Position numbers and translations under genes: made by a program
Part shown: one piece after another, positions 1 through 36,367 of the stretch
Layout of the letters: each line of letters begins with the position of its first letter
How positions within the stretch are numbered: position 1 is the stretch's first letter
DNA from: Thermoflexus hugenholtzii JAD2
GTDB lineage: Bacteria > Chloroflexota > Anaerolineae > J036 > Brachytrichaceae
Length of the DNA stretch: 36,367 nt
NCBI GenBank assembly: GCA_945877855.1
Contig: CAMDWA010000028.1
Location: 1-36,367 of the forward strand
Direction of reading: 5' to 3'
Notes under the pieces: generated by a model
Seen by the model: the letters and a program-made list of their open reading frames with translations, nothing else
Database searches by the model: none
What the model was told of the DNA's origin: nothing

Positions 1-108
1 TCTTTTCATTGCTAACGGGCGTTTGGTTTGTGTCTTTCATACCCCTTACTTTACTTCCGTTAGCTTTCTCCCTTTCTTTTTTTGACCTCTGAAACTGCCA
101 AACTCCAG

Positions 109-156
109 TCACTATCTCCCACAGCTGCGCTGTGGGAGATAGTGAGTGAAATCGGC
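109..156. repeat. REP-like palindromic hairpin element (family 1, partial copy) just 3' of rlmN
   Basis: Inverted repeat cactatctcccacagc/gctgtgggagatagtg with the conserved right terminus GTGAAATCGGC shared with copies at 8735, 10016 and 30581. Confidence 0.6.
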
Positions 157-224
157 AAACCTTTTATCTACTCAGAATCTGCCCAAGAAATCAGGTTTCT
201 TGCAGAAACCCGATTTCTCTAGGT

Positions 225-1370
225 CTAAGCTTTGACCTTGGCTTTCAACTGCCCACAACCGGCGGCGATGTCGATGCCACGCCGCACGCGCACACTGTTG
301 GGCACACCGGCGGCATCGAGCACGGCGCAAAATTTGGCGATGCGGTCACGCTGCGAGGCAAGGCCATCGTAACCATTGGTGGGGTTAAGCGGAATCATAT
401 TGACGTGCAACATATGCCGTCGCTCACGACGCGGGTCGTAGGTTTGACGCACCACATTTACCAAAGCATGGGCTTGGTCAATCGTGTCGTTTACACCTTC
501 AATCAAGGCCCATTCAAAACTAACGCGGCGGTTGGTAATGTGAATATAGTCACGGGTGGCCTCGGTTAGCTCGCTCAAAGGGTAGCGGGCGTTGATGGGA
601 ACCAATTTGTTGCGCAATTCATCGGTGCCAGCATGGAGCGACACGGCCAAATTGACCTGCCCGCCCTCTTCAGCAAATTTGCGGATGCCCTGCACCAGCC
701 CAACGGTTGAAACGGTGACTTTGCGTGCGCCTAGCCCAATGCCGCCTTGATCTTCGGCCTCGGTCAAGCGCCGCACCGCCGTCATGACATGGTTATAGTT
801 GGCAAATGGCTCGCCCATGCCCATTAACACCACATTGGTTAATTGAGAATTTAAAATTGAAAATGAAGAATTAGGGGAATGCTCCATTTTTAATTTTTCA
901 TTCTCAATTCTCAATTGCCGATTGGCCCACAGCACTTGCTCAAAAATTTCGCTGGCGGTCAGGTTGCGCAAGAAGCCCATTTGACCAGTGGCGCAAAAGC
1001 TGCAATTCATGGCACAACCGGCCTGCGACGAAATACAGGCGGTGCGACGTGCGCCCTCATATTCCATCAACACGGTTTCGATCTCGCTGCCATCGGGCAA
1101 GCGAAACAACCATTTGCGCGTCCAGCCATCGCTCGATTCTTGTTGTAGCACTGGCGTTAGCCGCCCCAACACATAGGCAGCGCTCAGTTTGCCGCGCAGG
1201 TCTTTGCTCAGGTCGGTCATTTCGTCAATGCTGCCAACATTGCGTTGATATAGCCAGCGCCAAATTTGTTTGGCGCGAAAAGCCGGCTCACCCCACGCCA
1301 TTAATTGGGCCGCCAATTGCTCGCGGCTAAGGTCGTATAGGCTGGGCAGATGAAAGTGTAAGTCGTTCAT
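225..1370 (-). CDS. rlmN: Radical-SAM 23S rRNA (A2503-C2) / tRNA (A37-C2) methyltransferase RlmN
   Basis: 381-aa ORF with the radical-SAM CxxxCxxC motif (CAMNCSFCATG), the GMGEP motif and a C-terminal catalytic Cys (AAGCGQL); similarity runs along the full length. Contains an in-frame AT-rich palindromic insertion (see findings). Confidence 0.9.
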   Translation of the reverse strand: MNDLHFHLPSLYDLSREQLAAQLMAWGEPAFRAKQIWRWLYQRNVGSIDEMTDLSKDLRGKLSAAYVLGRLTPVLQQESSDGWTRKWLFRLPDGSEIETVLMEYEGARRTACISSQAGCAMNCSFCATGQMGFLRNLTASEIFEQVLWANRQLRIENEKLKMEHSPNSSFSILNSQLTNVVLMGMGEPFANYNHVMTAVRRLTEAEDQGGIGLGARKVTVSTVGLVQGIRKFAEEGGQVNLAVSLHAGTDELRNKLVPINARYPLSELTEATRDYIHITNRRVSFEWALIEGVNDTIDQAHALVNVVRQTYDPRRERRHMLHVNMIPLNPTNGYDGLASQRDRIAKFCAVLDAAGVPNSVRVRRGIDIAAGCGQLKAKVKA

Positions 1371-1390
1371 TTATTCCGACTCACCATACT

Positions 1391-1426
1391 CCACACCCCA
1401 CACCCCATACCCCACACCCCAAACCC
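1391..1426 (-). repeat. Heptanucleotide tandem repeat (CCACACC on + strand, GGGGTGT on the rlmN mRNA strand), a predicted G-quadruplex motif in the rlmN 5' leader
   Basis: Four C4 tracts (1396-99, 1403-06, 1410-13, 1417-20) plus one C3 tract, separated by 3-nt loops, with a 7-nt period. It lies 20-56 nt upstream of the rlmN ATG on the coding strand. Confidence 0.7.
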
Positions 1427-1634
1427 TAAAGTATAAATTCTCATAACCTATCTCTTACACAGCAATCATAACACTAGCATCCAAATAAGTAGGGAAGTGA
1501 TGTGACCCCCTAAAAATGGAATCACTGTTTGCGAAATTTCACAGCCTGTTTGTGCTTAAACTAAATAGGGCTAAGGCGACTCAAACAGACATCGAATATC
1601 CATAATTAGAGCAAGTTTCAATATAGACAAAAGT

Positions 1635-4478
1635 TTACCGCACCTCAATCACCCCCGCCCACCAACCTTGACCCCCCACCAACAAACGCTCGCCCGAATA
1701 AGGCAAATAGAAGCCGACACGCAACTGATACTGACCGAGCGGCACATTGTCCAAGCCAAGCATGCGCTCGTCACGCACCCATTCACCCGCCGCCCAGCGC
1801 GAGGTGGGATAAGCCCCATTGAGCGGCTGCCCATCGTTTTGCGCCACCAAGCGCCCCGTTTTGGGGTCGATGAGATGCACAAACACCACATAATCTTGCT
1901 CGATGGGCTGCAACGAGTGCCAATGGAGTGCAAGTTGCAGGTTGCAAGTTGTGGCTTTCATCTCACACGCTGTCATATCAAACCCCGCCAATTCGATCAC
2001 GCCGCCCATAACCGCACCCACCCGCACCTGCGGCGAGGCCACCGCAAAGTTGCGCGGCGGGGCATTCACCGTAATCGCGCCCAAGTCGGCCAACAGCTTG
2101 CCATCGGCCAACACCTGCAATTGATAATCGCCAGCAGCCAAATTGCGCGGTAAGCGTAATTGATAACGGTCGAGCAACGCCAAGTTGGGCGGCCATTCGG
2201 CAAAGGGCAAACGGGCGCGGGCGGGTGCGCCATCAAACAAAGTAACAAGGCTTGGCCCAAGCAACTGCACCTTGAATGTGGCATTTGGCATGGGTTGGGC
2301 TGCCCCTTGCCAACACAGGTCTAGATTCAGCAACGCCCCCGTGTTTAAAGTGCGCTCGCGCAATTGCCACGCGCTTAAGGTTGCACCATTGGGCAAATGG
2401 GTTTGGGTGCTGGTGTAGGGGGCAGCGCTGCAAATGGGCACGGCGGCTGTCACAGGGGGGCGGGGCAATGGGGCGCTCAGTTTGCCAAACGGCAACACCA
2501 GCTCTAGCCCAGCAAATTGCTCATTGGGGCCAACCCGCGGCGGCACATCTTTGGTGTTTGGGTTAAAAAAGCTGATGCCGATTTGATAATCGCCAACCGG
2601 TGGGGTTCCGGTCGGCGGCGGCAATTCGATCTGGTCAAACACAATCTCACCCACCGTCCAATCGGCGGTGGGGTAATGAAATGGGTTGGCACGCACCCAT
2701 TCGCCCGACTCGGCATGAAACAGCCGCGCTACCAACTGCAACGGCTGCCCAATCTGGGCCATCGGCTCCCAGATCACGGTTGCCACACACGGCCCTTGCA
2801 CATGACATTCGCCAAATTTTTGAGCATCGCGCACTTTGACGATGTGGGCAAAATCGGCGGCGGGCGCGGGCAATTGGGCGCGAATGGCCGCGATATCGGC
2901 CTCGCGTAGCCGCATCACACGGGCGGCAACTACGCCATCGGGCGCGGTCAAGAGCGTATCGGTTTGCCAACGGCTGGTGATGAGCGTTGAATAGGGGGCG
3001 GGCGGGTCAACGAAGGTGGGCAAATAATAGAGCGCGTCGCCCTTGGGCGGCAGCACCAGCGTCGCCCCGCCGGTCAGCCATTTCACCTGCCCAAAACGCT
3101 GGGTCAGCGCCGCCACGGTCGGCGATTGATAATGGATGGAGGCGACATACAGCGTGGTGTTTTGCACATCGGCAACACTGCGGCGCTGCAAATCTTGCCC
3201 AATCACAGTCATATTGCCATCGGTGGCAACGAATAAATCGGGCGAGTGATTCCAGCGTGAGTAGCGGTTCCATGCTAGCAAACCAAGCATCGCCGCTGCG
3301 CACATCAACCCAATTTGCAGCCAGCGCCGCGAAATAGTGTGGGGGGGTAACAAACTGTGCAACCCATTAAACAGCGTCACACCGCCATAACCAATCACCG
3401 GTGCGAGAAAGGTCCAAACACCGATCATGCGAATATTGCTAGGGATGATGTCTTTGACCGCCAAGGCGCTGGGCACAAGCATGATTACTAGCCCGGACAA
3501 CAATAACGCCCGCGTGGCATAAACCTCCGAGGTCTTAAAGACCTCGGAGGTTTTTTGTGGGATGAGTAGCGTGATTACCCCAATTAACCCAAACAATGAG
3601 AAAACTTCGCCACTCAGCGGCAGGCCCGGCAGGTTATAGCGCACATTAGGGTCGCCGAAGTTGGGCAAAAACAAGCCGAGCCAACATTGCCACCATGCCC
3701 ACGCCACCTCGCGCCAGCCCGCACTACCACTCACTTGGTCGAGCCGCGCCGAAAAAATATCGGGGTTTTGAATAAAAAACCAGCCCAATGGCGCAAACAC
3801 TATTGCCGCCACAAGCCCCATCAACCCCACCCGTGCCAAACGCTGACCACACCCACGCCGGGCAGACACAGCCAACCACACCAATAACGCCAAGGCGACC
3901 GGAATAGGAAACAAACGCGCCGCCAAATAAGTATAGGCGACCAAACCGAGAAAAACACCCGCCGCCGCAAACCAACGCCAGCGTCCCGTATTCATGCCGC
4001 GCCATAGCGCCATAAGCACCAACGCCTGCACCACCGGTTGTGAGCCAGCGCGATAGCCATAACGCGCAAAAATGAGCGGCGCAATGCTGACAGCCAGCCA
4101 AAACGCGGCGATCAGGGCGATGGCATTGCGCTGAGGGTGCGCGGCAAACAACGAGCGCGTCATTGAAAAAGTGGCGGCGATGCCGATGAGGCTGAGCATG
4201 GCCGAAGCAAGGCGCGTACCCCAAGTGGCGTTATCGGCCATCATCAACCAAGGCGCGGCCCAATATAAAAAGCCCACCTCACGCCCGACAAAGGCCCGCA
4301 CAAAAATAGGCCGGTCTCCGTTATAGGCAATATCGCGGATGTTTAACACGTAGGCGGCTTCGTCGTAATGCAGCCCATGGGCAAGGGTAGTGATATCGGT
4401 CAGGCGCAATAACGCCGCCACCAGTAAAATCAAGGTGGCAAGCCATAAGGTGGTGCGGGCATCAGGTCGGCGCAACAT
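1635..4478 (-). CDS. GT-C superfamily membrane glycosyltransferase (ArnT/PMT_2-like, GT39/GT83-like) with a large C-terminal extracytoplasmic domain
   Basis: 947 aa with about 12-13 predicted TM helices in the N-terminal 450 aa, an HYDEAAY (DE) motif in the first loop, and a long non-membrane C-terminal domain. Contains a 33-bp in-frame palindrome at 3521-3553. Confidence 0.6.
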   Translation of the reverse strand: MLRRPDARTTLWLATLILLVAALLRLTDITTLAHGLHYDEAAYVLNIRDIAYNGDRPIFVRAFVGREVGFLYWAAPWLMMADNATWGTRLASAMLSLIGIAATFSMTRSLFAAHPQRNAIALIAAFWLAVSIAPLIFARYGYRAGSQPVVQALVLMALWRGMNTGRWRWFAAAGVFLGLVAYTYLAARLFPIPVALALLVWLAVSARRGCGQRLARVGLMGLVAAIVFAPLGWFFIQNPDIFSARLDQVSGSAGWREVAWAWWQCWLGLFLPNFGDPNVRYNLPGLPLSGEVFSLFGLIGVITLLIPQKTSEVFKTSEVYATRALLLSGLVIMLVPSALAVKDIIPSNIRMIGVWTFLAPVIGYGGVTLFNGLHSLLPPHTISRRWLQIGLMCAAAMLGLLAWNRYSRWNHSPDLFVATDGNMTVIGQDLQRRSVADVQNTTLYVASIHYQSPTVAALTQRFGQVKWLTGGATLVLPPKGDALYYLPTFVDPPAPYSTLITSRWQTDTLLTAPDGVVAARVMRLREADIAAIRAQLPAPAADFAHIVKVRDAQKFGECHVQGPCVATVIWEPMAQIGQPLQLVARLFHAESGEWVRANPFHYPTADWTVGEIVFDQIELPPPTGTPPVGDYQIGISFFNPNTKDVPPRVGPNEQFAGLELVLPFGKLSAPLPRPPVTAAVPICSAAPYTSTQTHLPNGATLSAWQLRERTLNTGALLNLDLCWQGAAQPMPNATFKVQLLGPSLVTLFDGAPARARLPFAEWPPNLALLDRYQLRLPRNLAAGDYQLQVLADGKLLADLGAITVNAPPRNFAVASPQVRVGAVMGGVIELAGFDMTACEMKATTCNLQLALHWHSLQPIEQDYVVFVHLIDPKTGRLVAQNDGQPLNGAYPTSRWAAGEWVRDERMLGLDNVPLGQYQLRVGFYLPYSGERLLVGGQGWWAGVIEVR

Positions 4479-4502
4479 AGCGGGCGATATTACCAGAAAG
4501 TG

Positions 4503-4625
4503 GGGAGCCGTGAGCCATGAGCTTTGAGCTTTGAGCCTTGAGCCTTGAGCTATGAGTCACAAGTCACGGCTCATGGCTCATGGCTCATAGCTCATGGCTC
4601 CAAAGCTCATGCCTCACGGCTCAAA
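4503..4625. repeat. Quasi-palindromic heptamer array (TGAGCNN x7, then its complement NNGCTCA x8) in the divergent promoter region
   Basis: Left arm tgagcca/tgagctt/tgagctt/tgagcct/tgagcct/tgagcta; the right arm is the complementary set cggctca/tggctca/tggctca/tagctca and so on. It sits between the GT gene start (4478, minus) and the CMD start (4642, plus). Confidence 0.75.
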
Positions 4626-4641
4626 GCTATACAATACAGAC

Positions 4642-5031
4642 ATGAGCAAATTAATTGAATATGACGAGGCTAGCCCCGAAGTGCGGTCTGTGTATGATGA
4701 CATTCGCGCCACACGCAAAAGTGATTTTATCAACAACTTTTGGAAAGCCATTGCCGTAAACCCACAAAATTTGCGGCGGGCATGGCAACACACCAAAGAG
4801 ATTATGACCGGCCCGGGCAGCATTGACCCGCTGGTGCGTGAAATGATTTATATTGCCGTCAGTGTCACCAACGGCTGCGAGTATTGCATCGCCAGTCACA
4901 CGGTTGCCGCTCGCAACAAAGGCCTGACCCCTGAAATGTTTGGCGATATGATGGCCATTATTGGCCTCGCCAATGAAAATAATCGCTTGGTGAAGGGATA
5001 CCAGGTGGAGATCGACGCGGCGTTTAAATAA
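4642..5031 (+). CDS. Carboxymuconolactone decarboxylase (AhpD-like) family protein
   Basis: CxxCxxxH motif (CEYCIASH) and a size typical of the CMD family. Start chosen at MSKLIEY (ATG 4642) because the upstream ATG at 4594 lies inside the heptamer hairpin. The stop overlaps the amidase start (TAATG). Confidence 0.6.
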   Translation: MSKLIEYDEASPEVRSVYDDIRATRKSDFINNFWKAIAVNPQNLRRAWQHTKEIMTGPGSIDPLVREMIYIAVSVTNGCEYCIASHTVAARNKGLTPEMFGDMMAIIGLANENNRLVKGYQVEIDAAFK

Positions 5032-6416
5032 TGATGACCAACTTGACCTTTACCCCCCTCAGCAAACTGCGCCGCATGTTACGAGATAAAAAAATCTCGT
5101 CGGTTGAGTTGACCCAGCATTTTTTAGACCGTTTGGCCCAACACGGCCCCAAATATAACGCGCTGGCCGAGCTGACACCCGATTTGGCATTGGCGCAAGC
5201 CAAACAGGCCGATCAATTGCTCAAAAAAGGCGAACACAACTCACCCTTGCTCGGCATTCCCTATGGGGCCAAAGATTTGCTGGCAACCAAAGGCATCCCC
5301 ACCCGTTGGGGATCACCCGCCCACCAAGACCAAGTGCCAGAGGTCGATGCCACAACGGTGCTGCGCCTGCGCGAGGCAGGTGCACCATTATTGGGCAAAT
5401 TGGCAATGGTCGAAATTGCGGGCGGCGGCGGGTATTCATTACCCAGCGCCTCGTTGCATGGGCCGGGGCTTAATCCTTGGAATGTTAATACGTGGTCAGG
5501 TGGCTCATCATCGGGGTCGGGCAGCGCGGTGGCGGCGGGGTTGGTGCCGTTTGCGCTTGGCTCTGAAACATGGGGCAGCATCGTCACACCGTCAACCTAT
5601 TGCGGCATTACTGGCTTGCGCCCAACCTATGGCTTGGTCAGCCGCTTTGGGGCAATGGAATTGGCGTGGACGATGGACAAAGTGGGGCCGATGGCGCACA
5701 GCGCCGAAGATTGTGGCCTCATTCTGCAAGCCATTGCTGGCCCTGATAGGCTCGACCTGACCGCAACCGGCAAATTTAAATTTCGCCCACGCAAAAAACA
5801 ACATCATAAGTTGCGGTTAGGCGTGTTGCCTGCCGATTTTAGTGGCGAGCCTGAGCTTGAGCAGGTTTTTCAGGCCGCGCTTGAGGTGTTGCATAAGGCC
5901 GGTATGAAGATCAAACCAGTGGAGTTGCCCAAGCACGACTATGCTGGCATCGCCAATACGCTGCTGTATGCCGAAATGGCGGGGGCGCATGAGGCGTTTA
6001 TCAAAAGCGACAAACTTGATTTGCTGGTGAATGGCCCGCAAAAAGAGGGCTTGCGCAACGCCTTAACCTACACTGCCGCCCAAACCATTCAAGCCCAACA
6101 ACAAAAATTACAGGCCACCCACGACCTGTTGCAGCTTTTTGACGAATTTGATGCGCTGGTGTCGCCGTCACTCATGATTGAGGCCCCATCGCTTGACACC
6201 GACTTGCGCACGGCGTTTAAACGGCGCGGGGGCTATAGCGTGTTGGGGGCCTTGTGTGGCGTGCCGGCCTTGGCTTTGCCGATGGGCTTTGGCAAATCGG
6301 GTTTGCCGCTTGGCCTTAATATTACCGGCAATTTGTTTGACGAAAACACCATTTTGCACATCGGCATGGTTTATCAGCGCGAAACCGATTGGCATGAACG
6401 GCGACCACCAATTTAA
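5031..6416 (+). CDS. Amidase-signature family amidase (GatA-like)
   Basis: Amidase signature GGSSSGSGSAVAAG...GSETWGSI with the catalytic Lys in YGAKDLL. 461 aa, translationally coupled to the upstream CMD gene. Confidence 0.8.
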   Translation: MMTNLTFTPLSKLRRMLRDKKISSVELTQHFLDRLAQHGPKYNALAELTPDLALAQAKQADQLLKKGEHNSPLLGIPYGAKDLLATKGIPTRWGSPAHQDQVPEVDATTVLRLREAGAPLLGKLAMVEIAGGGGYSLPSASLHGPGLNPWNVNTWSGGSSSGSGSAVAAGLVPFALGSETWGSIVTPSTYCGITGLRPTYGLVSRFGAMELAWTMDKVGPMAHSAEDCGLILQAIAGPDRLDLTATGKFKFRPRKKQHHKLRLGVLPADFSGEPELEQVFQAALEVLHKAGMKIKPVELPKHDYAGIANTLLYAEMAGAHEAFIKSDKLDLLVNGPQKEGLRNALTYTAAQTIQAQQQKLQATHDLLQLFDEFDALVSPSLMIEAPSLDTDLRTAFKRRGGYSVLGALCGVPALALPMGFGKSGLPLGLNITGNLFDENTILHIGMVYQRETDWHERRPPI

Positions 6417-6683
6417 ATTTAAAAGATGTCATGTCGGCTCCGCGACTGAAGTCGCCCCTAAAGGCTTCGCCGATTGCCCGCCTACGCGGGCAGAAATTGC
6501 GTCCCCGAAGGGGGACGCTCGGCAAAGCCTTTAAGGACGACTTCGAGTTGTCCAAAATATTCAATTCCACGATCATCTTGACCCTTACAAATTTCGATAA
6601 AAACGTTCACACTTCGTTTTAAAATAAAATATATCACAGATAATGTAATATCATTCTAATACTTCGAGCGCATACTTAGCCCT

Positions 6684-6707
6684 TGTGTCATTTGTTCAGA
6701 TGACACA
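6684..6707 (+). promoter_or_regulatory. 8-bp inverted repeat TGTGTCAT-N8-ATGACACA abutting the SD of the flotillin-like gene
   Basis: Read directly from the sequence. The right arm ends 1 nt before the GGAG at 6708-6711. Candidate operator or RBS-sequestering hairpin. Confidence 0.35.
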
Positions 6708-6718
6708 GGAGTATTAAG

Positions 6719-8704
6719 ATGCAAATTTCACTTGTTCCTTTATTATTGCTTGTGCTGCTATTTTTGATGATCCTCTTGATCATCGTGTTGTTAGCGGGCA
6801 TACGCATCATTCCCAACAATCGGGTTGGGATTGTCGAAAAAAAGTTTAGCGGTAAAGGCTCGGTTAAATCTGGGTTTATTGCCCTCAACGGCGAAGCTGG
6901 TTTTCAGCCACAGGTATTGCGCGGTGGCATTCATTATCTGATGCCATTTCAATACTCGGTGCATGTCGTGCCATTGGTCACGATTCCCCAAGGCAAAATC
7001 GGCTATATATTTGCGCGTGACGGGTTAATGTTAAACGCCACCCAAAGTTTGGCCTCCAACTTAACCGCCAGCGATTTTCAAGATGTGGTGGGCTTTTTGA
7101 AGAATGACGGCCAACGTGGCCCACAACGCCAAATTCTGCGCGAAGGCACTTATGCCATCAACTTAGTGCAATTTATTGTCATTACCGAAGAGCGTGTGTT
7201 TTATCTGCCCATTAACCGTGATGAAACGCAGATGATTCAAAATATGGCGACGGTCATCGGTGAACGCAAAGGCTTTACCCCGCTGGTGATCAAAGATTCT
7301 GACGACCTCATTGGTATTATTACAGTGCATGATGGCCCATCGTTGCCCCAAGGCGAGATTATTGCGCCGGTGCGTGGCGACGATGCCAATAACCGCGAAA
7401 CGTATCACAACAATTTTCAAGATGCCGACCGCTTTTTGCTGGCGGGTGGGATGCGCGGCAGACAATTACAGGTGATGGTTGAAGGCACTTATTACATCAA
7501 CCGCCTATTTGCGACGGTTGAAATGGTGAAAAAGACCATTATTGATGTGGGTAATGTCGGCGTGATCATCTTTTACACCGGTAATGTTGGCGAAGACATT
7601 TCGGGGGCCGACTATAAACATGGTGAATTGGTGCGCAAAGGCTATCGCGGGGTATGGGAAGAGCCGATGCTACCCGGCAAATATGCGCTAAATACCTATG
7701 CGGCACGGGTGGTGATTGTGCCAACCACTAACTTTATTCTCAAGTGGAACCGCAGCGAAGTGGGCGCCCATCGTTTTGACGAAAACTTGTCAGAGGTGTC
7801 GCTCATTACCAAAGACGCTTTCGAGCCGCTTTTGCCGTTGTCAGTGGTGGTGCATATCGATTATCGCAAAGCCCCGTTGGTCATTCAACGCTTTGGCGAT
7901 GTAAAACGCTTGGTTGAACAAACGCTTGACCCAATGGTAGCGGCCTATTTTAAGAATGTGGGCCAAACCCGCACCCTGATTCAGCTCATTCAGGAGCGCA
8001 GCGATATTCAAAAGATATCGAGCACCGAGATGAAAGAGAAGTTTACCCACTATAACCTTGAGCTAGAAGAGGTGCTCATTGGCACACCGACAGCAGCCAA
8101 GGGCGACCTCCAAATCGAAACCATTTTGACGCAATTGCGCCAGCGCCAAATTGCGCAAGAAAAGATCGAGACGTATCAACGTCAAGAACAGGCGGCGGTG
8201 CAAGAACGAGTGTTACGCGAAGCCGAATCGCGGGCCGAGCAACAAACCCGCATCACCGAGTCGGAATTGAACATTATGGTGCAAGGCAACCAAGGCAAGG
8301 CCGATTATCAACGCGCCGTGCAACAATCGGCCCAAATTCGTATTTTGGCCGAGGCCGAAGCCGAAAAAGCCGCCAGAATTGGGATTGGGCAAGCCTTGGC
8401 GATTGATGAACAAGTGCGGGCCTATGGTGGGCCACAATATCAAGTGACACAACAAGTGATGAATCGCTTTGCCGAAGCGATTGAGGCGGCTGGGGTCGAT
8501 GTTGTGCCACGCATCTCGATCAGCGGTGGCGCTGGTGGGGGGGCTGGCAGCAATAATTTGATGGAAGGGTTGATGGCGATGTTGTTGTCGGAGCGCATGG
8601 GGGTGACGTTAAATACGCCCAATACCCCGCGCAGTCCCGAAGCCGAAGCCATGCGCAAACAGATTATGGAAAGTTTGGCGAAAAAGTCTGAGGCATCTTC
8701 TTAA
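6719..8704 (+). CDS. SPFH/band-7 flotillin-like protein (YqiK/FloT-like)
   Basis: N-terminal TM helix, a PHB/SPFH core, and a long E/A/Q-rich coiled coil (EAEAEKAARIG...) typical of flotillins. Confidence 0.6.
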   Translation: MQISLVPLLLLVLLFLMILLIIVLLAGIRIIPNNRVGIVEKKFSGKGSVKSGFIALNGEAGFQPQVLRGGIHYLMPFQYSVHVVPLVTIPQGKIGYIFARDGLMLNATQSLASNLTASDFQDVVGFLKNDGQRGPQRQILREGTYAINLVQFIVITEERVFYLPINRDETQMIQNMATVIGERKGFTPLVIKDSDDLIGIITVHDGPSLPQGEIIAPVRGDDANNRETYHNNFQDADRFLLAGGMRGRQLQVMVEGTYYINRLFATVEMVKKTIIDVGNVGVIIFYTGNVGEDISGADYKHGELVRKGYRGVWEEPMLPGKYALNTYAARVVIVPTTNFILKWNRSEVGAHRFDENLSEVSLITKDAFEPLLPLSVVVHIDYRKAPLVIQRFGDVKRLVEQTLDPMVAAYFKNVGQTRTLIQLIQERSDIQKISSTEMKEKFTHYNLELEEVLIGTPTAAKGDLQIETILTQLRQRQIAQEKIETYQRQEQAAVQERVLREAESRAEQQTRITESELNIMVQGNQGKADYQRAVQQSAQIRILAEAEAEKAARIGIGQALAIDEQVRAYGGPQYQVTQQVMNRFAEAIEAAGVDVVPRISISGGAGGGAGSNNLMEGLMAMLLSERMGVTLNTPNTPRSPEAEAMRKQIMESLAKKSEASS

Positions 8705-8734
8705 TATACCAAGAAAAGATAAAAATTAAGAAAA

Positions 8735-8782
8735 CGCCGATTTCACACTCCCTCCGCAATCGGAGAGAGTGTGAAATCGGCG
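8735..8782. repeat. REP-like palindromic hairpin element (family 1) 3' of the flotillin gene
   Basis: cgccgatttcacactccctccg-caat-cggagagagtgtgaaatcggcg. Conserved termini GCCGATTTCAC/GTGAAATCGGC with a variable but self-complementary CTCCC/GGGAG core. Confidence 0.75.
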
Positions 8783-8801
8783 AAATTTGTTTTCATGGCG
8801 G

Positions 8802-8985
8802 CTGTTTGTCGCAAGGCTGTTCAAAAGTCAGCACGCTACTTAACCCGTCATCTCCGCGAACGCGGAGATCCATAACGTGTCATGGCAAAATTGCGGAAAA
8901 CCAGTCAACCTATGCCTGTCTGGTTATAGATTCCAGCTTTCGCGGGAATGACGAGGCGACTTTTGAACAGCCTTGCTGTTTGTCG
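8802..8985. mobile_element. MITE-like non-autonomous element (164 bp) with 18-bp perfect terminal inverted repeats and a 10-bp target-site duplication
   Basis: TIR-L caaggctgttcaaaagtc (8812-8829) is the exact reverse complement of TIR-R gacttttgaacagccttg (8958-8975). Both are flanked by the direct repeat ctgtttgtcg (8802-8811 and 8976-8985). There is an internal 9-bp-stem hairpin atctccgcg-aa-cgcggagat. No transposase ORF is present. Confidence 0.7.
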
Positions 8986-9040
8986 AGCGCAGCTTGACAA
9001 GCGAATTATTGTTATTGGCAAAGGTATCATACTCAGCCTG

Positions 9041-10012
9041 ATGTCTAATGCAACCAACCTAACACTACGCGCCTATCGTGGTCTTGTCGATCATCCCGCG
9101 ATGATCTCACTTACGAATGCCTGCCACCAACACGAAGGGGTAGAAGAATTTGAAACGGCAGAAAGTCTGCAACATTTTTTACATTTTCCGCACAGCGATC
9201 CTGAGTATGACATCATTGTCGCCGAAAATGCTGAGGGGATCATCGGTTATGCCCATACCTTTTGGCGAAAAAATCGCGATAACAGTATCGTGCATTATGT
9301 TTTTGTCTTTGTCCATCCCGATCAACAACGCCAAGGCGTGGGCACAAGGTTATTCGCCCAACTCCAACACCGCATTGCGGCGCTGACACAACAAACCGAA
9401 CCCAACAGCCCCCATCTATTACTCACTTATGTGCAAGAAAAAGAAGCGGCAGCCCAAGCCTTTGTAAACAAACACGGTTTTGGCGTTGCACGCTATTTAT
9501 ATGAGATGGTATGCCCGCTTGAACATTTGCCAAATTGTGATGATTACCCATTACCTGCCCATATTGAATTGCGACCAGCCTTGCCAGCCCATGACCGCGC
9601 CATTTACAATGCCCGCCGCGAAGCCTTTCTCGATCATTGGGGGTCGGCGCTACCCAGCGAAGAAGAATTTCAGGCATGGATAAACGATGAACAGCGCGAC
9701 CCAAGTAGGTATGTGATTGCCTGGGCCAATGACCAAGTGGCGGGCATGGTGCTCAATGAAATTAACCACAGTGAAAATGAAGCCAGTGGGCGCAAACGCG
9801 GCTATACCGACCCAATTGCGGTGCGGCGGCCTTGGCGCAAACAAGGCTTGGCAACGGCCATGCTGGTGCGCAGTTTGCACCTATTGCGTCAACATGGCAT
9901 GAGTGAGGCTGCACTGAGCGTTGACACCGAAAACCCGAGTGGGGCATTACGAATTTATGAACGCTTGGGGTTTAAAGCGGTAAAAAAGATCGTCGCTTAT
10001 CAAAAACTGTAA
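9041..10012 (+). CDS. Tandem-GNAT N-acetyltransferase, MshD (mycothiol synthase)-like architecture
   Basis: Two GNAT acetyl-CoA binding cores: VFVHPDQQRQGVGTRLF and IAVRRPWRKQGLATAMLVRSL...RLGF. The track ORF (8948) extends upstream into the MITE, so the start was set at MSNATNL; the start is uncertain. Confidence 0.6.
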   Translation: MSNATNLTLRAYRGLVDHPAMISLTNACHQHEGVEEFETAESLQHFLHFPHSDPEYDIIVAENAEGIIGYAHTFWRKNRDNSIVHYVFVFVHPDQQRQGVGTRLFAQLQHRIAALTQQTEPNSPHLLLTYVQEKEAAAQAFVNKHGFGVARYLYEMVCPLEHLPNCDDYPLPAHIELRPALPAHDRAIYNARREAFLDHWGSALPSEEEFQAWINDEQRDPSRYVIAWANDQVAGMVLNEINHSENEASGRKRGYTDPIAVRRPWRKQGLATAMLVRSLHLLRQHGMSEAALSVDTENPSGALRIYERLGFKAVKKIVAYQKL

Positions 10013-10015
10013 TAT

Positions 10016-10075
10016 GCCGATTTCACTATCTCCCTCCCATAGCTACGCTGTGGGAGGGAGATAGTGAAATCGGCC
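10016..10075. repeat. REP-like palindromic hairpin element (family 1, full copy) 3' of the GNAT gene
   Basis: gccgatttcac-tatctccctcccatagc-tacg-ctgtgggagggagata-gtgaaatcggc, a perfect hairpin. Confidence 0.8.
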
Positions 10076-10288
10076 CTTCATCTTTATCGGAATTTGCTTT
10101 ATTTAAACAAAAAACGCGAGTGTTTACTCGCGTTTTTTGTTTATCTGCCAGCCCTAGCAGCTATCTAGGCGATGCAATGTGACAGGTCTTTTGCCTTAGG
10201 TCTTAATCCCCCTATTCTCTCTATCTTTATCAAGGTGATAGCGGTCGGGATATCTCTTATGCTCACATGCATTCGAGGGATATATAAA

Positions 10289-11188
10289 ATGCCAAAGTCT
10301 CTACTCACTGCAATTATCACTGTCTTCATCATGCTGGTCGGGCCAAGCATTGCCAAAGCCACCCCACCCACCCCCATTAGCTCATTGGCAGGCTGGAACG
10401 CTGAATATTGGGACAATGCCGAGCAAAATGGCGAACCCATTCTCAGCCGCATGGATGGGGCAATTAATTTTAATTGGGGCAACGCTGCCCCCAACAGTGA
10501 GTTGCCAAGCGATCATTTCTCGGTGCGTTGGTTGCAAACCATCAGTGTGCCAGCCGGTCGCTATCGTTTTACGCTCTATGCCGATGATGGCATTCGTATC
10601 TTTGTCAATCATAAGCTGGTGCTAAACCGCTGGGACAACCAAGGCTATCAAGTCCATTCGGTAACGGTAGACCTTGAAGGTGGTGGTGACTTGGTGCGCA
10701 TTGACTATGTTGATCGTGGTGGCAGTGCCCGTGTGCAACTCAAGGCCCAACGCATTACCCTTGCGGCTACGGCTGCCCCACAACGTGAATTGCGCCCAGT
10801 CAGCAAAAGCAACAACCGCCCCTGGGAAATTGCATTTTTTAACAATACCGAACTGAAGGGCGAACCGATTCACACCCTGCAAGCCACCAATGCCAATTTT
10901 GATTGGGGCAAATCGAAGCCCAAATTGGTAACGCAAAACGGTTTCTCGGTGCGCATGACCAAGCGTGAATATTTGGGGGCTGGTAATTATCGCTTTATCG
11001 TGGCCGCCGATGATGGCATTCGCATGTTCGTAGATGGCAAATTGGTAGTGAATGACTGGCAACCCGCCCGCAACCATATTTCACGCAGCACTGGGCTAGC
11101 GCTCGACACTGGCTTTCATGAGATCGTGGTCGAATATTTCAATCAAGGCAGCAGCTCACAACTTAATGTGACGTGGGAATTGTCATAA
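10289..11188 (+). CDS. Secreted protein with two tandem PA14 domains
   Basis: Signal peptide (MPKSLLTAIITVFIMLVGPSIAKA), then two repeats of the PA14 pattern (GW/WE..F.N..L.GEP...DFNWG...FSVRW...G.YRF...ADDG.R.FV...LV.N.W). The track ORF starts further upstream, at 10172. Confidence 0.75.
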   Translation: MPKSLLTAIITVFIMLVGPSIAKATPPTPISSLAGWNAEYWDNAEQNGEPILSRMDGAINFNWGNAAPNSELPSDHFSVRWLQTISVPAGRYRFTLYADDGIRIFVNHKLVLNRWDNQGYQVHSVTVDLEGGGDLVRIDYVDRGGSARVQLKAQRITLAATAAPQRELRPVSKSNNRPWEIAFFNNTELKGEPIHTLQATNANFDWGKSKPKLVTQNGFSVRMTKREYLGAGNYRFIVAADDGIRMFVDGKLVVNDWQPARNHISRSTGLALDTGFHEIVVEYFNQGSSSQLNVTWELS

Positions 11189-11211
11189 AAAACCATCGTT
11201 GGCGGCGTGCC

Positions 11212-12774
11212 TTACGCCGTCTTCAATATTTCATCAGCGGCTTTTACACCCGACAAATACGCCCCATGCACCGTGCCAAAATATTGGCGGCTAGCCGCCT
11301 CACCCGCAAAATACAGCACATCGTCTAGCGATTTTGCCAAATGGTCGCGCATTTCGGGAACCGCGCCAACTGGGTTAAATGAATAGGAGCCACCCGCAAA
11401 AGGGTCTGAACTCCAACGGGTAATTTGATAATCGATCGGGTCAGGGGTGTTGCGCCCGAAGATAGTGCGCAGGGTTTGCATGGCGCTGGCGACGATCTTC
11501 TCATCGCTCAAAGCCTCAATCGATTGCCCGATATTGGCGGCGTTAAACCCCAGCAAAATGGGCAAACCAGTCGGGCGGGCAAAACTCACCCACTCCACCC
11601 ATTCGCCAGCGTTGGGGGCCACATATTCCATCCAATCGTATTTGGCTTGCCAAAATACCTTGGGGAAGCGCAAATAGCACTTGTTCAACACGCCCATTTT
11701 TAGCGCCTCGATGGCCTTTTGTTTTTGGGCAGGCAAGGCGGGCTTAAACATCACGGCACTGCGTTTCAGCACCCCCAGCGGCAAAGTGACAAGCACCTTC
11801 TCGGCCACATAAGTCGCGCTGTCAGTCGTAACACTTACACGATCTTTTGCCGTTTTCCATTCAATCTGACGCACTGGGCTGTTGGTTTTAATATCAAGCC
11901 CTTGCGCCAAATACCCTGCAATAGCCCCATAACCAGCCAAAAAGAGCGCGTCATCGCCCTTAAACGCCGCATCATCGTCATACCAATGCGCCGACAATTC
12001 GCCAATGCTGCCAGCGTATTCTTGCTCAAACTTGCCATTGAGAATAAAACTAACCAGCTGCTGCTCTTCGAGTGACAGTTTGGCCCAATTGAGCGCTTTT
12101 TCGATGACGGTCTGAATCGACTGGTCGTCATCACGTTTTTGGGCCGCCTTCAGAGCTTGGGTAATGGCTTTATCTAGCCGTTCAATTTGCGCCTCTTGCG
12201 CATCGCTCAAAACTTGACCTTGTGACCCATACCCAATTGTGCTCTCATAATATGTGGTCGCCATTTTTGCACCCACCGTCTGAGCCAAGGTCATAATCGG
12301 GTTGCCATCCACTCCGTGAATCCACGACGCGCCCAAATCCATTGGCGCATCGGGCCACTTGTTGCTCGTCCACAACCGCCCGCCAATGCGATCACGTGCC
12401 TCTAACACCAGCGGCTTGATGCCACGCTGGGACAATCTTTGCGCAGCCGCCAACCCCGCCATGCCTGCACCAATAACAATGACGCGCTGAAAGGCAGCAG
12501 TGACAGCCTGAGCCACAACAATTGGCAAGCAAATTACAGCGGAAGTAGTTTTGTCGCGCTGAGAGTCGGCGGTAACAGCCTGAGCCGCAACCGCAGTCGG
12601 CACGGGGGGCAGTGTGGGATTAGATGGTGGCGACAAAGCAGGTGGTGGCACAGGTGTCGCGTTGACCGGGGCTGAGATATCAGCAGTAGGGGCATAGGAA
12701 GGTAAAGTGCTTGTGGAGGCGCTCAAACCTACCACTGTCGCCCCCAGCCATTGCAAAAAATGTCGTCTGTGCAT
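11212..12774 (-). CDS. Tat-exported flavin-containing amine oxidase (MAO/polyamine oxidase family)
   Basis: Twin-arginine motif RRHFLQW at the N-terminus, a Pro/Ala-rich linker, then the FAD-binding fold VIVIGAGMAGLAAA...LEARDRIGGR and the C-terminal amine-oxidase motif YFAGEAAS...GAYLSG. Confidence 0.75.
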   Translation of the reverse strand: MHRRHFLQWLGATVVGLSASTSTLPSYAPTADISAPVNATPVPPPALSPPSNPTLPPVPTAVAAQAVTADSQRDKTTSAVICLPIVVAQAVTAAFQRVIVIGAGMAGLAAAQRLSQRGIKPLVLEARDRIGGRLWTSNKWPDAPMDLGASWIHGVDGNPIMTLAQTVGAKMATTYYESTIGYGSQGQVLSDAQEAQIERLDKAITQALKAAQKRDDDQSIQTVIEKALNWAKLSLEEQQLVSFILNGKFEQEYAGSIGELSAHWYDDDAAFKGDDALFLAGYGAIAGYLAQGLDIKTNSPVRQIEWKTAKDRVSVTTDSATYVAEKVLVTLPLGVLKRSAVMFKPALPAQKQKAIEALKMGVLNKCYLRFPKVFWQAKYDWMEYVAPNAGEWVEWVSFARPTGLPILLGFNAANIGQSIEALSDEKIVASAMQTLRTIFGRNTPDPIDYQITRWSSDPFAGGSYSFNPVGAVPEMRDHLAKSLDDVLYFAGEAASRQYFGTVHGAYLSGVKAADEILKTA

Positions 12775-13784
12775 TCTAATCCAAACTCTAACGTCGAATG
12801 ACGATAAAGCTTGATTATATTCAGATCAAGTTGTAATAAGATTGTTGCCTCATTTTTACCTACATACTCTAACACCGACAGCACATAGCAAATGCTTTCA
12901 GGCCGTGCATTCTTCTTGTTGTTGTCCCGCACAACAATCCAAGGCCTAAACGAGGTATAGACCTTGCTAAACATCAATTCTTTACATTTGGTATACGAAT
13001 CCCAAAATGCTTGGCTTTTGGCATCCATTAGGCTAATTTTCCATTGTTTCAATGGGTTATCAGCCCGTGAATCAAAACGTCATTTTTGCTCCTCTTTCGA
13101 GATCAAAAACCAAAATTTGATCAGCGTGACACTGTCTTCATACAACCTATGCTTATATTCGGTCACTTGGCGAATAAATTGCTCATATTGTTCGGGTGCG
13201 CAAAAGCCATTGACCGACTCGACGACAGCGCGGTTATACCAACTGCGGTCAAAAAACACAATCTCACCGCAATTTGGCAATTGGCACGTGTAACGCTGAA
13301 AATACCATTGCCCCACTTCTTCTTCGGTCGGCTTGGGCCAAGCCACCACTCGCAAGGCACGCGGGTTCATATGCTCGGTAAAGCGGCGAATGGCCCCGCC
13401 CTTACCGGCGGCATCGCGGCCCTCGAACAAAATCGCCACACGCCGTTTTTTCTCTTGCACCCAGCGTTGCAGTTTCACCAATTCGATCTGTAGCTTTTGC
13501 AATTCGTTCTCATAATTGAGCAACTCGACAATTTTTTGCGGGTTAATCTCCTTCGACTGCAGCAAACTAAACAGATCACGCGGCGACTGCACGCTGATCA
13601 AATCTTTGTAGGTTAGAAATGGCGCATCGGGGTTACTGGGCGGCGTCATGGGCAAGGCTGGCGGCACTTTTGGGGGCAACTTGGCGGCTGCGGGTTTGGG
13701 CGCAGCTTTTTTGCGGCGCTTTGGCTTGTCGCTGTTCGGGTTGTTGTTTGGGTCGCTGGGGGATGGAAGTGAAGCTTGAGACAT
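12729..13784 (-). pseudogene. ppk2: Polyphosphate kinase 2 (PPK2) interrupted by a single in-frame TGA
   Basis: Upstream ORF (to 13080) has the PPK2 Walker A FEGRDAAGKGG and ...FWFLISKEEQK. A TGA at 13080-13082 is followed in the same frame by RFDSRADNPLKQWKISLMDAKSQAFWDSYTK...PWIVVRDNNKKNARPE, the conserved PPK2 C-terminus. Start taken at MSQASL (13784). The ORF is otherwise intact. Confidence 0.65.
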
Positions 13785-13869
13785 AAGAATGTGTGGGATA
13801 AAACAAAATAAAAACACCTCGTGCAAAAATCACACGCCGTAGACAGCATATTCTGCCCTTGTTCATCAC

Positions 13870-14840
13870 TCACCCCCCTGATGGGTAGCACGGCACTGGC
13901 TTGTTGGATAGTGCACAACAACCTCACAAGACCAGTCCGCGTTGACGCAAATGCAGCACTCACCCTGCTATCAATTGAGGCGGTGGGCGCGTTTGTCTGG
14001 CTTGCTTGCGCGGCTCGTGCGGGGGCAGATGCCCAGCAACTGACAGTTGCTGGGCATCTACTCACCCTTAATTGATGGCAAACGTAACACTCACCACGCC
14101 ATCAATTGAGGCAGTGATGGGGTTAGTCTGGCGTGCTTGCGCGGCTCATGCGGGTGCAGATGCACCGCACCTCGCAGGTGCGGCGCATCTACTCACCCCA
14201 CGTTGGTGGCAAATGCAACGCTCACCCCGCCCTCAATTGAGGCAGTGATGGGGTTAGTCTGGCTTGCTTGCGCGGCTCGTCCGGATGCAGATGCACCGCA
14301 CCTCGCAGGTGCGGCGCATCTACTCACCCTTAAATTGATGGCAATGCAACGCTTACCCCGCCCTCAATTGAGGCAGTGGGCGCGGTCATTTGGCTTGCTT
14401 GCGCGGCTCGTGCGGGGGCAGATGCCCAGCAACTGACAGTTGCTGGGCATCTACTCACCCTTAATTGATGGCAAACGTAACACTAACCCCGCCATCAATT
14501 GAGGCAGTGACGGGGTTAGTCTAGCTTGCTTGCGCGGCTCATGCGGGTGCAGATGCGCCGCACCTGCGAGGTGCGGCGCATCTACTCACCCTTAAATTGG
14601 TGGCAAATGTAACACTCACCCTGCCCTCAATTGAGGCGGTGACGGGGTTAGTCTGGCGTGCTTGCGCGGCTCGTGCAGGTGCAGATGCCCAGCAACTGGC
14701 AGTTGCTGGGCATCTACTCACCCTTAAATTGATGGCAAATGCAACGCTCACCCCACCCTCAATTAAGGCGGTGGGCGCGGTCGTTTGGCTGGCTTGCGCG
14801 GATCGTGCGGGTGCAGATGCGCCGCACCTGCGAAGGGCGA
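13870..14840. repeat. Tandem array of about 7.4 units of ~131 bp (130-133 bp), each with two conserved hairpins and two alternating variants
   Basis: Unit starts (motif caattgagg) at 13971, 14104, 14234, 14365, 14496, 14628 and 14760. Variant A hairpin is gatgcccagcaactg-aca-cagttgctgggcatc; variant B hairpin is gatgcgccgcacct-gcg-aggtgcggcgcatc. A second hairpin, aattgatggc...gcc(a/c)tcaatt, spans the unit junctions. Confidence 0.85.
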
Positions 14841-14888
14841 CGACGACATCTCTTTGCCAATATGACACCCCTGCCCCCCACGGCCGGG

Positions 14889-14925
14889 CCGCGCTCCGCG
14901 CGGGCAGAGGGGTGCTCCCCTCTGC
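14889..14925 (-). other. Two adjacent GC-rich hairpins 45-80 nt downstream of the NACHT-FGE gene stop (DGR-type post-VR hairpins)
   Basis: ccgcgc-tcc-gcgcgg (14889-14903) and gcagagggg-tgct-cccctctgc (14904-14925; 8-9 bp stem with a 4-nt loop). Confidence 0.5.
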
Positions 14926-14968
14926 ACTCCCCCTTGATACCAGATAACCCAGAGCACCAAAGACCCGA

Positions 14969-17839
14969 TTAACCGGAGGCCCGAGCGGAGAATCGGGGCG
15001 CACTACTCACCAAACGAAAACCGTCGTTGCTGTCACGGATGTCTACATGGGAGTCGTCACGGACCGCCGCCCGCGCATCCGTATCATAGTTATACCACGA
15101 CCCGCCGCGCACGACCCGCTTTTTTATATTTTCTATACTTGGGTCTTCACGTTCCAAATTCGCCTGATATGGATACGCTAAGTAAGCACTGCTCGTCCAT
15201 TCCCACACATTACCGCATAAATCGCTAATGCCTTCAGGCGTTTCGCCCTCGGCAAAGAGACCAATCGGGGTGGTGCGACGAATATGACGCTCGAACGTAT
15301 TGCATTGACTGGCTTCAAATTTTTCGCCATACGCATAGGCACGCGCCCGCCCGCGCCGGTCAGGTTGACCCCGCGCTGCGGCCTCCCACTGCGCTTCGCT
15401 CGGCAAAACATAGCGGCTGCCAATTTGGGCACTCAGCCACAAACCATAGGCCCGCGCCTCATGCCAACATACCCCCACCACCGGCTGGCTGGGCTGGTTA
15501 AAGGCGCTGTCTTCCCAAAACCGCGGCTGCAGCGGCACCTCACCCATCGGAAAGGTTTTAGCCAACCACGCTTCAAAGGCCTCATCACTCCAATTGCGAA
15601 GCGTATGCCAAGCTCGCGCTTGGGTTGAGGTGCAGCGTTGTTGCGCCAATAAATGGTCGATATAGTCCTCCTCCCAGCTTTTTATAGCTTGTCTGCTGCT
15701 TCGCCAGCCCTCGCGCTGGCCTGCCACCGCACCTTCGGGGGTGCGAAAATAGCTTGCGGCTGGCGTATCCCACCAACGGGCATCGCTATAACCACCCGCA
15801 CGCATAAAACAAGCAAATTCGGCATTGGTGACCGGAAACTTACCCATGCGAAATGCATCCAACTTGACGCGGTGCACATGCTTAGCATTATCATACGACT
15901 GGTCTTGGTCGCCCAGCACATAGTCACCGGCCTCAATGGCGATCATGGGCGGCAACAGATATTCATGCCCCAGCTTGCCCATGCGCCGCTCAAAACGCGG
16001 GTCGCCCAGCCCCCCCAACGCCTCACCGGCGGCAATCCGCGCCCGTAGGTCGGCGTTGCGGTCTTGGCTGCGGGCAATCAAGCCTTGCTGCAACTCGTGC
16101 AACAAGGTGGTCGCCAGCTTGGGCTTGACCTGCGCCGCCACCTCGGCCGCCAACGGCAAGTTGAGCGGCATCAGGCTGGCAATCAGCGCATTCGGCTGCT
16201 CACTCAGTTGGGCCGCCAATTTCAGCGTTTCGGCCCAGCCGCTGCGATCGAGCGGCGGCAATGGCTCATAATCTTGGGCGGTTGCCAGCCACTGCGCCAA
16301 ACTCGGCTGCACCGCCTCGGCCTGCCACGCAATCGCCGCCAGCGGCGCATCAAATTGGCGGGCCGCACGGCGGGCCGCAAAAAATTCTTGCAGCAATTGA
16401 TGATAAAACCAAAACTCCTCGCGTTGGCGATCTTCATCTAGCACCGTCAGGGCCACGCCTGCCGTCAGCACCTCGCGCGCCCGTGGGTGTTGCAACACGT
16501 CGCAGGCGCGGGCTTCGTCCAACGTCACCCGCCCACCCGCGCCAGCCAGCCCTTGGCATTGCATGGCATAGGCCAATTCGCTTAGCTTGGGCATGAGCAA
16601 CCCGCGTTCGGGCAAACGCAGGTTGGTTTGGGTATCAACACGGGTGACATCTTCACGGTCACGCAGGTCGAATAGCGCTTCGTCCAGCAGCAGTGCATTC
16701 TTGCCCTCCACCTCGCGGCGGGCGGCGCGCCGCACCAGCTCGGCAAATAACTCGGCGCGGCTAGCCGGAATTTGCCCGGCCCGCTCATTCACCAAATCGC
16801 ACAATATTTTGGCGAAATAAGGCGTGGCATATAACGCAAGTTGCTCAGGCTGGTCCTTGATCTTGCCCCATATCGCAGCGGCGTGTTTGGGCGTATGTTG
16901 CTGCAAAAACGCCTCAAGCTGAACCGCATTGAGCACCTTCAGCGTGATCTGGCGCACATCCACATCGTCTTTCACGCTTAGGGTTTGGCTATAGTCGAGG
17001 CTGCGGCAGGTAAACACGGCGCGATTGCCCGATGGCAGGTCATCGCGCAAAAAATCGCGCCAGCGTTCCACCTGTTTGCCATATACCGCCCCGTTTGGGT
17101 GTGGCATCTCGTTCAGTGCATCCAACAACAGCAACACACACCCTTGCGCCAAAAAATAATCGAGCGGCGGCAGGGTGACATGAAAGCGCTTCAGCGTTTG
17201 CTGCCATTGTTGCGCCAGCCACTCGGCTGGGTCGGGCGCGTCGGGCGTGTATTTGTTGAGTGTAACAAACAATGTCACACTCAGCTGGGGTTGGTCTGCC
17301 GCCAAATACTCGGTCGCGCTTTGCCATTGCAGGCGGCGCAGCAAGGTGGTTTTGCCGCCGCCCGGCACCCCCAGCAGCACCAGCGACGGGTCGGTGATTT
17401 CCGCATCCGCCAGAACCTCGCTCAGGTCTTGGTAATCGTGGTCGCGCTCGGCAAAGCTCAGGCTGGTGTCGGTTTTTTGGCGGTCGAGCAGCCGCATCCG
17501 CACAAAACGGGTGTCAATTTGGCGCTTTTGGGCCAAATCTTTCGCCACTGCGCGATGATATGCCGTCAATGCGGCTTGGGTGGCGGCGGGGTCGGGCGCG
17601 GGTTGGGCATCGGCAAAGCTGATATTCGGGCGGGCCTCACGCACGGCTTGCAGTAATTTGGCATAATCGCCACGCGATTCGCAATGCTTAATCAAGTTCA
17701 TGGCGAACTTGGGTTGGGTATTGCGCTCAAAATCCTCGTCTCCAATCCCCAACTCAAAACACAACAGTTCGAGTTCGTCTGTTTTGAAATGCGCCTTCAA
17801 TGCCGCATAAAGTTGTTGCTGGGTTGGGGTATGGGGCAT
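14969..17839 (-). CDS. STAND NTPase: N-terminal death-like/effector-associated helical domain, NACHT P-loop NTPase, HEAT-like repeats and a C-terminal FGE-sulfatase (SUMF1-like, C-type-lectin fold) domain
   Basis: Walker A LLGVPGGGKTTLL, a NACHT-type Walker B LLLLDALNEM, and a HEAT-like AAGEALGGLGDPR. FGE motifs: HRVKLDAFRMGKFPVTNAEF, GNVWEWTSS, RVVRGGSW...GFRLV. The N-terminus carries LxxALKAHFxxxELELLCFELGIGDEDF. Confidence 0.8.
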   Translation of the reverse strand: MPHTPTQQQLYAALKAHFKTDELELLCFELGIGDEDFERNTQPKFAMNLIKHCESRGDYAKLLQAVREARPNISFADAQPAPDPAATQAALTAYHRAVAKDLAQKRQIDTRFVRMRLLDRQKTDTSLSFAERDHDYQDLSEVLADAEITDPSLVLLGVPGGGKTTLLRRLQWQSATEYLAADQPQLSVTLFVTLNKYTPDAPDPAEWLAQQWQQTLKRFHVTLPPLDYFLAQGCVLLLLDALNEMPHPNGAVYGKQVERWRDFLRDDLPSGNRAVFTCRSLDYSQTLSVKDDVDVRQITLKVLNAVQLEAFLQQHTPKHAAAIWGKIKDQPEQLALYATPYFAKILCDLVNERAGQIPASRAELFAELVRRAARREVEGKNALLLDEALFDLRDREDVTRVDTQTNLRLPERGLLMPKLSELAYAMQCQGLAGAGGRVTLDEARACDVLQHPRAREVLTAGVALTVLDEDRQREEFWFYHQLLQEFFAARRAARQFDAPLAAIAWQAEAVQPSLAQWLATAQDYEPLPPLDRSGWAETLKLAAQLSEQPNALIASLMPLNLPLAAEVAAQVKPKLATTLLHELQQGLIARSQDRNADLRARIAAGEALGGLGDPRFERRMGKLGHEYLLPPMIAIEAGDYVLGDQDQSYDNAKHVHRVKLDAFRMGKFPVTNAEFACFMRAGGYSDARWWDTPAASYFRTPEGAVAGQREGWRSSRQAIKSWEEDYIDHLLAQQRCTSTQARAWHTLRNWSDEAFEAWLAKTFPMGEVPLQPRFWEDSAFNQPSQPVVGVCWHEARAYGLWLSAQIGSRYVLPSEAQWEAAARGQPDRRGRARAYAYGEKFEASQCNTFERHIRRTTPIGLFAEGETPEGISDLCGNVWEWTSSAYLAYPYQANLEREDPSIENIKKRVVRGGSWYNYDTDARAAVRDDSHVDIRDSNDGFRLVSSAPRFSARASG
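14995..15112 (-). other. Putative DGR variable region (VR) at the C-terminus of the FGE domain
   Basis: RGGSW-YNYDTDARAAVRDDSHVDIRDSNDGFRLV. The scaffold positions match the canonical FGE-type template pattern RGGSWNNN..AR.A.R......GFR, and the variable codons are mostly NNC/NNT (tat aac tat gat...gac tcc cat gta gac atc cgt gac agc aac gac), as expected for AAC/AAT-derived mutagenesis. Confidence 0.5.
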
Positions 17840-17847
17840 GGCGTGAG

Positions 17848-17872
17848 ATTATAGCAAGATGAGCAATGTCAA
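17848..17872 (-). promoter_or_regulatory. Consensus -35 TTGACA and -10 TATAAT hexamers (13-nt spacer) 8 nt upstream of the NACHT gene ATG
   Basis: Minus strand reads ttgaca-ttgctcatcttgc-tataat-ctcacgcc-ATG. The hexamers are perfect but the spacer is short, which would make the gene near-leaderless. Confidence 0.3.
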
Positions 17873-17882
17873 TCGCCCAAGG

Positions 17883-18272
17883 TTAAACGACTAAACGACC
17901 TTTTTGTCCATCAATAGTCAACACACGCTCTGCTATTAAATCCATACCTATCAACCCCTCCACACCTAAATTATCAGGCACAATATTTTGAGCAAGCACT
18001 GAAAATGAGGTTAGCACTAAACCCATTGTTTCAAAGCGTTGAATGGGTAATTCATAGGCTCTCAACCGCCCACCAATTCCAGACAATATCACAGTTCGTG
18101 TGCCCATTTGAGCACTGTAACCCAGCAAATCTAAAATTGCAACGTCTATGATTGATTGCGGCGAGCCAGTATCAAGAATACAGTCCAAGTAACGATCGCC
18201 ACGTGGGCCAAAAATATGGACCGTTACCCAAATAATGCCTTCAGTAAGATCGTAATCACAAGTCCACATCAT
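17883..18272 (-). CDS. Retropepsin-like (clan AA) aspartic protease
   Basis: 129 aa with the catalytic LDTGS motif and a downstream GMDLI flap-like motif, a size typical of a single-domain bacterial retropepsin. Lower local GC. Overlaps the upstream small ORF by 17 nt. Confidence 0.65.
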   Translation of the reverse strand: MMWTCDYDLTEGIIWVTVHIFGPRGDRYLDCILDTGSPQSIIDVAILDLLGYSAQMGTRTVILSGIGGRLRAYELPIQRFETMGLVLTSFSVLAQNIVPDNLGVEGLIGMDLIAERVLTIDGQKGRLVV

Positions 18273-18507
18273 TATTAATCGTCGTAAATAGGGACAATCC
18301 GTGCTTTTTACCCGTCCACAAAATCGCTGCTGACTTCAGGTCTCTTTGCTTCTCAAGAACCCGCGCATGATTTGTATCATGGGCAAAAACCACACCTCGA
18401 CTAATTTCGCCCATATTGGGCCATTCAACCTCGATCAACACCACCCACTGATTCGGGTATTGCTGTTTAATTTCGGGCCAAGTTAATAAATTTTGCTGTT
18501 TTTCCAT
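18256..18507 (-). CDS. Small hypothetical protein (83 aa) translationally coupled to the retropepsin gene
   Basis: Start set at MEKQQNLL (ATG 18507), preceded by a strong SD GGAGG 6 nt upstream. The longer track ORF (to 18567) would overlap the uvrB start. Function unknown. Confidence 0.5.
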
Positions 18508-18538
18508 CGCATCCTCCCCCTCTCCAAAGTATAATATC

Positions 18539-18552
18539 GAACATAAGTTCGA
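18539..18552. promoter_or_regulatory. LexA (SOS) box of the Cheo/Gram-positive type, CGAACATAAGTTCG
   Basis: Matches CGAAC-N4-GTTCG, and matches the B. subtilis consensus CGAACRNRYGTTCG at 13 of 14 positions. Overlaps a TATAAT at 18530-18535. Ends 2 nt before the uvrB ATG and lies 32 nt upstream of the divergent small-ORF start. Confidence 0.7.
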
Positions 18553-18553
18553 T

Positions 18554-20722
18554 ATGTCAGAGTTCAAAGTCCACTCCCCTTTTCAGCCAATGGGCGACCA
18601 ACCGACCGCCATCGACGATATGGTCAAAAGCCTGAATGCAGGCAATCGCTACACCACCTTGCTCGGTGCAACCGGCACTGGCAAGACGTTTTCGGTGGCA
18701 AAAGTGATCGAGCGGGTGCAACGCCCGGCGCTGATTATGGCGCACAACAAGACCTTGGCGGCCCAACTCTATGCCGAGTTCAAAGAATTTTTCCCCGACA
18801 ACGCGGTGGAGTATTTCGTCAGTTATTACGATTATTACCAACCCGAAGCCTATGTGCCGCGTCACGACCTGTATATCGAGAAAGAATCGACCATCAATGA
18901 CGAACTTGATCGGCTGCGGCTAGCCGCCACCAGTTCGTTACTCAGTCGGCGCGATGTCATCATCGTGGCCTCGGTGTCGTGTATTTACGGCATCGGCAAC
19001 CCCGAAGATTATGGGCGCTATGTGGTCAAGCTGCACAAAGGCGAGGTGCGCCGCCGCGATATCGTGCTGCGTATGCTCATCGCCATTCAGTATGAGCGCA
19101 ACGACATCGCTTTTGCCCGCGGCAAATTTCGCGTGCGGGGCGACACGCTCGACATTTACCCAGCCTATGCCGATACCGCCTATCGGGTCGAGTTTTTTGG
19201 CGACGAGGTCGAGCGCATCGCCGAGTTTCATCCGGTCACTGGCGAAATTATCGACGATGTCGAAGCGATCGAGATTTTTCCCGCCAAACACTTCATCACG
19301 CCCCAAGACAAACTAAAGAAGGCCATTACCGAAATCGAAGCCGAGCTTGAAGAACGGGTGGCGTGGTTTAAGTCCCACGACAAACTGTTGGAGGCCCAAC
19401 GCATCGAACAACGAGTGCGTTATGACGTGGCGATGTTGCGCGAGGTTGGGCACACCACTGGTATCGAAAATTATTCGCGCATCTTAGATGGTCGCCCGAC
19501 CGGCTTCCCGCCCTTCACCCTGCTCGATTATTTCCCCGACGATTTTGTACTGATTGTGGATGAAAGCCACAACAGCTTGCCACAAATTCGCGGCATGTAT
19601 GCCGGCGACCAAGCCCGCAAGGGCGTATTGGTCGATTATGGCTTTCGTTTGCCCAGCGCAATGGATAACCGCCCGCTTAAGTTTGATGAATTTGAAACCC
19701 GTTTTCGGCAAGCCATTTTTGTCAGCGCCACCCCCGGGCCATTTGAAAAAGAAAAAAGCCAATTGGTGGCCGAGCAAGTCATTCGCCCGACCGGCCTGAT
19801 CGACCCCGTGATCGAAGTAAAACCGGTCAAAGGGCAAGTCGATGATCTCATCGCCCAAATTCGCGCCACCGTTGCCAAAAAACAACGGGTGCTGGTGACC
19901 ACGCTCACCAAACGCATGGCCGAAGACCTGACCAATTATTTGCAAGAAATTAATATCAAGGTGCAATATTTGCACAGCGAGGTCGAGACGGTCGAGCGGG
20001 TCGAGATTTTGCGCGACTTGCGCTTGGGTGAATATGACGTGGTGGTCGGCATTAACCTGTTGCGCGAAGGCTTAGACCTGCCCGAAGTGTCGCTGGTGGC
20101 GATTTTGGATGCCGATAAAGAAGGCTTTTTGCGCAGCACCACCTCGCTCATTCAAACTGTGGGCCGCGCCGCACGGCATGTCGATGGACGGGCGATTATG
20201 TATGCCGACAAAATGACCGACTCGATGAAAAATGCCATCGACGAAACCAATCGGCGACGCATCAAACAGGTGGCTTACAACACGGCGCATGACATCCAGC
20301 CAGCTTCGATCAAAAAATCGGTACGCGACCTGACCGACCGGGTGCGGGCCGATGACGATGCCCAAGAAGCGCTACCCGAAGGCGAATATCGATCCCCCGG
20401 CGCTGAGTTTCGCCGCGCCGCCCAAGCCTTGCGTGAAACCGCTGGCAAACGGGTGTCTGATATGCCAAAAGAAGCCGCGCAACAACTGATGGCCGATTTA
20501 GAGGCGCAAATGAAGCAAGCCGCCAAAGACCTCGAATTTGAAAAGGCCGCTGCCCTGCGTGATCAAATCATGGAACTGCGCCAACGGGTGCTGGGTGTAG
20601 ACCCAAATGCCCCAGCTTGGGAGCAAGCCCGCAAAGGGATTGACGTAGAAGATAAATCGCCCGCCCAAAAGTCGAAGGGCGATGTGCAATATAAACCCAA
20701 ACGGGTGGGTCGAGGGCGTTAA
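18554..20722 (+). CDS. uvrB: Excinuclease ABC subunit B
   Basis: 722 aa; N-terminus [22 protein letters not shown] aligns with UvrB. Has Walker A GATGTGKT, helicase motifs, and a C-terminal UVR domain ([18 protein letters not shown]) followed by a basic tail. Confidence 0.95.
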
Positions 20723-20805
20723 TCATCCGATCGATAACCAACGGCCTTCACAACCAATTTTCGCAAAAACGTATAAGGATCAAAATGATAAAAAAATTAT
20801 CCTGT

Positions 20806-20868
20806 CCATCCTGCCTATCCATGTGCATAACCCTATAAAACATGGATAGGCAGGATGGGCAAGATAAG
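20806..20868. terminator. 18-bp perfect inverted repeat (ccatcctgcctatccatg / catggataggcaggatgg) with a 27-nt loop between convergent uvrB and the NuoN-like gene
   Basis: Read directly. The loop is unusually long for an intrinsic terminator, so this could instead be a protein-binding palindrome or a mini-element. Confidence 0.4.
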
Positions 20869-20891
20869 AACCTTACACAAAAAGTGCAAAA

Positions 20892-22541
20892 TTAGCGATA
20901 AAAGCTAAATAGGCGGCTCAATGAAGCCGCCATTGTGGTGAAAATAACGGGCGACATGCCAAAATAAAAAATAGCCAGCGAGATGATCACCGGCAAAGAA
21001 ATGGCTAACGGCGCAATACGCTCAGCCAAGGTTTCAGCCACATTAACCTGCGGTTGAGGCTCAACCACAGGTTGAGGCTCATTCAAAGCACCCATTTCAT
21101 TCGCTGCTAAAGGCATTTCTTGCGATAGCACTTCGGTCATTGGCATGGCCTCGGTTGGCATCGCTTCAAAAGCGCTCGGCGCAGGGGCATTGAGCGCCGC
21201 CACTTCGTTGATGGGCGGTTTGGCCACATCAGCAGGGTTGGCAGATTGGGCTTGCGGGGTAGATTTGGGTTTTTCTGAGATCAATGCCGACACACCGCGC
21301 AAAAAACCAATGCCAACACTGGCAAACGCCACCAACAAGCCAACCGCCAATTCGGTATCGGTGCTAGCAATGGTACGCGCTTGCACCCAACGGGTGACAA
21401 AGCCAATGCTGCCCGGCAAACCGCTCAGCGACATGCCCCCGGCACAAATCGCCAACGCCGCCAACCGTGCGCTGGTTCCGGTGCGGGCTGCGCCCATCAA
21501 CTCAGCAAAATCATCATCACGGGCTTTGCCGCGCAAAATGGCTAACCCAATCGCCACCGCCCCCAACGACAACGTCAGCGAAACCACATTTAACGCCACC
21601 GCCTCGACCGACTGATGCACATGTTGATTAAGCATGAGCAAATTTGCCCCAATATCGACACTCAGGGCGCTGGCGATTAAACGGCTAAACGACATTTGTG
21701 CCCATGCCAACGCCCCACCGACCACAATCATGATCAAACTAACCGCAACAATATAGGTATTGCCATCTAAATTACGAAACCATGACAACTCTTGTTTAAG
21801 CGCCAAATAAAAAAATGAGATCGTGCCGCTACAGACCGTAGCAATAAAGGCCGTCGTTAAGGGTGGAGCATCATTTGCCACCAAATGCGTCCACGTAAAC
21901 AAGGGGAAAGCCCCCAACAACAATACAAATCCGCCGCCCAAAAAGATGCTAGCGTTGTCAAACAGCACTGCAGCGGCCTCTTCGGTCAGGCCGCTGGCAT
22001 TGGCCTGATTAAAATAATAACCAGCCCCTAAAAATGCAGGCAAGGCGAGGGTGCTTAAAATCAAATAACGCATCGCGCCATGCGTGCTACGTTCGCCAAT
22101 ATGCTCAGCTTGAATCATGATGGCGACTAAGGCCGCCGCAATGACAAACAACAAGCCGCTATAGGCAAAGGGGCGAATCATCAACCCCGCGCTCATGATA
22201 GACAACACACAGAGCCCCAATGGAATAAATGTGCGGCCTTGCGAAGTGCGCCACGACAACGCAAATAAGATCATGGCACATAAAAATATCATCGAAAGTG
22301 CAATTTGATCGTAAGCATGCATCCGCAGCGTAACGCCCAAAAATTCGATGGGGCGGCCTAAATCGAGTGTGCCGATCAACAAATTATTGCTGCGGTCGTA
22401 AGGCAACAGCAGCACCCCGACAACCAAGCCACAGGCCAACAGGCCCATTAAAACCTCGAGGCTGCGCCGTTGCCGAAAAACATAGGCGGGCAACGCCGTT
22501 AATAATGGCAAAAGGAGCACAAGAATCGAACCGGAAATCAT
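20892..22541 (-). CDS. NuoN/NuoM/MnhD-like proton-antiporter-family membrane protein with a low-complexity C-terminal tail
   Basis: Multi-TM protein; the middle region (FPLFTWTHLVANDAPPLTTAFIATV) resembles the Proton_antipo_M fold. Its ~140-aa P/E/A-rich tail ends in a final TM helix. No other complex I genes are adjacent. Confidence 0.45.
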   Translation of the reverse strand: MISGSILVLLLPLLTALPAYVFRQRRSLEVLMGLLACGLVVGVLLLPYDRSNNLLIGTLDLGRPIEFLGVTLRMHAYDQIALSMIFLCAMILFALSWRTSQGRTFIPLGLCVLSIMSAGLMIRPFAYSGLLFVIAAALVAIMIQAEHIGERSTHGAMRYLILSTLALPAFLGAGYYFNQANASGLTEEAAAVLFDNASIFLGGGFVLLLGAFPLFTWTHLVANDAPPLTTAFIATVCSGTISFFYLALKQELSWFRNLDGNTYIVAVSLIMIVVGGALAWAQMSFSRLIASALSVDIGANLLMLNQHVHQSVEAVALNVVSLTLSLGAVAIGLAILRGKARDDDFAELMGAARTGTSARLAALAICAGGMSLSGLPGSIGFVTRWVQARTIASTDTELAVGLLVAFASVGIGFLRGVSALISEKPKSTPQAQSANPADVAKPPINEVAALNAPAPSAFEAMPTEAMPMTEVLSQEMPLAANEMGALNEPQPVVEPQPQVNVAETLAERIAPLAISLPVIISLAIFYFGMSPVIFTTMAASLSRLFSFYR

Positions 22542-23194
22542 AAAACGAGCGGCTCGCTATCGGCAAGCGTAAGATAAGCGATGGCAATCCCCACAATTAA
22601 CGAAATTAAACCGATCATGACGCTAACCCCGACGTTGGGCAATACCGCAATATAACCCAATTCGACCCCCGAAATAAACATGAGCAACCCAATGCCAATA
22701 TTCAGCGCTTCAGGGGTGGTTGCAATAATAAATAGGCCACAGGCAATTAATACATAAGCGGCAAAATGCAATTCGCGGGCATTGCCCGGCAATGGGAAAC
22801 GGGTGGTAGCCCCGAAGGCCGCTGTTAAGACCAATAACAATGCCACCGCCCGCAACAATACTTGGGCTGGCACACTACGCCATGCCACCATGCGAATGCG
22901 TTCAACGGCGATCGATTCACCGCGTTGGGCACGCATATCATCGGCGCGTTGGGCCGCGATGCTAAGCGCAAATGACACCAAGGCCCCCGAAATAAGTTTG
23001 ATCAGCGCCAAGCTGGGTTGAATCGAGCGGGCCATTAGCAACCCCACTAAAACATATTGTGCAATTAAAATGGGCAGTGTAAGCCGCCAGTTTCGCACAA
23101 GCACAATACCAGTAGCGCTGGCAACCAGCGACAGCAATAATGGCGTAATCGCCAAGCGCGATAACTGCTCGATCAGTGCGATCACATCATTCAT
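22538..23194 (-). CDS. Hypothetical polytopic membrane protein, stop/start coupled (ATGA) to the NuoN-like gene
   Basis: 218 aa with about 6 hydrophobic helices. No recognisable motif. Confidence 0.45.
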   Translation of the reverse strand: MNDVIALIEQLSRLAITPLLLSLVASATGIVLVRNWRLTLPILIAQYVLVGLLMARSIQPSLALIKLISGALVSFALSIAAQRADDMRAQRGESIAVERIRMVAWRSVPAQVLLRAVALLLVLTAAFGATTRFPLPGNARELHFAAYVLIACGLFIIATTPEALNIGIGLLMFISGVELGYIAVLPNVGVSVMIGLISLIVGIAIAYLTLADSEPLVL

Positions 23195-23371
23195 GTTGTA
23201 AGATGATTATAAGTCATGTGGCATTTCAGTCATGCGAGGATAAACGAGGGTTTGACGATTATTAAAAGATAGACCAAGCAAGAGAAAAATCGGCGCAAAT
23301 CGCATTTTTATACCTATCTTAGTATAAAAGCTGTGATACTTTTGCGATTGCCACGTATATTTATTTAGAAC

Positions 23372-23971
23372 ATGGTTGGAAACATTCCTTTCCTTAATCG
23401 CCTCGGCGTATTTGGCAGCCAACAACGGGCCGCCCGTAACCCTAAGATTGATTGGGAGGCTATTTATGCCGATCAATTGCCAAAGGTGTATAACTTTTTT
23501 CGTTACCGCGTGAACGATGATGCCTTGGCCCAAGACATGACCGCCGCCACATTTGAAAAAGCATGGCGAGCGCGTGATCGTTATCGCAGTGATTTGGCAG
23601 GCTTTTCAACATGGTTATTCAGCATTGCGCGTAATGTTGCCAATGACCATTTTAGACAAGCCCAAGCCAATGCACTCAGCGCAACGGCATCGTTAGATGA
23701 AATTGGCGAGGTGTCAACTGAACTCTCGACTGACGACATTGCCCAACAACGGGCCGATTTGCGCCAATTGGCCCGCTTGCTCAGCCAATTAGATCAGCGC
23801 GAACGCGAATTATTGGCGCTGAAATTTGGCGCTGGGCTGACCAATCGTGCCATTGCTGGCCTGATGTCACTCAGCGAATCAAATGTCGGAACCATTACCA
23901 ATCGCCTGATGCAGCGATTAAGAACGGCATGGGACCAACCCACCCCAACTAAAAAAGGAGATTCCCAATGA
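23372..23971 (+). CDS. ECF (group 4) sigma-70 factor
   Basis: Region 2 (ATFEKAWRARDRY...FSTWLFSIARN) and region 4 (RERELLALKFGAGLTNRAIAGLMSLSESNVGTITNR) are both present. Confidence 0.8.
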   Translation: MVGNIPFLNRLGVFGSQQRAARNPKIDWEAIYADQLPKVYNFFRYRVNDDALAQDMTAATFEKAWRARDRYRSDLAGFSTWLFSIARNVANDHFRQAQANALSATASLDEIGEVSTELSTDDIAQQRADLRQLARLLSQLDQRERELLALKFGAGLTNRAIAGLMSLSESNVGTITNRLMQRLRTAWDQPTPTKKGDSQ

Positions 23972-24963
23972 ATACAGAAGAAATGCTCACCCAATATCAG
24001 CAAAAACCCGATGCTGACTTTGCCAAGAAATTGTATCGGCAAATCGATCAGCCAACCGCCACCCGCAAAATTGCACCAGCACGTGCCGCCACCCTCGCCA
24101 TTGCAGGGGCCGCCGCCGTTGGCATGGTGATGTTTAGCGTGCCAAATGTCAGCGAAGCTGCGCAAAACTTCCTCAATTTATTCCGAGTCAAACAAGTCAC
24201 CGCCATCGCCATTGACCCAGCACGCCTAGAAGCGCTGAGCAAAATAGCCAAAGACAACAAAATTGACCTCAAAGCGCTTATCGGCGATGACATCAAAATT
24301 ACCAAAGAGCCGGGCAAGCCCTCGCCAGTTGCCAACGCCGAGCAAGCCAGCAAATTGGCTGGCTTTACGGTAAAGATGCTCGGCCCAACTTCGGGCATGA
24401 CGATGGACAGCATCAATGTGCAAAATGAAGGGTCCTCACAAATTAAGGCCAACAGCGCCAAATTGAACGCTTTGCTCACCACCATGGGCATTACCGATAT
24501 CAAGGCTCCAGCCAAACTCGATGGTGCAACCCTTGCCGTCACCATGCCCAATGTCGTCGCCACTCGTTATTCTGGCGCACGTGGCGAGGTGCTCATTACC
24601 CAAGCCAAAAGCCCCGAAGTTACTTTACCCGATGGCGTGACGATGGCTGAATTGGGCGAGATCGGGTTACGGCTGACCGGCATGCCCGCCAACGATGCCA
24701 AACGGTTGGCTGCCACCATCGATTGGAACAGCACCTTGGTCGTGCCCATCCCCACCAATGTCGCTTCGTTCCGTGATGTCACGGTGCGCGGCAACAAAGG
24801 CGTATTAATCACCCAAAGCGGCAACGGCGCAACCGCCGCCCGCGCCAACAACAGCCCACGCGCCTCGGCGACCCTCATCTGGTCAGAGAATGGCATCGTT
24901 TACGCCGCCGCCAGCACCCTCTCACCCGACGACCTCACCGCCATCGCAGCAACATTACAATAA
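23968..24963 (+). CDS. Putative anti-sigma factor (single TM, large extracytoplasmic domain)
   Basis: ATGA overlap with the sigma gene; short N-terminal cytoplasmic segment, one TM helix (ATLAIAGAAAVGMVMFSV), then a ~270-aa external domain. Confidence 0.55.
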   Translation: MNTEEMLTQYQQKPDADFAKKLYRQIDQPTATRKIAPARAATLAIAGAAAVGMVMFSVPNVSEAAQNFLNLFRVKQVTAIAIDPARLEALSKIAKDNKIDLKALIGDDIKITKEPGKPSPVANAEQASKLAGFTVKMLGPTSGMTMDSINVQNEGSSQIKANSAKLNALLTTMGITDIKAPAKLDGATLAVTMPNVVATRYSGARGEVLITQAKSPEVTLPDGVTMAELGEIGLRLTGMPANDAKRLAATIDWNSTLVVPIPTNVASFRDVTVRGNKGVLITQSGNGATAARANNSPRASATLIWSENGIVYAAASTLSPDDLTAIAATLQ

Positions 24964-24965
24964 GA

Positions 24966-25068
24966 GTGGCAGGAGGCAAGTGGCAGGTAGCAAGTGGCAA
25001 GTAAAAAGTATCTAACTACTTTGCACTTTGCACTTTGCACTTGCCACTTGCCACCTGCCACCTGCCCC
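24966..25068. repeat. Quasi-palindromic heptamer array (GTGGCAR x~7 / YTGCCAC x~7) followed by a T-tract; probable terminator or attenuator between the anti-sigma and ABC genes
   Basis: gtggcag gaggcaa gtggcag gtagcaa gtggcaa ... tttgcac x3 ttgccac x2 ctgccac ctgcccc, then tttttt and the ABC ATG at 25075. Confidence 0.75.
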
Positions 25069-25074
25069 TTTTTT

Positions 25075-25998
25075 ATGTTCGTTATCGAAACCCAACACCT
25101 GCAAAAACAATTTGGCAATAAGCTAGCCGTTGCCGATCTTACGCTCACGGTCAACTCAGGCGAGGTGTTTGGGTTTCTGGGGCCAAATGGGGCAGGTAAA
25201 AGCACCTCAATTAAAATGTTGTTGGGGTTAGTCAAACCCAGTGCGGGCAACTGTTGGGTATTGGGGTTGCCGCCCGGCAATGTGCAAGCTCGCCGCAAAA
25301 TTGGCTTTTTGCCCGAGCATTTTCGTTTTCACGATTGGCTGACCGGACGCGAGTTTCTGCATTTTCACGGGCGGTTATATGGCATGTCGGGCCAAGCACT
25401 CAAACAACGGATCGAGACATTGCTGGCGCGGGTCGCCTTGTTAGAAGCGGGCGACCGCAAATTGCAACAATATAGCAAAGGCATGTTGCAGCGCATCGGG
25501 TTGGCAATGGCCTTGCTCAATCACCCCCAAATTGTCTTTTTAGACGAGCCAACCTCAGGGCTTGACCCATTAGGCCGCCTGCTGGTGCGCGATATCATCA
25601 CGGAAATACGCAACGAAGGCACTACTGTCTTTCTAAATTCGCACTTGCTCAGCGAAATCGAAGTGACGTGTAACCGCGTGGTTTTTCTCAAGCGCGGCAA
25701 TGTGGTGCGCGAAATCAACTTAAAAGACAATGAAATTCATATCAACGAACTCGAACTAAAATTGGGGCCGGTCGATGACAGCATTTTGCAAGGGTTAGCC
25801 CAATTTGGCAGCAATGCCCATCGAGATGGCGACCTCATTCGCATGAATATTCAAGACGAAGCCAGCCTGCCACAACTGGCCCGTTGGCTGGTCGGCCAAG
25901 GTTGCGAAATTTATCGCCTCGCTGCCCATCACCCATCGCTTGAACAACTGTTTGTTGAAACCATGACCGAAGAAAATAAGTTAACCATTGATGGTTAA
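25075..25998 (+). CDS. ABC transporter ATP-binding protein (ABC-2 / exporter type)
   Basis: Walker A GPNGAGKST, signature YSKGMLQRIGLA, and Walker B IVFLDEPTSGLD. Confidence 0.85.
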   Translation: MFVIETQHLQKQFGNKLAVADLTLTVNSGEVFGFLGPNGAGKSTSIKMLLGLVKPSAGNCWVLGLPPGNVQARRKIGFLPEHFRFHDWLTGREFLHFHGRLYGMSGQALKQRIETLLARVALLEAGDRKLQQYSKGMLQRIGLAMALLNHPQIVFLDEPTSGLDPLGRLLVRDIITEIRNEGTTVFLNSHLLSEIEVTCNRVVFLKRGNVVREINLKDNEIHINELELKLGPVDDSILQGLAQFGSNAHRDGDLIRMNIQDEASLPQLARWLVGQGCEIYRLAAHHPSLEQLFVETMTEENKLTIDG

Positions 25999-26078
25999 TG
26001 ATTAATGGTCAATGATTAATGGTTAATGATTAATGGTTAATGATTAATGATTAATGATTAATGATTAATGATTAATGG
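25995..26078. repeat. Heptanucleotide microsatellite TTAATGR x12 spanning the ABC ATPase stop codon and the permease start codon
   Basis: Units counted directly as ttaatga, ttaatgg, tcaatga, ttaatgg, ttaatga, ttaatgg, ttaatga x5, ttaatgg. The ATPase TAA (25996-98) is in unit 1 and the candidate permease ATG (26068) is in unit 11. Confidence 0.85.
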
Positions 26079-26946
26079 TAGTTTTGCTGCGTTAAAAATG
26101 ATGTTTACGATCGCCCATCTCACCTTTCATGAAGCCCTGCGCAAGCGGGTATTACTGGCGGCCATTGTGCTGGGGGCACTTTTTCTCATCGTCTTTGGCG
26201 TTGGCATTTATTTTATTAACGATGCGGTCATCCAACAAGAGTTACGATCAGCGCCGTCGGCCATTCGTGCCCAAAGCAACCGCCTCGCCTATAATTTTTT
26301 GGCGATGGCCGGGCTATACACGGTGAATTTTTTGCTGGTCATGATGGCAACCCTGTTACCCGTTGACACCCTTTCGGGCGAAATAAGCTCTGGCTCAATT
26401 CAGTCATTGGTGGTTAAACCGGTGCGGCGCTCGCAAATTGTGCTAGGCAAATGGCTGGGCTTTGCGTTCATTATGCTGATTTATGCCAGCTGCATGATTG
26501 GCGGCATCGTTGGCCTGGTGGCAATCATGACCAGCTATGACTTGCCCAATATTCACATCGCCCTGCCGATTATGTTACTCGAAACCTTGCTATTGCTCAC
26601 CTTGTCGATTGCAGGCGGCACGCGATTTACCACCTTAACCAATGGCGTTTTTGTGTTTGGTATGTTTGGCTTGGCCTTTATCGGCGGCTGGGTCGAGCAA
26701 GTCGGCGGTTTACTTGGCAATCAGGCCGCGCAAAATATCGGGGTCATCACCAGCCTCATCATGCCTAGCGAAGCGCTGTGGCGGCTAGCCGCGCATTATA
26801 TGCAACCCGATGGCATAAGCGCACTCAACATCACCCCATTTTCAAGCACCATTGTGCCCAGCCCCAATATGTTATTGTGGGCCATTGGCTACACCCTTAT
26901 TACGTTACTGCTCGCCATCCGCCACTTCTCGCAAAGAGATTTATAA
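26068..26946 (+). CDS. ABC-2 family transporter permease
   Basis: 292 aa with about 6 TM helices, located downstream of the ABC ATPase. The start is ambiguous (26068 inside the heptamer repeat, or ATG 26098). Confidence 0.65.
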   Translation: MINGSFAALKMMFTIAHLTFHEALRKRVLLAAIVLGALFLIVFGVGIYFINDAVIQQELRSAPSAIRAQSNRLAYNFLAMAGLYTVNFLLVMMATLLPVDTLSGEISSGSIQSLVVKPVRRSQIVLGKWLGFAFIMLIYASCMIGGIVGLVAIMTSYDLPNIHIALPIMLLETLLLLTLSIAGGTRFTTLTNGVFVFGMFGLAFIGGWVEQVGGLLGNQAAQNIGVITSLIMPSEALWRLAAHYMQPDGISALNITPFSSTIVPSPNMLLWAIGYTLITLLLAIRHFSQRDL

Positions 26947-26972
26947 ATTTACCGCATTTTCTCAATCATTGG

Positions 26973-27075
26973 GAGCATCCCCAAAAGACGTAACGCCGAA
27001 CGCACTGTCACTTTGTGTTTGAAGAGGGCAAAGCCTTCTTCAAACACAAAGTGACAGTGCGTTCGGCGAAAATAG
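26973..27075. repeat. ~100-bp palindromic MITE-like element (family 2, copy 1, inverted orientation)
   Basis: cgccgaacgcactgtcactttgtgtttgaagagggcaaagccttcttcaaacacaaagtgacagtgcgttcggcg plus the tail ggggatgc...cgtcttttgg. Near-identical to the copies at 32410 and 34717. Confidence 0.8.
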
Positions 27076-27166
27076 ATTTTGATTTCCCCTGTTTATTGAA
27101 TAGATATAAAAATACAATATAATATTACAGCAAAACTGAAAATCTATAATATTTCGGGGGTGTCTC

Positions 27167-29230
27167 ATGACTTCTGTTCGATTAGGCCAAATTTTTTTAG
27201 CAATGATTTTGTTGATCTCGGCGGCAAATTTACAACCTGCGCAGGCCTTGCCACCATCGCCAAATTTAACAACAACGCAAGCGATTGCACCGCAATTAGC
27301 CACTCGTGCCAACAATGCACCCAGCGCCCCAGCCGCCCCCAACGACCGGCTCATTGGCCTGGATTTAAACGAAATTAGCATTCAACCTGCCTCAAACGGC
27401 TTTGAATGGGTGGAACTGAAAAATAATTATTGGCTAGAGGTAGACATCAGCGGCTATAAACTGAGCAACGAAGAAGGCATGTGGTTCGTCTTCCCAACCC
27501 TGCCGCCAGTGCCGCCCGAAACCTTCGTGCTGGTCATCTTCGATGGCATGGGCAGCGCCGCCAACGACACCGACTCCAGCGATAAACGCATTACCTTGCA
27601 CAGCCCGCCGGATATGGTGAATGTGCTAAATGATCAAGCTGGACAACTCAGCCTATATGGGCGTGGCACACGCGCTTTTTTGCCGCTGATTGCCAACAAC
27701 CTGAGCGAAAACACCGCTGACGAACCCTCATTGCCTTGGCGTGAAGCCGGTGTGCCGCCCATTGCCATGCGCGATTTTGTAGCATGGGGAACTGCGCCCA
27801 CCGATGCCCCCGGCCCCAAAGCCGAAGCCGCAATTGCGGCAGGCTTGTGGCAAAAAGATATGTTTGTGCCACTCGACTTTGAAGGCACAACCGTTGCCAT
27901 GCAAGGCAAAACCATCGGACGTTATCCCGGCAGGTATTTGTATAACTTCGTCGAGACGGATTGGCTCATTTATTCGTCGGGCGATGTGACCCAAGGCAGC
28001 GACAATAAAAACCTCGCACCCGATATCTTATCGCCCGTCGCCAATACCACCCTAATCAATATTCAACGCCCAGAGATTATTTGGTCGCCGCTCGACTTGG
28101 TTGAAAGTTATCAAGTGCAGATTGACGACGAAGCTACCTTTGCCACACCGCTTATTTCAGGCACAGTCGCAGGCACGTTTTACTCAGCCTTGCCCACCAA
28201 CAATTTAAATTATGGGCGTTATTATGCGCGGGTCAAAGCCTTCTTTAATAATAAAACCCAGTCAGCCTTCTCGCCATCGGTGGTGTTTACCTTGGCCAAA
28301 ACAATCACGCTTGCCAGCAAATCGACCGCCGACACCTTGCCCAACTTCAGTGCTAGCCCAAATGCAGACTTACCGGTAAGTATTACTGCACCCGCCAAAG
28401 ACACGAAATCGCTCGATTTACATAATTTATGGACCAACCAAGGCGCATGGGATACCGCCCATGCCAAACCAGAAAACGCCAAAGACGTGCTACTTTACAA
28501 TAATTTCAGCACCATCCAAGCCATGGCAAAATATTATGGCGGCAACCTCAGCCAAGATCGTATTGCCTATGAATTTTGTAAAAATTATGGCGAACGTGAA
28601 TTAGATCTGTGTCCGATCAATCTCACTCGTCGCATCTTGGCTTGGAACAAAGGGGAAAATTTTCGATTGCTGTTGCAGTGGGCATTGAATGGCACTGAAG
28701 TACAGTCATATACAATAACCGAAAGGGATGATTACACTGACGAAATTGTAAATGCACTTGCGAATCGGATCCCTGTAATTATTTTTGCCAACTATCAGAG
28801 ATCAATGTCTGCGGGCATCACGACAAATATGCTAAGCAGAGATAAATTGATTGGCATTACGCCGCTCTTTAGACAACCCCATATGTTTGTTCATCCTCGG
28901 TTTCTGGTTCAGGTTAAAGCCCAAGTGACTATTTTTATCCCCAAAAACGCACCGGTCGCCAATGCACCAGCCCGCCGCGATGAAGATTTGAATAACAACG
29001 GGGTTTCTGACCTGAATGACGACACCGATGGCGACGGCGTATCAGACTTTGACGAGCGCGTGCGTTTTCAATCGCCCTTTGGCGGCTTAGATCTGGCCAA
29101 TGCTGATAGTGACGGCGACCTTGTGCCAGACAAAACCGAGATTTTTGCCTATACCAAAGACCACCGTTATGCCGATATTGACCGCGACGGCAAGCGCAAC
29201 GAAATTGACCCCGACAGCGACCGATTTTGA
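27167..29230 (+). CDS. Large secreted protein: signal peptide, lamin-tail-like domain, FN3-like domain and thrombospondin type-3 (Ca-binding DxDxDG) repeats; ends at an in-frame TGA
   Basis: Signal MTSVRLGQIFLAMILLISAANLQPAQA; LTD-like INEISIQPASNGFEWVELKNN...DISGYKL; TSP3-like DLNDDTDGDGVSDFDE, DSDGDLVPDKTE, DIDRDGKRNEIDPDSD. An AT-rich, rare-codon segment lies at about 28540-28920. Confidence 0.65.
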   Translation: MTSVRLGQIFLAMILLISAANLQPAQALPPSPNLTTTQAIAPQLATRANNAPSAPAAPNDRLIGLDLNEISIQPASNGFEWVELKNNYWLEVDISGYKLSNEEGMWFVFPTLPPVPPETFVLVIFDGMGSAANDTDSSDKRITLHSPPDMVNVLNDQAGQLSLYGRGTRAFLPLIANNLSENTADEPSLPWREAGVPPIAMRDFVAWGTAPTDAPGPKAEAAIAAGLWQKDMFVPLDFEGTTVAMQGKTIGRYPGRYLYNFVETDWLIYSSGDVTQGSDNKNLAPDILSPVANTTLINIQRPEIIWSPLDLVESYQVQIDDEATFATPLISGTVAGTFYSALPTNNLNYGRYYARVKAFFNNKTQSAFSPSVVFTLAKTITLASKSTADTLPNFSASPNADLPVSITAPAKDTKSLDLHNLWTNQGAWDTAHAKPENAKDVLLYNNFSTIQAMAKYYGGNLSQDRIAYEFCKNYGERELDLCPINLTRRILAWNKGENFRLLLQWALNGTEVQSYTITERDDYTDEIVNALANRIPVIIFANYQRSMSAGITTNMLSRDKLIGITPLFRQPHMFVHPRFLVQVKAQVTIFIPKNAPVANAPARRDEDLNNNGVSDLNDDTDGDGVSDFDERVRFQSPFGGLDLANADSDGDLVPDKTEIFAYTKDHRYADIDRDGKRNEIDPDSDRF

Positions 29231-30046
29231 GATGACCGCTCACGCGATGGCTGTGAAGATGCCAATCGTAATGGGTTTTATGATTCACAAGCCACCGGCA
29301 ATAACAAAGAAACCAACAACGCCGACCCAAGCCAAGAAAAAGACTGCAAAAACCCCGAAATTAGCATCACCAGCCCCGCCGCTGGGGCCAAGATCGATGC
29401 TTGTTTGGCCGATTTACAAGGCGAAATTGTCAGCGTGCCCGACATGAAAATTCTCACCGCCGAAATCATCGCCGCAAAACAACAATCACACGTGCAACTT
29501 TCTTTTACAAAATCGTCAGATCGTTACACGTTCAAGCAAAAATTGCCCTTATTCAAAGGCAAAAACACCGTGCTGATTAACGCTACCAATGCCGACGGCG
29601 GCTCAGATCAAGAATTGCTCGTGCTGTCGTGTGATCGCGCCGCCGATCTACATTTGCAACTGACATGGGGGCAAATTGGGCGTGATGTCGATTTGCATTT
29701 GTTGCGCGGCAGCGCCGCCCTTAATTCAAAAGATGATTGTTATTACGCCAATGCCAACCCAGATTGGGGAGATGCTGGTAACCCCGACGATAACCCCAAG
29801 TTAGATGTGGATTGCATCAGCAATTGCACCGTCGAAAACATTTACTTTACTGCCCCCAAACCGGGCCTCTATACCGTCATCGCCTATTATTACAATGATA
29901 AAAGCCAAGGCCCAACTGTGCCACAAGTGACGATTAATGCACGTGGCAAAACCTATAAATTGGGGCCACGCACCTTAGCCAAAACAGGCGACCAATGGAC
30001 GGTAGCGACCATCGAAGTGACAGCCACTGATATCATTGTCAGGTGA
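29231..30046 (+). other. In-frame, stop-free continuation of the preceding ORF after the TGA (further TSP3-like repeat, Ig-like segment, PPC-like DVDLHL domain)
   Basis: Same reading frame as 27167..29230, with no stop between 29231 and 30046. The translation DDRSRDGCEDANRNGFYD...LHLQLTWGQIGRDVDLHLL...YTVIAYYYNDKSQG continues the domain architecture. Confidence 0.55.
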
Positions 30047-30135
30047 TTGAATGACAAACCATCATTTTTCGCTGCGCCAAACGGCACAACTTCACATAAA
30101 TTCATAACCGCTGACATCGCGTTTACAATACATTT

Positions 30136-30519
30136 ATGAAAATAGCCCGCACCTTTGCAATCATGGCAATCGTCATGTTAATACTCGATCTTCTTGCCAT
30201 CAACTTTATCGTCATGCCAATGTTTAACCAATATCTGGGGGATTGGCTAACCCCCACACCACGCTTATGGGCAGCGGGTTTGTTTTATGTCATTTACCTC
30301 ATTGGCGTATATATATTGGCAATTCAACCTTCAGCAACAGCAACACAAGCACTAACCCGCGGGGCATTGTTGGGGTTAGTGGCATATGGCACATACGAAT
30401 TAACCAATATGGCAACCCTACAACGCTGGGCAATGCCTATGCTGATCGCTGACCTTGCGTGGGGCACAACCCTCACCGCCATTGTGGCATGGGCTGGGCA
30501 TAAGGCCCGCCGAGCATAA
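30136..30519 (+). CDS. DUF2177-like small membrane protein
   Basis: 127 aa with four hydrophobic helices. Family assignment is from general resemblance only. Confidence 0.4.
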   Translation: MKIARTFAIMAIVMLILDLLAINFIVMPMFNQYLGDWLTPTPRLWAAGLFYVIYLIGVYILAIQPSATATQALTRGALLGLVAYGTYELTNMATLQRWAMPMLIADLAWGTTLTAIVAWAGHKARRA

Positions 30520-30580
30520 TCAAACAATAAAATAGCTTTTTCGCTTGACATTGTCATATTCGCAAATGCCAATAGGTTTT

Positions 30581-30634
30581 CGCCAATTTCACGATCCCCA
30601 CTCAGCATAGCTAAGTGGGGATCGTGAAATCGAC
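30581..30634. repeat. REP-like palindromic hairpin element (family 1 variant) 3' of the DUF2177 gene
   Basis: gccaatttcac-gatccccact-cagcatagc-taagtggggatc-gtgaaatcgac. Confidence 0.7.
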
Positions 30635-30702
30635 ATACCTCTTGCTTAATCTGGCCTTGTCAAGTTAGTATAACGAATACCAAATACATCCTTTCCGAAA
30701 AA

Positions 30703-32352
30703 ATGAAAAGTAATATTCACGCCCCACGCGGCACCCAACTTGCCTGCAAAAACTGGCAAATCGAAGCAGCCTACCGCATGTTACAAAACAACCTCGACCC
30801 TGAGGTTGCATTTGACCCCGACAACCTAATTGTGTATGGTGGGCGTGGGCGTGCCGCTCGTAACTGGCAAAGCTACGAAGCCATTCTCGAATCATTACGC
30901 ACCCTCGAACCGACAGAAACCTTGCTGGTGCAAAGCGGCAAGCCAGTGGCAATATTTCGCACCCATGCCGATGCACCTCGGGTGCTATTGGCAAACAGCA
31001 ATATTGTGCCCAAATGGGCCACCCAAGAAAATTTCGACAAATGGGAACGCGAAGGCCTCATCATGTATGGACAAATGACCGCTGGAAGCTGGATTTACAT
31101 CGGCACTCAAGGCATTTTGCAAGGCACCTACGAAAGCTTTGGCGCACTAGCGCGCAAACATGGCTGGGGCAGCCTAAAGGGTCGGCTGGTGCTCACGGCG
31201 GGTTTGGGCGAGATGGGCGGCGCGCAGGCGCAAGCCATTACCTTTAACGAAGGCGTGGGCGTGTTGGTTGAAGTTGACCCTTGGCGCGTCGAGCGACGGC
31301 TAAAACTGCGCCAACTCGATGTGGCGACCGACAACCTTGAAGAAGCCATGACCTGGGCCGATGAAGCCAAAACCAAAGGCATCGCCAAAAGCATTGGGCT
31401 AATCGGCAATGCCGCCGAAGTATTGCCTCGTTTGCTTAATTATGGCATTGTGCCCGATGTCGTCACCGACCAAACCAGTGCCCATGATGTCATGGTTGGC
31501 TACATTCCCACAGGGCTATCGGTGGCCGAAGCCACCGAATTACGCACCTCACACCCCGACCAATATAAACAACGCGCCATGCAATCGATGGCAACCCACG
31601 TCCAAACCATGCTCGAATTTCAACGTCGGGGCAGCGTGGTGTTTGACTATGGCAACAACCTGCGCCAACGCGCCTTTGACTACGGCGTAACCGATGCCTT
31701 CAACTACCCGGGCTTTGTGCCAGCCTATATTCGCCCACTGTTTTGCGAGGGCAAAGGCCCATTTCGTTGGGTCGCCCTCAGCGGCGACCCCGAAGATATT
31801 TACAAAACCGATCGCGCCATTGCAGCCCTATTCCCCGAAAATGAACACTTGTTGCGCTGGCTCAAATTGGCAGGCGATCATGTGGCATTTCAAGGCCTGC
31901 CCGCCCGCATTTGCTGGCTGGGTTATGGCGAACGCGCCAAAGCCGGGCTAATGTTTAACGAAATGGTGGCACGCGGCGAATTAAAAGCCCCCATTGTGAT
32001 TGGGCGCGATCACCTTGACAGCGGCAGCGTGGCCTCACCCAACCGTGAAACCGAGGCCATGAAAGATGGCAGCGATGCCATTGCCGATTGGCCGTTGCTT
32101 AATGCCATGGTGAATGCGGTGAATGGCGCAACCTGGGTCAGCCTCCATCACGGCGGCGGGGTTGGCATTGGTTATAGCATTCACGCCGGTCAGGTCATTG
32201 TGGCCGATGGCACAGCCGATGCCGCCCGTCGCCTCGAGCGTGTATTGACCAGCGACCCCGGCATGGGCGTTGTTCGTCATGTCGATGCCGGTTACGATGA
32301 AGCCATCACCTTTGCCCGTGCCAACGGGGTTAAGGTGCCGATGATGAAGTAA
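30703..32352 (+). CDS. hutU: Urocanate hydratase
   Basis: 549 aa; N-terminus [32 protein letters not shown] and a body typical of HutU along the full length. Confidence 0.9.
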
Positions 32353-32409
32353 TTTTAGCGTTTAGATTTACAATTAAAATAATTCAAAAATAGCGAAGAT
32401 TAAAACAAA

Positions 32410-32510
32410 TTTTCGCCGAACTCACTATCATTTTGTGTTTGGAGAGGGCTTTGCCCTCTCCAAACACAAAATGATAGTGAGTTCGGCATTACGTCTTTTG
32501 GGGACGCCCC
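32410..32510. repeat. ~100-bp palindromic MITE-like element (family 2, copy 2)
   Basis: ttttcgccgaactcactatcattttgtgtttggagagggctttgccctctccaaacacaaaatgatagtgagttcggcattacgtcttttggggacgcccc. Confidence 0.8.
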
Positions 32511-32548
32511 AATGATTAAAAGATACAAAAATTCAATCGTCAATCATA

Positions 32549-33412
32549 ATGAAGACTCAAATCACCGCCCAAGCCGCATTAAGCCTATTACCCCTGCCCA
32601 ACAACCGGCGTGATGCCGAAGTCGGCAGACGTGGCACACTCATCGTCGAAATGTATGCGCCCAAAGGCACAGACCCGCAGCAACCCCACAACCAAGATGA
32701 GCTTTACATTGTCTATTCTGGCAATGGCACTTTTGTGTGCGGCGACGAGCGCATGACATTTGGCGTTGGTGATGTGTTATTTGTGCCCGCCGGTGTTACT
32801 CACCGCTTCGAGCAATTCAGCGACGATTTCGCCACTTGGGTGGTGTTTTATGGCGAAGCCGGTGGCGAGTTACCTTTGCCCGCCGCCATTGCCGAAGGCG
32901 AAAACCCGCCGCCCGACAGCGCCCTCACCCGCAATGCGCTGATTTGGCGCACCCGCAGCGCCTATGGCGTGCTAAGCGAATTTCTCGACTCGCTTAGCGA
33001 AAGCCAAGCCACCGACCCCAAAGATGCCGCAGGTTGGGCGGTCAAAGATCACGTGTTACACCTCGTGCCATGGCTGCGCAGCATGATTTGGGTGATGAAT
33101 AAACGCCCCAAAGTGGATGGCATGGGAATAAGCAAGGAGCAATATGCCCAAGGCTTTGATGTCGTCAATGACATTATCTTCCAACGCGAAAAACACCGCA
33201 GTTTTTACGATGCCCGTTGGCAACTGCATCGCTGTTATAGCGAATTTATGGCGCTATTAATGTCATTACCCAACGAGGCCGTGTTGCAGCCGTTTAAATC
33301 CTATCAAACGGATTCAGACAAAACCGATCCGGTTATCTTTTGGCTATGGGGCAACAGCGGCGGGCATTTTTATGAACATTTGCCTTGGATGAAAGCCATT
33401 ATCAACCAATGA
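32549..33412 (+). CDS. Cupin-domain protein fused to a DinB/ClbS-like helical domain (hypothetical), inserted between hutU and hutI
   Basis: N-terminal cupin motifs (GTFVCGDERMTFGVGDVLFVPAGVTHRF); a C-terminal ~170 aa with a VKDHVLHLVPW-type helical-bundle motif. ATGA overlap with hutI. Confidence 0.35.
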   Translation: MKTQITAQAALSLLPLPNNRRDAEVGRRGTLIVEMYAPKGTDPQQPHNQDELYIVYSGNGTFVCGDERMTFGVGDVLFVPAGVTHRFEQFSDDFATWVVFYGEAGGELPLPAAIAEGENPPPDSALTRNALIWRTRSAYGVLSEFLDSLSESQATDPKDAAGWAVKDHVLHLVPWLRSMIWVMNKRPKVDGMGISKEQYAQGFDVVNDIIFQREKHRSFYDARWQLHRCYSEFMALLMSLPNEAVLQPFKSYQTDSDKTDPVIFWLWGNSGGHFYEHLPWMKAIINQ

Positions 33413-34707
33413 ACTGCGACCTCATCATCCACTCCGCCGCCCAACTCGTTACCTGCGCCAGCGCCAATAACGGCCCCAAACGCGGCCATGACATGCGCGA
33501 CGTTGGCGACATCGCCAATGGCAATCATTTGCCCGCCGCCATCGCCATTAGCGATGGGCAAATTATTGCCATTGGCCCAAGTGACGATATTTGTGCCGAC
33601 TATCAGGCAAAGCACAGCATCGATGCCAGCGGCAAAACCATTTGCCCGGGGTTGATCGACCCCCATACTCACCTCATTTACGCTGGCGACCGCGTGGCCG
33701 AATGGGAGATGAAACTGCGTGGTGTCGCCTACTTAGAAATTTTGGCCGCGGGCGGCGGCATCGTCAGCACCATGCGGGCCACACGGGCTGCCGGGATAGC
33801 CGCGCTGGTGGCGCAAGCAAAGCCGCGCCTCGACACGCTGATGCGTAATGGTGTCACCACTTGCGAGATCAAAACCGGTTATGGCCTCAGCCTCGAGGCC
33901 GAATTAGCCATGTTACAAGCCATTGAACAACTGGCACAAACCCACCCATGCGATGTGCTTTTAACATTACTCGCCGCCCATACCACCCCACCCGAATTTA
34001 AAACCGACCCAAATGGCTATGTCGATTTGGTGGTTGAGCAAATCATTCCCCAAGCCGCCGCATGGTTTAATCAAAACGCCCGTGCCAACCACGCTACACC
34101 CATGGCATGTGATGTATTTTGCGAAAATCACGCCTTTGATGTGGCGCAAGCACGGCGAATATTAATGGCAGGCAAACAACATGGCCTCACACCTAAAATC
34201 CACGTCGATCAATTTACCTCATTGGGCGGGGTCGAGATGGCGCTTGAGGTCGGCGCGTTATCGTGCGATCATTTAGATGTGACCACAGCCGACGATCGGG
34301 CGCGGCTAGCGCAATCATCGGCTGTAGCAGTGGTGTTACCCGCGGTCACATTTCATCTTGGCAGCCACCAATTTGCCAACGCCCGTGCTTTTATTGATGA
34401 TGGCTGTGCACTCGCGCTCAGCACCGACCATAACCCCGGCTCGGCCCCGTGTTTGTCGCCTGCGCTCACCATGTCGATCGCATGTCGTTACCAGAAACTC
34501 AACCCTGCCGAAGCGCTCAACGCTTGCACCATCAACGCCGCCCATGCACTTGGCATCGGCAACAAAGTTGGCTCGCTCGAAATCGGCAAACAAGCCGATA
34601 TCATTATCATCAACGCGCCCGACTATCGCCACTTAGCCTATCAATTTGGGGGCAATTTGGTGCAATATGTTATTAAAAATGGGGCAGTAGCAATGGTTAA
34701 TGGTTAA
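33409..34707 (+). CDS. hutI: Imidazolonepropionase
   Basis: Amidohydrolase fold with GLIDPHTHL, KIHVDQF and the metal-ligand pattern typical of HutI. Start taken at MNCDL, overlapping the upstream stop; the track ORF starts at 33385. Confidence 0.85.
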   Translation: MNCDLIIHSAAQLVTCASANNGPKRGHDMRDVGDIANGNHLPAAIAISDGQIIAIGPSDDICADYQAKHSIDASGKTICPGLIDPHTHLIYAGDRVAEWEMKLRGVAYLEILAAGGGIVSTMRATRAAGIAALVAQAKPRLDTLMRNGVTTCEIKTGYGLSLEAELAMLQAIEQLAQTHPCDVLLTLLAAHTTPPEFKTDPNGYVDLVVEQIIPQAAAWFNQNARANHATPMACDVFCENHAFDVAQARRILMAGKQHGLTPKIHVDQFTSLGGVEMALEVGALSCDHLDVTTADDRARLAQSSAVAVVLPAVTFHLGSHQFANARAFIDDGCALALSTDHNPGSAPCLSPALTMSIACRYQKLNPAEALNACTINAAHALGIGNKVGSLEIGKQADIIIINAPDYRHLAYQFGGNLVQYVIKNGAVAMVNG

Positions 34708-34716
34708 TGAATTTAT

Positions 34717-34816
34717 TTTCGCCGAACTCACTATCACTTCGTGTTTGGAGAAGGCAAAGCCTTCTCCAAACACAAAGTGATAGTGAGTTCGGCATTACGT
34801 CTTTTATGGTCACCCC
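34717..34816. repeat. ~100-bp palindromic MITE-like element (family 2, copy 3)
   Basis: ttttcgccgaactcactatcacttcgtgtttggagaaggcaaagccttctccaaacacaaagtgatagtgagttcggcattacgtcttttatggtcacccc. Confidence 0.8.
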
Positions 34817-34836
34817 AAATTATTGGAAAAATACTA

Positions 34837-34873
34837 AAAAGCCTTGATTTCTGATCAAAATCAAGGCTTTTTT
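34837..34873. terminator. Bidirectional rho-independent terminator (stem aaaagccttgatt / aatcaaggctttt, with T/A tracts on both sides)
   Basis: Hairpin followed by TTTTTT on the + strand (hut operon side) and by TTTTT on the minus strand immediately 3' of the tRNA. Confidence 0.7.
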
Positions 34874-34876
34874 ATA

Positions 34877-34950
34877 CGCCCTCAGAGAGACTCGAACTCC
34901 CGACCTAGGCATTAGAAGGGCCGCGCTCTATCCACCTGAGCTATGAGGGC
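34877..34950 (-). tRNA. tRNA-Arg (anticodon TCT), no encoded CCA
   Basis: Minus-strand sequence GCCCTCATAGCTCAGGTGGATAGAGCGCGGCCCTTCTAATGCCTAGGTCGGGAGTTCGAGTCTCTCTGAGGGCG. Clover-leaf with a 7-bp acceptor stem, GCTC/GAGC D-stem, T-arm GGGAG-TTCGAGT-CTCTC and anticodon loop CTTCTAA. The anticodon stem has only 3 Watson-Crick pairs (C:U at 27:43 and 31:39). Confidence 0.7.
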
Positions 34951-34966
34951 AAGCGCATCGCGCCAA

Positions 34967-35386
34967 CTACACCATCATAATTGGCTTAATTCCATTATAC
35001 ACAACCCGTCCGCTGAGCTGAGTCAACACATCAGCCGAACGACGCCCCATCATGGCAGCTAACTCAATGGTGGTTAATGGCTTATTATTATTCACCAAAA
35101 AAATACGAAAGGCCGCCTCAAACACTGGGGTACGGGCGCTAATGAAATCTGGCGCCTTCGCCGATTCATCACGAATCATTTTGACGGCGGCGTTAACATG
35201 CTGCACCTCGCCGGTATCTTCGTCAATATAGTCATACGCAGTCGTATTCGGCGAATTACCCAACCGCTCCAATTGCTCGGCGGTTAGGTATTTTTGAATC
35301 AGCACATTCACATCTTGGCCCTTTTCATCGAACCAGTTGTAATCAATGTGAAATTTGGTTTGTTCGGTGGGACGAAAGAATTTCAT
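34967..35386 (-). CDS. Hypothetical protein (139 aa)
   Basis: Intact ORF with no recognisable motifs, located immediately beyond the tRNA. Confidence 0.35.
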   Translation of the reverse strand: MKFFRPTEQTKFHIDYNWFDEKGQDVNVLIQKYLTAEQLERLGNSPNTTAYDYIDEDTGEVQHVNAAVKMIRDESAKAPDFISARTPVFEAAFRIFLVNNNKPLTTIELAAMMGRRSADVLTQLSGRVVYNGIKPIMMV

Positions 35387-35394
35387 AATCGACT

Positions 35395-36367
35395 TTAATT
35401 ACGCTCGCTCAAATGCCAATAGTTATCACCAACAGGCAAAAAGGCTGGGTTATTGCACAAAGCATTAAACACATCACGCGGGGCAGTGCGAATTAATAAA
35501 TTGACCACCGCATACAACGTTCGGGCATGCACATTGCCTTGAGGGCTAAGTTTGGCAATTTCAGGGAATACCTCACGCACAATTTGTGCCACATCGCGGG
35601 TTTGCCCAACACGCACATTTTCAAACACCCGCAGGTCATCCGCATACAACGACATCAAATCATCGGCATCACATGTAGTGGCACGTTGTGCTGTATCAAG
35701 CCGCAAACGCCCATCACGGACACTCGCAACTCGCACCCAATCCCGCTTAGGTTTATGGCGCTTACCATCAATAATAAATACGTTGACATCTGGCCCGCGT
35801 GATATTTCGATTGTAGCGCCAACGGGCAAATCATTGGTCTTATACCAATCTGCCAATCCCCAAATATAATTGCCCTCTTTTACCAACCAAGCCGTAAACT
35901 GCTTATTATTCATCTTATCGCGCAAGAAAATAGGGATACGCGGCTTAGCCGTTTTAGGGAACACCGATGCCAAACGCCGCCCTAACCCCAAGGTGCCGGC
36001 ACGCCGATGTGGCGCAGTTAAAACAACCGTCGCTGAATTTTGCGGGGCAAGATTCCCTAGATGTTGGGTTGTGGATATATCCAGTTCGTCATCTAGCTCA
36101 ATCATCAATTGATCCAGTGGCGGCAATGGGTTATCTTTTGTTAAAACCTTGCCAACCAACGCCGATGGAAACTCACGCACTTGATCTGGCTCGAGCCGGC
36201 GCAAAAACCACGCTGGCTTATCGGTCAGGCTGACCTCATCAAAACGAGGGTCAGCGGCTAACACGGTGTTAAGTGACACTTCTTGCAATGAGCGAGCAAT
36301 TTCTTGCGGCAAACCAAGATCACGCAAAATAATGTGGGTAGGCAATGGCCCGCCCTCAGCCACTTCG
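35395..36367 (-). CDS. Hypothetical protein, 5'-partial (runs off the window edge)
   Basis: ORF is open to the window end with no recognisable motifs. 8-nt gap to the downstream ORF, so probably in an operon with it. Confidence 0.35.
   Translation of the reverse strand, partial: EVAEGGPLPTHIILRDLGLPQEIARSLQEVSLNTVLAADPRFDEVSLTDKPAWFLRRLEPDQVREFPSALVGKVLTKDNPLPPLDQLMIELDDELDISTTQHLGNLAPQNSATVVLTAPHRRAGTLGLGRRLASVFPKTAKPRIPIFLRDKMNNKQFTAWLVKEGNYIWGLADWYKTNDLPVGATIEISRGPDVNVFIIDGKRHKPKRDWVRVASVRDGRLRLDTAQRATTCDADDLMSLYADDLRVFENVRVGQTRDVAQIVREVFPEIAKLSPQGNVHARTLYAVVNLLIRTAPRDVFNALCNNPAFLPVGDNYWHLSERN

What the first reader, a model, noticed from the sequence alone, without database searches (positions are those of the whole stretch)
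840..917. In-frame 69-bp AT-rich palindromic insertion inside rlmN, bounded by 10-bp perfect inverted repeats
Within the otherwise ~58% GC rlmN coding sequence there is a ~26% GC block, aattgagaat...attctcaatt. It has perfect 10-bp inverted termini (841-850 and 900-909) plus internal inverted symmetry (tgaaaatgaagaatt / aatttttcattctca). It is exactly 23 codons, so the frame is preserved, and it encodes RIENEKLKMEHSPNSSFSILNSQ in a surface loop between the radical-SAM core strands (between ...VLWANRQL and TNVVLMGMGEP). E. coli RlmN is ~13 residues shorter at this point. This looks like a small mobile palindromic element that has inserted in-frame into an essential-type gene, analogous to Rickettsia palindromic elements.
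Basis: seen in the sequence. Interest (0 to 1): 0.6.

Follow-up and report, generated by a model that had tools for sequence, protein, structure and literature searches.

The report
In-frame heptamer-repeat hairpin inside rlmN
The AT-rich palindrome inside this Chloroflexota rlmN gene is real, but it is an old, in-frame pair of inverted 7-base repeat arrays of a kind that is normally intergenic and widespread, sitting in a tolerant protein loop, and not a recently inserted discrete transposon.

Summary
Window 841-916 (GC about 0.23-0.29 in a 0.54-GC gene) is a hairpin with 32-nt arms, 84% complementary, in frame in rlmN (225-1370, minus strand).

On the coding strand these are (AATTGAG)-like units, a 6-nt spacer, then (CTCAATT)-like units.

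It adds about 17 residues to a connection that is 10-12 residues in most bacteria. AlphaFold2 places it between helix alpha1 and strand beta2 of the radical-SAM core.

It is not a fresh insertion. A sister species (86-87% protein identity) carries a homologous insert with a conserved 5' arm and a GC-richer (AACSCTC)n 3' arm. Within the species, two 3'-arm alleles (about 60% identical) sit on backbones that are 94-97% identical.

This species has about ten times more period-7 arrays than unrelated genomes, and many are intergenic inverted pairs. A metagenome scan found at least 67 (AATTGAG)n...(CTCAATT)n hairpins. Most are intergenic and a few are in frame in real genes.

Related Chloroflexota carry other heptamer hairpins in the same RlmN loop and in a GT2 loop.

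Verdict: this is an RPE-like in-frame passenger, built like the known inverted heptameric repeats. Whether it is mobile is unresolved.

The parts
225..1370 (-). rlmN CDS (381 aa), intact: radical-SAM CX3CX2C at C119/C123/C126, plus C112 and C372, the equivalents of E. coli C118/C355
   Evidence: ORF list. Homologues and Pfam domains. Invariant columns. PDB matches 6fz6 and 3rf9.
841..916 (.). Whole element: inverted pair of heptamer arrays (5 units, 6-nt spacer, 5 units). It is AT-rich and hairpin-forming.
   Evidence: Sequence. TRF period-7 rows 841-864 and 900-916. Inverted repeats. Fold. Lag-7 autocorrelation 0.64.
882..916 (-). Coding-strand 5' arm: AATTGAG AATTGAG AATGAAA AATTAAA AATGGAG, encoding (Q)LRIENEKLKME. 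AF2 models it as an extension of helix alpha1 (helix 139-163). It is identical in all strains of the species and 28/31 identical in the sister species.
   Evidence: The reading frame gives LRIEN, and the third unit departs from AATTGAG exactly where a TGA would fall.
876..881 (.). Spacer at the tip of the hairpin. It is 3 nt shorter in the other allele and in the sister species.
841..875 (-). Coding-strand 3' arm: CCTAATT CTTCATT TTCAATT TTAAATT CTCAATT, encoding PNSSFSILNSQ(L). AF2 models it as a low-confidence coil (residues 164-178). It is dimorphic within the species and is (AACSCTC)n in the sister species.
   Evidence: The CTCAATT array has no stop codon in any frame and encodes LNSQFSI.
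841..850 (.). It pairs with 900-909.
900..909 (.).

Best explanation
What it is. The block is an in-frame resident copy of a heptanucleotide-repeat hairpin: two inverted tandem arrays of 7-nt units, (AATTGAG)n, a spacer, then (CTCAATT)n. This is the same kind of structure as the many intergenic inverted heptamer arrays of this Chloroflexota genome, and as the (AATTGAG)n hairpins found in many metagenome contigs.

When it arose. It entered, or was seeded and expanded in, the alpha1-to-beta2 connection of the RlmN radical-SAM core before this species split from its sister species. It lengthened a 10-12-residue connection by about 17 residues.

Why it persists (three reasons).
- The connection tolerates variable length in this clade. 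It is inferred to lie on the face of the partial barrel away from the active site.
- The frame in use reads the AATTGAG arm as LRIEN, and the third unit is degenerate (AATGAAA) exactly where a perfect array would place an in-frame TGA.
- The CTCAATT arm has no stop codon in any frame.

How it evolves. Since then it has behaved as a repeat array under a frame constraint. The 5' arm now extends helix alpha1 and is conserved. The 3' arm encodes a disordered loop and turns over quickly, with two alleles that recombine among strains. Only length changes in multiples of 3 nt are seen.

Function. I infer that it is passenger DNA with no conserved RNA or protein function.

What is shown and what is inferred. 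Shown: the anatomy, the age, the allele pattern, the stop-codon logic, membership of the class, and the position between two secondary-structure elements. Inferred: neutrality, the permissive face of the barrel, and the way it arrived.
For: Anatomy.
- Period-7 structure and inverted arms are shown.

Insertion relative to the ancestor.
- The connection is 10-12 aa in about 50 diverse bacteria and in L016, L017, L020 and L030. It is 28-29 aa in the window clade.

Age and turnover.
- L002 and L009 (86-87% aa identity) have the same insert with a conserved 5' arm (28/31 nt, against about 79% identity for the rest of the gene) and an (AACSCTC)n 3' arm.
- Within the species, alleles A and B are 60-64% identical over 47 nt on backbones that are 94-97% identical. 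The alleles do not follow the backbone. For example win/L001 are 96.7% identical with different alleles, and win/L006 are 94.0% identical with the same allele.

The hairpin is not conserved.
- MFE is -25.8 (z = -6.7) in allele A, -15.7 in allele B and -13.3 (z = -1.8) in the sister species.

Genome context.
- Period-7 arrays occur at 5.2 per 10 kb in this species and 0.5 per 10 kb in 1.2 Mb of other genomes.
- Many are intergenic inverted pairs.

Class membership.
- In the metagenome scan, 67 of 122 sites were period-7 (AATTGAG)n...(CTCAATT)n hairpins with unrelated spacers and flanks. Most had stops in all frames.
- About 20 contigs hold several such arrays, against none in 1.2 Mb of control loci.
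- Translated copies are annotated in Symploca, Thermoanaerobaculia and Bacteroidales.

Other in-frame cases.
- GT2 of the same species has (AATCCTC)4, 9 aa longer than orthologues that are 90% identical.
- An alpha-2-macroglobulin in L146 carries one immediately after its A2M domain.

Other heptamer hairpins in the same RlmN loop.
- They occur in L004, L018 and L027. L015 has a direct period-7 array only.

Stop-codon logic. Structure: helix 139-163, coil 164-178 with block-mean pLDDT of about 62-72, strand 179-182.

Literature.
- Heptameric SSRs are over-represented in bacteria, and 70-75 inverted pairs per Xanthomonas genome have been described (PMC4692102).
Against: - Only about 64 kb of this species was available, so the genome-wide copy number of AATTGAG-type arrays is unknown.
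- No orthologue close enough to show a clean empty site was found. The nearest lineage without the periodic insert (L003, 73% aa) has a different 23-aa loop.
- The strong conservation of the 5' arm at the DNA level (31/31 within the species, 28/31 between species) could reflect a function rather than structural integration.
- The position on the far side of the barrel rests on general radical-SAM topology, not on a measured distance to the substrate RNA.
Confidence: 0.7

Rival explanations
1. A discrete miniature transposable element (MITE/RPE-type) transposed into rlmN as a unit and is still recognisable by its terminal inverted repeats.
For: Perfect 10-nt termini and overall palindromy. AT-rich composition foreign to the gene. 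Related sequences occur at many loci in other genomes and at several loci per contig. In-frame copies exist in other genes.
Against: - The termini are simply the outermost repeat units.
- Copies elsewhere share no spacer or flank, and the number of units per arm ranges from 1 to 13.
- There is no target-site duplication. The flanks are GGTT|...|GCCG, and the only 'duplication' is a further heptamer unit.
- Permuted units (AGTTAAG, TGAAGTA, GAATTAG) also occur as inverted arrays, so there is no single element sequence.
- The insert is shared with a sister species at about 79% nt identity, so it is old.
- There is no second copy in the 36-kb window.
Confidence: 0.1
2. The arrays arose purely in place. 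A chance AT-rich heptamer in the loop expanded by replication slippage, and the inverted arm arose by strand-switch or hairpin-templated copying, with no input from elsewhere in the genome.
For: - Array turnover and unit-number changes occur between close strains: GT2 has 4 units against about 3.5 or fewer, and intergenic arrays have 12 against 16 and 4.4 against 7.4 units in L001 against L025.
- Polymerase slippage has been proposed in the literature for heptamers (PMC4679880, PMC4692102).
- Different lineages have different units in the same loop.
- Spacers flip orientation between samples, which shows that the arms interact.
Against: - The same unit recurs at separate loci in the same contigs and across at least four phyla.
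- Related units occur in two genes of this species.
- The arms are 84% complementary, not 100%, so a single templated event is not visible.
- The within-species dimorphism of 17-19 differences in 47 nt, on backbones that differ by 3-6%, is hard to obtain by point mutation in place.
Confidence: 0.3
3. The hairpin, or the encoded loop, is functional. The mRNA stem-loop might tune rlmN translation or stability, or the extra helix and loop might add a contact for the RNA substrate.
For: Strong predicted hairpin in this allele. The 5' arm is more conserved than the rest of the gene. The same loop is repeatedly occupied in related lineages.
Against: - Hairpin strength collapses in allele B and in the sister species (z = -1.8 in the sister) while the gene stays intact.
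- The 3'-arm peptide is not conserved.
- Several relatives have the minimal 10-12-aa loop.
- No Rfam family matches there.
- The model has low confidence in the loop.
Confidence: 0.1
4. There was no insertion, only an ancestral long loop that drifted to low GC. Alternatively, the block is an assembly artefact.
For: The sister species encodes a homologous loop with GC 0.46.
Against: - The basal length is 10-12 aa across phyla.
- Period-7 structure is present in all seven sequences of the clade.
- The same block appears in independent assemblies from ENA, JGI, Logan and NCBI.
Confidence: 0.03

Closest known systems
Inverted pairs of heptameric simple-sequence repeats: GGGAATC in Xanthomonas and GGGGAYT in Nostoc (Rehm et al. 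2015, PMC4692102). Also the heptanucleotide long SSRs of Mrazek et al. 2007, as cited in that paper and in PMC4679880.
   Same: Both are tandem arrays of a 7-nt unit with a few units per array. Two arrays often lie in convergent orientation and can form stem-loops. Unit number varies between close relatives. There are many copies per genome, mostly intergenic.
   Different: The unit here is AT-rich and cannot form a G-quadruplex. This copy is in frame inside a housekeeping gene. The host is a Chloroflexota bacterium. This genome uses many different units rather than one dominant unit.
Cyanobacterial STRR heptanucleotide repeats (Mazel et al. 1990, recalled from memory; mentioned for Calothrix PCC 7601 in PMC4692102)
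   Same: Both are dispersed tandem heptamers in a filament-forming lineage. Arrays in this species include ATCCCCA and AATGGTC, which from memory are close to STRR1 CCCCAAT and STRR2 TTGGTCA.
   Different: STRRs are described as intergenic direct repeats in heterocystous cyanobacteria. Here the host is Chloroflexota, the arrays are inverted, and the copy is coding.
Rickettsia palindromic elements (RPE; summarised in PMC10969869)
   Same: Both are palindromic repeats found in frame inside unrelated, still intact protein genes, where they add a peptide segment thought to be compatible with the fold.
   Different: RPEs are about 150 bp and fall into ten sequence families, each with a conserved consensus and a conserved encoded peptide. 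They are confined to Rickettsia. This element is 76 bp, made of heptamer units, with no conserved spacer. Most copies of its kind are intergenic.
TAACTGA heptamer direct repeats of marine Beggiatoaceae, cyanobacteria and Bacteroidetes (MacGregor 2015, PMC4679880)
   Same: One heptamer unit is shared by distant phyla with no evident transfer mechanism. Stop codons within the unit restrict which frames and orientations can be coding.
   Different: Those are direct repeats, mostly just upstream of start codons. Only one inverted set is reported there.
REPIN and MITE hairpin repeats (PMC3116915, PMC10969869)
   Same: Both are short, hairpin-forming, dispersed repeats. The window itself holds a family of this type, with three copies of about 75 nt at 26994, 32414 and 34720.
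   Different: REPINs and MITEs have a conserved full-length consensus and, where known, a cognate transposase. The heptamer hairpins share only the repeat unit.

Membership tests
Heptameric SSR / inverted heptamer-array pair | Tandem head-to-tail copies of a 7-nt unit | tested here: met
   TRF gives period 7 at 841-864 and 900-916. Lag-7 autocorrelation is 0.62-0.64 against a background of 0.26. The block parses into five units per arm.
Heptameric SSR / inverted heptamer-array pair | Two arrays of complementary units in convergent orientation, able to form a stem-loop | tested here: met
   Arms of 32 nt are 84% complementary. MFE is -24.5 to -25.8 kcal/mol, with z = -3.6 and -6.7.
Heptameric SSR / inverted heptamer-array pair | Many arrays per genome, mostly intergenic, with unit number varying between close relatives | tested here: met
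   Density is 5.2 arrays per 10 kb against 0.5 in controls. Intergenic pairs are shown. Unit numbers are 12.3 against 16.3 and 4.4 against 7.4 in L001 against L025. Only about 64 kb of the species was sampled.
Rickettsia palindromic elements (RPE) | Member of one of the RPE sequence families (about 150 bp, conserved consensus, Rickettsia) | tested here: not met
   The host is Chloroflexota. The element is 76 bp of heptamer units. Copies share no spacer. No RPE consensus was aligned directly.
Rickettsia palindromic elements (RPE) | Palindromic and inserted in frame in intact genes, encoding a recurring peptide | tested here: met
   rlmN is intact. The peptide pattern LRIEN...NSxFSILNSQL recurs in L146, L161, L126, L160 and L196, and in database ORFs. 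This is similarity of behaviour only.
MITE | Terminal inverted repeats flanked by a target-site duplication | tested here: not met
   The termini are repeat units. The flanks GGTT and GCCG are not duplicated. Metagenome copies have unrelated flanks with no duplication visible in 12-nt flanks.
MITE | Multiple copies with a shared full-length consensus, and a related autonomous IS | tested here: inconclusive
   No other copy lies in the window. Copies elsewhere share only the units. The parent IS cannot be assessed without the genome.
REP/REPIN | Conserved REP 16-mers in inverted doublets, associated with a RAYT transposase | not tested
   The available sequence was not searched for a RAYT. The unit structure differs from the REP doublets described in PMC3116915.
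Known structured RNA family | Match to an Rfam covariance model at the gathering score | tested here: not met
   The only Rfam hit in the whole window is a tRNA at 34877-34950.

The most novel reading that the evidence does not exclude
Inverted heptamer-array hairpins may be a self-propagating class of minimal dispersed DNA. In that reading only the 7-nt unit is inherited, not a full-length element. The class would spread within genomes and between phyla (Chloroflexota, Cyanobacteria, Acidobacteriota, Bacteroidota, phage-like contigs). It would repeatedly colonise permissive protein loops in frame, making it a free-living counterpart of the Rickettsia palindromic elements. The RlmN alpha1-beta2 loop and a GT2 loop of Thermoflexales-like Chloroflexota would be recurrent landing sites.
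Probability: 0.25. Interest if true: 0.75.

Novelty: new variant of a known kind. Interest (0 to 1): 0.5.

Why it matters
Heptameric repeats are the most over-represented long simple repeats in bacteria, yet their origin, spread and function are still unknown (PMC4692102, PMC4679880).

This locus gives a dated, orthologue-anchored case inside a conserved enzyme. The ancestral state, the time of arrival, the turnover of each arm and the coding constraint (TGA avoidance) can all be read directly here.

It also shows that such hairpins can become protein sequence, as a helix extension plus a disordered loop, in a housekeeping radical-SAM methyltransferase. The same loop is occupied by different heptamer hairpins in related lineages.

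If the class proves to be mobile, it would extend in-frame colonisation by palindromic elements, the RPE phenomenon, beyond Rickettsia.

In practice, these blocks can mislead gene callers. Many short 'hypothetical proteins' in databases are translations of such hairpins.

Tried and rejected
- Other copies in the window. The termini-plus-gap pattern and the 10-mer with one mismatch found only the rlmN site and chance hits.
- A single hairpin-templated (quasipalindrome) mutation creating allele A from allele B. I considered this after and dropped it. The arms are 84% complementary, not 100%. Both alleles occur on both backbone sublineages.
- AATTGAG as a uniquely special unit. Permuted controls in viral contigs also gave inverted heptamer arrays: AGTTAAG in 4 of 4 loci, TGAAGTA in 8 of 8, and GAATTAG in some. 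ATAGTAG gave 19 chance hits with no periodicity. GGTTAAT and GGGAATC gave none.
- L177 (Por_Secre_tail domain) as an in-frame case. The Pfam profile aligns through the site, so I rejected it.
- L159 as an in-frame case. The site probably lies between two genes of a high-GC contig, so I rejected it.
- The peptide-profile search returned only 26-77-aa hypothetical ORFs among its best 120 hits. It therefore gave no census of true in-frame insertions. A first attempt failed on the minimum query length.
- Literature. Full-text searches for AATTGAG/CTCAATT dimers and for heptanucleotide repeats in Chloroflexi found nothing relevant. Elhai et al. 2008 (SDR elements) was not held.
- Rfam showed no RNA family at the site.
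Full report
**Observation**

Window 225-1370 (minus strand) is an intact rlmN gene of 381 aa. Inside it, 841-909 is an AT-rich block. GC is 0.23-0.28 there against about 0.54 for the gene.

The block has perfectly complementary 10-nt ends and near full-length dyad symmetry: arms 841-872 and 878-909, 84% complementary. It folds at -24.5 to -25.8 kcal/mol, well beyond shuffled controls. It encodes RIENEKLKMEHSPNSSFSILNSQ, which is absent from E. coli RlmN (13 residues shorter here) and from structure 6fz6 (17 residues shorter).

On the coding strand the block reads AATTGAG AATTGAG AATGAAA AATTAAA AATGGAG, then a 6-nt spacer, then CCTAATT CTTCATT TTCAATT TTAAATT CTCAATT. These are two inverted arrays of five heptamer units, covering 841-916.

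Lag-7 autocorrelation is 0.64 against a window mean of 0.26. The only other places in the window that reach this value are intergenic heptamer arrays.

**Is it an insertion?**

The segment between the conserved W/Y of helix alpha1 and the [ST]N[VL]V strand is 10-12 residues in about 50 bacteria of several phyla. It is also that short in some Thermoflexales-like relatives (L016, L017, L020, L030). In the wider Thermoflexales-like clade it ranges from 10 to 47 residues, and it is 28-29 here. The net gain is therefore about 17 residues.

AlphaFold2 was run on a 25-sequence alignment (mean pLDDT 81.5). It models the 5'-arm peptide as an extension of helix 139-163. It models the 3'-arm peptide as a coil at residues 164-178 with block-mean pLDDT of about 62-72, leading into strand 179-182.

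In the radical-SAM partial barrel, helix-to-strand connections lie at the end opposite the active site. That is general knowledge of the fold and was not measured here.

**Age and evolution**

The organism is a Chloroflexota bacterium. GTDB titles are 'uncultured Thermoflexus sp.' and 'Chloroflexota bacterium REEB501'.

A sister species (L002, L009; 86-87% aa identity, about 79% nt identity) has a homologous insert of the same number of units. Its 5' arm is nearly unchanged (28/31 nt). Its 3' arm is (AACSCTC)n, with GC 0.46 and a weak hairpin (z = -1.8).

Within the species there are two alleles of the spacer plus 3' arm.
- Allele A is in the window and in L006/L007, and has a strong hairpin.
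- Allele B is in L001, L008 and L025.

The two alleles are 60-64% identical over 47 nt, on gene backbones that are 93-98% identical. They do not follow the backbone tree. That pattern indicates recombination or conversion, not stepwise drift.

The insert also predates the split of the two species.

**Genome context**

Period-7 arrays are about ten times denser in this species than in 1.2 Mb of other genomes: 5.2 against 0.5 per 10 kb. Period 7 is the dominant repeat period here, whereas periods 9 and 12 dominate elsewhere.

Many arrays are intergenic inverted pairs with other units.
- Window 4505-4623.
- Window 24965-25070, followed by a T-run.
- L001 5347-5539 and 6507-6570.
- L025 7523-7869.

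Unit numbers differ between strains.

A second coding case lies 4.5 kb away in L001 and L025. (AATCCTC)4 sits in a variable loop of a GT2 glycosyltransferase and gives ...VSNPQSSILNPQS.... This is 9 residues longer than in orthologues that are 90% identical.

**The wider class**

I scanned metagenome contigs for the two 10-nt termini 40-60 nt apart. Of 122 sites, 67 are clear (AATTGAG)n-spacer-(CTCAATT)n hairpins in contigs with flank GC of 0.3-0.7. Most have 3-8 units per arm (range 1-13), with unrelated spacers and flanks.

Most have stops in every frame, so they are intergenic. About 20 contigs hold further arrays of the same unit nearby, against none in 1.2 Mb of control loci.

A peptide profile of the translated element retrieved 253 database ORFs. 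The best 120 are 26-77-aa 'hypothetical proteins', including ORFs from Symploca (a cyanobacterium), Thermoanaerobaculia and Bacteroidales.

A few copies are in frame in long ORFs. The clearest is a 1926-aa bacterial alpha-2-macroglobulin, where EIENGELRMENYPGAAANSQFSIFNSQL follows the A2M domain directly.

Control scans of viral contigs with permuted units (AGTTAAG, TGAAGTA, GAATTAG) also returned inverted heptamer arrays. ATAGTAG returned only non-periodic chance matches. The class is therefore general, and AATTGAG is one of many units.

**The same loop in other lineages**

Other Thermoflexales-like lineages carry their own period-7 sequence in the RlmN alpha1-beta2 loop.
- L004 has GATTTGC/GCAAATC.
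- L018 and L027 have CGGATTT/AAATCCG.
- L015 has a direct (CCAAACT)n array.

These lineages are interspersed on a rough NJ tree with lineages that have the minimal loop. The L004-type unit (ACGATTT/GCGATTG, peptide DDLRL) also occurs in the GT2 loop of another relative, L241.

This means either several independent gains or an old gain followed by turnover and loss. In both cases these two loops act as sinks for heptamer hairpins.

**Why it is tolerated**

A perfect (AATTGAG)n array has TGA in frame at every third unit in all three frames. The longest open reading is LRIEN. rlmN uses exactly that frame (TTG AGA ATT GAG AAT), and the third unit is AATGAAA, which removes the TGA.

The complementary (CTCAATT)n array is open in all frames and encodes LNSQFSI. 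This explains the recurring NSxFSILNSQL peptides.

**Interpretation**

The best-supported reading (confidence about 0.7) is an old, in-frame heptamer-array hairpin that persists as passenger DNA in a permissive connection. Its 5' arm is now part of helix alpha1, and its 3' arm is free to turn over.

How it arrived is unresolved. Recurrence of the same unit within contigs and across phyla points to some form of dispersal. The lack of any shared spacer, flank or target duplication, and the existence of many unit types, argue against a classical MITE/RPE. These features fit slippage combined with strand-switching.

Evidence that the arms interact in vivo comes from metagenome copies of one locus whose spacers are reverse complements of each other in different samples (L101 against L114/L137; L143 against L189).

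A regulatory or structural function is unlikely, because the hairpin and the 3' peptide are not conserved.

**Comparison with what is known**

The nearest described objects are the inverted pairs of heptameric SSRs of Xanthomonas and the heptamer repeats of Nostoc (PMC4692102), and the cross-phylum TAACTGA repeats (PMC4679880). The in-frame behaviour parallels Rickettsia palindromic elements (PMC10969869), but the sequence-family definition of RPEs is not met.

I found no description of AATTGAG-type hairpins or of heptamer repeats in Chloroflexota in the searchable library. I rate this a new variant of a known kind, of moderate interest.

Noticed in passing
window 26994-27068, 32414-32488, 34720-34794 (a related-looking hairpin at 107-147): Three intergenic copies of a near-perfect hairpin of about 75 nt (CGCCGAACTCACTATCA...TGATAGTGAGTTCGGCA). 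Mean identity is 87%. Arm substitutions are compensatory, and the central AAA/TTT is flipped between copies. This is a genuine dispersed REP/MITE-like family in the same window.
   Followed up: partly
window 13947-14830: Tandem array of a 131-nt unit, 6.7 copies, 83% matches. The unit length is not a multiple of 3. Each unit contains a GC-rich hairpin and a CAATTGAGGC motif. Its nature is unknown.
   Followed up: no
window 4505-4556/4564-4623; 24965-25002/25018-25070; 20798-20820/20844-20866: Intergenic inverted pairs of short tandem repeats: heptamers GAGCCTT/ATGGCTC and AGTGGCA/TGCCACT, and 9-mers TATCCTGCC/GGATAGGCA. The second pair is followed by a T-run like an intrinsic terminator. The third lies between convergent genes.
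   Followed up: partly
window 1384-1426; 25987-26077; 34692-34709: Direct heptamer arrays. (CCCCACA)5 lies 14 nt upstream of the rlmN start codon. (ATTAATG)13 lies between two genes. (AATGGTT)2.6 overlaps a stop codon. From memory, some units resemble cyanobacterial STRR1 and STRR2.
   Followed up: no
window 1929-1951 (also L001 26-48, L008 521-545): (TGCAAGT)3.3, a self-complementary heptamer array inside the 947-aa PMT_2-like ORF. It encodes ...ATTCNLQLALH... and is conserved among strains.
   Followed up: no
L001 6203-6234 / L025 6127-6158 (GT2 gene L001:5515-6501, minus strand); L242 2447-3406; L241 199-1206: In-frame heptamer arrays in a variable loop of a GT2 glycosyltransferase. L001 has (AATCCTC)4 and strain L242 has fewer units. 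L241 has a different unit family (ACGATTT/GCGATTG) that forms a -29.9 kcal/mol hairpin. The same unit type occurs in the rlmN loop of L004.
   Followed up: partly
L101 5092-5153 vs L114 3425-3493 and L137 8738-8806; L143 846-925 vs L189 10785-10864: The same (AATTGAG)n hairpin locus, with identical flanks, occurs in different metagenome samples with the spacer in opposite orientation. This indicates inversion by recombination between the arms.
   Followed up: partly
L146 10746-10826 (ORF L146:8774-14551, minus strand): An AATTGAG/CTCAATT hairpin in frame in a 1926-aa bacterial alpha-2-macroglobulin. It lies immediately after the A2M domain (Pfam 1150-1238; insert at residues 1241-1268).
   Followed up: partly
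Protein database hits P0259-P0378: Many 26-77-aa 'hypothetical proteins' in public collections are simply translations of heptamer hairpins, for example NSQFSILNSQFSIL runs. They are spurious gene calls over intergenic repeats.
   Followed up: partly
L014 10418-10558; L005/L012 rlmN loops: Other RlmN alpha1-beta2 loops are expanded by 8-9-nt tandem repeats (GAAGGTTC[A], encoding EGSESS repeats; GGCGACAAG-type, encoding DKV/EKG repeats). The loop therefore accepts several repeat periods.
   Followed up: no

Follow-up and report, generated by a model that had tools for sequence, protein, structure and literature searches.

The window, by which the whole analyzed stretch of 36,367 nt is meant, carries the methyltransferase gene rlmN on its minus strand, with a longer ORF upstream of it (Table 1). 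The leader of rlmN contains a tandem array of five 7-nt units and a degenerate leading unit, GGGTTT, which TRF detects at 1391-1426 (period 7, 5.1 copies, score 58; also as a 21-nt period, score 72). When the minus strand is read from 1426 to 1368, the array is followed by GGTGAGT CGGAATAA and then by the ATG of rlmN (1370-1368). The first-pass annotation had described a G-rich heptamer repeat in this leader that ends about 20 nt before the start codon, and re-reading of the minus strand bears out its sequence and coordinates, the distance to the ATG being 20 nt. By direct sequence reading, the heptamer phase continues from the array into the start region (TGGAGTA-TGGTGAG-TCGGAAT). No inverted partner was found for the array, unlike for several other heptamer loci of the window, and it is therefore not a hairpin or MITE-like element, an identity that was considered and rejected. 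The ORF upstream of rlmN also contains a perfect palindrome, which encodes the duplicated peptide KTSEVFKTSEV.

Table 1. Positions of the rlmN leader features and of other repeats in the window
Feature	Position	Strand	Description
rlmN CDS	225..1370	minus	381 aa; TIGR00048 match, 351.6 bits (cut-off 290)
ORF upstream of rlmN	1635..4478	minus (same strand as rlmN)	947 aa; without NCBIfam match
Heptanucleotide tandem array	1386..1426	minus (rlmN coding strand)	GGGTTT(GGGGTGT)(GGGGTAT)(GGGGTGT)(GGGGTGT)(GGAGTAT)
Canonical G-quadruplex core	1396..1420	minus	GGGGTGTGGGGTATGGGGTGTGGGG; four G4 tracts, 3-nt loops
Promoter-like non-coding block	1426..1486	minus	61 nt, ATTTGGATGC...GAGAATTTATACTTTAG; invariant except at 3 positions
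-10-like TATACT	1430-1435		within the 61-nt block; ends 4 nt before the array
Start region	1367..1387	minus	ATGGTGAGTCGGAATAAATGA; invariant; possible 6-codon uORF, TGA overlapping the rlmN ATG (ATGA)
GGTGAG	1380-1385		ends 11 nt before the ATG
GGA of GGAA	1375-1377		GGAA at -9 to -6
Promoter-scan site	1648-1620		9/12; overlaps the stop codon of the upstream ORF
Heptamer locus	841-916		inverted pair with AATTGAG arms; in-frame palindromic insert of ~75 nt in rlmN, encodes ...RIENEKLKMEHSPNSSFSILNSQL...
Heptamer locus	1391-1426		rlmN leader
Heptamer locus	1929-1951		
Heptamer locus	4505-4623 (inverted pair 4505-4628)		large inverted pair, GAGCCNT and complement; upstream of an AhpD/CMD-family gene
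Heptamer locus	24965-25070		inverted pair AGTGGCA / CACTTGC; directly upstream of an ABC-transporter ATPase gene
Heptamer locus	25987-26079		ATTAATG x13; fills the ABC-transporter ATPase-permease gap, overlaps the ATPase stop and reaches the next start
Heptamer locus	34692-34709		
Palindrome	3521-3553		perfect, 33 nt, AAACCTCCGAGGTCTT/AAGACCTCGGAGGTTT; inside the 947-aa ORF
131-nt tandem repeat	13947-14830		6.7 copies, 83% matches, about 60% GC; intergenic
Dispersed long-hairpin element	32409-32500, 34715-34806, 26994-27068 (inverted)		~90 nt, TTTTCGCCGAACTCACTATCACTTTGTGTTTGGAGAAGGC...; three copies
tRNA gene	34877-34950		adjoined by one copy of the hairpin element

Both flanks of the array are conserved. 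The 61-nt block on its upstream side reads ATTTGGATGC...GAGAATTT(A/T)TACTTTAG among the contigs and is kept in every related contig that reaches it (L018 and L102, which begin inside the array, are excluded from this comparison), including L107-109, which have a different upstream gene, and its conservation exceeds that of the coding sequence of rlmN. A called 101-aa ORF of L107-109 terminates within the block. This block is probably the promoter or operator of rlmN, and its conservation suggests that TATACT may be the -10 element. A consensus promoter scan did not report the block, the site at 1648-1620 being the sole one returned, and a terminator scan gave weak terminator-like hairpins only. 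Given its place between a conserved promoter-like block upstream and an invariant start region downstream, the array is probably transcribed, and read-through from the 947-aa ORF would also place it in the mRNA if there were no separate promoter.

On the downstream side, the start region is invariant across the contigs (TATGGTGAGT.GG..TAAATG), and the length of the possible uORF and its ATGA overlap with rlmN are kept in all 26 contigs that have both flanks and in all leader types. A second frame of this region closes with a TAA directly before the rlmN ATG. With the 16S tail taken as canonical (no 16S lies in the window), GGTGAG, which had been put forward as the likely SD, turns out to be a poor candidate at -3.0 kcal/mol, while GGAA is better placed and pairs with the anti-SD at -3.5 kcal/mol, and the strongest pairing, -6.0 kcal/mol, is that of the GGGGU units of the array itself. 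These units could then be a ribosome standby or decoy site, or the SD of the six-codon uORF, with any quadruplex irrelevant or competing, and every array allele does have its last full GGGG tract 7 nt ahead of the ATG of the uORF, which no contig has lost. However, a uORF of only 21 nt may be conserved merely because the start region is, the leaders that have no array lack an SD at a suitable distance from it, the 16S tail is assumed rather than observed, and the variation in copy number described below would be left unexplained. Hence we regard an SD-like function of the repeat as highly improbable.

Predicted folding of the leader

On one strand, the core at 1396-1420 has at least four runs of at least three G with loops of 1-7 nt between them, as is expected of a canonical intramolecular G-quadruplex (G4). 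It is the single occurrence of the GGGG-N1-7 x4 motif in the 36-kb window when both strands are scanned, and the motif was found in 0 of 200 dinucleotide-preserving shuffles of the window, which confirms the four-tract G4 motif that the first-pass annotation had seen on the rlmN sense strand; the looser G3+ x4 motif occurs four times in the window versus 0.8 expected. The recommended check by G4 prediction likewise came out in favor of the motif, in that ViennaRNA with G-quadruplex energies predicts a four-tetrad G4 for the core RNA at -30.6 kcal/mol. For the 100-nt leader, the MFE is -51.9 kcal/mol with the G4 and -29.5 kcal/mol without it (ViennaRNA), so that the quadruplex is predicted to dominate the leader fold. 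The number of motifs and of predicted G4s depends on the allele, with one in an array of five units, two in an array of eight and none in arrays of two or three units. Rfam gave no leader match, either at gathering thresholds in the whole window or at E<=1 in the segment 1300-1700, and the leader is therefore not a riboswitch or a member of a known leader family, which had been a candidate identity. When folded as single sequences, the leaders of the window, L080 and L001 each show a hairpin that encloses the start codon, with stems in different registers, and covariation for this hairpin is not claimed for that reason.

G-quadruplexes in bacterial 5'UTRs are expected to fold co-transcriptionally and to alter translation or transcription (PMC11087576; PMC4692102). 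The effect depends on position, being inhibitory adjoining the SD and enhancing by up to 5-12-fold 43 nt upstream (PMC11087576), and G4s on the non-template strand can raise transcription (PMC11087576; PMC4692102). Like the 5'UTR RNA G4s studied by Lee et al. (2024, PMC11087576), the one in the rlmN leader would be a sense-strand G4 between a putative promoter and the RBS, but it is predicted to end ~16 nt from the likely SD, a position that is neither SD-adjacent nor 43 nt upstream as in that work. With the last G tract at this distance, the sign of any effect is therefore not predictable, and the direction is all the more ambiguous because the published effects go both ways (PMC11087576; PMC4692102).

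These properties bring up the explanation that the first-pass annotation had favored, namely a dedicated regulatory element, in which selection keeps an RNA or non-template-DNA G4 because it controls the translation or transcription of rlmN. In favor of this, the sense strand carries a canonical motif that is unique in the window, its predicted fold is very stable, and it lies between the promoter-like block and the start region, where bacterial 5'UTR G4s act measurably (PMC11087576; PMC4692102). The last G tract, however, is ~16 nt upstream of the best-placed SD, so that the SD would not be masked, and the comparison of strains weighs against such an element as well.

Array length among related strains

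The closest genome records are uncultured Chloroflexota MAGs labelled Thermoflexus, Anaerolineae or Thermoflexales. Alleles were gathered by exact-protein look-ups, that is, from contigs encoding the RlmN of the window or members of its 90% cluster, while the conserved flank TAGGTTATGAGAATTTWTACTTTAG, searched as an exact string in JGI metagenome contigs, had 0 matches there. In the alignment, a variable zone lies between the invariant flanks, and the allele counts refer to the 26 related contigs in which both flanks are present. Eight contigs have no unit, nine have two units, one has three, five (the window included) have five and three have eight, such that two units is the commonest array allele and none has exactly four. 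In the 18 array contigs, the variable zone consists of GGTTT and then heptamer units, and in the eight others it consists of 26-41 nt of non-repetitive, G/T-rich sequence (such as TGCTTGAAATGTGGGTGGATGCGGGTTTAATGGCGGGTT), the 3' part of which is period-7-like and resembles a precursor of the array. The canonical G4 motif is present in 8/26 contigs and missing in 18/26 (eight without an array and ten with two or three units). The comparison of copy number between strains, which had been proposed as a check, has thus uncovered a large polymorphism.

The polymorphism extends to strains that are otherwise nearly indistinguishable. Contig k141_110077 (L080 and L083) aligns to the window with 0 mismatches across 4,384 nt and 19,201 nt, the sole difference in the 23.6 kb compared being a 14-nt (two-unit) gap in the array. 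Contigs that encode the identical RlmN protein P0003 have two, five or eight units, with 0-4 substitutions over the aligned 2.7-4.1 kb, and in these comparisons, which span a few kb per strain, strains that are 99.9% identical have array lengths 21 or 42 nt apart. The arrays in coding sequence (CAACTTG in the 947-aa ORF and AATTGAG in rlmN) are constant in copy number in the same strains. Since the P0003 alleles of two, five and eight units all differ in 21-nt steps, a constraint, for instance by reading frame or helical phase, could be suspected; this is not supported, as the window strain shows a 14-nt step and the alleles are few.

Variation of this kind in G-rich DNA could in principle come from assembly or sequencing, and contigs L018 and L102 do break at or degrade in the array, as expected for such DNA on Illumina. 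However, no allele has an internal exact repeat of more than 20 nt, so that de Bruijn paths are unambiguous and assemblies with k>=31 resolve the array, and the same alleles recur across independent samples, projects and assemblers. For these two reasons the copy-number polymorphism is real, assembly collapse is rejected, and an artefact is scarcely credible as an explanation of the array.

Leader type is also discordant with the rlmN gene tree. In rlmN, 8 of 1,146 nt distinguish the window (five units) from L104 (no array), and L101 (two units) and L103 (no array) encode an identical RlmN protein, which points to recombination or to repeated gain and loss. Across orthologous leaders, the array shows neither the conserved presence nor the conserved structure that would be expected of a cis-regulatory RNA. 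A G4 retained by selection is thus very unlikely, given that the canonical motif is missing in 18 of 26 contigs, that two units is the commonest array length, that sister strains whose rlmN CDS differs by just 8 nt lack the array altogether, that strains with an identical RlmN carry two, five or eight units, and that there is no preference for four units, unlike in the repeats of Xanthomonas and Nostoc. Because most strains lack the G4 and yet keep an identical or near-identical RlmN, the G4 is not needed for rlmN.

The same data could be read as evidence for an adaptive tuning knob, similar to a contingency locus, in which mutability itself is selected and zero, one or two G4s, or simply the length of the leader, vary the level of RlmN. 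The array mutates at a rate far above the background of point substitutions while its flanks are invariant, its copy number is hypervariable among near-identical strains as in contingency loci, three discrete allele classes are found within one protein-identical group, and 5'UTR G4s both enhance and repress in E. coli (PMC11087576). Against this, rlmN is a housekeeping rRNA/tRNA methyltransferase gene rather than a surface or restriction-modification gene, and the array, which lies between TATACT and the start region, neither sits in a reading frame nor alters the -35/-10 spacing of promoter hexamers. Moreover, the heptamer arrays of the lineage adjoin genes of many kinds, and Rehm et al. assigned no regulatory role to analogous repeats (PMC4692102). 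Selected mutability is therefore unlikely in our view. Nevertheless, an adaptive tuning locus would also be expected to combine hypermutability with invariant flanks, and neutrality is thus no given.

Heptamer repeats within and beyond the lineage

The rlmN leader is one of about seven heptamer loci that TRF finds in the window, rather than one of four as had been stated by the first-pass annotation. At a TRF score of >=40, the window and its closest relatives together contain 13 period-7 arrays within 57 kb. Other Thermoflexales-like loci contain 8 within 226 kb, and unrelated loci a single one within 591 kb, so that the density in this Chloroflexota lineage is ~130 times that of the unrelated loci. 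Among periods from 4 to 15, period 7 is the only one enriched in the close group at this score. The units are specific to each locus and include AATTGAG, TGCAAGT, GAGCCTT, AGTGGCA, ATTAATG, AATGGTT and GGGAATA, among others, and within the window and the other loci fetched (part of the genome) GGGGTRT repeats are confined to the rlmN leader. In view of this diversity between loci, the G-richness of the rlmN-leader unit looks like one draw and not the driver. G-rich heptamer units with other sequences do recur in the lineage, and in the close relative L018 a 16-unit G4-capable array of GGGAATA/GGGGAAT (5243-5463) is followed by a C-rich inverted partner.

Several of these loci have features of their own. 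The heptamer insert within rlmN is common to all close relatives, with its center as the most variable part of the protein, and in more distant Thermoflexales-like genomes the same place in rlmN is taken by other heptamer arrays (L008 6489-6515, L022 6433-6462). Contig L085 (1-1108), in which an identical amidase is encoded, shares sequence with the window only from the first base of the array there (4505) onward, and has PaaA/PaaB genes instead of the 947-aa ORF upstream of the match; the discontinuity at this heptamer repeat reflects a break in synteny or else a chimeric join. The ATTAATG array and the AGTGGCA / CACTTGC pair are both identical in k141_110077. Repeats of other kinds are also present in the window. 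The 131-nt tandem repeat sits between a 248-aa ORF and a 956-aa NACHT/FGE-sulfatase-domain ORF, with no long ORF across it and no Rfam match, and the ~90-nt hairpin element, which has compensatory stem changes, is REP- or MITE-like.

Heptameric repeats that form G4s have been described in Xanthomonas (GGGAATC) and in Nostoc PCC 7120 (GGGGA(C/T)T), with no function proven (Rehm et al. 2015, PMC4692102). The rlmN-leader array is of the same type, having a tandem 7-nt unit made up of a G3-4 tract and a 3-nt loop, an intergenic location near an ORF, a length that varies greatly between close relatives, adjoining housekeeping genes and a general excess of heptamer SSRs in the genome. It is set apart from these and other known heptamer repeats by its unit, GGGGT(G/A)T, which occurs at a single locus in the DNA examined where those of Rehm et al. 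occur at tens of loci per genome, by the lack of a preference for four units, the minimum for a G4 (two, three, five and eight are seen here), and by the orientation of its G-rich strand, which is sense and upstream of the ORF whereas the upstream repeats of Rehm et al. are mostly antisense; in addition, the host belongs to the Chloroflexota (PMC4692102).

The excess of period 7 over other periods and relative to other genomes resembles that of the cyanobacterial STRR sequences. As with the Nostoc heptamers (bioRxiv 10.1101/2022.06.06.494920), many arrays with differing units are scattered, often just upstream of starts, with some forming inverted pairs and some intragenic, but the phylum is another one and no unit sequence is held in common. 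Regulatory proposals for Nostoc rest on promoter-deletion reporters for other units (bioRxiv 10.1101/2022.06.06.494920). Direct repeats of TAACTGA are found upstream of start codons in Beggiatoaceae, cyanobacteria and Bacteroidetes, in 2-6 or more copies within a few nt of the starts, and a translational role has been proposed for them, not shown (MacGregor 2015, PMC4679880). The likeness to the rlmN array is in the tandem heptamers in 5' leaders near start codons whose canonical RBSs are weak. However, the TAACTGA family has one dominant unit at ~170 loci, which is not G-rich and lacks G4 potential (PMC4679880), while in the present lineage the unit differs per locus and the end of the rlmN array is 20 nt before the ATG.

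Chloroflexi were already known to carry heptamer-based repeats, from the heptamer-derived satellites (GATAGRA)n of Chloroflexus aurantiacus (Subirana and Messeguer 2019, PMC6749651). These are scattered tandem repeats as well, but of a single unit family that does not form G4s, in the class Chloroflexia, and no strain-level polymorphism was analyzed (PMC6749651). Our literature search found no paper on heptamer repeats in Thermoflexales or Anaerolineae.

Origin and possible consequences of the array

Taken together, it is likely that the array is a hypermutable heptanucleotide SSR in the rlmN leader, driven by slippage or recombination, with its G4 motif as a side effect and not as a conserved regulator. 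It would be one locus of the lineage-wide excess of 7-nt repeats in these uncultured, Thermoflexales-like Chloroflexota and probably arose from a G/T-rich proto-repeat of the ancestral leader (...GGGTTTAATGGCGGGTTATGGTGAGT), after which replication slippage or unequal recombination would lengthen or shorten it by 14 or 21 nt at a time. An allele with four or more GGGG tracts would thereby gain a canonical G4 motif on the non-template (mRNA-sense) strand, and the predicted stable RNA quadruplex would be switched on or off by the length of the array. If TATACT is the promoter, the array would form the first ~40 nt of the rlmN mRNA.

We infer transcription of the array, in vivo folding of the G4 and any effect on expression alike, and in strains with the G4 it may, at most, shift the expression of rlmN. 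The first-pass annotation would have given up its proposal for a repeat that is not transcribed and shows neither a polymorphism in copy number nor an effect on expression, and since the array is probably in the mRNA and its copy number is highly polymorphic, that is not the outcome. A bolder version of the same scheme is a copy-number rheostat, in which slippage toggles between zero, one and two very stable RNA G4s at the extreme 5' end of the rlmN mRNA, directly behind a conserved promoter, and so tunes RlmN across co-existing strains; we consider it distinctly unlikely.

At present, the main practical value of the array is as a strain marker. It also provides a caution, in that repeat expansion can incidentally and transiently produce a textbook G4 motif beside a start codon. 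With this locus, an uncultured lineage of the Chloroflexota joins the few groups with an excess of heptamers, namely cyanobacteria, Xanthomonas, Beggiatoaceae and Chloroflexus. If expanded alleles were to fold and alter RlmN output, the strains would be a clean natural allelic series (0, 2, 3, 5 and 8 units) in near-identical backgrounds, which could be used to test the action of 5'UTR G4s in bacteria, where published effects run in both directions. Were the rheostat true, the level of RlmN, the m2A methyltransferase of ribosome and tRNA, would be tuned among co-existing uncultured Chloroflexota strains, and heptamer arrays in general would provide this lineage with heritable variation in expression.

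Follow-up and report, generated by a model that had tools for sequence, protein, structure and literature searches.

The palindrome and its host gene

The window considered here is a 36,367-nt stretch of the Thermoflexus hugenholtzii JAD2 genome (assembly GCA_945877855.1, contig CAMDWA010000028.1). Within it, a long minus-strand gene contains a compact palindrome, and the features at this site are as follows.

1635–4478, minus strand: host gene, encoding a 947-aa polytopic membrane protein that is GT-C / ArnT / PMT-like (from a sub-cutoff PMT_2 match, homologue names and hydropathy)
3522–3554, minus strand: 11 codons, K-T-S-E-V-F-K-T-S-E-V, residues 309–319; the element's contribution to the protein
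3521–3553, no strand: 33-bp palindrome, probably a REP doublet (REPIN-like), AAACCTCCGAGGTCT-TAA-AGACCTCGGAGGTTT (from coordinates, complementarity, copies elsewhere and fit to the family consensus)
3521–3536 and 3538–3553: left and right 16-nt arms, AAACCTCCGAGGTCTT and AAGACCTCGGAGGTTT
3521–3535: left 15-nt arm, corresponding to a single REP unit, a 7+1+7 near-palindrome (AAACCTC C GAGGTCT); sequence variants keep both levels of symmetry
3536–3538: 3-nt centre, TAA on the plus strand and variable among copies; predicted hairpin loop
3539–3553: right 15-nt arm (AGACCTC G GAGGTTT)
3523–3533 and 3541–3551: two copies of an internal direct repeat, ACCTCSGAGGT, 18 nt apart
3551–3556, plus strand: T6 run beyond the hairpin, antisense to the gene

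The palindrome lies in frame within the open reading frame at 1635–4478, as the first-pass annotation had proposed. That annotation also called the gene a glycosyltransferase, a label that domain searches support only weakly. The Pfam model PMT_2 scores the protein at 20 bits against a cutoff of 26.1. Its homologues bear ArnT-family or GT39 names, and several have precomputed matches to PF13231 or PF02366. In the hydropathy profile, the element falls at a hydrophilic dip between two hydrophobic segments.

Described earlier as near-perfect, the 33-bp palindrome is in fact perfect: its 16-nt arms are 100% complementary around a single base at 3537. It is better described as 15-nt arms around a 3-nt centre. 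The doublet then has four-fold symmetry, with each 15-nt arm forming a 7+1+7 palindrome and the two arms inverted around the 3-nt spacer. Chance does not yield such a structure. When the window was simulated 100 times with a first-order Markov model, the longest perfect arm with an odd centre averaged 7.6 nt and never exceeded 12, and the analytic expectation for arms of at least 16 nt in the window is 8.5e-6. The sense-strand RNA is predicted to fold with an energy of −26.6 kcal/mol (z = −7.0). No further copies or single arms of the palindrome family were found in the window, which holds just this one.

A coding-compatible repeat

The two arms of a palindrome, when read on one strand, are each other's reverse complement and ordinarily specify different peptides. 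Palindromy as such, the reason first offered for the repeated peptide, does not account for it. The repeat of KTSEV arises because each arm is nearly self-complementary (ACCTC-S-GAGGT), making the arms also a direct repeat with 18-nt spacing. Furthermore, the 33-nt unit is exactly 11 codons long and stop codons can arise, in any frame, solely via the free central base, which probably explains how copies survive in genes. The frame used in the window is the one best tolerated by long open reading frames: among copies inside open frames of at least 400 aa, 11 of 12 are read in the TSEV frame (p = 4.7e-5).

History of the copy in the host gene

A perfect copy is present in the window gene and in one homologue (P0001), and two further relatives carry altered versions. 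The orthologue that is 81% identical to the window protein (L049) has one perfect and one decayed copy in tandem. The 85% identical orthologue (P0002) retains a 15-nt remnant, AAACCTCCGAGGTTT, which corresponds to a 33-mer that has lost the 18 nt between its internal direct repeats. The segment is absent from a 56% identical homologue (P0003) and from the remaining ~117 homologues.

The segment occurs in close relatives, is missing from orthologues at or below 56% identity, and is not conserved at the protein level in distant ones. Together with the dispersal of the identical 33-mer through many unrelated contexts, this bears out the suggestion of a mini-insertion. The parallel suggestion of a hotspot for slippage or deletion holds for a later event, the 18-nt loss in P0002, and not for the origin of the element; it is the internal direct repeats that make the palindrome prone to such deletions. 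The copy probably entered, or has been renewed in, the short loop between two transmembrane segments of this GT-C-like protein before the window organism split from the two relatives that are 81–85% identical in the host protein. The host gene is probably a passive carrier, and the element a tolerated passenger.

Dispersed copies across genomes

Searching a one-genome-per-species collection for the exact 31-nt core returned 87 stretches holding 88 copies of the 33-mer. These lie in at least 42 genome assemblies, mostly Chloroflexota, with up to 11 copies in a single MAG. Some come from assemblies labelled Gammaproteobacteria, Bacteroidota and Ignavibacteriota. The labels of assemblies that contain the identical repeat include eight taxa outside Chloroflexota, at GC contents of 0.34–0.42, which argues for horizontal spread. 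Viral contigs contained no exact copy and thus provide no evidence for a phage vector.

The left end of the unit is A in 85 of 88 copies and its right end is T in all 88, and the flanking sequences are unrelated. Across these copies, the central base varies freely (A in 29, T in 28, C in 19 and G in 12), and among the copies near transposase genes all three central positions are variable. Sequence variants that differ at 4–6 positions stay fully paired and retain the symmetry within each arm. In two loci (L176 and L177), the spacer has grown to 19–21 nt around arms that are still perfect. Among the 88 copies, neither a target-site duplication nor a conserved flanking dinucleotide was detected outside the unit with its fixed A and T ends. 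No clean empty site was recovered from which the insertion junctions could be placed to the exact base.

Most copies (53 of 88) lie outside open frames of at least 100 aa. Intergenic copies are mostly found beside the 3′ ends of genes, often 1–15 nt past a stop codon, and are distributed among convergent 3′/3′ (19), 3′/5′ (16) and 5′/5′ (2) neighbour arrangements. A T-run or A-run adjoins 26 of the 88, and most copies have no U-run. In Thiotrichaceae and Thiomargarita, a larger MITE-like repeat, bounded by terminal inverted repeats of ~27 bp, encloses the 33-mer.

This distribution bears on two alternative origins. One holds that the palindrome arose locally, by duplication-inversion, template switching or slippage, and is private to the glycosyltransferase-like gene. 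The region does slip, as the 18-nt deletion in P0002 and the tandem copies in L049 attest, but 88 unrelated places in at least 42 assemblies share the identical 33-mer, and it also stands beside transposase genes. A local accident cannot recreate the same 32 fixed bases elsewhere, and we regard this origin as refuted, with next to no probability left to it. The other holds that the palindrome is an assembly or sequencing artefact produced by a hairpin adapter or a chimeric join, since fold-back chimeras in some library types can generate perfect palindromes. This reading is just as improbable and can likewise be set aside: copies stand in frame in conserved genes; they occur in assemblies made by many projects with many assemblers, one of them a complete chromosome of 3.5 Mb (L068); natural variants carry compensatory changes; and more than 100 transposase and SMC sequences in protein databases encode the palindrome peptide.

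Copies in the SMC hinge loop

Another protein-coding site is in the gene for SMC. A single position in the SMC hinge loop shows several states: intact copies, which represent different sequence variants, as well as decayed and split ones. In both SMC and the host gene, perfect copies persist at one fixed codon position across lineages that are about 20% apart in protein sequence. SMC orthologues sampled without bias show decay, retaining 13–14 of 16 pairs, a one-arm remnant or nothing. An empty site was sought in SMC, and the orthologues without the motif proved to have an equally long loop that resembles a decayed element. Between them, the SMC and glycosyltransferase-like sites present copies that are perfect, decayed, split or half-deleted, a natural time series that could be used to follow how such repeats are gained, retained and lost in genes.

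A probable partner transposase

Four proteins of ~200 aa encoded next to copies of the repeat are Y1 transposases. Two of the four exceed the Pfam Y1_Tnp cutoff of 23 bits (24.6–25.9 bits). Their best NCBIfam model is 'REP-associated tyrosine transposase', yet they reach only 52–68 bits against the cutoff of 80 for that equivalog (NF047646), and are thus related to it but outside it. Their alignment (A1) shows invariant motifs H59-Y-H61 and Y117-I-H-x-N-P, and the sole match among solved structures is 4ER8, the E. coli TnpA-REP (E = 1e-6). Clustering of neighbouring genes around the 88 copies yielded no other candidate partner: the remaining clusters are syntenic orthologues encoding SMC, radical SAM, NACHT/FGE-sulfatase, PALP and aldo-keto reductase proteins. 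No transposase of this clade is encoded in the 36-kb window, where tblastn matched just the palindrome-encoded peptide.

The association is tight. We retrieved 80 independent transposase loci using a query stripped of its palindrome loop. The transposase coding sequence contains a family palindrome in 68 of these 80 loci. A palindrome also lies at most 120 nt upstream of the transposase start in 47 of 77 loci (median ~18 nt) and at most 120 nt downstream of its end in 45 of 76 (median ~13 nt), with all three placements combined in 31 of 73. Repeat and transposase vary together, as the Hamming distance between arms is 0.96–1.42 within a locus and 2.40–2.82 between loci. Of the 120 closest homologues of the transposase, 112 have the palindrome peptide, or a covarying version of it, encoded in the loop after the HUH motif. 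The window palindrome fits the family consensus built around the transposase genes, and the exact window 33-mer stands on either side of one transposase gene (L152). This association and covariation suggest that the transposase clade mobilises the repeat, and by analogy with characterised relatives it probably performs the catalysis.

The neighbouring gene family also helps to separate REP-type repeats from a minimal MITE, that is, the abutted terminal inverted repeats of a DDE-type IS moved by a cut-and-paste transposase. The perfect inverted-repeat architecture would suit a MITE, as would the larger repeat that encloses the 33-mer in Thiotrichaceae and Thiomargarita. Against this, copies have neither target-site duplications nor any conserved flank beyond the unit, and the only gene family recurrently adjacent to them is a Y1 HUH transposase, a family that does not use terminal inverted repeats. 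In addition, each arm is a palindrome in its own right, as suits REP doublets rather than terminal inverted repeats. We therefore consider a MITE very unlikely.

A further alternative, unlikely but less remote than a MITE, is that the element serves the host, for instance as a bidirectional terminator, as a stabiliser of mRNA or as a site for protein binding. Selection would then have spread it, and the copy in the window would regulate the gene or block antisense transcription. The appeal of this reading lies in the strength of the hairpin (−26.6 to −28.7 kcal/mol by RNA folding), the intergenic copies placed right past stop codons, the T-runs or A-runs at 26 of 88 sites, and the persistence of perfect copies at fixed codon positions of SMC and the host gene. 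Roles of this type have been assigned to E. coli REPs in the literature. In the window itself, the T6 run looks by eye like part of an intrinsic terminator for antisense transcription, but the consensus terminator scan of the window did not report the site, and most copies elsewhere have no U-run. Rfam gave no meaningful match at the palindrome, the only match in the window at gathering score being a tRNA. The palindrome may act as a cis-acting RNA structure in the mRNA, as first suggested; nothing here requires such a role. Selection for function also leaves unexplained the identical sequence across phyla and its tight physical and sequence coupling to a transposase gene, and it sits poorly with the decay seen in SMC orthologues, the decayed copy in L049 and the half-lost copy in P0002. 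A host function, if there is one, would more plausibly be a secondary use than a competing explanation of where the element came from.

Relationship to known repeat systems

The evidence makes it highly probable that the palindrome is a solo REP-type repeat, a REPIN-like inverted doublet, cognate to a RAYT / TnpA-REP clade of class-2 HUH-Y1 transposases. RAYT (TnpA-REP) genes flanked by their cognate REP or REPIN sequences are known as 'REPtrons' (Nunvar 2010; Bertels & Rainey 2011; Ton-Hoang/Messing 2012; Quentin et al. 2018, PMC6006769). The system described here resembles them in several respects: a short hairpin repeat dispersed mostly just 3′ of genes; inverted doublets that give a longer hairpin; a cognate class-2 Y1 transposase gene (HUH, Y---NP) flanked by repeats, with covarying repeat and transposase variants; and occasional copies within ordinary genes.

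It also differs from them. The palindrome family has no GT[AG]G or CGTC tag, its ends being A[AG]AC...GT[CT]T, and no conserved tetranucleotide was found outside the palindrome among the 88 copies and the transposase-proximal copies; untagged REP-like families have been acknowledged (PMC3733652). The unit is merely 15 nt long and self-complementary, and the doublet is four-fold symmetric with a 3-nt spacer. An internal copy is near-universal in the present transposase clade, whereas in known systems it is occasional, and the transposases score under the NCBIfam RAYT cutoff. Finally, REPIN-RAYT systems are described as mostly vertically inherited, in contrast to the identical repeat found here in several phyla.

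Other close published counterparts are TnpA-Y1 subclass 2.6 and class 3, for which 'atypical secondary structures' have been described (Quentin et al. 2018, PMC6006769). As here, these have flanking hairpins without a GTAG consensus and hairpin copies elsewhere in the genome. Subclass 2.6 is mostly from Bacteroidetes and has the motifs NH[LIV]H and YIH[QN]NP, which are matched by a Balneola protein (PNHLH, YIHNNP) from the complete chromosome L068. The published structures, however, are described as weaker and were found only by manual inspection, while the present ones have perfect 15-bp stems, and the Chloroflexota clade has T-H-Y-H, YIHANP and an F-Q replacing the W-Q motif. Searching the text-form supplements of survey papers, including that of Quentin et al. 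(2018), turned up none of the repeat sequences. A literature search for the peptide and DNA strings returned nothing relevant.

Two other kinds of element invite comparison. Intrinsic terminators similarly have a GC-containing stem-loop that often lies right past a stop codon, sometimes with A-runs or T-runs. Unlike the 33-mer, they are not sequence-conserved between genes or phyla, and the window copy lies inside a coding sequence. Rickettsia palindromic elements are reportedly selfish palindromic DNA found in frame in many unrelated, even essential, protein-coding genes, where they are said to encode tolerated surface-loop peptides. They are longer, at ~100–150 bp, and are not known to occur outside Rickettsia, to share sequence with the 33-mer or to have a transposase partner.

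Proposed mechanism and significance

We propose that the repeat would fold into a hairpin on transiently single-stranded DNA, where a transposase encoded elsewhere in the genome could bind it, cut it and rejoin it into new sites. This proposal draws on the E. coli TnpA-REP and IS200/IS605 enzymes; TnpA-REP is reported to bind its cognate REP in single-stranded form and to cleave it (PMC3479197). Copies that land in protein surface loops in a mild hydrophilic frame (T-S-E-V-[F/L]-K-T-S-E-V) would then survive selection.

The insertion of a small mobile repeat inside a gene is an already known kind of event, and the general picture of REP/RAYT biology is unchanged. More tentatively, and with the balance of probability against it, this may be a distinct and still-active REP system that combines a GTAG-less four-fold site (7+1+7, 3, 7+1+7), movement between phyla together with its transposase, and repeated re-occupation or repair of codon-level sites in essential genes. 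The re-occupation reading leans on three sites: the SMC hinge loop, the perfect copy beside a decayed one in a relative's glycosyltransferase-like loop, and the copy nearly always present in the transposase coding sequence. If true, it would mean that REPs are re-inserted in a site-directed manner, or undergo gene conversion, within coding sequence, and the built-in copy in the transposase gene would be a master copy or an autoregulatory site.

For annotation, KTSEVFKTSEV and the similar TSEV[F/L]KTSEV segments in SMC, radical-SAM, NACHT and other Chloroflexota proteins are to be read as repeat-derived insertions, not as functional motifs of the proteins that carry them. For mobile-element biology, the palindrome represents an additional REP family that is compact, untagged and compatible with coding, and that is clearly linked to a transposase clade. 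It occurs in phyla in which such systems have received little study, and its sequence is shared across them.

The palindrome and its host gene

The palindrome in the window, AAACCTCCGAGGTCTT-A-AAGACCTCGGAGGTTT, has two 16-nt arms of 100% complementarity flanking a single central base, and it lies in frame within a coding sequence, as the first-pass annotation had described. The features concerned are:

1635-4478, minus strand: open reading frame of 947 aa, the glycosyltransferase-like host gene
3521-3553: the palindrome (hereafter the 33-mer), encoding residues 309-319, KTSEVFKTSEV
3523-3533 and 3541-3551: direct repeat ACCTCSGAGGT, 18 nt apart

Such a palindrome is not a chance product. When the window was simulated 100 times under a first-order Markov model, the longest perfect odd-centre arm had a mean length of 7.6 nt and was at most 12 nt, and arms of at least 16 nt have an analytic expectation of 8.5e-6. 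The hydropathy profile shows the encoded segment as a hydrophilic dip with a hydrophobic segment on either side. The label glycosyltransferase holds at the level of homologue names (ArnT-family or GT39, from Anaerolineae), but the domain search was weak, with Pfam PMT_2 scoring 20 bits against a cutoff of 26.1. No further copies or single arms of the family, meaning the 33-mer and its variants, occur elsewhere in the window.

Taken as 15 nt, each arm is a palindrome in its own right (7+1+7). The 33-mer is thus an inverted doublet: two self-complementary 15-nt units separated by a 3-nt spacer. The direct repeat follows from the same property, as does the identical peptide encoded by both arms. 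The first-pass annotation had attributed that peptide repeat to palindromic DNA as such; this is incorrect, since the arms of an ordinary palindrome encode different peptides. Degenerate family copies at the same loci as 33-mers (for example, AGACTTCCGAAGTCT-TNA-AGACTTCGGAAGTCT and AAACCTGACAGGTCT-TAA-AGACCTGTCAGGTTT) are changed at four to six positions, yet pairing is still complete and the second symmetry is also kept. The family thus combines two-level symmetry with compensatory variation. Because 33 nt is exactly 11 codons, the element never shifts a reading frame, and its three frames (KPPRS-x-RPRRF, TSEV-[F/L]-KTSEV and NLRGL-x-DLGG) contain no stop codon, barring one made by the free central base.

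A cis-acting RNA structure had also been proposed. The sense-strand RNA is predicted to form a hairpin of 15 base pairs closed by a 3-nt loop (-26.6 kcal/mol, z = -7.0), and a T6 run follows the stem on the antisense strand. The site has no Rfam match and was not called in a consensus terminator scan of the window. A role as RNA hairpin or antisense terminator is a possible, unsupported, secondary one, and the host-gene copy appears to be a tolerated passenger.

Distribution across genomes and genes

The 31-nt core, its central base left free, was sought in 185,579 species, each represented by a single genome. This search recovered 88 copies in 87 stretches, from at least 42 assemblies (by accession prefixes of the 80 listed loci); no exact copy turned up in viral contigs. 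Carriers are mostly Anaerolineales and other Chloroflexota. Eight assemblies are labelled otherwise: Thiomargarita, Thiotrichaceae, Methylococcaceae, Limnohabitans, Ignavibacteriae, Chlorobiota, Chitinophagaceae and Balneola, the last a 3.5-Mb chromosome. GC content at the six non-Chloroflexota loci measured is 0.34-0.42, against 0.48-0.58 in the window, so mis-binning of Chloroflexota DNA does not by itself explain the spread. The core is preceded by A in 85 of 88 copies and followed by T in all 88, while the central base is unconstrained (A 29, T 28, C 19, G 12). Comparison of the flanks of the 88 copies found no conservation beyond 33 bp.

Open frames of at least 100 aa contain 35 of the copies, and the other 53 lie outside them. 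Most of the intergenic copies adjoin the 3′ end of a gene: 19 have 3′ ends on both sides, 16 have a 3′ end on one side and a 5′ end on the other, and only two have 5′ ends on both sides. Many lie 1-15 nt past a stop codon. The same distribution has been reported for REPs, short hairpin repeats (PMC3733652). Within open frames of at least 400 aa, 11 of 12 copies are read as TSEV, where one third would be expected (p = 4.7e-5), a bias that fits selection removing copies in the basic and Gly/Leu frames. Protein hosts include SMC, a HemN-like radical-SAM enzyme and a NACHT/FGE-sulfatase protein.

At three loci (L003 ~1725, L076 ~6510, L087 ~55), copies lie a few nucleotides from the 3′ end of a putative tRNA gene, seemingly the same one, judged by its T-arm and acceptor-like sequence (...GGTTCGAATCCCTCCCTCCCCGCCA); the copy's position is terminator-like. 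In Thiotrichaceae S06.Bin195 (L038, L043, L059, L041, L044, L060) and Thiomargarita (L016), the 33-mer is nested in a ~130-bp MITE-like repeat, whose terminal inverted repeats are ~27 bp long (GGTAGTGATGCAATGTGGGTGATAA) and whose interior is one of two modules. In these gammaproteobacterial MAGs, therefore, the palindrome also spreads as another element's passenger.

Turnover within host genes

Homologues of the host protein differ in the state of the site.

State of the 33-mer site in homologues of the window's host protein
Homologue; identity; state of site
P0001; 99% to window protein; same perfect copy as window
L049 (Anaerolineae bacterium AQU-02); 81% to window protein, 87% to P0002; perfect 33-mer plus decayed copy
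P0002; 85%; AAACCTCCGAGGTTT, 18 nt of the 33-mer missing and one AAA codon added
P0003; 56%; no trace of 33-mer
Remaining homologues, ~117; ~33-43% (best alignment); no trace of 33-mer

The first-pass annotation had suggested a mini-insertion or a deletion hotspot, and both are borne out. The 33-mer occurs at 88 places elsewhere, and distant orthologues (56% identity and below) do not keep the segment. Judging from its sequence, the P0002 state is a product of slippage between the internal direct repeats, 18 nt having been lost between them. In L049 (2922-3002), one loop holds two elements, the decayed copy (10/16 pairs) 18 nt downstream of the perfect one, which suggests re-insertion beside an older copy. 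Perfect, doubled and half-deleted states together indicate that the site has been occupied, with turnover, since before the three lineages split.

In SMC, an essential gene, one codon-level position in the hinge loop (~residue 590) presents several states among 120 Anaerolineales orthologues (79-100% identity). TSEV[F/L]KTSEV occurs in 21 and a TSEF/KNSEV variant in four, and in 13 the arms are separated by 6-7 additional residues; further, equally long loops form a graded series (from NSNILQTSEI via QDEILRYEL to RNNLALSNPN). We examined the DNA of eight orthologues picked regardless of the palindrome (SMC genes are covered by L046 and L170-L177). Some loops carry another sequence variant in partial decay (13/16 and 14/16 pairs), others have perfect 15-16-nt arms around a 19-21-nt centre, one is a one-arm remnant, and other loops retain no recognisable remnant. 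The series identifies the 15-nt arm as the conserved unit. It also shows that the fate of copies inside genes depends on the lineage: some decay, and elsewhere perfect ones are retained or renewed. A clean empty site was not recovered among SMC orthologues.

A transposase clade coupled to the repeat

When all open reading frames of the 87 loci were clustered, one family of ~200-aa proteins stood out beside syntenic orthologues (L001, L021, L042, L068). These are IS200-like Y1 transposases. Pfam Y1_Tnp exceeds its gathering score in two of the four, and the best NCBIfam model is 'REP-associated tyrosine transposase', at 52-68 bits with a cutoff of 80. Their H-Y-H and Y-I-H-x-N-P motifs are invariant in the alignment, and the sole solved-structure match is E. 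coli TnpA-REP (4ER8, E = 1e-6). In all four genes a family palindrome lies in the loop immediately past the HUH motif. Those from Chloroflexota (L001, L021, L042) are additionally flanked by further family copies; none were detected flanking the Balneola gene (L068). The Balneola protein is only 28% identical to the other three, yet the identical 33-mer sits at the corresponding position, read in another frame. The best 120 homologues in the protein database are 66-98% identical, and JGI has named many of them RayT; 68 contain TSEV[F/L]KTSEV and 22 the covarying TSEF-x-KNSEV type, and a loose palindrome-peptide pattern fits 112. In Methylococcaceae GLR68 (L019 1737-1904), a transposase-gene fragment (42% identity over 67 aa) surrounds that MAG's palindrome, which suggests that a transposase gene has degraded in this gammaproteobacterial background.

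For an independent sample, eight transposases were aligned with the palindrome loop cut out, and the alignment (A1) was used to fetch 80 loci from metagenome contigs by the pattern SYTK[AT][IY]NK and an N-terminal motif. With this design the palindrome could not bias locus choice. An in-CDS family palindrome is present in 68 of the 80, ~200 nt from the start. Palindromes also lie within 120 nt upstream of the gene start in 47 of 77 loci (median ~18 nt) and within 120 nt downstream of its end in 45 of 76 (median ~13 nt); upstream, internal and downstream copies coincide in 31 of 73. This layout is the 'REPtron' described for RAYT (TnpA-REP) genes.

A single consensus, A[AG]A[ACT][CT]TC-S-GA[AG]N[CT][CT]T followed by a 3-nt centre and the inverse of that arm, fits 179 of 205 palindromes, with positions 5, 11, 23 and 29 switching jointly between C/G and T/A. 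Arm mismatches between upstream and downstream copies average 0.96 within a locus versus 2.40 between loci, and those between flanking and internal copies 1.42 versus 2.82. The exact window 33-mer lies on both sides of one transposase gene (L152) and directly downstream of two more (L100, L155), and its arms, with another 3-nt centre, lie downstream in L167. Repeat and Y1 HUH clade, catalytic motifs intact, are thus tightly coupled physically and in sequence.

Other repeats

Near transposase genes (L123 3120, L139 13, L167 1365, L117 3001) are 33-35-bp palindromes of unrelated sequence with the same nested 15+3+15 design (AGGAACCCGTTTTCT.., AGTCTCCCGGAGACT.., AGGCGACAGTCGCTT..), which may be sister families of shared geometry. 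The window holds further repeats:

13947-14830: tandem array, 6.7 units, 131-bp period, 83% matches, overlapping minus-strand open reading frames 13646-14065 and 14539-15003
106-148, 8735-8782, 10016-10074, 26994-27068, 30586-30630, 32415-32487, 34721-34793: near-perfect hairpins of 43-75 bp, each just downstream of an open reading frame
4505-4600, 24975-25070, 25981-26040: intergenic heptanucleotide tandem repeats (GAGCYWT, GGCAAGT and TGRTTAA types) organised in inverted blocks

Each array unit has its own 33-bp hairpin (AGATGC..-N3-..GCATCT), with compensatory changes between units, and the array has no Rfam match; it is probably the other in-CDS hairpin case mentioned in the first-pass annotation. 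The 43-75-bp hairpins share a common foot, GCCGA[AT][CT]TCAC[TA][AG]TC, below variable upper stems, and look like another REP-like family of the same genome. The heptanucleotide repeats resemble the short heptamers found in tandem in filamentous cyanobacteria.

Relationship to REPs and their transposases

By analogy with E. coli TnpA-REP and IS200/IS605 enzymes, the transposase would recognise the hairpin on single-stranded DNA, and would cut and rejoin it. The system resembles REP/REPIN elements and their RAYTs in its dispersed short hairpin, 3′-of-gene bias, inverted doublet, REPtron arrangement and HUH/Y---NP enzyme. However, the family lacks the GT[AG]G or CGTC tag, and the clade's enzymes fall under the curated RAYT equivalog cutoff (52-68 bits versus 80). 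REPs within ordinary genes and untagged REP-like families have been reported (PMC3733652), as have transposases flanked by 'atypical secondary structures' (PMC6006769). The specific repeat strings had no match in a literature search or in the supplements of two REP/transposase surveys.

Three traits are mildly unusual: the repeat is four-fold symmetric, nearly every transposase gene of the clade has an internal copy, and different phyla share the identical sequence. The last of these contrasts with REPIN-RAYT systems, which have been described as inherited mostly vertically. Patchy distribution has been put down to horizontal transfer (PMC6006769), and the cross-phylum occurrence of the 33-mer fits this.

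Follow-up and report, generated by a model that had tools for sequence, protein, structure and literature searches.

Records of heptanucleotide tandem repeats in cyanobacteria go back to 1990, and such repeats are known to be over-represented in bacteria. The STRR repeats of Calothrix, Nostoc and Anabaena consist of tandem 7-nt units at many loci, mostly intergenic and also within operons, with a copy number that varies (PMC4692102, PMC4679880); they are described as direct arrays and fall into a few genome-wide families (STRR1-3) of filamentous cyanobacteria. Xanthomonas, which has an excess of heptamer SSRs, carries 70-75 convergent inverted pairs of GGGAATC heptamers (Rehm et al. 2015, PMC4692102), all of one G-rich unit family with G-quadruplex potential. 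TAACTGA repeats, known from Beggiatoaceae, cyanobacteria and Bacteroidetes, are arrays of one specific heptamer and almost always direct, with a single inverted case among 170 sets (MacGregor 2015, PMC4679880). In Haemophilus influenzae, the (ATCTTTC)n repeat in the 5'-UTR of hmw1A forms a hairpin that is transcribed and processed by RNase III (PMC12721329), and this is the sole heptamer-SSR hairpin we found with an experimentally tested mechanism. Our search of the literature returned no paper linking heptanucleotide tandem repeats to Chloroflexi.

Here we consider two elements, E1 and E2, in a stretch of DNA (the window hereafter, meaning the whole of its 36,367 nt) whose closest genomes are uncultured Chloroflexota/Anaerolineae MAGs and whose source contig is ena:ERZ27280291:k141_110077. 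Each consists of a heptamer array and, after it, the reverse-complement array, and we think it probable, at roughly 0.68, that both are lineage-wide inverted heptanucleotide microsatellites which grew in place by slippage and for which any function is secondary to mutation. The initial annotation had likened them to the cyanobacterial STRR heptamers, and aptly so, as tandem 7-nt units, dispersed over many mostly intergenic loci and variable in copy number, are common to both; here, however, the host belongs to the Chloroflexota, the heptamers are mostly locus-specific, and half of the arrays have a reverse-complement partner. With the Xanthomonas repeats they share close inverted heptamer pairs of stem-loop or cruciform potential, which keep their position, and their single or paired type, in related species while varying in length, but the units of E1 and E2 are free of G-tracts and differ from each other, and the G-rich, Xanthomonas-like arrays of the lineage (1391-1426 in the window, and 5347-5535 in L168, another contig of the window's species with ~95% nucleotide identity) are a subset. 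The elements resemble both STRR microsatellites and Xanthomonas convergent pairs, yet belong to the sequence families of neither.

E1 occupies positions 4503-4625, where TRF finds, at period 7, (GAGCCTT)x6.6 at 4505-4550 and (TCATGGC)x8.4 at 4564-4623. Its parts, all unstranded, are a left arm (4503-4558) of about 7-8 NNTGAGC units with CGT, CAT, TTT, TTT, CTT, CTT and TAT variants, delimited by TRF and by pairing in the minimum-energy fold; a centre or loop, ACAAGTCAC (4559-4567), placed from fold and sequence; and a right arm (4568-4625) of about 8 GCTCANN units, delimited by TRF and as an inverted-repeat pair. An inverted-repeat search gives arms of 44 nt that are 82% complementary, rising to 95% over the outer 22 nt, and in the outer three or four units the order of variants (CGT, CAT, TTT) is mirrored across the arms, while the inner units differ. 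The predicted RNA fold of 4495-4641 reaches -91.5 kcal/mol versus -44.8 +/- 4.1 for dinucleotide shuffles (z = -11.4; none of 200 shuffles equals it), and the DNA fold -47.9 kcal/mol (z = -8.5). A computed stem of ~51 bp, made of 47 Watson-Crick and 4 G-U pairs, comes close to the imperfect stem of ~55 bp that had been claimed.

E2 (24965-25074) comprises a heptamer array, a reverse-complement array and a T6 tract, with (AGTGGCA)x5.4 at 24965-25002 and (ACTTTGC/CACTTGC)x~7.5 at 25018-25070 according to TRF. All its parts lie on the plus strand: the left arm (24965-25010; GGCAGGA, GGCAAGT, GGCAGGT, AGCAAGT, GGCAAGT, AAAAAGT), which starts 2 nt past the anti-sigma stop codon (24961-24963), a loop placed from the fold (25011-25016), the right arm (25017-25068; ACTTTGC three times, ACTTGCC twice, ACCTGCC twice), and the T6 tract (25069-25074), which abuts the ABC ATPase start codon (25075). 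The arms, of 48 nt, are 79% complementary, and both run through the same outer-to-inner gradient, GGCAGGT to GGCAAGT to GCAAAGT, the right arm mirroring the left. The RNA fold (-62.2 kcal/mol, z = -7.8) has a stem of about 41-45 bp; its minimum-energy register leaves 5 nt (GCCCC) between stem and T-tract, a gap that another repeat register closes. A heptamer array with its complement, folding into a long imperfect hairpin, is thus confirmed as the design of both elements, and their sequences are, as the initial annotation held, unrelated. Its description of E2 as GTGGCAR x7 captured that design but not the inner units, which are GCAAAGT/ACTTTGC, nor the size of the left arm, which has ~6 units. 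G3 tracts are absent from the units of E1 (TGAGCYW) and of E2 (GGCAAGT/GCAAAGT) alike.

The two elements sit where they had been said to, E1 in a divergent control region and E2 at the anti-sigma/ABC junction. E1 fills the gap between a PMT_2-type glycosyltransferase gene (1635-4478, minus strand) and a divergent CMD-family gene (4642-5031) coupled to an amidase gene. On one side stands a -10-like TAATAT preceded by TGn (TGgTAATAT; 4487-4492, minus strand), a putative leaderless promoter 8 nt upstream of the glycosyltransferase ATG (4478), and on the other a putative -10 box, TACAAT (4630-4635, plus strand), 6 nt upstream of the CMD-family ATG (4642) and conserved in two close-strain assemblies (L001, L002) and in L012, a contig which, like L165, represents the sister species AQU-02 (~75% protein identity to the window species). 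The dyad centre of E1 (~4563) falls within 2 nt of the midpoint between these boxes (4561). Leaderless mRNAs appear common, because in many genes of the window the ATG is preceded at 6-8 nt by a -10-like box; one gene shows TTGACA-17-TATAAT in perfect form. Scans of E1 with sigma-70 and terminator consensuses found nothing, there is no recognisable -35 element, and E1 has no T-tract. Flanked as it is by the -10 boxes of two divergent genes that both look leaderless, E1 is probably untranscribed from those promoters, and most likely amounts to promoter-spacer DNA that varies in length and stands in place of both -35 regions. Like the H. influenzae hmw repeat, it is a heptamer SSR in a long hairpin near a gene start, with strain-variable copy number; there, however, a unique G-rich segment, and not a complementary array, forms the opposite arm, and here E1 probably lies outside both mRNAs. 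As to the flanking gene itself, an exact-protein look-up of the CMD gene product returned no record, and a metagenome scan with the protein gave one close relative, whose contig stops 3 nt short of the gene, and 79 further loci, at most 73% identical and used as background only.

The symmetry of this arrangement invites the reading that the arrays are cooperative protein-binding platforms whose inverted layout provides a symmetric site, for a regulator of the glycosyltransferase and CMD-amidase genes at E1, a cold-shock-type single-strand binder with a footprint of ~7 nt, or a nucleoid protein. E1 is centred between two -10 boxes, the TGAGC core upstream of the CMD gene is conserved between window and L012 despite a different flanking gene, heptamer-binding proteins have been proposed in Nostoc (bioRxiv 10.1101/2022.06.06.494920), and binding of the CspB type, one protein per heptamer, has been discussed for such repeats (PMC4679880). 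Yet no single protein could read all of the arrays, because the heptamer differs at every locus; a 7-bp spacing leaves the sites off one face of B-DNA, E1 is adjoined by no candidate regulator gene, and close strains differ in copy number, all of which makes a binding platform very improbable.

E2, for its part, takes up the 111-nt spacer that separates an anti-sigma-like gene from an ABC ATPase gene within a sigma/anti-sigma/ABC/permease cluster, and abuts the ABC start codon with no Shine-Dalgarno sequence. In the transcript of the cluster it would form a stem-loop ending at U6 before that start codon, and would then either terminate or attenuate transcription, as an oversized intrinsic element, or be the substrate of a double-strand-specific RNase; judged from its sequence, a terminator, attenuator or RNA-processing role for E2 is plausible. 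It has in common with intrinsic terminators a GC-containing stem plus T-tract at the 3' end of a gene, but the stem is built from repeats and measures ~41-45 bp rather than the usual 5-15 bp, and the T-tract runs directly into the next start codon and is missing in the L165 orthologue, as it is from E1. The early description of E2 as a 'giant terminator or attenuator' is no more than plausible: a 64%-identical relative, L169, has an ordinary hairpin and T-rich tail at this junction, which makes a terminator-like origin of E2 plausible, but the L165 orthologue has no T-tract and a terminator consensus scan did not call E2.

More broadly, the hairpins could be selected cis-acting RNA elements (terminators or attenuators, RNase III sites, mRNA stabilisers) that set cistron expression, with the number of units as a tunable or phase-variable dial. 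Such a reading draws on the strong stem of E2 followed by U6 and the normal terminator-like hairpin at its junction in L169, on stems that abut downstream start codons in the absence of a Shine-Dalgarno sequence, on copy numbers that differ between strains, and on the precedent of the H. influenzae hmw 5'-UTR heptamer SSR hairpin, an RNase III substrate that controls expression (PMC12721329). It draws also on the retention of elements at the same three junctions in species with ~75% protein identity, which could reflect selection for function instead of persistence under mutation. Besides the unconserved T-tract and the negative terminator scan, however, it has to contend with fold energies that do not favour the sense strand (E2, -62 on the plus and -71 on the minus strand; E1, -90 and -81.5), with the position of E1 upstream of both putative leaderless starts, with the same design inside a coding sequence (rlmN, below), and with the rapid turnover of unit sequence and arm lengths. 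A strand bias of G-U pairs, sought as a sign of RNA-level selection, is inconsistent between E1 and E2 and so is not taken as evidence for function. On balance we regard selected RNA elements as unlikely, and retain microsatellite growth by slippage as the preferred reading. Two known identities were also rejected: the elements have no match at or above the Rfam gathering score (at that threshold only tRNA is found, and permissive searching adds only sub-threshold matches to eukaryotic miRNA-precursor hairpins), and arrays of period 7 lacking spacers are not CRISPR.

E1 and E2 are not isolated. When periods 4-12 were scanned in the window, arrays appeared at period 7 only, and at the chosen score threshold there were 5 of them versus ~0 in 50 Markov-3 simulations, which excludes chance. 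TRF places period-7 repeats at seven sites, namely E1, E2, a third element (E3) and four others. E3 (25981-26079, plus strand; TRF array 25987-26077) has 13 units of ATTAATG/GTTAATG, with ~1.3 complementary units at its left, and fills the ABC ATPase/permease junction, where it provides both the upstream stop codon and ATGs within the repeat. E3 also recalls the TAACTGA repeats, which form intergenic heptamer arrays often ending at or beside a downstream start codon and which, being of one specific heptamer and almost always direct, are otherwise different: its unit (TTAATGA) likewise carries TAA, TGA and ATG. A heptamer palindrome of AATTGAG-type then CTCAATT-type units lies within the rlmN coding sequence (838-918, minus strand), and five CCACACC units (1391-1426, minus strand), G-rich (GGGGTGT) on the rlmN sense strand and with no inverted partner, lie 21 nt upstream of the rlmN start. 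Minor arrays are (TGCAAGT)x3.3 inside the glycosyltransferase coding sequence (1929-1951, unstranded), also present in L168, and (AATGGTT)x2.6 at an amidohydrolase stop codon (34692-34709, plus strand), whose unit belongs to the E3 family. A true dispersed family of palindromes is present in the window as well, in three copies of 81-86% identity (26956-27078, 32409-32531 and 34715-34839), and looks quite unlike the heptamer palindromes.

Across the lineage, for which these figures come from 85 kb of contigs, there are 38 period-7 arrays (44.8 per 100 kb), 19 of them (50%) with an inverted partner, counted as such when beyond that of shuffled flanks, versus 208 arrays in 2.21 Mb of other bacterial contigs (9.4 per 100 kb), where 33 (16%) have one; the density is thus ~5 times that of the other 2.2 Mb. 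In 98 kb of lineage DNA, TRF returns 44 rows of period 7 versus at most 8 for any other period between 6 and 20, with the exception of period 14, the double of 7 (10 rows). The arrays lie mostly at gene junctions and now and then in coding loops that tolerate them, and palindromic examples include L165 5010-5093, 10514-10608 and 15088-15230 and L168 5347-5535 and 6507-6570. The AQU-02 contigs (L165, L012) have at least five palindromic pairs in 17 kb, and in L168 some junctions are wholly heptamer palindrome, one of them nested. A design unique to the window, with no family elsewhere, had been named as what would refute the initial annotation; it recurs in fact within the window, in L168, L165 and L012, and sporadically at loci of other Chloroflexota, Gemmatimonadota and Acidobacteriota. 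To call palindromic 7-bp repeats unusual was, on the other hand, an overstatement, given the Xanthomonas convergent pairs (PMC4692102) and the ~16% of arrays that are paired in 2.2 Mb of unrelated contigs. What sets the lineage apart is that it is an unusually dense and clear case, with its own heptamer at each junction and half of the arrays forming hairpins.

Dispersal of this kind could in principle be the work of a non-autonomous mobile element, MITE-like or foldback-like, with inverted termini built from heptamers and a habit of inserting at junctions. Intergenic imperfect palindromes at gene ends are indeed also characteristic of REPs, BIMEs and MITEs, and there are hints of movement: the corresponding junctions of a distant relative, L170, are empty, with overlapping genes; the left edge of E1 is exactly where the window loses synteny with L012; and a 14-mer, GGTTAATGATTAAT, occurs at non-orthologous loci on three contigs (window, L165, L168), which is unexpected under a purely local origin. 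REP, BIME and MITE families are, however, defined by shared sequence, MITEs often with target-site duplications, and the heptamer palindromes share a design only. Heptamers are largely private to a locus (217 arrays yield 136 canonical units), and few units recur, RTTAATG at four loci being an example. Orthologues differ by unit number and graded variants and not by presence or absence of one consensus, indels are of whole units, and the true dispersed family of the window looks quite different. At E1 and E2 no target-site duplications or flanking direct repeats are visible, and the compared DNA holds no second copy of either besides orthologues. With no shared sequence, no target duplications and gradual divergence of orthologues, a MITE or transposon was rejected, and we give mobility of any such kind hardly any credence.

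Comparison of orthologous junctions fits the preferred reading, repeats that grow where they stand. Upstream of the CMD gene in L012, the E1 orthologue keeps its TGAGCYW units, in 5 + 2 copies with a decayed centre and next to a different upstream gene. The E2 orthologue of L165 consists of GCAAAGT, the inner unit of E2 in the window, in 4.4 + 8 copies and unequal arms, and the E3 junction of L165 has a perfect (ACGAGTA)x4/(GTTACTC)x4 hairpin, its heptamer different but related. Orthologous junctions of different species, then, retain heptamer elements whose unit sequence and copy number drift. Among close strains, the CCACACC arrays of the window and L168 differ by exactly 21 nt (3 units) within ~310 nt of aligned flank that is otherwise identical, and the right arm of E1 is 21 nt shorter in L001, with other unit variants, beside a gene that is 98.8% identical; the strain-to-strain variation in copy number that the initial annotation had proposed to look for is therefore present, in steps of three units, at both places.

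At the anti-sigma/ABC junction the comparison extends over four lineages. In L170 (42% identical) stop and start codons overlap, with an ATGA overlap at the next junction; in L169 (64% identical) there is an ordinary hairpin of 8-11 bp with a T-rich tail; and in L165 and L166 (75-76% relatives) and the window there are heptamer palindromes. Read by parsimony, from which its direction is taken, this is a graded series from overlapping genes to ordinary hairpin to heptamer palindrome, and the base of E2 (AAGAG...CCCCTTTTTT) resembles the ordinary hairpin of L169. The seed of E2 may accordingly be pictured as an ordinary small terminator-like hairpin that 7-nt slippage inflated, and, more generally, slipped-strand mispairing would lengthen a short sequence already present at a junction by 7 or 21 nt at a time.

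The mirrored variants bear on how the arms stay matched. The outer unit variants of E2 are absent from L165, so that in the lineage of the window new variants have come to be present in both arms. In rlmN, the palindrome (838-918) encodes an in-frame surface-loop insert, QLRIENEKLKMEHSPNSSFSILNSQL, in a loop that ranges from ~5 to >40 residues among Anaerolineae RlmN proteins; compared with an orthologue 98% identical at the protein level, 21 of the 54 differences fall within 62 columns of loop and right arm, and they turn a CTCAACS-type right arm, which pairs with the left arm only via G-U pairs on the antisense strand, into a CTCAATT arm that is Watson-Crick complementary to it. That a heptamer palindrome lies in the reading frame of rlmN, within a loop whose length is hypervariable, argues for a mutational rather than a designed origin. 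The arms may remain complementary through intrastrand template switching (quasi-palindrome correction), in which one arm is copied onto the other; alternatively, between tightly spaced genes, only those gains in length that a hairpin can absorb would be tolerated. We infer template switching from the mirrored unit variants and the one burst of substitutions, but selection for pairing predicts the same pattern, and hairpin-templated copying and selection for pairing fit the data equally well. Pairing is in any case not obligatory, as some arrays are unpaired (CCACACC and most of E3) and the arms of the E2 orthologue in L165 are unequal.

A more speculative idea, which we rate as improbable, takes the heptamer hairpins to be functional building material for junctions in a lineage with often leaderless-looking genes, bringing stop and start codons together or offering an RNase site. 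If it held, cleavage in the stem by RNase would leave the 5' end of the downstream cistron at its AUG, a junction could grow or shrink by 7 nt with the genes still coupled, unit number would be a heritable and rapidly mutable means of tuning cistron ratios, and dedicated hairpin-templated copying would keep the arms matched. Whatever its merits, the observation of the heptamer palindromes is solid and the evolutionary series informative. The junction-specific heptamers, the hairpins formed by half of the arrays, the graded series, the whole-unit indels between strains and the in-frame palindrome of rlmN together make the questions of slippage and arm matching, and of function, testable, the latter being whether such hairpins influence termination, RNA processing or translational coupling.

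Assembly support differs between the elements. Base identity across four independent assemblies shows that E2 and E3 are no artefacts of assembly. For E1, the window's own contig is the only one to span it, three close-strain assemblies (L001, L002, L085) breaking inside or at it; an artefact is nonetheless unlikely, since L012 has an internal orthologue that its contig spans in full. Between L165 and L166 the E2 orthologue appears to have its centre inverted, an inversion that is doubtful and was not relied on, because L166 is a 1-kb contig ending inside the palindrome and an assembler can traverse the loop either way at a contig end. In practical terms, heptamer elements break short-read assemblies of this lineage, as contigs also break at the TAACTGA repeats, and those of four relatives (L001, L002, L085 and L166) end in or at them.

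Within rlmN (225-1370), which encodes a radical-SAM methyltransferase, a heptamer palindrome on the minus strand at 838-918, that is, tandem seven-nucleotide units followed by an array of their reverse complement, is read in frame and encodes a loop insert in the RlmN protein. When the gene is compared with an orthologue 98% identical at the protein level, 21 of the 54 nucleotide differences fall in 62 columns, and these clustered differences bring the right arm into Watson-Crick complementarity with the left one. A G-rich (GGGGTGT)n array on the rlmN sense strand (1391-1426), a possible G-quadruplex, stops 21 nt upstream of the gene's start; it is exactly three units longer than its counterpart in L168 (547-572), a contig of the same species with about 95% identity, the remaining flanks being identical.

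Arrays of related design occur in relatives. In L168 itself, a 190-nt junction (5324-5514, minus strand) comprises an array of GGGAATA/GGGGATT-type units and (TCCCTAT)x12 with a CATGAGT-type mini-palindrome between them, so that one heptamer palindrome is enclosed by another, and its G-tract units resemble those of Nostoc and Xanthomonas. In L165, from the sister species AQU-02, (AAGAGCC)x12.6 and (CAACTCT)x8.9 (15871-16063) are complementary on the minus strand only, where pairing depends on 31 G-U pairs (-91 versus -30 kcal/mol); the structure, if real, could exist only as minus-strand RNA. The centre of the orthologue of the heptamer palindrome at the anti-sigma/ABC junction looks inverted between L165 (7470-7500) and L166 (1040-1078), a 1-kb relative contig ending inside it, which could mean either that recombination between the arms has flipped it or that the inversion is an artefact of the assembly path taken where a contig ends.

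Distinct from the heptamer arrays is a REP/MITE-like family of dispersed elements of about 125 nt, present in the window in three copies with 81-86% identity (26956-27078, minus; 32409-32531, plus; 34715-34839, plus), whose stem is a near-perfect palindrome of 33-36 bp and whose two arms change in step from copy to copy. All three copies sit shortly 3' of a gene end.

Between the PPK2 and NACHT/FGE-sulfatase genes lies a GC-rich tandem repeat (13941-14870) of about seven 131-132 bp copies with 68-89% identity; no long ORF runs across the array, whose period is not a multiple of three, and no Rfam family match to it was found. The adjoining gene (14969-17839, minus) encodes a 956-aa protein with EAD7, NACHT and FGE-sulfatase domains, according to precomputed Pfam matches for an identical gene in another locus, L081, and its product is thus a STAND-type NTPase whose effector or sensor domain is unusual. 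Its start reads TTGACA-17-TATAAT-8-ATG. In many genes of the window a -10-like TAnnnT box precedes the ATG by 6-8 nt and a Shine-Dalgarno sequence is lacking (for example, 4478 and 17839 on the minus strand, 4642 and 30136), a combination suggesting that leaderless mRNAs are widespread in this organism.

The CMD and amidase genes are directly coupled in the window (TAATG, 5031-5034); in the close relatives L001 (433-1076), L002 (485-1128) and L012 (6437-7073) they are separated by roughly 640 bp of inserted DNA that contains a small ORF.

What the first reader, a model, noticed from the sequence alone, without database searches (positions are those of the whole stretch)
8735..10075. REP-like hairpin family with fixed termini (GCCGATTTCAC ... 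GTGAAATCGGC) and a variable, compensatory CTCCC/GGGAG core at the 3' ends of four genes
Copies at 109-156 (partial), 8735-8782, 10016-10075 and 30581-30634 share the outer stem but have different inner arms (tatctccctccca, actccctccg, gatccccact). Each inner arm pairs perfectly with its own partner. All copies lie just downstream of stop codons (rlmN, the flotillin-like gene, the GNAT gene, the DUF2177 gene). The pyrimidine-rich CTCCC arm is anti-SD-like, so as RNA these could act as terminators or stabilisers, or sequester ribosomes.
Basis: seen in the sequence. Interest (0 to 1): 0.5.

Follow-up and report, generated by a model that had tools for sequence, protein, structure and literature searches.

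The report
Palindromic core of a Chloroflexota MITE-like repeat
The hairpins are real, but they are the central palindrome of a roughly 100-base, non-coding, probably mobile repeat that litters the spaces between genes in a group of uncultured Chloroflexota, and their matching arm changes come from DNA-level copying between the arms, not from selection on an RNA.

Summary
Hairpins with GCCGATTTCAC/GTGAAATCGGC termini lie at 97-156 (degenerate), 8736-8781, 10016-10074 and 30582-30634, each 3-68 nt after a stop codon. Three longer relatives (26995-27067, 32415-32487, 34721-34793) and one internally deleted relic (23268-23326) were missed.

Each hairpin is the core of a 95-125-nt imperfect palindrome with asymmetric, subfamily-specific flanks. 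At least 33 copies occur in each of two related Chloroflexota MAGs.

- Across 55 copies, 98% of stem cells pair and 17 of 28 pairs show double changes. Pairing is strictly Watson-Crick: G·U is no commoner than C·A, and there is no strand or orientation bias.
- Orthologous copies in close strains differ by paired substitutions (P<3e-6), a symmetric indel and flipped loops.
- Copies are deleted, absent or replaced in relatives.
- One superfamily member has a filled/empty site with a 9-bp target duplication.
- 17% of placed copies sit in divergent spacers.

Best reading: a MITE/REPIN-like selfish repeat whose arms are homogenised by template switching or by conversion between copies. No transposase was found. 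The terminator and anti-SD ideas are not supported; mRNA stabilisation was not tested. This is a new member of a known kind, of modest interest.

The parts
97..187 (+). Degenerate subfamily-i copy. Core hairpin is 97-156, with a decayed left terminus and a TCAC duplication. The Y flank AAACCTTTTATCTACTCAGAATCTGCCCAAG is 157-187. It lies 68 nt downstream of the RlmN stop (gene 225-1370, minus strand).
   Evidence: Covariance-model hit E=5e-10. Flank matches the subfamily-i consensus. Pfam RlmN_N/Radical_SAM.
8705..8801 (+). Subfamily-ii element. X flank TATACCAAGAAAAGATAAAAATTAAGAAAAC is 8705-8735, core hairpin 8736-8781 (short 46-nt form, one C.A mismatch), Y flank 8782-8801. It starts directly after the SPFH/Band-7 stop (8702-8704).
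   Evidence: (I21). Orthologues in L001 and L087 differ by a compensated pair and a flipped loop.
10016..10105 (-). Subfamily-i element in reverse orientation. Core hairpin is 10016-10074 (59 nt, one T.G). X flank, read on the minus strand, is 10075-10105. The Y flank is missing: the GNAT stop codon is 3 nt away. A separate canonical bidirectional terminator follows at 10101-10146.
   Evidence: (I8, I25). Identical in REEB501 (L025) and in four further assemblies. Absent from the orthologous spacer in L087.
30544..30664 (-). Complete subfamily-iii element (121 nt). Y flank is 30544-30581, core hairpin 30582-30634, X flank 30635-30664, with outer inverted repeat CTTGACATTGTCA / TGGCCTTGTCAAG. 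It lies between the DUF2177 stop (30519) and the urocanase start (30703).
   Evidence: (I23). Four-strain orthologue alignment shows paired changes and a loop flip.
26957..27106 (+). Long-form superfamily member. Core palindrome 26995-27067 has GCCGAACGCAC termini and 36-nt arms. Flanks are TTTTCTCAATCATTGGGAG..AAAAGACGTAAC and GAAAATAGATTTTGATTTCCCC..ATTGAATAGATA.
   Evidence: (I4). The orthologue L040:169 differs by two compensated pairs.
32381..32528 (-). Long-form superfamily member. Core is 32415-32487 (35-nt perfect arms), between urocanase and a cupin gene.
   Evidence: (I3). The orthologue in L092 has several changes mirrored on both arms, including a 1-nt deletion on each arm. In L091/L093 the site instead holds a PIN toxin-antitoxin pair.
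34709..34835 (-). Long-form superfamily member. Core is 34721-34793, 13 nt after the amidohydrolase stop. A canonical terminator (34832-34876) and a tRNA (34877-34950, minus strand) follow.
   Evidence: (I5).
23268..23326 (-). Internally deleted relic of a subfamily-ii element in a divergent spacer. The outer arms and GCCGATTT remain. Relative to REEB501 (L040:3908-3962), 60 nt including the hairpin are missing, with AAA microhomology at the junction.

Best explanation
The hairpins are the central, near-perfect palindrome of a family (really a superfamily) of small non-coding repeats, 95-125 bp long. Each repeat is one long imperfect palindrome made of:
- subfamily-specific outer inverted arms;
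- an asymmetric A-rich junction (..AAAAGAYGWAKK | core | GAAAAC..);
- a 46-75-bp core whose base is conserved as GCCGA-NNN-CAC-(T/G)AT.

They behave as non-autonomous mobile DNA of the MITE / REPIN kind. They are scattered in intergenic spacers in either orientation, tolerated best just after stop codons, and gained, lost, truncated and nested between close strains.

The compensatory look of the core arises in the DNA. A change on one arm is copied to the other arm, either by replication template switching within the hairpin-forming repeat or by conversion between copies. The same processes flip the 3-nt loop. Hairpin-stimulated slippage deletes cores.

Shown here: family, anatomy, dispersal, Watson-Crick-only covariation, paired changes in place, loop flips, deletion, presence/absence, and one 9-bp target duplication in a superfamily member.

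Inferred, not shown: the transposase; the choice between template switching and inter-copy conversion; and any effect of the transcribed hairpin on neighbouring mRNAs.
For: Abundance and identity
- The window is 91-99% identical to REEB501.
- A covariance model finds about 95 sites in 457 kb, with equal scores on both strands.

Anatomy
- Flanks are conserved, asymmetric and fall into subfamilies whose outer arms are themselves inverted repeats.
- No outer arms were found without a core.

Covariation
- 98.1% of 1444 cells are paired, 17 of 28 pairs show double changes, and 208 cells are compensated, with 0 of 500 shuffles reaching this.
- There are only about 12 G.U cells against 27 non-pairs.
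- Mismatches are C.A 25 vs G.T 17; in the sense strand, G.U 12 vs C.A 10.

Changes in place at orthologous sites
- 6 compensated pairs in 4 orthologue pairs, where about 0.4 is expected (0 of 300,000 simulations reached 6).
- Further paired changes across four strains at the 30582 copy (my reading of the alignment).
- A 1-nt deletion on both arms at the 32415 copy (my reading of the sequences).
- Loops are flipped relative to fixed flanks in L004/L056, L087 and L093.
- Loop orientation is random relative to flank orientation: TAC 13 / GTA 10, ATA 5 / TAT 3.

Turnover
- A 60-nt core deletion in the window.
- The 10016 copy is absent from the orthologous site in L087.
- A different palindrome occupies window 6436-6591.
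- L004:2169-2282 is flanked by the 9-bp repeat CTATTTTAA, while the orthologous L056 site is empty and carries a single CTATTTTAA.

Placement and orientation
- Orientation relative to the upstream gene is 21 same vs 15 opposite.
- Placement is tandem 35, convergent 8, divergent 9.

Literature
- REPINs show invariant ends with a compensated spacer (PMC3116915).
- Template switching homogenises inverted-repeat arms and inverts spacers (PMC8604942).
- MITE features are summarised in PMC10969869.
Against: - No transposase or full-length parent element was found. There is none among the genes of the window, none flanked by copies, and no high-identity multicopy ORF among 399 ORFs in 440 kb of loci. 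The sample is small.
- The clean filled/empty site with a target duplication belongs to a short-core relative with GCCCAACGCAC termini, not to a GCCGATTTCAC copy.
- Over 72 copies, flanking 9-mer direct repeats are not enriched (12 observed vs 14.5 in the null).
- The most conserved part is the base of the inner core, not the outer termini. This is unusual for a MITE moved by a terminal-inverted-repeat-binding transposase.
- Conservation of the termini is partly an ascertainment effect of the exact-match scan.
- Gene calls used for the placement statistics are crude longest-ORF calls.
Confidence: 0.68

Rival explanations
1. Host-selected RNA element. Transcribed as part of the upstream gene's 3' UTR, the hairpin stabilises the mRNA against 3' exonucleases, terminates transcription, or masks SD/anti-SD-like sequences. 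The compensatory changes reflect selection on RNA pairing.
For: - All window copies follow stop codons.
- In tandem spacers, copies are closer to the stop in 24 of 34 cases, with medians of 47 vs 97 nt.
- The stems are very stable, z = -6 to -14.
- One orientation of some copies is followed by a T-rich tail and is flagged as terminator-like (8735-8782, minus strand only).
- E. coli REPs and ERIC/Correia elements are known to affect mRNA fate (PMC3733652, PMC10969869).
Against: - G.U pairs are not favoured over C.A, and there is no sense-strand bias.
- By my reading of the sequences, four of the five mismatches in the window copies are C.A in the sense RNA.
- Element orientation is random relative to the gene.
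- 17% of placed copies are in divergent spacers.
- A copy is deleted, and another is absent at the orthologous site in close relatives, which instead carry ordinary terminators.
- Canonical terminators follow two window copies.
- Symmetric indels and loop flips are not produced by selection on RNA.
- Only 13 of 55 copies have GGAGG.
Confidence: 0.12
2. True REPIN-RAYT system. The conserved halves are REP sequences recognised as single-stranded DNA hairpins by a domesticated Y1/HUH transposase encoded once in the genome. The variable middle only has to pair.
For: - The layout matches REPINs: invariant ends with a variable, compensated spacer forming one long hairpin (PMC3116915).
- The inner core base is conserved rather than the outer termini.
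- The same 11-mer termini enclose an unrelated interior in another Anaerolineae MAG, and that interior looks like a GTAG-tagged REP.
- GTAG REPs have been reported in Chloroflexi (PMC3733652).
Against: - There is no GTAG or CGTC tag at the ends of the halves, and the halves are not themselves small palindromes.
- No Y1 transposase was seen in the window or next to copies.
- A superfamily member shows a 9-bp target duplication, which IS200/IS605-type single-strand transposition does not make (established knowledge of that family).
Confidence: 0.12
3. DNA-level host site. The palindromes are binding or cruciform sites for a nucleoid, topoisomerase or recombination protein that recognises GCCGATTTCAC as a dyad, as BIMEs bind gyrase and IHF in E. 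coli.
For: - Strict DNA-level palindromy.
- Dyad-symmetric conserved 11-mers shared by subfamilies with different outer arms and by other Chloroflexota lineages.
Against: - Spacing between the two 11-mers varies from 10 to 50 nt.
- Copies are dispensable between close strains.
- Nothing in the data points to a partner protein. This cannot be tested with these tools.
Confidence: 0.05

Closest known systems
REPINs (REP doublets forming hairpins) of Pseudomonas fluorescens and other RAYT-carrying bacteria (Bertels & Rainey 2011, PMC3116915)
   Same: - Dispersed, extragenic, roughly 100-nt long hairpins.
- Two invariant inverted end regions separated by a less conserved middle whose only visible constraint is pairing; compensatory changes are common.
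- Singlets and relics arise by decay.
   Different: - No GTAG-tagged REP unit in each half.
- No RAYT gene found.
- Asymmetric conserved flanks and outer inverted arms lie beyond the conserved core.
- A relative carries a 9-bp target duplication.
Prokaryotic MITEs built as long imperfect palindromes: ERIC/IRU of enterobacteria, Correia/NEMIS of Neisseria, Nezha and other cyanobacterial MITEs (review PMC10969869)
   Same: - About 100-130 bp, non-coding and AT-rich at the edges.
- Intergenic, in both orientations, often in 3' UTRs.
- Fold into long stem-loops when transcribed.
- Occur as subfamilies, with internal deletion variants and strain-specific presence or absence.
- Direct repeats that fade with age.
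   Different: - Here the inner core base, not the termini, is the best conserved part.
- The parent insertion sequence is unknown.
- A target duplication is documented for one relative only.
- The host phylum (Chloroflexota) does not appear in that review.
E. coli REP/BIME elements
   Same: - Extragenic palindromes enriched after stop codons.
- Potential mRNA 3' stabilisers.
   Different: - REPs are 20-40 nt, imperfect, GC-rich and GTAG-tagged, and are organised as BIME clusters with gyrase and IHF sites.
- The present cores are 46-75 nt, near perfect, and embedded in a larger unit.
Quasipalindrome template-switch mutagenesis and short inverted-repeat homogenisation (Ripley model; Lovett laboratory, PMC7202029; PMC8604942)
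   Same: Produces what is seen at orthologous copies: changes copied from one arm to the other, multi-nucleotide and indel changes mirrored on both arms, and inversion of short spacers between long arms.
   Different: It is a mutational mechanism, not an element family. It is inferred here from sequence comparison only, and conversion between dispersed copies could give similar patterns.
Integron attC sites
   Same: Imperfect palindromes with conserved ends and a variable, self-complementary middle, located at the 3' ends of genes.
   Different: - No GTTRRRY / RYYYAAC core sites and no extrahelical bases.
- No cassette array or integrase.
- Neighbouring genes are housekeeping genes in conserved synteny.

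Membership tests
MITE (prokaryotic miniature inverted-repeat transposable element) | Small (tens to a few hundred bp), no coding capacity | tested here: met
   Elements are 95-125 nt (up to about 150 nt for long forms). They lie in spacers between called genes.
MITE (prokaryotic miniature inverted-repeat transposable element) | Terminal inverted repeats | tested here: met
   Outer arms are inverted repeats in each subfamily: TAGAGCAAATTCC/GGAATCTGCTCTA, TATACTAAGAAAGG/CTTTCTTAGTATA, CTTGACAATGTCA/TGACATTGTCAAG, TATCATCTCAA/TTGAGATAATA.
MITE (prokaryotic miniature inverted-repeat transposable element) | Target-site duplication; filled versus empty sites | tested here: inconclusive
   Met for one superfamily member: L004:2169-2282 has a 9-bp CTATTTTAA on both sides, and the orthologous L056 site is empty. 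No enrichment of flanking 9-mer repeats over 72 copies. The absence of the 10016 copy in L087 is too diverged to define a junction.
MITE (prokaryotic miniature inverted-repeat transposable element) | Many dispersed copies, intergenic, in both orientations | tested here: met
   At least 33-34 copies per MAG, with the scan truncated. Copies are intergenic and in both orientations.
MITE (prokaryotic miniature inverted-repeat transposable element) | Cognate autonomous insertion sequence with the same ends in the genome | not testable with these tools
   None found in the window or in 440 kb of loci.
REP / REPIN-RAYT | REP unit: a 20-40-nt imperfect palindrome tagged at one end by GTAG (or CGTC) | tested here: not met
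   The conserved halves begin GCCGA and are not self-complementary. GTAG occurs only inside some loops (GCGTAGC).
REP / REPIN-RAYT | Two conserved inverted ends with a variable spacer that keeps its pairing, forming one long hairpin | tested here: met
REP / REPIN-RAYT | A RAYT (Y1/HUH, PF01797) gene flanked by the repeats | not testable with these tools
   Not seen among genes flanked by copies or in the window.
REP / REPIN-RAYT | Single-strand transposition without target duplication | tested here: inconclusive
   A relative shows a 9-bp duplication. Most copies show none.
Intrinsic (Rho-independent) terminator | GC-rich stem immediately followed by a U-tract on the transcribed strand | tested here: not met
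   In the one region scanned (window 8500-10400), the only family hairpin flagged as terminator-like was the minus strand of 8735-8782, antisense to the upstream gene. By my reading of the flanks, they are GAAAAC / CCTTCATC rather than T-runs. Separate canonical terminators follow two copies.
Structured RNA family (Rfam) | Match to a curated covariance model; covariation that includes G.U and a preferred strand | tested here: not met
   No hit at gathering score. At the E-value threshold there were only generic sub-threshold hits, none near gathering score; the best-scoring ones over the hairpins were to miRNA-precursor models. G.U is not favoured and both strands score alike.
Integron attC | R''/L''-L'/R' organisation with GTTRRRY core, extrahelical bases, cassette array | tested here: not met
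   Termini are GCCGATTTCAC, stems are near perfect, and neighbours are housekeeping genes in conserved synteny.

The most novel reading that the evidence does not exclude
The conserved dyad GCCGA-NNN-CAC at the base of the core is the real functional unit. It is shared by subfamilies with unrelated outer arms, and in another Anaerolineae MAG it encloses an unrelated interior. On this reading it is the recognition site of a hairpin-specific enzyme not yet described for this phylum: a RAYT-like or other structure-specific nuclease/recombinase working on folded single-stranded DNA. The variable stem is free to drift as long as it pairs. This would make the family a REPIN-like system with a new tag and possibly a new enzyme.
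Probability: 0.12. Interest if true: 0.6.

Novelty: new member of a known kind. Interest (0 to 1): 0.3.

Why it matters
It adds a well-resolved family of small palindromic mobile repeats to Chloroflexota. That phylum does not appear in the MITE review consulted, and searches of the held literature found no description of these repeats.

It is also a warning for genome scans. Textbook-looking compensatory covariation (98% pairing, 17 covarying pairs) can arise entirely at the DNA level in palindromic repeats. The tell-tale signs are:
- Watson-Crick-only pairing;
- no strand bias;
- symmetric indels;
- flipped loops.

The orthologous series across several strains gives a natural record of arm homogenisation and spacer inversion in bacteria, which is usually studied only with reporter genes.

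In practice, these repeats break MAG assemblies and should be masked before searching for RNA motifs in this lineage.

Tried and rejected
1. Core as a separate module inserted into older repeats. Rejected: no outer arms without a core were found, although the sample is biased towards core-bearing loci.
2. General 9-bp target duplications. No enrichment over shuffled pairings.
3. Transposase or RAYT search. Pfam on genes flanked by copies and on all sizeable window ORFs, and an all-against-all search of 399 ORFs for multicopy proteins, found only ordinary paralogues.
4. Rfam at gathering and E-value thresholds. Only the tRNA reached gathering score; the rest were sub-threshold generic hits.
5. 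Strand test for RNA selection using G.U versus C.A. No bias.
6. Orientation test against the upstream gene. No bias.
7. Viral contigs scan. No match.
8. Metagenome scan for GNAT relatives. One irrelevant hit.
9. Single hits of the pattern in Streptomyces, Sporosarcina, Nesterenkonia and others. I treat these as chance matches among ordinary hairpins, based on a back-of-envelope estimate for a 596-Gb collection. The hits in L029, L042 and L077 are a separate real family.
10. The first simulation used one pair in the wrong orientation. It was redone.
Full report
OBSERVATION

The inverted-repeat scan gives these arms:
- 28 nt at 10016-10074, 96% complementary;
- 22 nt at 8735-8782, 95%;
- 21 nt at 30586-30630, 95%;
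- 20 nt at 106-148, 95%.

The 11-mer GTGAAATCGGC occurs five times exactly in 36 kb. With up to two mismatches there are 33 matches against 15 +/- 3.6 in shuffles.

The hairpins lie 68, 31, 3 and 62 nt after their stop codons.

Three corrections are needed:
- The first copy runs from 97 to 156 and has a decayed terminus.
- Each copy carries one or more mismatches, so the arms do not pair perfectly.
- The window holds three longer relatives with GCCGAAC[T/G]CAC termini and 35-36-nt arms (26995-27067, 32415-32487, 34721-34793). It also holds an internally deleted relic at 23268-23326.

A LARGE FAMILY IN A FEW CHLOROFLEXOTA

At least 33 were from MAG REEB501, 34 from CAZLOF01 (labelled Thermoflexus sp.) and 10 from Anaerolineae AQU-02.

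The window is 91-99% identical to REEB501 contigs. CAZLOF01 is 90-95% identical to REEB501 where loci overlap. The two hairpins flanking the GNAT gene recur base for base in two and four further assemblies respectively. None was found in viral contigs.

The copies share this plan: GCCGATTTCAC, then (T/G)AT, then 8-12 variable and mostly pyrimidine positions, then (C)AAGC or CTGCC, then a 3-nt loop (GTA, TAC, ATA...), then the complement.

A generic hairpin search shows a wider superfamily. In it the three middle bases of the terminus also vary with compensation (TTT, AAA, ACT, ACG, TCT, GTT, TTG), while GCCGA and CAC-TAT stay put. A covariance model built from 55 copies finds about 95 sites in 457 kb. 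It scores both strands alike and picks up the long forms at E of 1e-8 to 1e-11.

THE HAIRPIN IS ONLY THE CORE OF A LARGER UNIT

The flanks are conserved and are not symmetric. Aligning 70 nt on each side separates subfamilies:
- Subfamily i: TAGAGCAAATTCCTAAAAGATGAAGG | core | AAAACCTTTCATCAACTCGGAATCTGCTCTA
- Subfamily ii: TATACTAAGAAAGGGTAAAAATTGAGGAAAT | core | GAAAACC.CAATTTTTGAG.CTTTCTTAGTATA
- Subfamily iii: AACTTGACAATGTCAGATTAAAAAGACGTAT | core | GAAAACTTGTTTTCATTTGCTAATGTGACAATGTCAAG
- Long form: TCTCAATAATTGGGG..CCCCAAAAGACGTAAT | core | GAAAAT..ATTTCCCC..TTATTGAGA

In each subfamily the outer parts are again inverted repeats. The whole unit is therefore a 95-125-nt imperfect palindrome with an orientation. 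No outer arms without a core were seen. The window copies can be assigned as follows:
- 97-187 is subfamily i.
- 8705-8801 is subfamily ii.
- 10016-10105 is subfamily i, reversed and lacking one flank.
- 30544-30664 is a complete subfamily iii element.

COVARIATION IS STRONG BUT HAS A DNA SIGNATURE

On the 55-copy alignment:
- 98.1% of 1444 cells form a standard pair, against 82% in shuffles and about 40% when partners are slid.
- 17 of 28 pairs change on both sides, and 208 cells are compensated.
- G.U or U.G fills only about 12 cells, while 27 cells are non-pairs.

Over 81 hairpins, 51 of 2177 stem positions are mismatched. C.A accounts for 25 and G.T for 17. Relative to the gene whose 3' end abuts the copy, G.U in the sense strand occurs 12 times and C.A 10 times.

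An RNA helix under selection uses G.U freely and shows a preferred strand. A DNA palindrome does neither, because a G.T on one strand is a C.A on the other.

The pyrimidine-rich 5' arm is real (68% pyrimidine), but only 13 of 55 copies contain GGAGG in the 3' arm. The long forms have a different core. I read the bias as inheritance from a common ancestor, not as an anti-SD device.

CHANGES HAPPEN IN PLACE AND IN PAIRS

Orthologous copies in close strains could be compared directly.
- Window 8736 against L001: one compensated pair and one single change.
- Window 26995 against L040: two compensated pairs and two singles.
- L019 against L050: two compensated transversion pairs and one loop change.
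- L004 against L056: one compensated pair, two singles and a loop reading GGA against TCC between unchanged flanks.

That makes six compensated pairs where random placement of the same number of changes gives about 0.4. None of 300,000 simulations reached six.

Loci fetched through homologues of the neighbouring genes extend this.
- At the 30582 copy, four strains differ by G-C/C-G at pair 12, A-T/C-G at pair 13, A.C/A-T at pair 4, and a loop ATA against TAT.
- In the same alignment I count 12 of 54 variable hairpin columns against 16 of 137 in the flanking spacer. This is about the same rate once each pair is counted as one event.
- At the 32415 copy, the L092 orthologue differs by several mirrored changes, including a one-base deletion on both arms.
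- At the 8736 copy, L087 has the loop ATTG where the window has CAAT, with identical flanks.

Across all oriented copies, loop orientation is random relative to flank orientation: TAC 13 / GTA 10, ATA 5 / TAT 3, AAA 5 / TTT 3.

Arm homogenisation and spacer inversion are the two known products of polymerase template switching in short inverted repeats (PMC8604942; PMC7202029). Conversion between dispersed copies that share about 50 nt of flank and terminus on each side could give the same picture. I cannot separate the two. Both act on DNA.

TURNOVER AND MOBILITY

- The REEB501 copy L040:3908-3962 lies in a divergent spacer. In the window, 60 nt including the core are missing, with AAA microhomology at the junction and the outer arms retained. 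This is the classical hairpin-stimulated deletion.
- L001:2507 is a 55-nt GTCGAAATCAC hairpin where the window has a different, longer palindrome (6436-6591).
- The 10016 copy and the terminator that follows it are absent after the GNAT gene of L087 (88% protein identity). More distant orthologues (L088, L090) have a plain intrinsic terminator there.
- The 32415 site holds a PIN toxin-antitoxin pair in L091 and L093.
- The clearest case is L004:2169-2282, a 114-nt element. It has a short GCCCAACGCACTATG-TCA-TATAGTGGGTTGGGC core, long-form-type flanks and TATCATCTCAA/TTGAGATAATA ends. It is bracketed by CTATTTTAA on both sides, while the orthologous L056 site has one CTATTTTAA and no element. 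That is a 9-bp target duplication.
- Over 72 copies, however, flanking 9-mer repeats are not enriched. No transposase turned up in the window, next to copies, or as a multicopy ORF in 440 kb.

PLACEMENT

These figures rest on crude longest-ORF gene calls.
- Copies are intergenic. The seven "in ORF" calls appear to be spurious ORFs; one is contradicted by its orthologue.
- Of 52 copies with two neighbours, 35 are in tandem spacers, 8 in convergent spacers and 9 in divergent spacers. The background of spacers of at least 60 nt is 107:39:47.
- In tandem spacers, 24 copies are closer to the stop codon and 10 closer to the start codon, with medians of 47 and 97 nt.
- Element orientation relative to the upstream gene is 21 same and 15 opposite.

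This is what purifying selection against insertions in promoters and leaders would leave. It does not require a 3'-end function.

TERMINATOR AND RNA READINGS

In window 8500-10400, the consensus scan flags only the minus strand of 8735-8782 as terminator-like, and that strand is antisense to the upstream gene. The flanks next to the core are GAAAAC and CCTTCATC, not T-runs. Two window copies are followed within 30-40 nt by canonical terminators. Rfam has no family for the hairpin.

When transcribed, the core will certainly fold. It may then protect or destabilise mRNAs, as ERIC and Correia elements do. That is a side effect I can neither show nor exclude.

COMPARISON WITH KNOWN KINDS

The layout is that of REPINs, where invariant ends enclose a spacer constrained only to pair and "compensatory changes ... 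are common" (PMC3116915). It also matches long palindromic MITEs such as ERIC and Correia.

It fails the REP definition on the GTAG/CGTC tag. It cannot be tested for a RAYT. It meets the MITE criteria of size, inverted ends, copy number and placement. A target duplication is shown for one relative only, and no parent element is known.

Searches of the held literature found no description of such repeats in Chloroflexota or Anaerolineae.

VERDICT

This is a new member of a known kind. The covariation is real but is a property of palindromic DNA, not evidence for a functional RNA.

Confidence is about 0.68 for the MITE/REPIN-like selfish-repeat reading with DNA-level arm homogenisation. It is 0.12 each for a host RNA function and for a true RAYT system.

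Noticed in passing
window 13947-14830 and 14969-17839(-): A 131-nt tandem repeat (6.7 copies, 83% matches) carrying 37-41-nt palindromes lies beside a 956-aa EAD7-NACHT-FGE-sulfatase protein, a defence-like architecture. The 4.2-kb segment 13684-17851 is missing from REEB501 contig L025, which keeps about one repeat unit.
   Followed up: partly
window 1384-1426, 4505-4628, 24965-25070, 25987-26079; also L088:3600-4100: Heptamer tandem repeats (GAGCCTT, ACTTTGC, ATTAATG, CCACACC), often arranged as inverted blocks and reminiscent of cyanobacterial STRR repeats. Copy number differs between the window and REEB501 (35-nt indel). Long arrays fill the GNAT-PA14 spacer of AQU-02.
   Followed up: partly
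window 8800-8988: A second, unrelated repeat of about 190 nt bounded by inverted repeats (GGCTGTTTGTCGCAAGGCTGTTCAAAAGTC ... GACTTTTGAACAGCCTTGCTGTTTGTCGAGC) abuts the 8736 element. It has copies in L003, L048, L001 and L087.
   Followed up: partly
window 6436-6591 vs L001:2507-2561: At one orthologous spacer the window has a 42-nt-arm, 79% complementary palindrome, where REEB501 has a 55-nt GTCGAAATCAC hairpin. Both begin GTCG and end TTTCGA(C/T).
   Followed up: partly
window 33514-33576: A 26-nt-arm palindrome (88% complementary, covariance-model E about 4e-6) lies inside the reading frame of the imidazolonepropionase-like amidohydrolase gene, overlapping its N-terminal Pfam match.
   Followed up: no
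window 20797-20867: A 28-nt-arm palindrome (93% complementary) of a different sequence type lies in the convergent spacer after uvrB.
   Followed up: no
L029:357-427, L077:2652-2725, L042:7714-7789: A longer palindrome, AACCACAGATTAC-GCCGATTTCACAGATT...AATCTGTGAAATCGGC-GTAATCTGTGGTT, is shared by an Ardenticatenia MAG, Candidatus Promineofilum and a Gemmataceae (Planctomycetota) MAG. It contains the same 11-mer in an otherwise different repeat.
   Followed up: no
L009:773-823, L039:3021-3071, L052:1461-1511, L054:2082-2131: In another Anaerolineae MAG (T10), four copies have the same 11-nt termini but an unrelated interior, GAGTAGCCCGCAGGGCGTATC, which looks like a GTAG-tagged REP. A related inverted copy lies just upstream in two of the loci.
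   Followed up: no
L091:4350-5023 and L093:2493-3166 vs window 32352-32549: In two close strains, a small antitoxin-like ORF plus a PIN-domain toxin sits between urocanase and the cupin gene, where the window and L092 have the long-form palindromic element.
   Followed up: no
L002, L008, L010, L012, L051, L058, L062, L070 (contig ends): Many copies lie within about 100 nt of a MAG contig end. This suggests the repeats break short-read assemblies, so copy numbers in MAGs are underestimates.
   Followed up: no

Follow-up and report, generated by a model that had tools for sequence, protein, structure and literature searches.

What is the palindromic sequence that lies between a Band_7/SPFH gene and a GNAT acetyltransferase gene, how did it come to be there, and what are the hairpins that it carries? 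We addressed these questions in a 36,367-nt stretch of Thermoflexus hugenholtzii JAD2 DNA (hereafter the window), together with loci fetched from other genomes. A first-pass annotation, made from the letters alone, had described the sequence as a MITE of 164 bp with perfect 18-bp TIRs, and direct reading of the sequence at 8812-8975 bore out both lengths.

Structure of the element

The features of the locus are as follows.

Stop at 8704: Band_7/SPFH gene, 661 aa, upstream flank
8735-8782, plus strand: hairpin with 22-bp arms past the Band_7/SPFH gene; terminator-like, a separate palindrome family outside the MITE
8802-8811, no strand: left target-site duplication CTGTTTGTCG, or GCTGTTTGTCG if counted from 8801, as in relatives
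8812-8829, plus strand: left TIR CAAGGCTGTTCAAAAGTC, conserved across 39 aligned copies
8846-8872, plus strand: arm-1 hairpin with CGTC head, stem ATCTCCGC/GCGGAGAT, loop GAAC and tail CCA; a CGTC-REP-like NTS variant
8873-8926, no strand: variable central spacer between the hairpins, the least conserved part of the alignment, which defines subfamilies
8926-8953, minus strand: arm-2 hairpin CGTCATTCCCGCGAAAGCTGGAATCTAT, which fits the published Ssn-related motif
8948-9040, plus strand: spurious in-frame extension of the GNAT gene, starting at an ATG inside the MITE
8958-8975, minus strand: right TIR, exact reverse complement of the left one
8976-8985, no strand: right target-site duplication CTGTTTGTCG, one G short compared with all relatives
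9041-10012, plus strand: two-domain GNAT acetyltransferase, 323 aa, with its true start at 9041

A repeat search returned an 11-nt direct repeat at 8801-8811 and 8975-8985, in which the right copy begins with the G that ends the TIR. Counting the G/C at 8811/8976 extends the TIR to 19 nt. The internal 9-bp hairpin of the first-pass annotation is real (8850-8858/8861-8869); what had been missed was a partner hairpin in the opposite arm (8930-8949) and the fact that the two arms together make the element, from end to end, an imperfect palindrome. Its predicted fold was very stable both as RNA (-71.4 kcal/mol, z = -8.6) and as DNA (-41.9 kcal/mol, z = -8.3). The element has no coding capacity, as had been claimed: the sole overlapping ORF has 63 aa and a TTG start, and the family copies differ from one another by indels. 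At the gathering and E-value thresholds of Rfam, zero families matched the element.

A chance inverted repeat next to a chance direct repeat would look similar, and the presence of a single copy in the 36-kb window is all that speaks for such a coincidence. However, the TIR at up to three mismatches occurred in the window only at these two sites, against 0.03 expected, and the 10-mer CTGTTTGTCG likewise only at its two sites (0.07 expected; two occurrences in 1 of 100 shuffles). The search for further copies by means of the TIR, which the first-pass annotation had suggested, yielded about 70 copies related to this one, in genomes of other Chloroflexota. We therefore give the coincidence no weight.

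Copies in other genomes and their flanking duplications

We scanned bacterial and archaeal genomes, each the single representative of its species, for exact matches to the 18-mer TIR and obtained 79 loci. They comprised 61 contigs of the Anaerolineae MAG AQU-02, six of the Chloroflexota MAG REEB501 and two of a Thermoflexus MAG; one locus in a Ktedonobacteraceae MAG was a short look-alike, and the others were single matches in other phyla without MITE-like sequence inward of the TIR. Followed inward from their TIRs, the Chloroflexota loci proved to hold both arms of this MITE, of which there are several subfamilies. AQU-02 is another genome than that of the window, to which it is related (shared genes 77-89% identical), and the MITE copies were 79-95% identical to the window copy. 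In many of the TIR loci a contig end was only 80-160 bp away, which is the pattern that a repeat should leave when it interrupts assembly; the MITE explains contig breaks in related MAGs.

TIR pairs were searched up to 4 kb apart. We found 47, all shorter than 340 bp and nearly all 163-167 bp long. For the 44 pairs with usable flanks, the 10-nt flanks were identical in 11 and matched at 8 or more of 10 positions in 25; shuffled pairings gave about 0.1%. The non-matching copies mostly had 9- or 11-bp duplications instead, and one had a duplication of 19 bp; about a quarter of the copies were without a recognizable duplication. The duplicated sequences were all different and the sites unrelated. 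Such varied duplications of about 10 bp are the signature of transposition by cuts staggered by about 10 bp. The pair search demanded that one end or both begin with C, and this first position is C or T among the copies; those with T...A ends were overlooked, so the true copy number is higher.

A second family of about 195 bp, which we call type B (for example, L034 4363-4556), had only the TIR in common with this MITE; its interior was unrelated, and it was also flanked by duplications. Short derivatives likewise shared only the 18-bp ends. The association of these ends with different interiors indicates that the ends are what the enzyme recognizes.

According to the first-pass annotation, the MITE reading would fall if no other copies existed; since many do, at sites that are unrelated and have separate 9-11-bp duplications, the reading is upheld. 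We conclude that the sequence at 8812-8975 is very probably a non-autonomous DNA transposon moved in trans, which is the best explanation of the data in full. The family is abundant in Anaerolineae-related Chloroflexota, with dozens of copies; for the source genome itself, abundance is inferred from these relatives. As a MITE the element is ordinary and of a kind already known, and the family was not found in the searchable literature. This repeat family and its two sister families should be masked in Chloroflexota genomes.

History of the insertion

We fetched 14 loci of GNAT relatives. The order Band_7-MITE-GNAT was common to all syntenic relatives, whose GNAT identity to the window was 88% and 98-100%, and the orthologous insertion was present, with mutations, in 13 contigs. 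The insertion point is bounded on one side by the GNAT gene and on the other by the terminator-like hairpin that follows the Band_7 gene, a hairpin that showed compensatory changes in relatives. The right junction read CCTTG|GCTGTTTGTCG in all 12 relatives' contigs that reached it. Hence, the duplication was originally 11 bp long, and the window has lost one G from it. The 10-bp duplication of the first-pass annotation is therefore correct for the window, where both copies of CTGTTTGTCG are present, but not for the original event.

The orthologous copies are decaying. The left TIR had point mutations in two relatives (CAAAGCTG in one, CAAGTCTG in the other), a 14-bp deletion in the relative with 88% GNAT identity (L080) took half of the arm-2 hairpin, and the arm-2 stem of the window itself has a C-to-A mismatch (at 8935, where the family consensus has c). 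The first-pass annotation had proposed a comparison with the empty site; no empty site for this insertion was found among the fetched GNAT relatives, every syntenic one of which carries the MITE. The GNAT orthologue of AQU-02, which is 70% identical, had another synteny: 46 bp upstream of it lies a YCII gene, and the MITE is absent. Conversely, a MITE adjoining the uvrB orthologue of AQU-02 was missing from the window, and the spacer there could not be aligned. We conclude that insertion into GCTGTTTGTCG predates the split of the lineages now at 88-100% GNAT identity, and that the insertion is old, fixed at this site and a slowly decaying fossil.

Retention in all relatives down to 88% GNAT identity could also be taken as a sign that the element is a host module, regulatory or structural (a terminator, an insulator, an mRNA stabilizer or a small RNA), that selection keeps and whose repeat nature is secondary. 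Its very stable fold (z = -8.6) and its intergenic position, just past a terminator-like hairpin and 55 bp ahead of a gene start, would suit such a role. However, there was no Rfam match, no T-tract past the stem and no promoter-like site; the orthologous copies carry the TIR mutations, deletion and stem mismatch described above; dozens of copies occur in unrelated contexts, each with a duplication; and the AQU-02 GNAT orthologue does without the element. We regard a host module as highly improbable compared with a transposon copy that has stayed where it inserted.

Start site and promoter of the GNAT gene

The element had been placed 55 bp upstream of the GNAT gene, which is exactly its distance to the ATG at 9041. 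The closest GNAT homologues were 322-326 aa long and their alignment began at MSNATN, which sets the start of the gene at 9041. An ATG at 8948, inside the MITE, is in frame with the gene as a result of the loss of one G at the junction of the MITE and the duplication. In relatives with the same MITE, the open frame extended only 16-25 codons upstream, and gene prediction there yields a protein of 323 aa. The first-pass annotation was thus right that the long N-terminal extension is spurious, but insertion of the MITE is insufficient to create it; the one-G loss at the junction of the window is needed as well. The 354-aa ORF is an annotation artifact of the MITE plus this 1-bp deletion, which matters for annotation because it accounts for a false extension of 31 codons.

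The suggestion that the MITE may supply the promoter of the GNAT gene found no support. A consensus scan found no sigma-70-like site in 8600-9200, the 33 nt ahead of the GNAT ATG are native DNA that is identical in the 88% relative, and the AQU-02 orthologue has no MITE. The artifactual ORF is the only demonstrable consequence of the element here; a promoter from the MITE is not supported, and no effect on GNAT expression was demonstrated.

Conserved hairpins in both arms

In the alignment of 39 copies, the TIRs and two blocks of about 28 nt were almost invariant, whereas the 15-nt linker and the 54-nt center were variable and defined the subfamilies. Each block opens with CGTC, followed by an 8-bp stem that starts with AT; the loop has 4 nt, and the tail is CCA/CTA. 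Arm 1 reads CGTC-ATCTCCGC-GAAC-GCGGAGAT-CCA, and arm 2, on the other strand, CGTC-ATTCCCGC-GAAM-GCGGGAAT-CTA/CCA. The CGTC head, both stems and the base past each palindrome were invariant or nearly so, and the two arms always differed from each other. The local hairpins were 99-100% paired (arm 1, 99% of cells), and two stem pairs had undergone G:C to U:A double changes, in 12 sequences and in 1 sequence, respectively. Pairing from arm to arm was broken by the same double changes, and two of its positions were unpaired in 39 of 39 copies. Since local pairing is kept and arm-to-arm pairing is broken, what is conserved is the stem-loop of each arm. Each arm bears an independently conserved stem-loop of the CGTC-REP/NTS type.

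The CGTC-tagged REPs are defined by Di Nocera et al. (2013; PMC3733652) by an unpaired CGTC head, an 8-9-bp stem starting with AT, a 4-5-nt loop and a 3-nt tail close to CCA. The five phyla for which that paper gives them, Chloroflexi not being among them, are Proteobacteria, Chlorobi, Bacteroidetes, Spirochaetes and Thermotogae. It describes them chiefly as inverted dimers, often hetero-dimers, with spacers of 20-100 bp, reports no dedicated or associated transposase genes for them, and equates those of Neisseria with dRS3. Both arms of the element have the head, stem, loop and tail of this definition, and they form an inverted hetero-dimer whose 54-nt spacer falls within the 20-100-bp range. 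They depart from the trait of having no link to TIRs, duplications or a transposase: here the hairpins sit inside an element with both.

A related motif has been described in Neisseria, the NTS (CGTCATTCCCGCGMAVGCGGGAATCYRG), which is bound and cut by SsnA, a GIY-YIG nuclease of 94 aa, in single-stranded DNA only and on one strand (PMC11893778, from 2025). Homologues of ssn are often flanked by such motifs and are described mainly from Pseudomonadati; the pattern of the Ssn-related motif (SRM) is HGTCWYN(0-2)YYVSBRHN(0-5)WNVSBRGN(0-2)RNCYNB, and the criterion for an NTS is at most one mismatch (PMC11893778). Arm 2 of the window (8926-8953, minus strand) was the sole SRM match in the window, with 0.12 expected per shuffled window, and had two mismatches to the NTS. 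The family consensus of arm 2, CGTCATTCCCGCGAACGCGGGAATCTAT, was identical to the NTS at 27 of 28 positions and also fitted the SRM pattern, and 17 of the 39 family copies had at most one mismatch to the NTS. Arm 1 gave no SRM match and had at least five mismatches to the NTS pattern; it is a distinct variant, ATCTCC...GGAGAT. A BLAST search with an arm against plasmid records matched two N. gonorrhoeae chromosomes filed among them at 94% over 33 nt, each in 40 or more places; further matches were in Sphingomonads, Azospirillum and Legionella. The likeness of the hairpin to type I-E CRISPR repeats is probably no more than the generic similarity of GC hairpins.

Of the 128 hairpins of this kind in the fetched Chloroflexota loci, 104 lay at most 60 nt from a TIR. 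Most of the others belonged to copies cut by contig ends or to a third element type with different outer repeats, and a few were loose pattern matches or lay within a Tisiphia locus. No free-standing hairpins or clusters of them were seen in these Chloroflexota loci. The Tisiphia (Rickettsiaceae) locus, L027, was met by chance, and there CGTC dimers occur inside palindromic elements of about 140 bp. The likeness of our TIR to the end of the Tisiphia element, GGCAGTTTAAAAGTCGC, is too short to interpret.

The same hairpin core was also found with other outer repeats, GCAATNGCATTAAATTAAG (L070 1790-1960), and hybrids occurred in L012 and L014. In L048, an 84-bp derivative had its two hairpins fused into one chimera, which indicates that recombination happens at the hairpins. 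These derivatives, and the better conservation of the hairpins than of the adjoining linker, would be expected if the mobile unit were the hairpin dimer itself, either REP/REPIN/BIME-like or derived from an NTS-ssn-NTS arrangement, moved by a single-strand-specific enzyme (a RAYT-type tyrosine enzyme or an Ssn-type GIY-YIG enzyme), with the outer 18-bp palindrome as its preferred target or carrier instead of a TIR that a transposase binds. Published precedents point the same way: the CGTC dimers of H. neapolitanus are embedded in longer palindromes that PMC3733652 reads as targets, and NTS-ssnA-NTS has been noted as insertion-sequence-like (PMC11893778). Against this, the 9-11-bp duplications lie directly outside the 18-bp repeats and not outside the hairpins, and the same ends bound an unrelated interior with duplications in type B (L034 4363-4556). 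Movement of the IS200/IS605 and RAYT types leaves no duplication. Neither an "empty" copy of the outer palindrome nor, in the window and the fetched loci, a RAYT or GIY-YIG gene was seen, and neither the window nor the multi-copy ORFs of the loci included a Y1 transposase. A REPIN/RAYT system in particular was rejected, the tag being CGTC and not the GTAG typical of RAYT substrates, and duplications being present. Because of the duplications outside the 18-bp ends and the unrelated interiors within such ends, we consider mobility of the hairpin dimer improbable and prefer a transposon defined by its 18-bp ends.

A candidate transposase family

For such a transposon, a transposase supplied in trans must recognize the 18-bp ends YAAGGCTGTTCAAAAGTC and integrate the element through cuts staggered by 9-11 bp, since copies at unrelated sites carry their own duplications of this length. 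The same duplications agree with the earlier proposal of a transposase family that makes long staggered cuts. As had also been noted, no such transposase is encoded in the window: all ORFs of at least 150 aa were without a transposase domain, and the genes are ordinary chromosomal ones, such as those for RlmN, amidase, UvrB and urocanase.

The search was extended to the fetched loci and to other sequence collections. No transposase gene was found in about 0.6 Mb of fetched loci, and when the ORFs of 120 aa or more from the 79 loci were compared with one another by BLASTP, all against all, none proved to be multi-copy. Two loci in which the MITE sequence breaks off, L039 and L045, were considered as ends of an insertion sequence and turned out to be truncated or interrupted copies. 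Metagenomes were scanned with YAAGGCTGTTCAAAAGTCY, that is, the TIR followed by a pyrimidine, a query that excludes the known MITE interiors because all of them continue with a purine; the 37 loci obtained were unrelated single-copy sequences, with no autonomous element among them. A TIR scan of viral contigs gave zero matches, and TIR BLAST against plasmids gave chance matches only. No candidate DDE transposase with a YREK motif was recovered from the fetched loci, the window, or the metagenome, viral and plasmid searches.

Among known families, ISAs1 has CAGGG ends and an 8-10-bp duplication, and the TIR may have some similarity to ISL3-like ends. Duplications of about 10 bp are a hallmark of the IS4 family, and members of its IS4Sa subgroup have CA------T ends and duplications of 8-10 bp (PMC2266710). 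The TIR of our element, CAAGGCTGT, agrees with the IS4Sa ends at three end positions, which is weak evidence, the more so as the first of them is C or T among the copies. From the duplication length and these three positions, we tentatively suggest an IS4-family-type DDE transposase, IS4Sa-like and acting in trans; we put the chance of this assignment at a little under even, with ISAs1 as the main alternative.

Possible function of the hairpins

Type B elements transpose without these hairpins, so the hairpins are not strictly needed for integration. Neither motif searches nor phmmer with E. coli YhbQ detected a GIY-YIG gene in the window and the approximately 0.6 Mb of loci. The hairpins might nevertheless serve as sites that a protein recognizes. 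The most plausible candidates would be a GIY-YIG nuclease of the Ssn type, which acts on single-stranded DNA, and the transposase of the element itself, if it met its substrate in a single-stranded or cruciform state; we hold this possible, though rather unlikely. Otherwise they would be an inherited structure of master copies or by-products of palindromy.

A more specific proposal, likewise rather unlikely, is that the NTS/CGTC hairpin, as a recognition site of an Ssn nuclease, may have spread in Chloroflexota as the payload of a DDE-type MITE. What was observed is that a hairpin of about 28 nt, nearly identical to the Neisseria NTS/dRS3 and to the CGTC repeats of Rickettsiales, occurs in a distant phylum, where it keeps a constant place within a transposon whose TIRs and duplications are clear. 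If the proposal were true, the Ssn-motif system would extend to Chloroflexota, outside the phyla given in PMC11893778 and PMC3733652; hitch-hiking in elements with TIRs and target-site duplications would be a concrete mechanism for the multiplication of hairpin dimers; and the hairpins would be maintained through interaction with a nuclease or transposase on single-stranded DNA. Were the hairpins functional, the literature on REP-like "orphan" repeats and that on Ssn nucleases would become linked. The dispersal route of orphan repeats and a possible Ssn partner in Chloroflexota are now directly testable.

Comparison with known systems

The element resembles the IS4 family in its duplication of about 10 bp and its IS4Sa-type CA------T ends. 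It differs in that its duplications reach 11 bp, with one of 19 bp, and the relation is one of resemblance only.

With the Correia elements of Neisseria, the Nezha elements of cyanobacteria and the Rickettsia palindromic elements it shares a length of about 100-250 bp, TIRs, a duplication, dispersed copies, the lack of coding capacity, a long-hairpin fold and a mostly intergenic position. The Tisiphia locus L027, with its CGTC-type dimers inside palindromic elements of about 140 bp, is a further point of likeness. Correia elements duplicate TA, whereas the duplication here is 9-11 bp. The present family also differs from all three in its Chloroflexota host, in a TIR absent from the searchable literature, and in an interior that is a hetero-dimer of CGTC/NTS-type hairpins at fixed distances from the ends.

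With the CGTC-REPs, as defined in PMC3733652, and with the NTS, it shares the CGTC head, the 8-9-bp AT stem, the 4-nt loop, the CCA/CTA tail and the arrangement as an inverted dimer. The differences are that nearly all of the hairpins here lie within MITEs with TIRs and target-site duplications, and that the host phylum is Chloroflexota, which is new for such hairpins relative to the phyla given in PMC11893778 and PMC3733652. In structure, the interior of the element is a CGTC dimer, yet it is not a free REP.

Recent MITE insertion next to the GNAT gene

A 162-bp MITE, distinct from the main MITE of the window, was found directly after the GNAT stop codon in another genome (locus L094, 1350-1511), whose strain encodes an identical GNAT protein. 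This element has the TIR TCAATACCTTCGCCA and a 4-bp duplication, ATGC, and is absent from both the window (site 10013-10014) and the related locus L088. L094 and the window/L088 are a clean filled/empty pair, which shows recent MITE activity in this species.

A TIR shared with a second MITE family

Type B is a second MITE family of about 195 bp, carrying the same 18-bp TIR as type A, the family of the main MITE; its interior is unrelated and contains its own, different hairpins (GCCCGATAGGGC, GGGCGGCGGGTTTACCC). A 95-bp derivative also belongs to this family, and AQU-02, a related Anaerolineae MAG, has at least 10 type B ends.

Loci of type B MITEs and the 95-bp derivative
L015, 23-218
L068, 554-748
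L034, 4363-4556
L077, 2606-2700

In a Ktedonobacteraceae MAG (L011, about 3220-3297), an element of roughly 76 bp has the exact TIR at its start and a degenerate TIR copy at its end (AACTTTTGGATAGTCCTGG). Being bounded in this way, the element suggests that the TIR family reaches another class of Chloroflexota.

Hybrids and fusions of the hairpin core

The hairpin-dimer core of type A was also found inside other outer repeats (GCAATNGCATTAAATTAAG), and 215-bp hybrids consist of a module with GCAATNGCATTAAATTAAG outer repeats joined to a type A element, with the junction inside a hairpin. The different outer repeats and these hybrids suggest recombination or insertion at the hairpins.

Loci of the core with other outer repeats and of hybrids
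L070, 1790-1960
L014, 7509-7723
L012, 5645-5860

An 84-bp derivative (L048, 6662-6745), with both hairpins merged into a single chimera (ATCTCCGCG AA CGCGGGAAT), still has a flanking 9-bp duplication.

Gene-end palindromes and short repeats

Several long palindromes in the window belong to one family, with the pattern GCCGATTTCAC...CTCCC...GGGAG...GTGAAATCGGC.

Long palindromes in the window
8735-8782, just past the Band_7 stop codon
10015-10074, just past the GNAT stop codon
about 110-155
about 30590-30632

The first two look like gene-end terminator hairpins, and compensatory changes were present in the relatives' copies of these gene-end palindromes.

A short repeat, GTGACCCCCTAAAAATGGARTCACTG, is common to the window (1497-1541) and L045, a locus from another genome (4037-4081), where its first base lies exactly at the interruption point of a MITE copy; it may be a further small mobile or palindromic element. 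Intergenic DNA of the window also harbors heptanucleotide tandem repeats (4505-4623, 1384-1426, and 25987-26079), for example GAGCCTT, after which comes its inverted array TCATGGC, and 13 copies of ATTAATG; similar heptamer runs flank MITEs of AQU-02.

A NACHT gene

The gene at 14969-17839 (minus strand), adjoined by 6.7 tandem copies of a 131-nt unit (13947-14830, 83% matches), encodes a 955-aa protein with EAD7 (effector-associated), NACHT NTPase, and FGE-sulfatase domains. Judged from its domains, this gene could have a defence or signalling role; the architecture of the protein is NLR-like.

Follow-up and report, generated by a model that had tools for sequence, protein, structure and literature searches.

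Does the hairpin-bearing tandem array that separates a sensor gene from a PPK2 gene in Thermoflexus hugenholtzii JAD2 owe its compensated palindromes to selection on structure, or can replication account for them? The locus is part of a stretch of 36,367 nucleotides (contig CAMDWA010000028.1), hereafter called the window. A first-pass annotation of the letters alone had argued that structure, or a site for a dimeric protein, is being maintained there.

The array and its genomic setting

The array occupies positions 13942..14860 (no strand) and comprises seven units, u1 to u7, of 130, 131, 132, 130, 132, 132 and 132 bp, delineated by TRF, a repeat finder, alignments and covariance-model hits (103-160 bits for the array units). 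TRF reports a single array at 13947-14830 (period 131, 6.7 copies, 83% matches, score 1148), and the repeat finder seven head-to-tail copies spaced by 131/131/131/131/132/132. About seven copies of a ~131-bp unit had been proposed, and the unit starts given at the time represent the same period in another phase. A 29-nt conserved block, GCTTGCGCGGNTCNTNCNGNNGCAGATGC, occurs seven times in the window, every time within the array, where shuffles expect 0.00 copies. The most conserved non-palindromic linker block, GCTTGCGCGG...GCAGATGC (first copy at 14004..14032, no strand), is present once per unit, with starts at 14004, 14135, 14266, 14397, 14528, 14660 and 14792. The last unit, u7, is truncated, and the 3' arm of its hairpin is degenerate. 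A higher-order period of 393 bp (three units) runs through the array and explains why the variants described below appear to alternate.

As units of 130, 131 and 132 bp follow one another, no reading frame is kept through the array, in agreement with what the first-pass annotation had deduced, and codon periodicity is absent at its variable columns (16/16/10). No protein families were found for the translations of two array ORFs, one on the plus and one on the minus strand. In protein searches, the sole match of the plus-strand ORF is the orthologous locus of a close strain, L083, via a 145-aa ORF, P0001, that covers the last three units there, and the minus-strand ORF matches unrelated repetitive proteins only; the sensitivity of these searches was limited, as short ORFs called in the array itself went unreturned. 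The array has no Rfam match at the gathering threshold, the only passing match in the window being a tRNA outside the array, and at a permissive threshold it gives sub-threshold microRNA matches, as any hairpin would. No sigma-70-like promoter or intrinsic-terminator-like site is found within 13942-14860 on either strand. In folds of the whole array, most of the pairing joins palindromes that belong to different units, and such folds are uninformative; folds of single units show no consistent strand preference. A putative linker hairpin seen on the plus strand only (CTTGCGCG/CGTGCGGG) was dropped, as inspection by eye showed its pairing to be broken in u2, u3 and u5.

The array lies in a 1.1-kb spacer between two co-directional genes. 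Its edge is ~110-130 nt downstream, on the same strand, of the stop codon of a gene coding for an EAD7-NACHT-FGE (C-type-lectin fold) immune sensor (14969..17839, minus strand, Pfam assignment), which harbours a hypervariable 3'-terminal block at ~15021-15096. Downstream of the array is the PPK2 gene (12729..13784, minus strand), with an in-frame stop codon at 13080-13082 and no PADLOC match. Given that no intrinsic terminator is seen between the sensor gene and the array, the latter would probably be transcribed as the 3' UTR of the sensor gene. The interval between stop codon and array contains a hairpin, GCAGAGGGG-AGCA-CCCCTCTGC (14904..14925, minus strand), which is kept with minor changes in relatives both with and without the array and therefore does not belong to the repeat. 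A weak terminator-like hairpin followed by a T-run (13820..13851, minus strand), situated between array and PPK2 start, has poor fold support, and a similar version of this sequence is present in a relative, L087.

The neighbouring genes are housekeeping genes (UvrB, RlmN and hut genes), and the order sensor gene-PPK2 is preserved in L087; the idea that the locus is an acquired island is thus unsupported. No transposase gene, including one for a RAYT (the IS200/IS605-like Y1 transposase associated with REPs), was detected among the window ORFs scanned with Pfam, the window contains no cas domains, and no regulator or partner gene adjoins the array. Nor do the window ORFs contain an RT domain, and remnants of an RT or TR are not seen either. 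The array was also considered as a DGR template repeat, for which ~100 bp of homology to the variable region, with differences at adenines, would be expected beside an RT gene. This was rejected, the 3' end of the sensor gene having no similarity to the array or to the rest of the window, with no RT domain.

The palindromes and their compensated variants

Each unit contains one 33-nt near-perfect palindrome, HP1, with arms of 15-16 nt around a centre of 1-3 nt; with extension, its stem reaches ~21 bp. Listed on the minus strand, the variants follow the order A, B', B', A, B, A, B-truncated from u1 to u7. Variant A, gatgcccagcaactg-a-cagttgctgggcatc, has perfect 16-nt arms and a 1-nt centre in u1 (14027..14059) and recurs in u4 (14420..14452, by inverted-repeat detection) and u6 (14683..14715, with a central G replacing A). 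Variant B', in u2 (14158..14190) and u3 (14289..14321, by inverted-repeat detection), has the loop CGC and an A.C mismatch on the plus strand that corresponds to G.U on the minus strand. Variant B has the loop GCG, the inverse of the B' loop, and perfect arms in u5 (14551..14583); it also provides the 5' arm and loop of the terminal, degenerate HP1 of u7 (14815..14848), whose 3' arm gives way to AAGGGCGACGACGACATC, running into flank sequence shared with L087. The existence of two palindrome versions had been correctly recognised. The earlier variant A had two bases too many, and the order A, B, B, A, B followed by two hybrid units is replaced by the one above. The inner arms had been described as completely different, whereas A and B differ in 3 of 10 inner base pairs, every one of them altered on both sides.

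Across the units, HP1 is paired in 97.5% of cells, with three double-sided pair changes. In every intact unit the minus strand, which is the gene-sense strand, reads GA-GTAG-ATGC at the foot of HP1; in u1 the GTAG corresponds to plus-strand CTAC at 14058-14061. This tag is absent from terminal degenerate units. Intact units have 3-4 wobble sites in HP1. On the minus strand all of these are G.U, on the plus strand none, which hints at some RNA-level constraint that would not be expected from a model at the DNA level alone.

The other palindromic features are less well kept. A second long palindrome, HP2, centred on CTCAATTGAG, is 72% paired across units, and its arms show no covariation. The centre of this weak hairpin is the 12-bp palindrome CCTCAATTGAGG, perfect at 14231..14242 (no strand) and found once per unit, with starts at 13969, 14100, 14231, 14362, 14493, 14625 and 14757; three of the seven such CAATTG palindromes are perfect, and four have 1-2 mismatches. 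As for the stem aattgatggc/gccatcaatt, said to be conserved across unit junctions, it is near-perfect at two junctions only, the others having uncompensated mismatches.

From B' to B, one arm mismatch is corrected and the loop is inverted (CGC to GCG), and nothing else changes. Replication template switching combines arm correction and loop inversion in one event (PMC8794818, PMC8604942), and at the level of sequence the B'/B difference is the signature of one such switch. Similar changes are found at an unrelated palindrome of the window (32409-32500), which has the loop TTT here, the orthologous site in a sister strain, L097, having AAA and being otherwise identical; a paralogue of this palindrome at 34715 has compensated arm changes and a flipped loop. 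Since template switching yields the same change, compensation in HP1 does not need selection on structure or on a dimeric-protein site. The first-pass view on this point was therefore right in that HP1 pairing is kept, but the inference of selection is not required.

Strain variation and distribution

The array is confined to one narrow Anaerolineae lineage. The flanks of strain locus L083 are 97.8-98.2% identical to those described here, and it has five units versus seven in our window, both counts coming from short-read assemblies. Its unit v2 is 100% identical to u2, v3 is a u3/u5 hybrid, and the 'variable segment' of v4 and v5 is of a different type from that of their counterparts u6 and u7. 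These differences in unit number and composition between close strains look like the result of unequal crossover and patchy conversion. A relative with 93% sensor-protein identity has at least one unit. In L087, whose sensor protein is 86% identical and whose gene order is the same, the syntenic spacer has no array and contains a MITE-like insert instead. Homologous sensor genes at L088/L089, L099, L100 and L101 are followed by spacers of 67-196 nt, and no long-period repeats are found downstream of them. The absence of the array from the 86% relative and from these four sensor-gene contexts indicates that it is dispensable for the gene. Among relatives identified with UvrB, the closest species representatives are 74-76% identical and on short contigs that provide no usable synteny. 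Most other assemblies of this locus break within the array or at its edge, and the array was recovered independently in several assemblies or samples (ERZ27280291, GCA_947492325.1, ERZ27280234 and Logan runs).

Searches for further copies were negative. The pattern for the conserved linker-to-HP1 block had 0 matches in genome and metagenome contig collections, the variant-tolerant HP1 pattern 0 matches in viral and metagenome contig collections, and BLAST 0 matches against plasmids and phages. A unit HMM and a covariance model, the latter recommended in the first-pass annotation, identified no further unit copies over 0.5-1.5 Mb of sequence. Neither HP1 nor the unit is found outside the array in ~43 kb of contig (the 36-kb window plus 7 kb), or in other contigs of these samples. 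With no second copy found outside the locus, the repeat does not show, in the sequence searched, the dispersal that defines REPs and MITEs. Weak HP1-like 33-nt palindromes in L034 were rejected as a different family, with ~10/15 arm positions in common; they fall within ORFs for PMT_2 glycosyltransferases in a distant MAG. A dispersed MITE lacking conservation in relatives had been named as the outcome that would speak against a maintained structure. Part of this is observed, as the 86%-identity relative has no array in its syntenic spacer, but no dispersed single copies were found.

Nature of the array

We favour, with a probability of roughly 0.6, a lineage-specific non-coding minisatellite, in which a REP-type HP1 has multiplied in head-to-tail order along with ~98 bp of neighbouring DNA; the latter is in turn a degenerate palindrome with CAATTG at its middle. 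As such, the array looks like a REP/MITE-like palindromic minisatellite, a further case of a known kind. It had not been recognised as any named repeat family, but GTAG-tagged REPs fit. The latter form sub-families whose complementary stem residues differ, contain G.T pairs, have loops of 2-3 nt and stems of 6-13 bp, and are reiterated in tandem together with flanking DNA (PMC3733652). HP1 resembles them as a near-perfect stem-loop with a very short loop (1-3 nt), with GTAG at one foot, although a 4-mer could be there by coincidence, and with A/B sub-types that differ by three complementary stem changes and also include G.T pairs. The location of the array between co-directional genes and its tandem arrangement with flanking DNA are further similarities. 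Differences from REPs are the longer stem (15-16 bp versus 6-13 bp) and the strictly head-to-tail organisation with a long, 131-bp period, head-to-tail REP dimers being reported as missing or under-represented in the majority of genomes, though tandem clusters exist. The high copy number and extragenic dispersal of REPs and BIMEs were not observed in the sequence searched; in Thermomicrobium roseum, another member of Chloroflexi, GTAG-23 REPs form large blocks at few loci and are an accepted exception to dispersal (PMC3733652). The array is unlike MITEs, which have terminal inverted repeats matching an IS element, in that it shows no target-site duplication and its two ends lie in different unit phases, and no single copies were found in the sequence searched. 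It does behave as a minisatellite or VNTR, with a head-to-tail non-coding unit within the usual range of 10-150 bp present seven times here and five times in L083 according to short-read assemblies.

Other known systems resemble the array in part. Mycobacterial MIRUs, of which there are ~40 loci per genome, often carry small ORFs that overlap neighbouring genes. Like the array, they and other VNTRs are intergenic head-to-tail repeats (tens to ~100+ bp) between co-directional genes, with strain-variable copy number, but MIRUs are not built around long perfect palindromes. Regular spacing and partly palindromic repeats are reminiscent of CRISPR; however, the entire 131 bp is repeated in contiguous, full-length homologous units, with no unique spacers and no cas domains, and the unit is far longer, so that the earlier verdict of 'not CRISPR-like' is upheld. 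A closer parallel is Thiohalocapsa PB-PSB1, in which MITE-like hairpin tandem arrays are found at DGR loci (PMC10907252). They adjoin DGR-diversified STAND/C-type-lectin targets and are polymorphic between co-occurring strains; those repeats correspond to the terminal inverted repeats of IS elements found at other places in that genome and take the place of DGR parts (PMC10907252), whereas here no remnant of an RT or TR can be seen.

We infer that the array has grown and shrunk by unequal recombination or slippage, and that arm complementarity would be kept mainly by template switching within the hairpin during replication. By copying one arm onto the other and flipping the loop, such switches would generate 'compensatory' variants without selection. 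Located between tandem genes, the E. coli REP/BIME cluster REP325 has a dual role, as stabiliser and as attenuator (bioRxiv 10.64898/2026.03.23.713779). By analogy, it is tempting to speculate that the ~14 strong hairpins of the array might block 3' exonucleases, thereby stabilising the transcript through its 3' UTR, and might attenuate read-through into PPK2. Such effects would be by-products rather than a dedicated function.

Selection might nevertheless have shaped the array as a cis-acting RNA element, with the minus-strand hairpins serving as a stabiliser or attenuator in the 3' UTR of the sensor mRNA. The near-complete pairing of HP1 with its three double-sided changes, the restriction of wobble pairs of intact units to the gene-sense strand, the slightly better folding of the minus strand in four of five units, the lack of a terminator after the sensor gene and the REP325 precedent are all consistent with this proposal. 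We nevertheless deem it unlikely: neither the 86% relative nor four further contexts of homologous sensor genes have the array, pairing is poor in HP2 and in the junction stem, which show no covariation, the 1-nt centre of variant A is untypical of RNA hairpins, the G.U bias amounts to 3-4 events (p about 0.06-0.12), folding does not consistently favour one strand when nine units are considered, and template switching explains the compensation. Still less probable is a DNA-level array, in which AGATGC...GCATCT and/or CCTCAATTGAGG would be bound by a regulator acting as a dimer, by a nucleoid protein, or by gyrase or IHF as in BIMEs, or would form a cruciform or fork barrier that affects the DGR target next to it. 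Perfect palindromes with 1-3-nt centres, outer half-sites and a 12-bp CAATTG palindrome conserved at a fixed 131-bp spacing, and folding without clear strand preference would suit such a role, and DGR targets are reported to rely on a hairpin or cruciform located downstream (PMC3240598). However, a dimer binding the duplex would not need self-complementary inner arms, the adjacent genes include no regulator or partner, of the seven CAATTG palindromes only three are perfect, and relatives that lack the array keep both the target gene and the post-stop hairpin.

It could also be imagined that the hairpin block was co-opted as a cis element of the hypermutating sensor gene, with its variants selected on the gene-sense strand. 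Cruciform or fork-stalling palindromes 3' of the DGR variable region would then raise retrohoming efficiency, or else an RNA hairpin array would tune the sensor transcript. There are only two hints in this direction, the position by the hypervariable region and the minus-strand-only G.U pairs, and the absence of the array from relatives with the same target gene makes co-option quite improbable. Tandem structured units upstream of a gene, with a weak terminator-like site before PPK2, are reminiscent of independent small-RNA genes of the NsiR1 type or of a repeat RNA that undergoes processing, for instance a ToxI-like type III antitoxin. The ToxI repeat unit is ~36 nt long, versus 131 nt here. 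Furthermore, the array has no promoter or terminator in each unit as NsiR1-type genes do, no Rfam match, no toxin partner (the downstream gene is a PPK2 gene with an in-frame stop, not an endoribonuclease) and no conservation in relatives, and the poorly folding terminator-like site occurs also in L087, which has no array; we give this interpretation very little credence. Equally hard to credit is a decayed protein-coding repeat of 44-aa units or an assembly artefact. One open frame per strand exists within each unit, 132-nt units stay in frame, P0001 spans 145 aa over the last three L083 units, and contigs often break at the locus. However, there is no third-position bias, protein homologues were not found, the palindromes dictate the sequence, and the same array is present in independent assemblies and samples.

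The minisatellite that we favour offers a worked example, from one locus in two strains, of how perfect hairpins, 'compensatory' variants and flipped loops can arise through template switching. It cautions that covariation inside repeat arrays is not proof of a functional RNA or protein site. The array would gain in importance if it had an effect on the sensor gene or on DGR homing, but present evidence gives no such indication. In practice, the array can be used as a strain marker (VNTR), and metagenome assemblies of this lineage repeatedly break there. Finally, reports of REP-like elements in Chloroflexota are few, and the array extends them with a case from Anaerolineae; it likewise joins the published case of hairpin arrays next to DGR-diversified STAND sensors.

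Extent and coding potential of the array

Judged from its sequence, the array between the EAD7-NACHT-FGE sensor gene and PPK2 appears to be a strain-variable, non-coding palindromic minisatellite organised around a REP-like stem-loop. The first-pass annotation had described a tandem array with a period of about 131 bp at 13870-14840; this array is real, and both its position and its period had been given correctly. Tandem Repeats Finder detected a single long-period tandem repeat in the window, at 13947-14830 (period 131, 6.7 copies, 83% matches, score 1148), and gap-free repeat finding gave seven copies at 131-132 bp spacing. A 29-nt degenerate pattern for the best-conserved block had one match in each unit and none in the rest of the window (shuffle expectation 0.00); other unit motifs likewise occur once per unit and are confined to the array within the window. 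The units start at 13942 (u1, 130 nt), 14072 (u2, 131 nt), 14203 (u3, 132 nt), 14335 (u4, 130 nt), 14465 (u5, 132 nt), 14597 (u6, 132 nt) and 14729 (u7, 132 nt, ending at 14860). The window also harbours short tandem heptanucleotide repeats at 1384-1426, 4505-4623, 24965-25061 and 25987-26079 (CCACACC, GAGCCTT/TCATGGC, ACTTTGC, ATTAATG x13).

One frame per strand is open within every unit. The 132-nt units stay in frame, but those of 130 and 131 nt interrupt it, so that no reading frame is kept along the array, as had been proposed. Changes in the variable columns do not follow a codon periodicity (16/16/10), and no protein families were found for the translations of two array ORFs, one per strand. 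As for an RNA gene, Rfam yielded no array match at the gathering threshold, only sub-threshold matches to microRNA models, which are attracted by any hairpin. No promoter-like or terminator-like sites were found inside the array on either strand, and individual units give good folds on either strand, neither being consistently preferred.

Hairpin variants and their origin

Each unit contains HP1, a 33-nt palindrome of the form AGATGC-N21-GCATCT. Variant A (u1, u4, u6) has perfect 16-nt arms and a single central base, and variant B (u5) perfect 15-nt arms and the loop GCG; variant B' (u2, u3) has the arms of B with one A.C mismatch, and the loop CGC. In u7, the 5' arm and loop are B-type, and the degenerate 3' arm continues into flank sequence. 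The resulting order, A, B', B', A, B, A, reflects a three-unit higher-order repeat of 393 bp. The inner arms of the two HP1 versions, previously described as completely different, actually differ between A and B at three inner base pairs, each altered on both sides; across 12 distinct units, taken from three strains, 97.5% of the inner helix is paired. A second, longer palindrome, HP2, lies around CTCAATTGAG; it is perfect in u5 only and 72% paired overall, and its 5'-arm 'variable segment' exists in three types without covariation with the 3' arm. The second stem reported to bridge unit junctions is near-perfect at two of them, and only at those two.

The HP1 versions had been taken to mean that a structure, or a site for a dimeric protein, is being maintained. 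However, B' and B differ by two linked changes, the correction of a mismatched arm base and the replacement of the loop by its reverse complement, and both would arise in one step if one arm and the loop were re-synthesised on the other arm as template. Such template switching homogenises the arms of inverted repeats, inverts spacers and yields multi-base 'compensatory' changes (PMC8794818; PMC8604942). It appears to be visible elsewhere in the genome, at a dispersed 92-bp palindromic element with 35-nt arms, of which 36 kb contain three intergenic copies (26982-27073 on the minus strand, 32409-32500 and 34715-34805). Comparison of two copies shows arm changes that are compensated and a loop that is flipped, and the copy at 32409 has the loop TTT in the window and AAA at the orthologous site of the sister strain L097, all else being identical. 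Because template switching gives compensated changes, HP1 covariation is weak evidence for selection on structure. One observation is not predicted by a purely DNA-level model: the wobble-compatible non-Watson-Crick sites of HP1 in intact units invariably read as G.U on the minus (gene-sense) strand, although with three to four such sites this is only suggestive.

Weaker or partial matches to the 92-bp element occur in L088 and L089, which carry homologous sensor genes. In L034, a distant Anaerolineales MAG, perfect 33-nt palindromes with flipped loops, AGGTGCCTGGCACTT-NNN-AAGTGCCAGGCACCT, lie within paralogous PMT_2 glycosyltransferase ORFs (9118-9150, 12532-12564, 14217-14249, 14700-14732, 15450-15482 and 15956-15988). 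This MAG also has a second palindrome, starting with GTAG (GTAGTAACGACTT/AAGTCGTTACTAC).

Distribution among strains and relatives

When the genome, metagenome and viral collections were scanned directly at the DNA level, the array patterns had no match, and BLAST searches of plasmids and phages with the array gave none. The same locus in a close strain (L083; flanks 97.8-98.2% identical to the window) was recovered by a protein-database search with a spurious array ORF, and further loci through homologues of the sensor protein. L083 has five units (v1-v5) against seven in the window; assemblies systematically break at the array, and copy numbers from short-read assemblies therefore need long-read confirmation. 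Compared unit by unit, v2 has the same sequence as u2 and v3 is a hybrid of u3 and u5, the outcome expected if an unequal crossover had removed two units; v4 and v5 correspond to u6 and u7 apart from the variable segment of HP2, which is swapped for another type. Recombination and template switching would maintain and diversify the array. Independent short-read assemblies of the lineage (L002, L084-L086, L091-L094) end at or inside it.

In a lineage at 93% sensor-protein identity, contigs end inside the first unit. At 86% identity (L087), gene order, the hairpin following the sensor-gene stop and the region preceding PPK2 are kept, and the 131-bp unit is absent from the syntenic spacer, which holds unrelated sequence with a MITE-like element. 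This element, of about 270 bp at about 3470-3760, occupies the array position and has 30-nt inverted ends (TGATAGGGGGTGCGTTCGTCATTTGGGGCAA / TTGCCCCAAATGACGAACGCACCTCATGATA), plus small hairpins. The spacer between the sensor gene and PPK2 seems prone to collect repeat insertions. Downstream of the homologous sensor genes in L088/L089, L099, L100 and L101, spacers are 67-196 nt and contain no long-period repeats. Comparison of L083, L087 and these other contexts argues that the array is young, confined to one narrow lineage and variable within it, and no companion of the sensor gene family.

Genomic setting and likeness to known repeats

Array and sensor gene (14969-17839, minus) share a strand, the array starting about 110-130 nt downstream of the gene, and PPK2 (12729-13784, minus) follows about 160 nt further on. 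An in-frame stop codon at 13080-13082 splits PPK2 at …SKEEQK*RFDSR…; it is a real nonsense mutation or recoding site and no sequencing error, since L083 and other assemblies have the same two-ORF split. The idea of an acquired island finds no support: outside this locus the window is ordinary chromosomal DNA, with genes for RlmN, an amidase, UvrB, ABC transporters, an ECF sigma factor and histidine utilisation. UvrB assigns the organism to Chloroflexota, class Anaerolineae, with the nearest species representatives only 74-76% identical. Directly upstream of the sensor gene, at 17883-18272 and 18256-18567 (minus), are a retropepsin-like aspartyl protease and an 83/103-aa ORF, which match subunits B and A of the PADLOC candidate defence system PDC-M08.

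The final 75 nt or so of the FGE/C-type-lectin domain, at the 3' end of the sensor gene (about 15021-15096, minus), show hypervariability among close strains: the window, a relative's contig (L084) and L087 differ there at many positions between invariant flanks, L083 also having been compared. This is the pattern expected of a DGR variable region. Neither template repeat nor reverse transcriptase was found in the window or the next 7 kb, and a DGR cassette must therefore act from elsewhere. Around the sensor-gene stop codon, 16 nt (GATTAACCGGAGGCCC, plus strand) are missing from L083 (about 6196-6215, against about 14950-14985 in the window), which should alter the C-terminal tail or stop position. 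A hairpin at 14904-14925, GCAGAGGGG-AGCA-CCCCTCTGC, with a 9-bp GC-rich stem and 4-nt loop, lies 45 nt past the stop codon, and L083, L084 and L087 retain it with slight differences; it may serve as the DGR target hairpin or form a structure at the 3' end of a transcript.

On the minus strand, GTAG precedes every intact HP1, overlapping the stem foot. GTAG-tagged REPs, which occur in Chloroflexi, have very short loops, sub-families with alternative complementary stem residues and frequent G.T pairing, and form clusters in which units plus flanking DNA are reiterated in tandem (Di Nocera et al., PMC3733652). The array is purely head-to-tail, its stem is longer than usual for REPs, and neither a dispersed copy nor a RAYT gene turned up in the sequence scanned. 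Strain-variable, hairpin-forming MITE-like arrays are known at DGR loci beside STAND/C-type-lectin targets (PMC10907252), and REP325 of Escherichia coli is a REP cluster located between two tandem genes, where it makes the upstream mRNA more stable and reduces read-through (bioRxiv 10.64898/2026.03.23.713779). By analogy, we file the array with REP clusters and MITE-like arrays, like which it would work, strict REP membership being unproven. It is very improbable that the array acts in cis on DGR homing or on regulation of the sensor gene. The array is probably transcribed as the 3' UTR of the sensor gene, where it would be a passive hairpin barrier.
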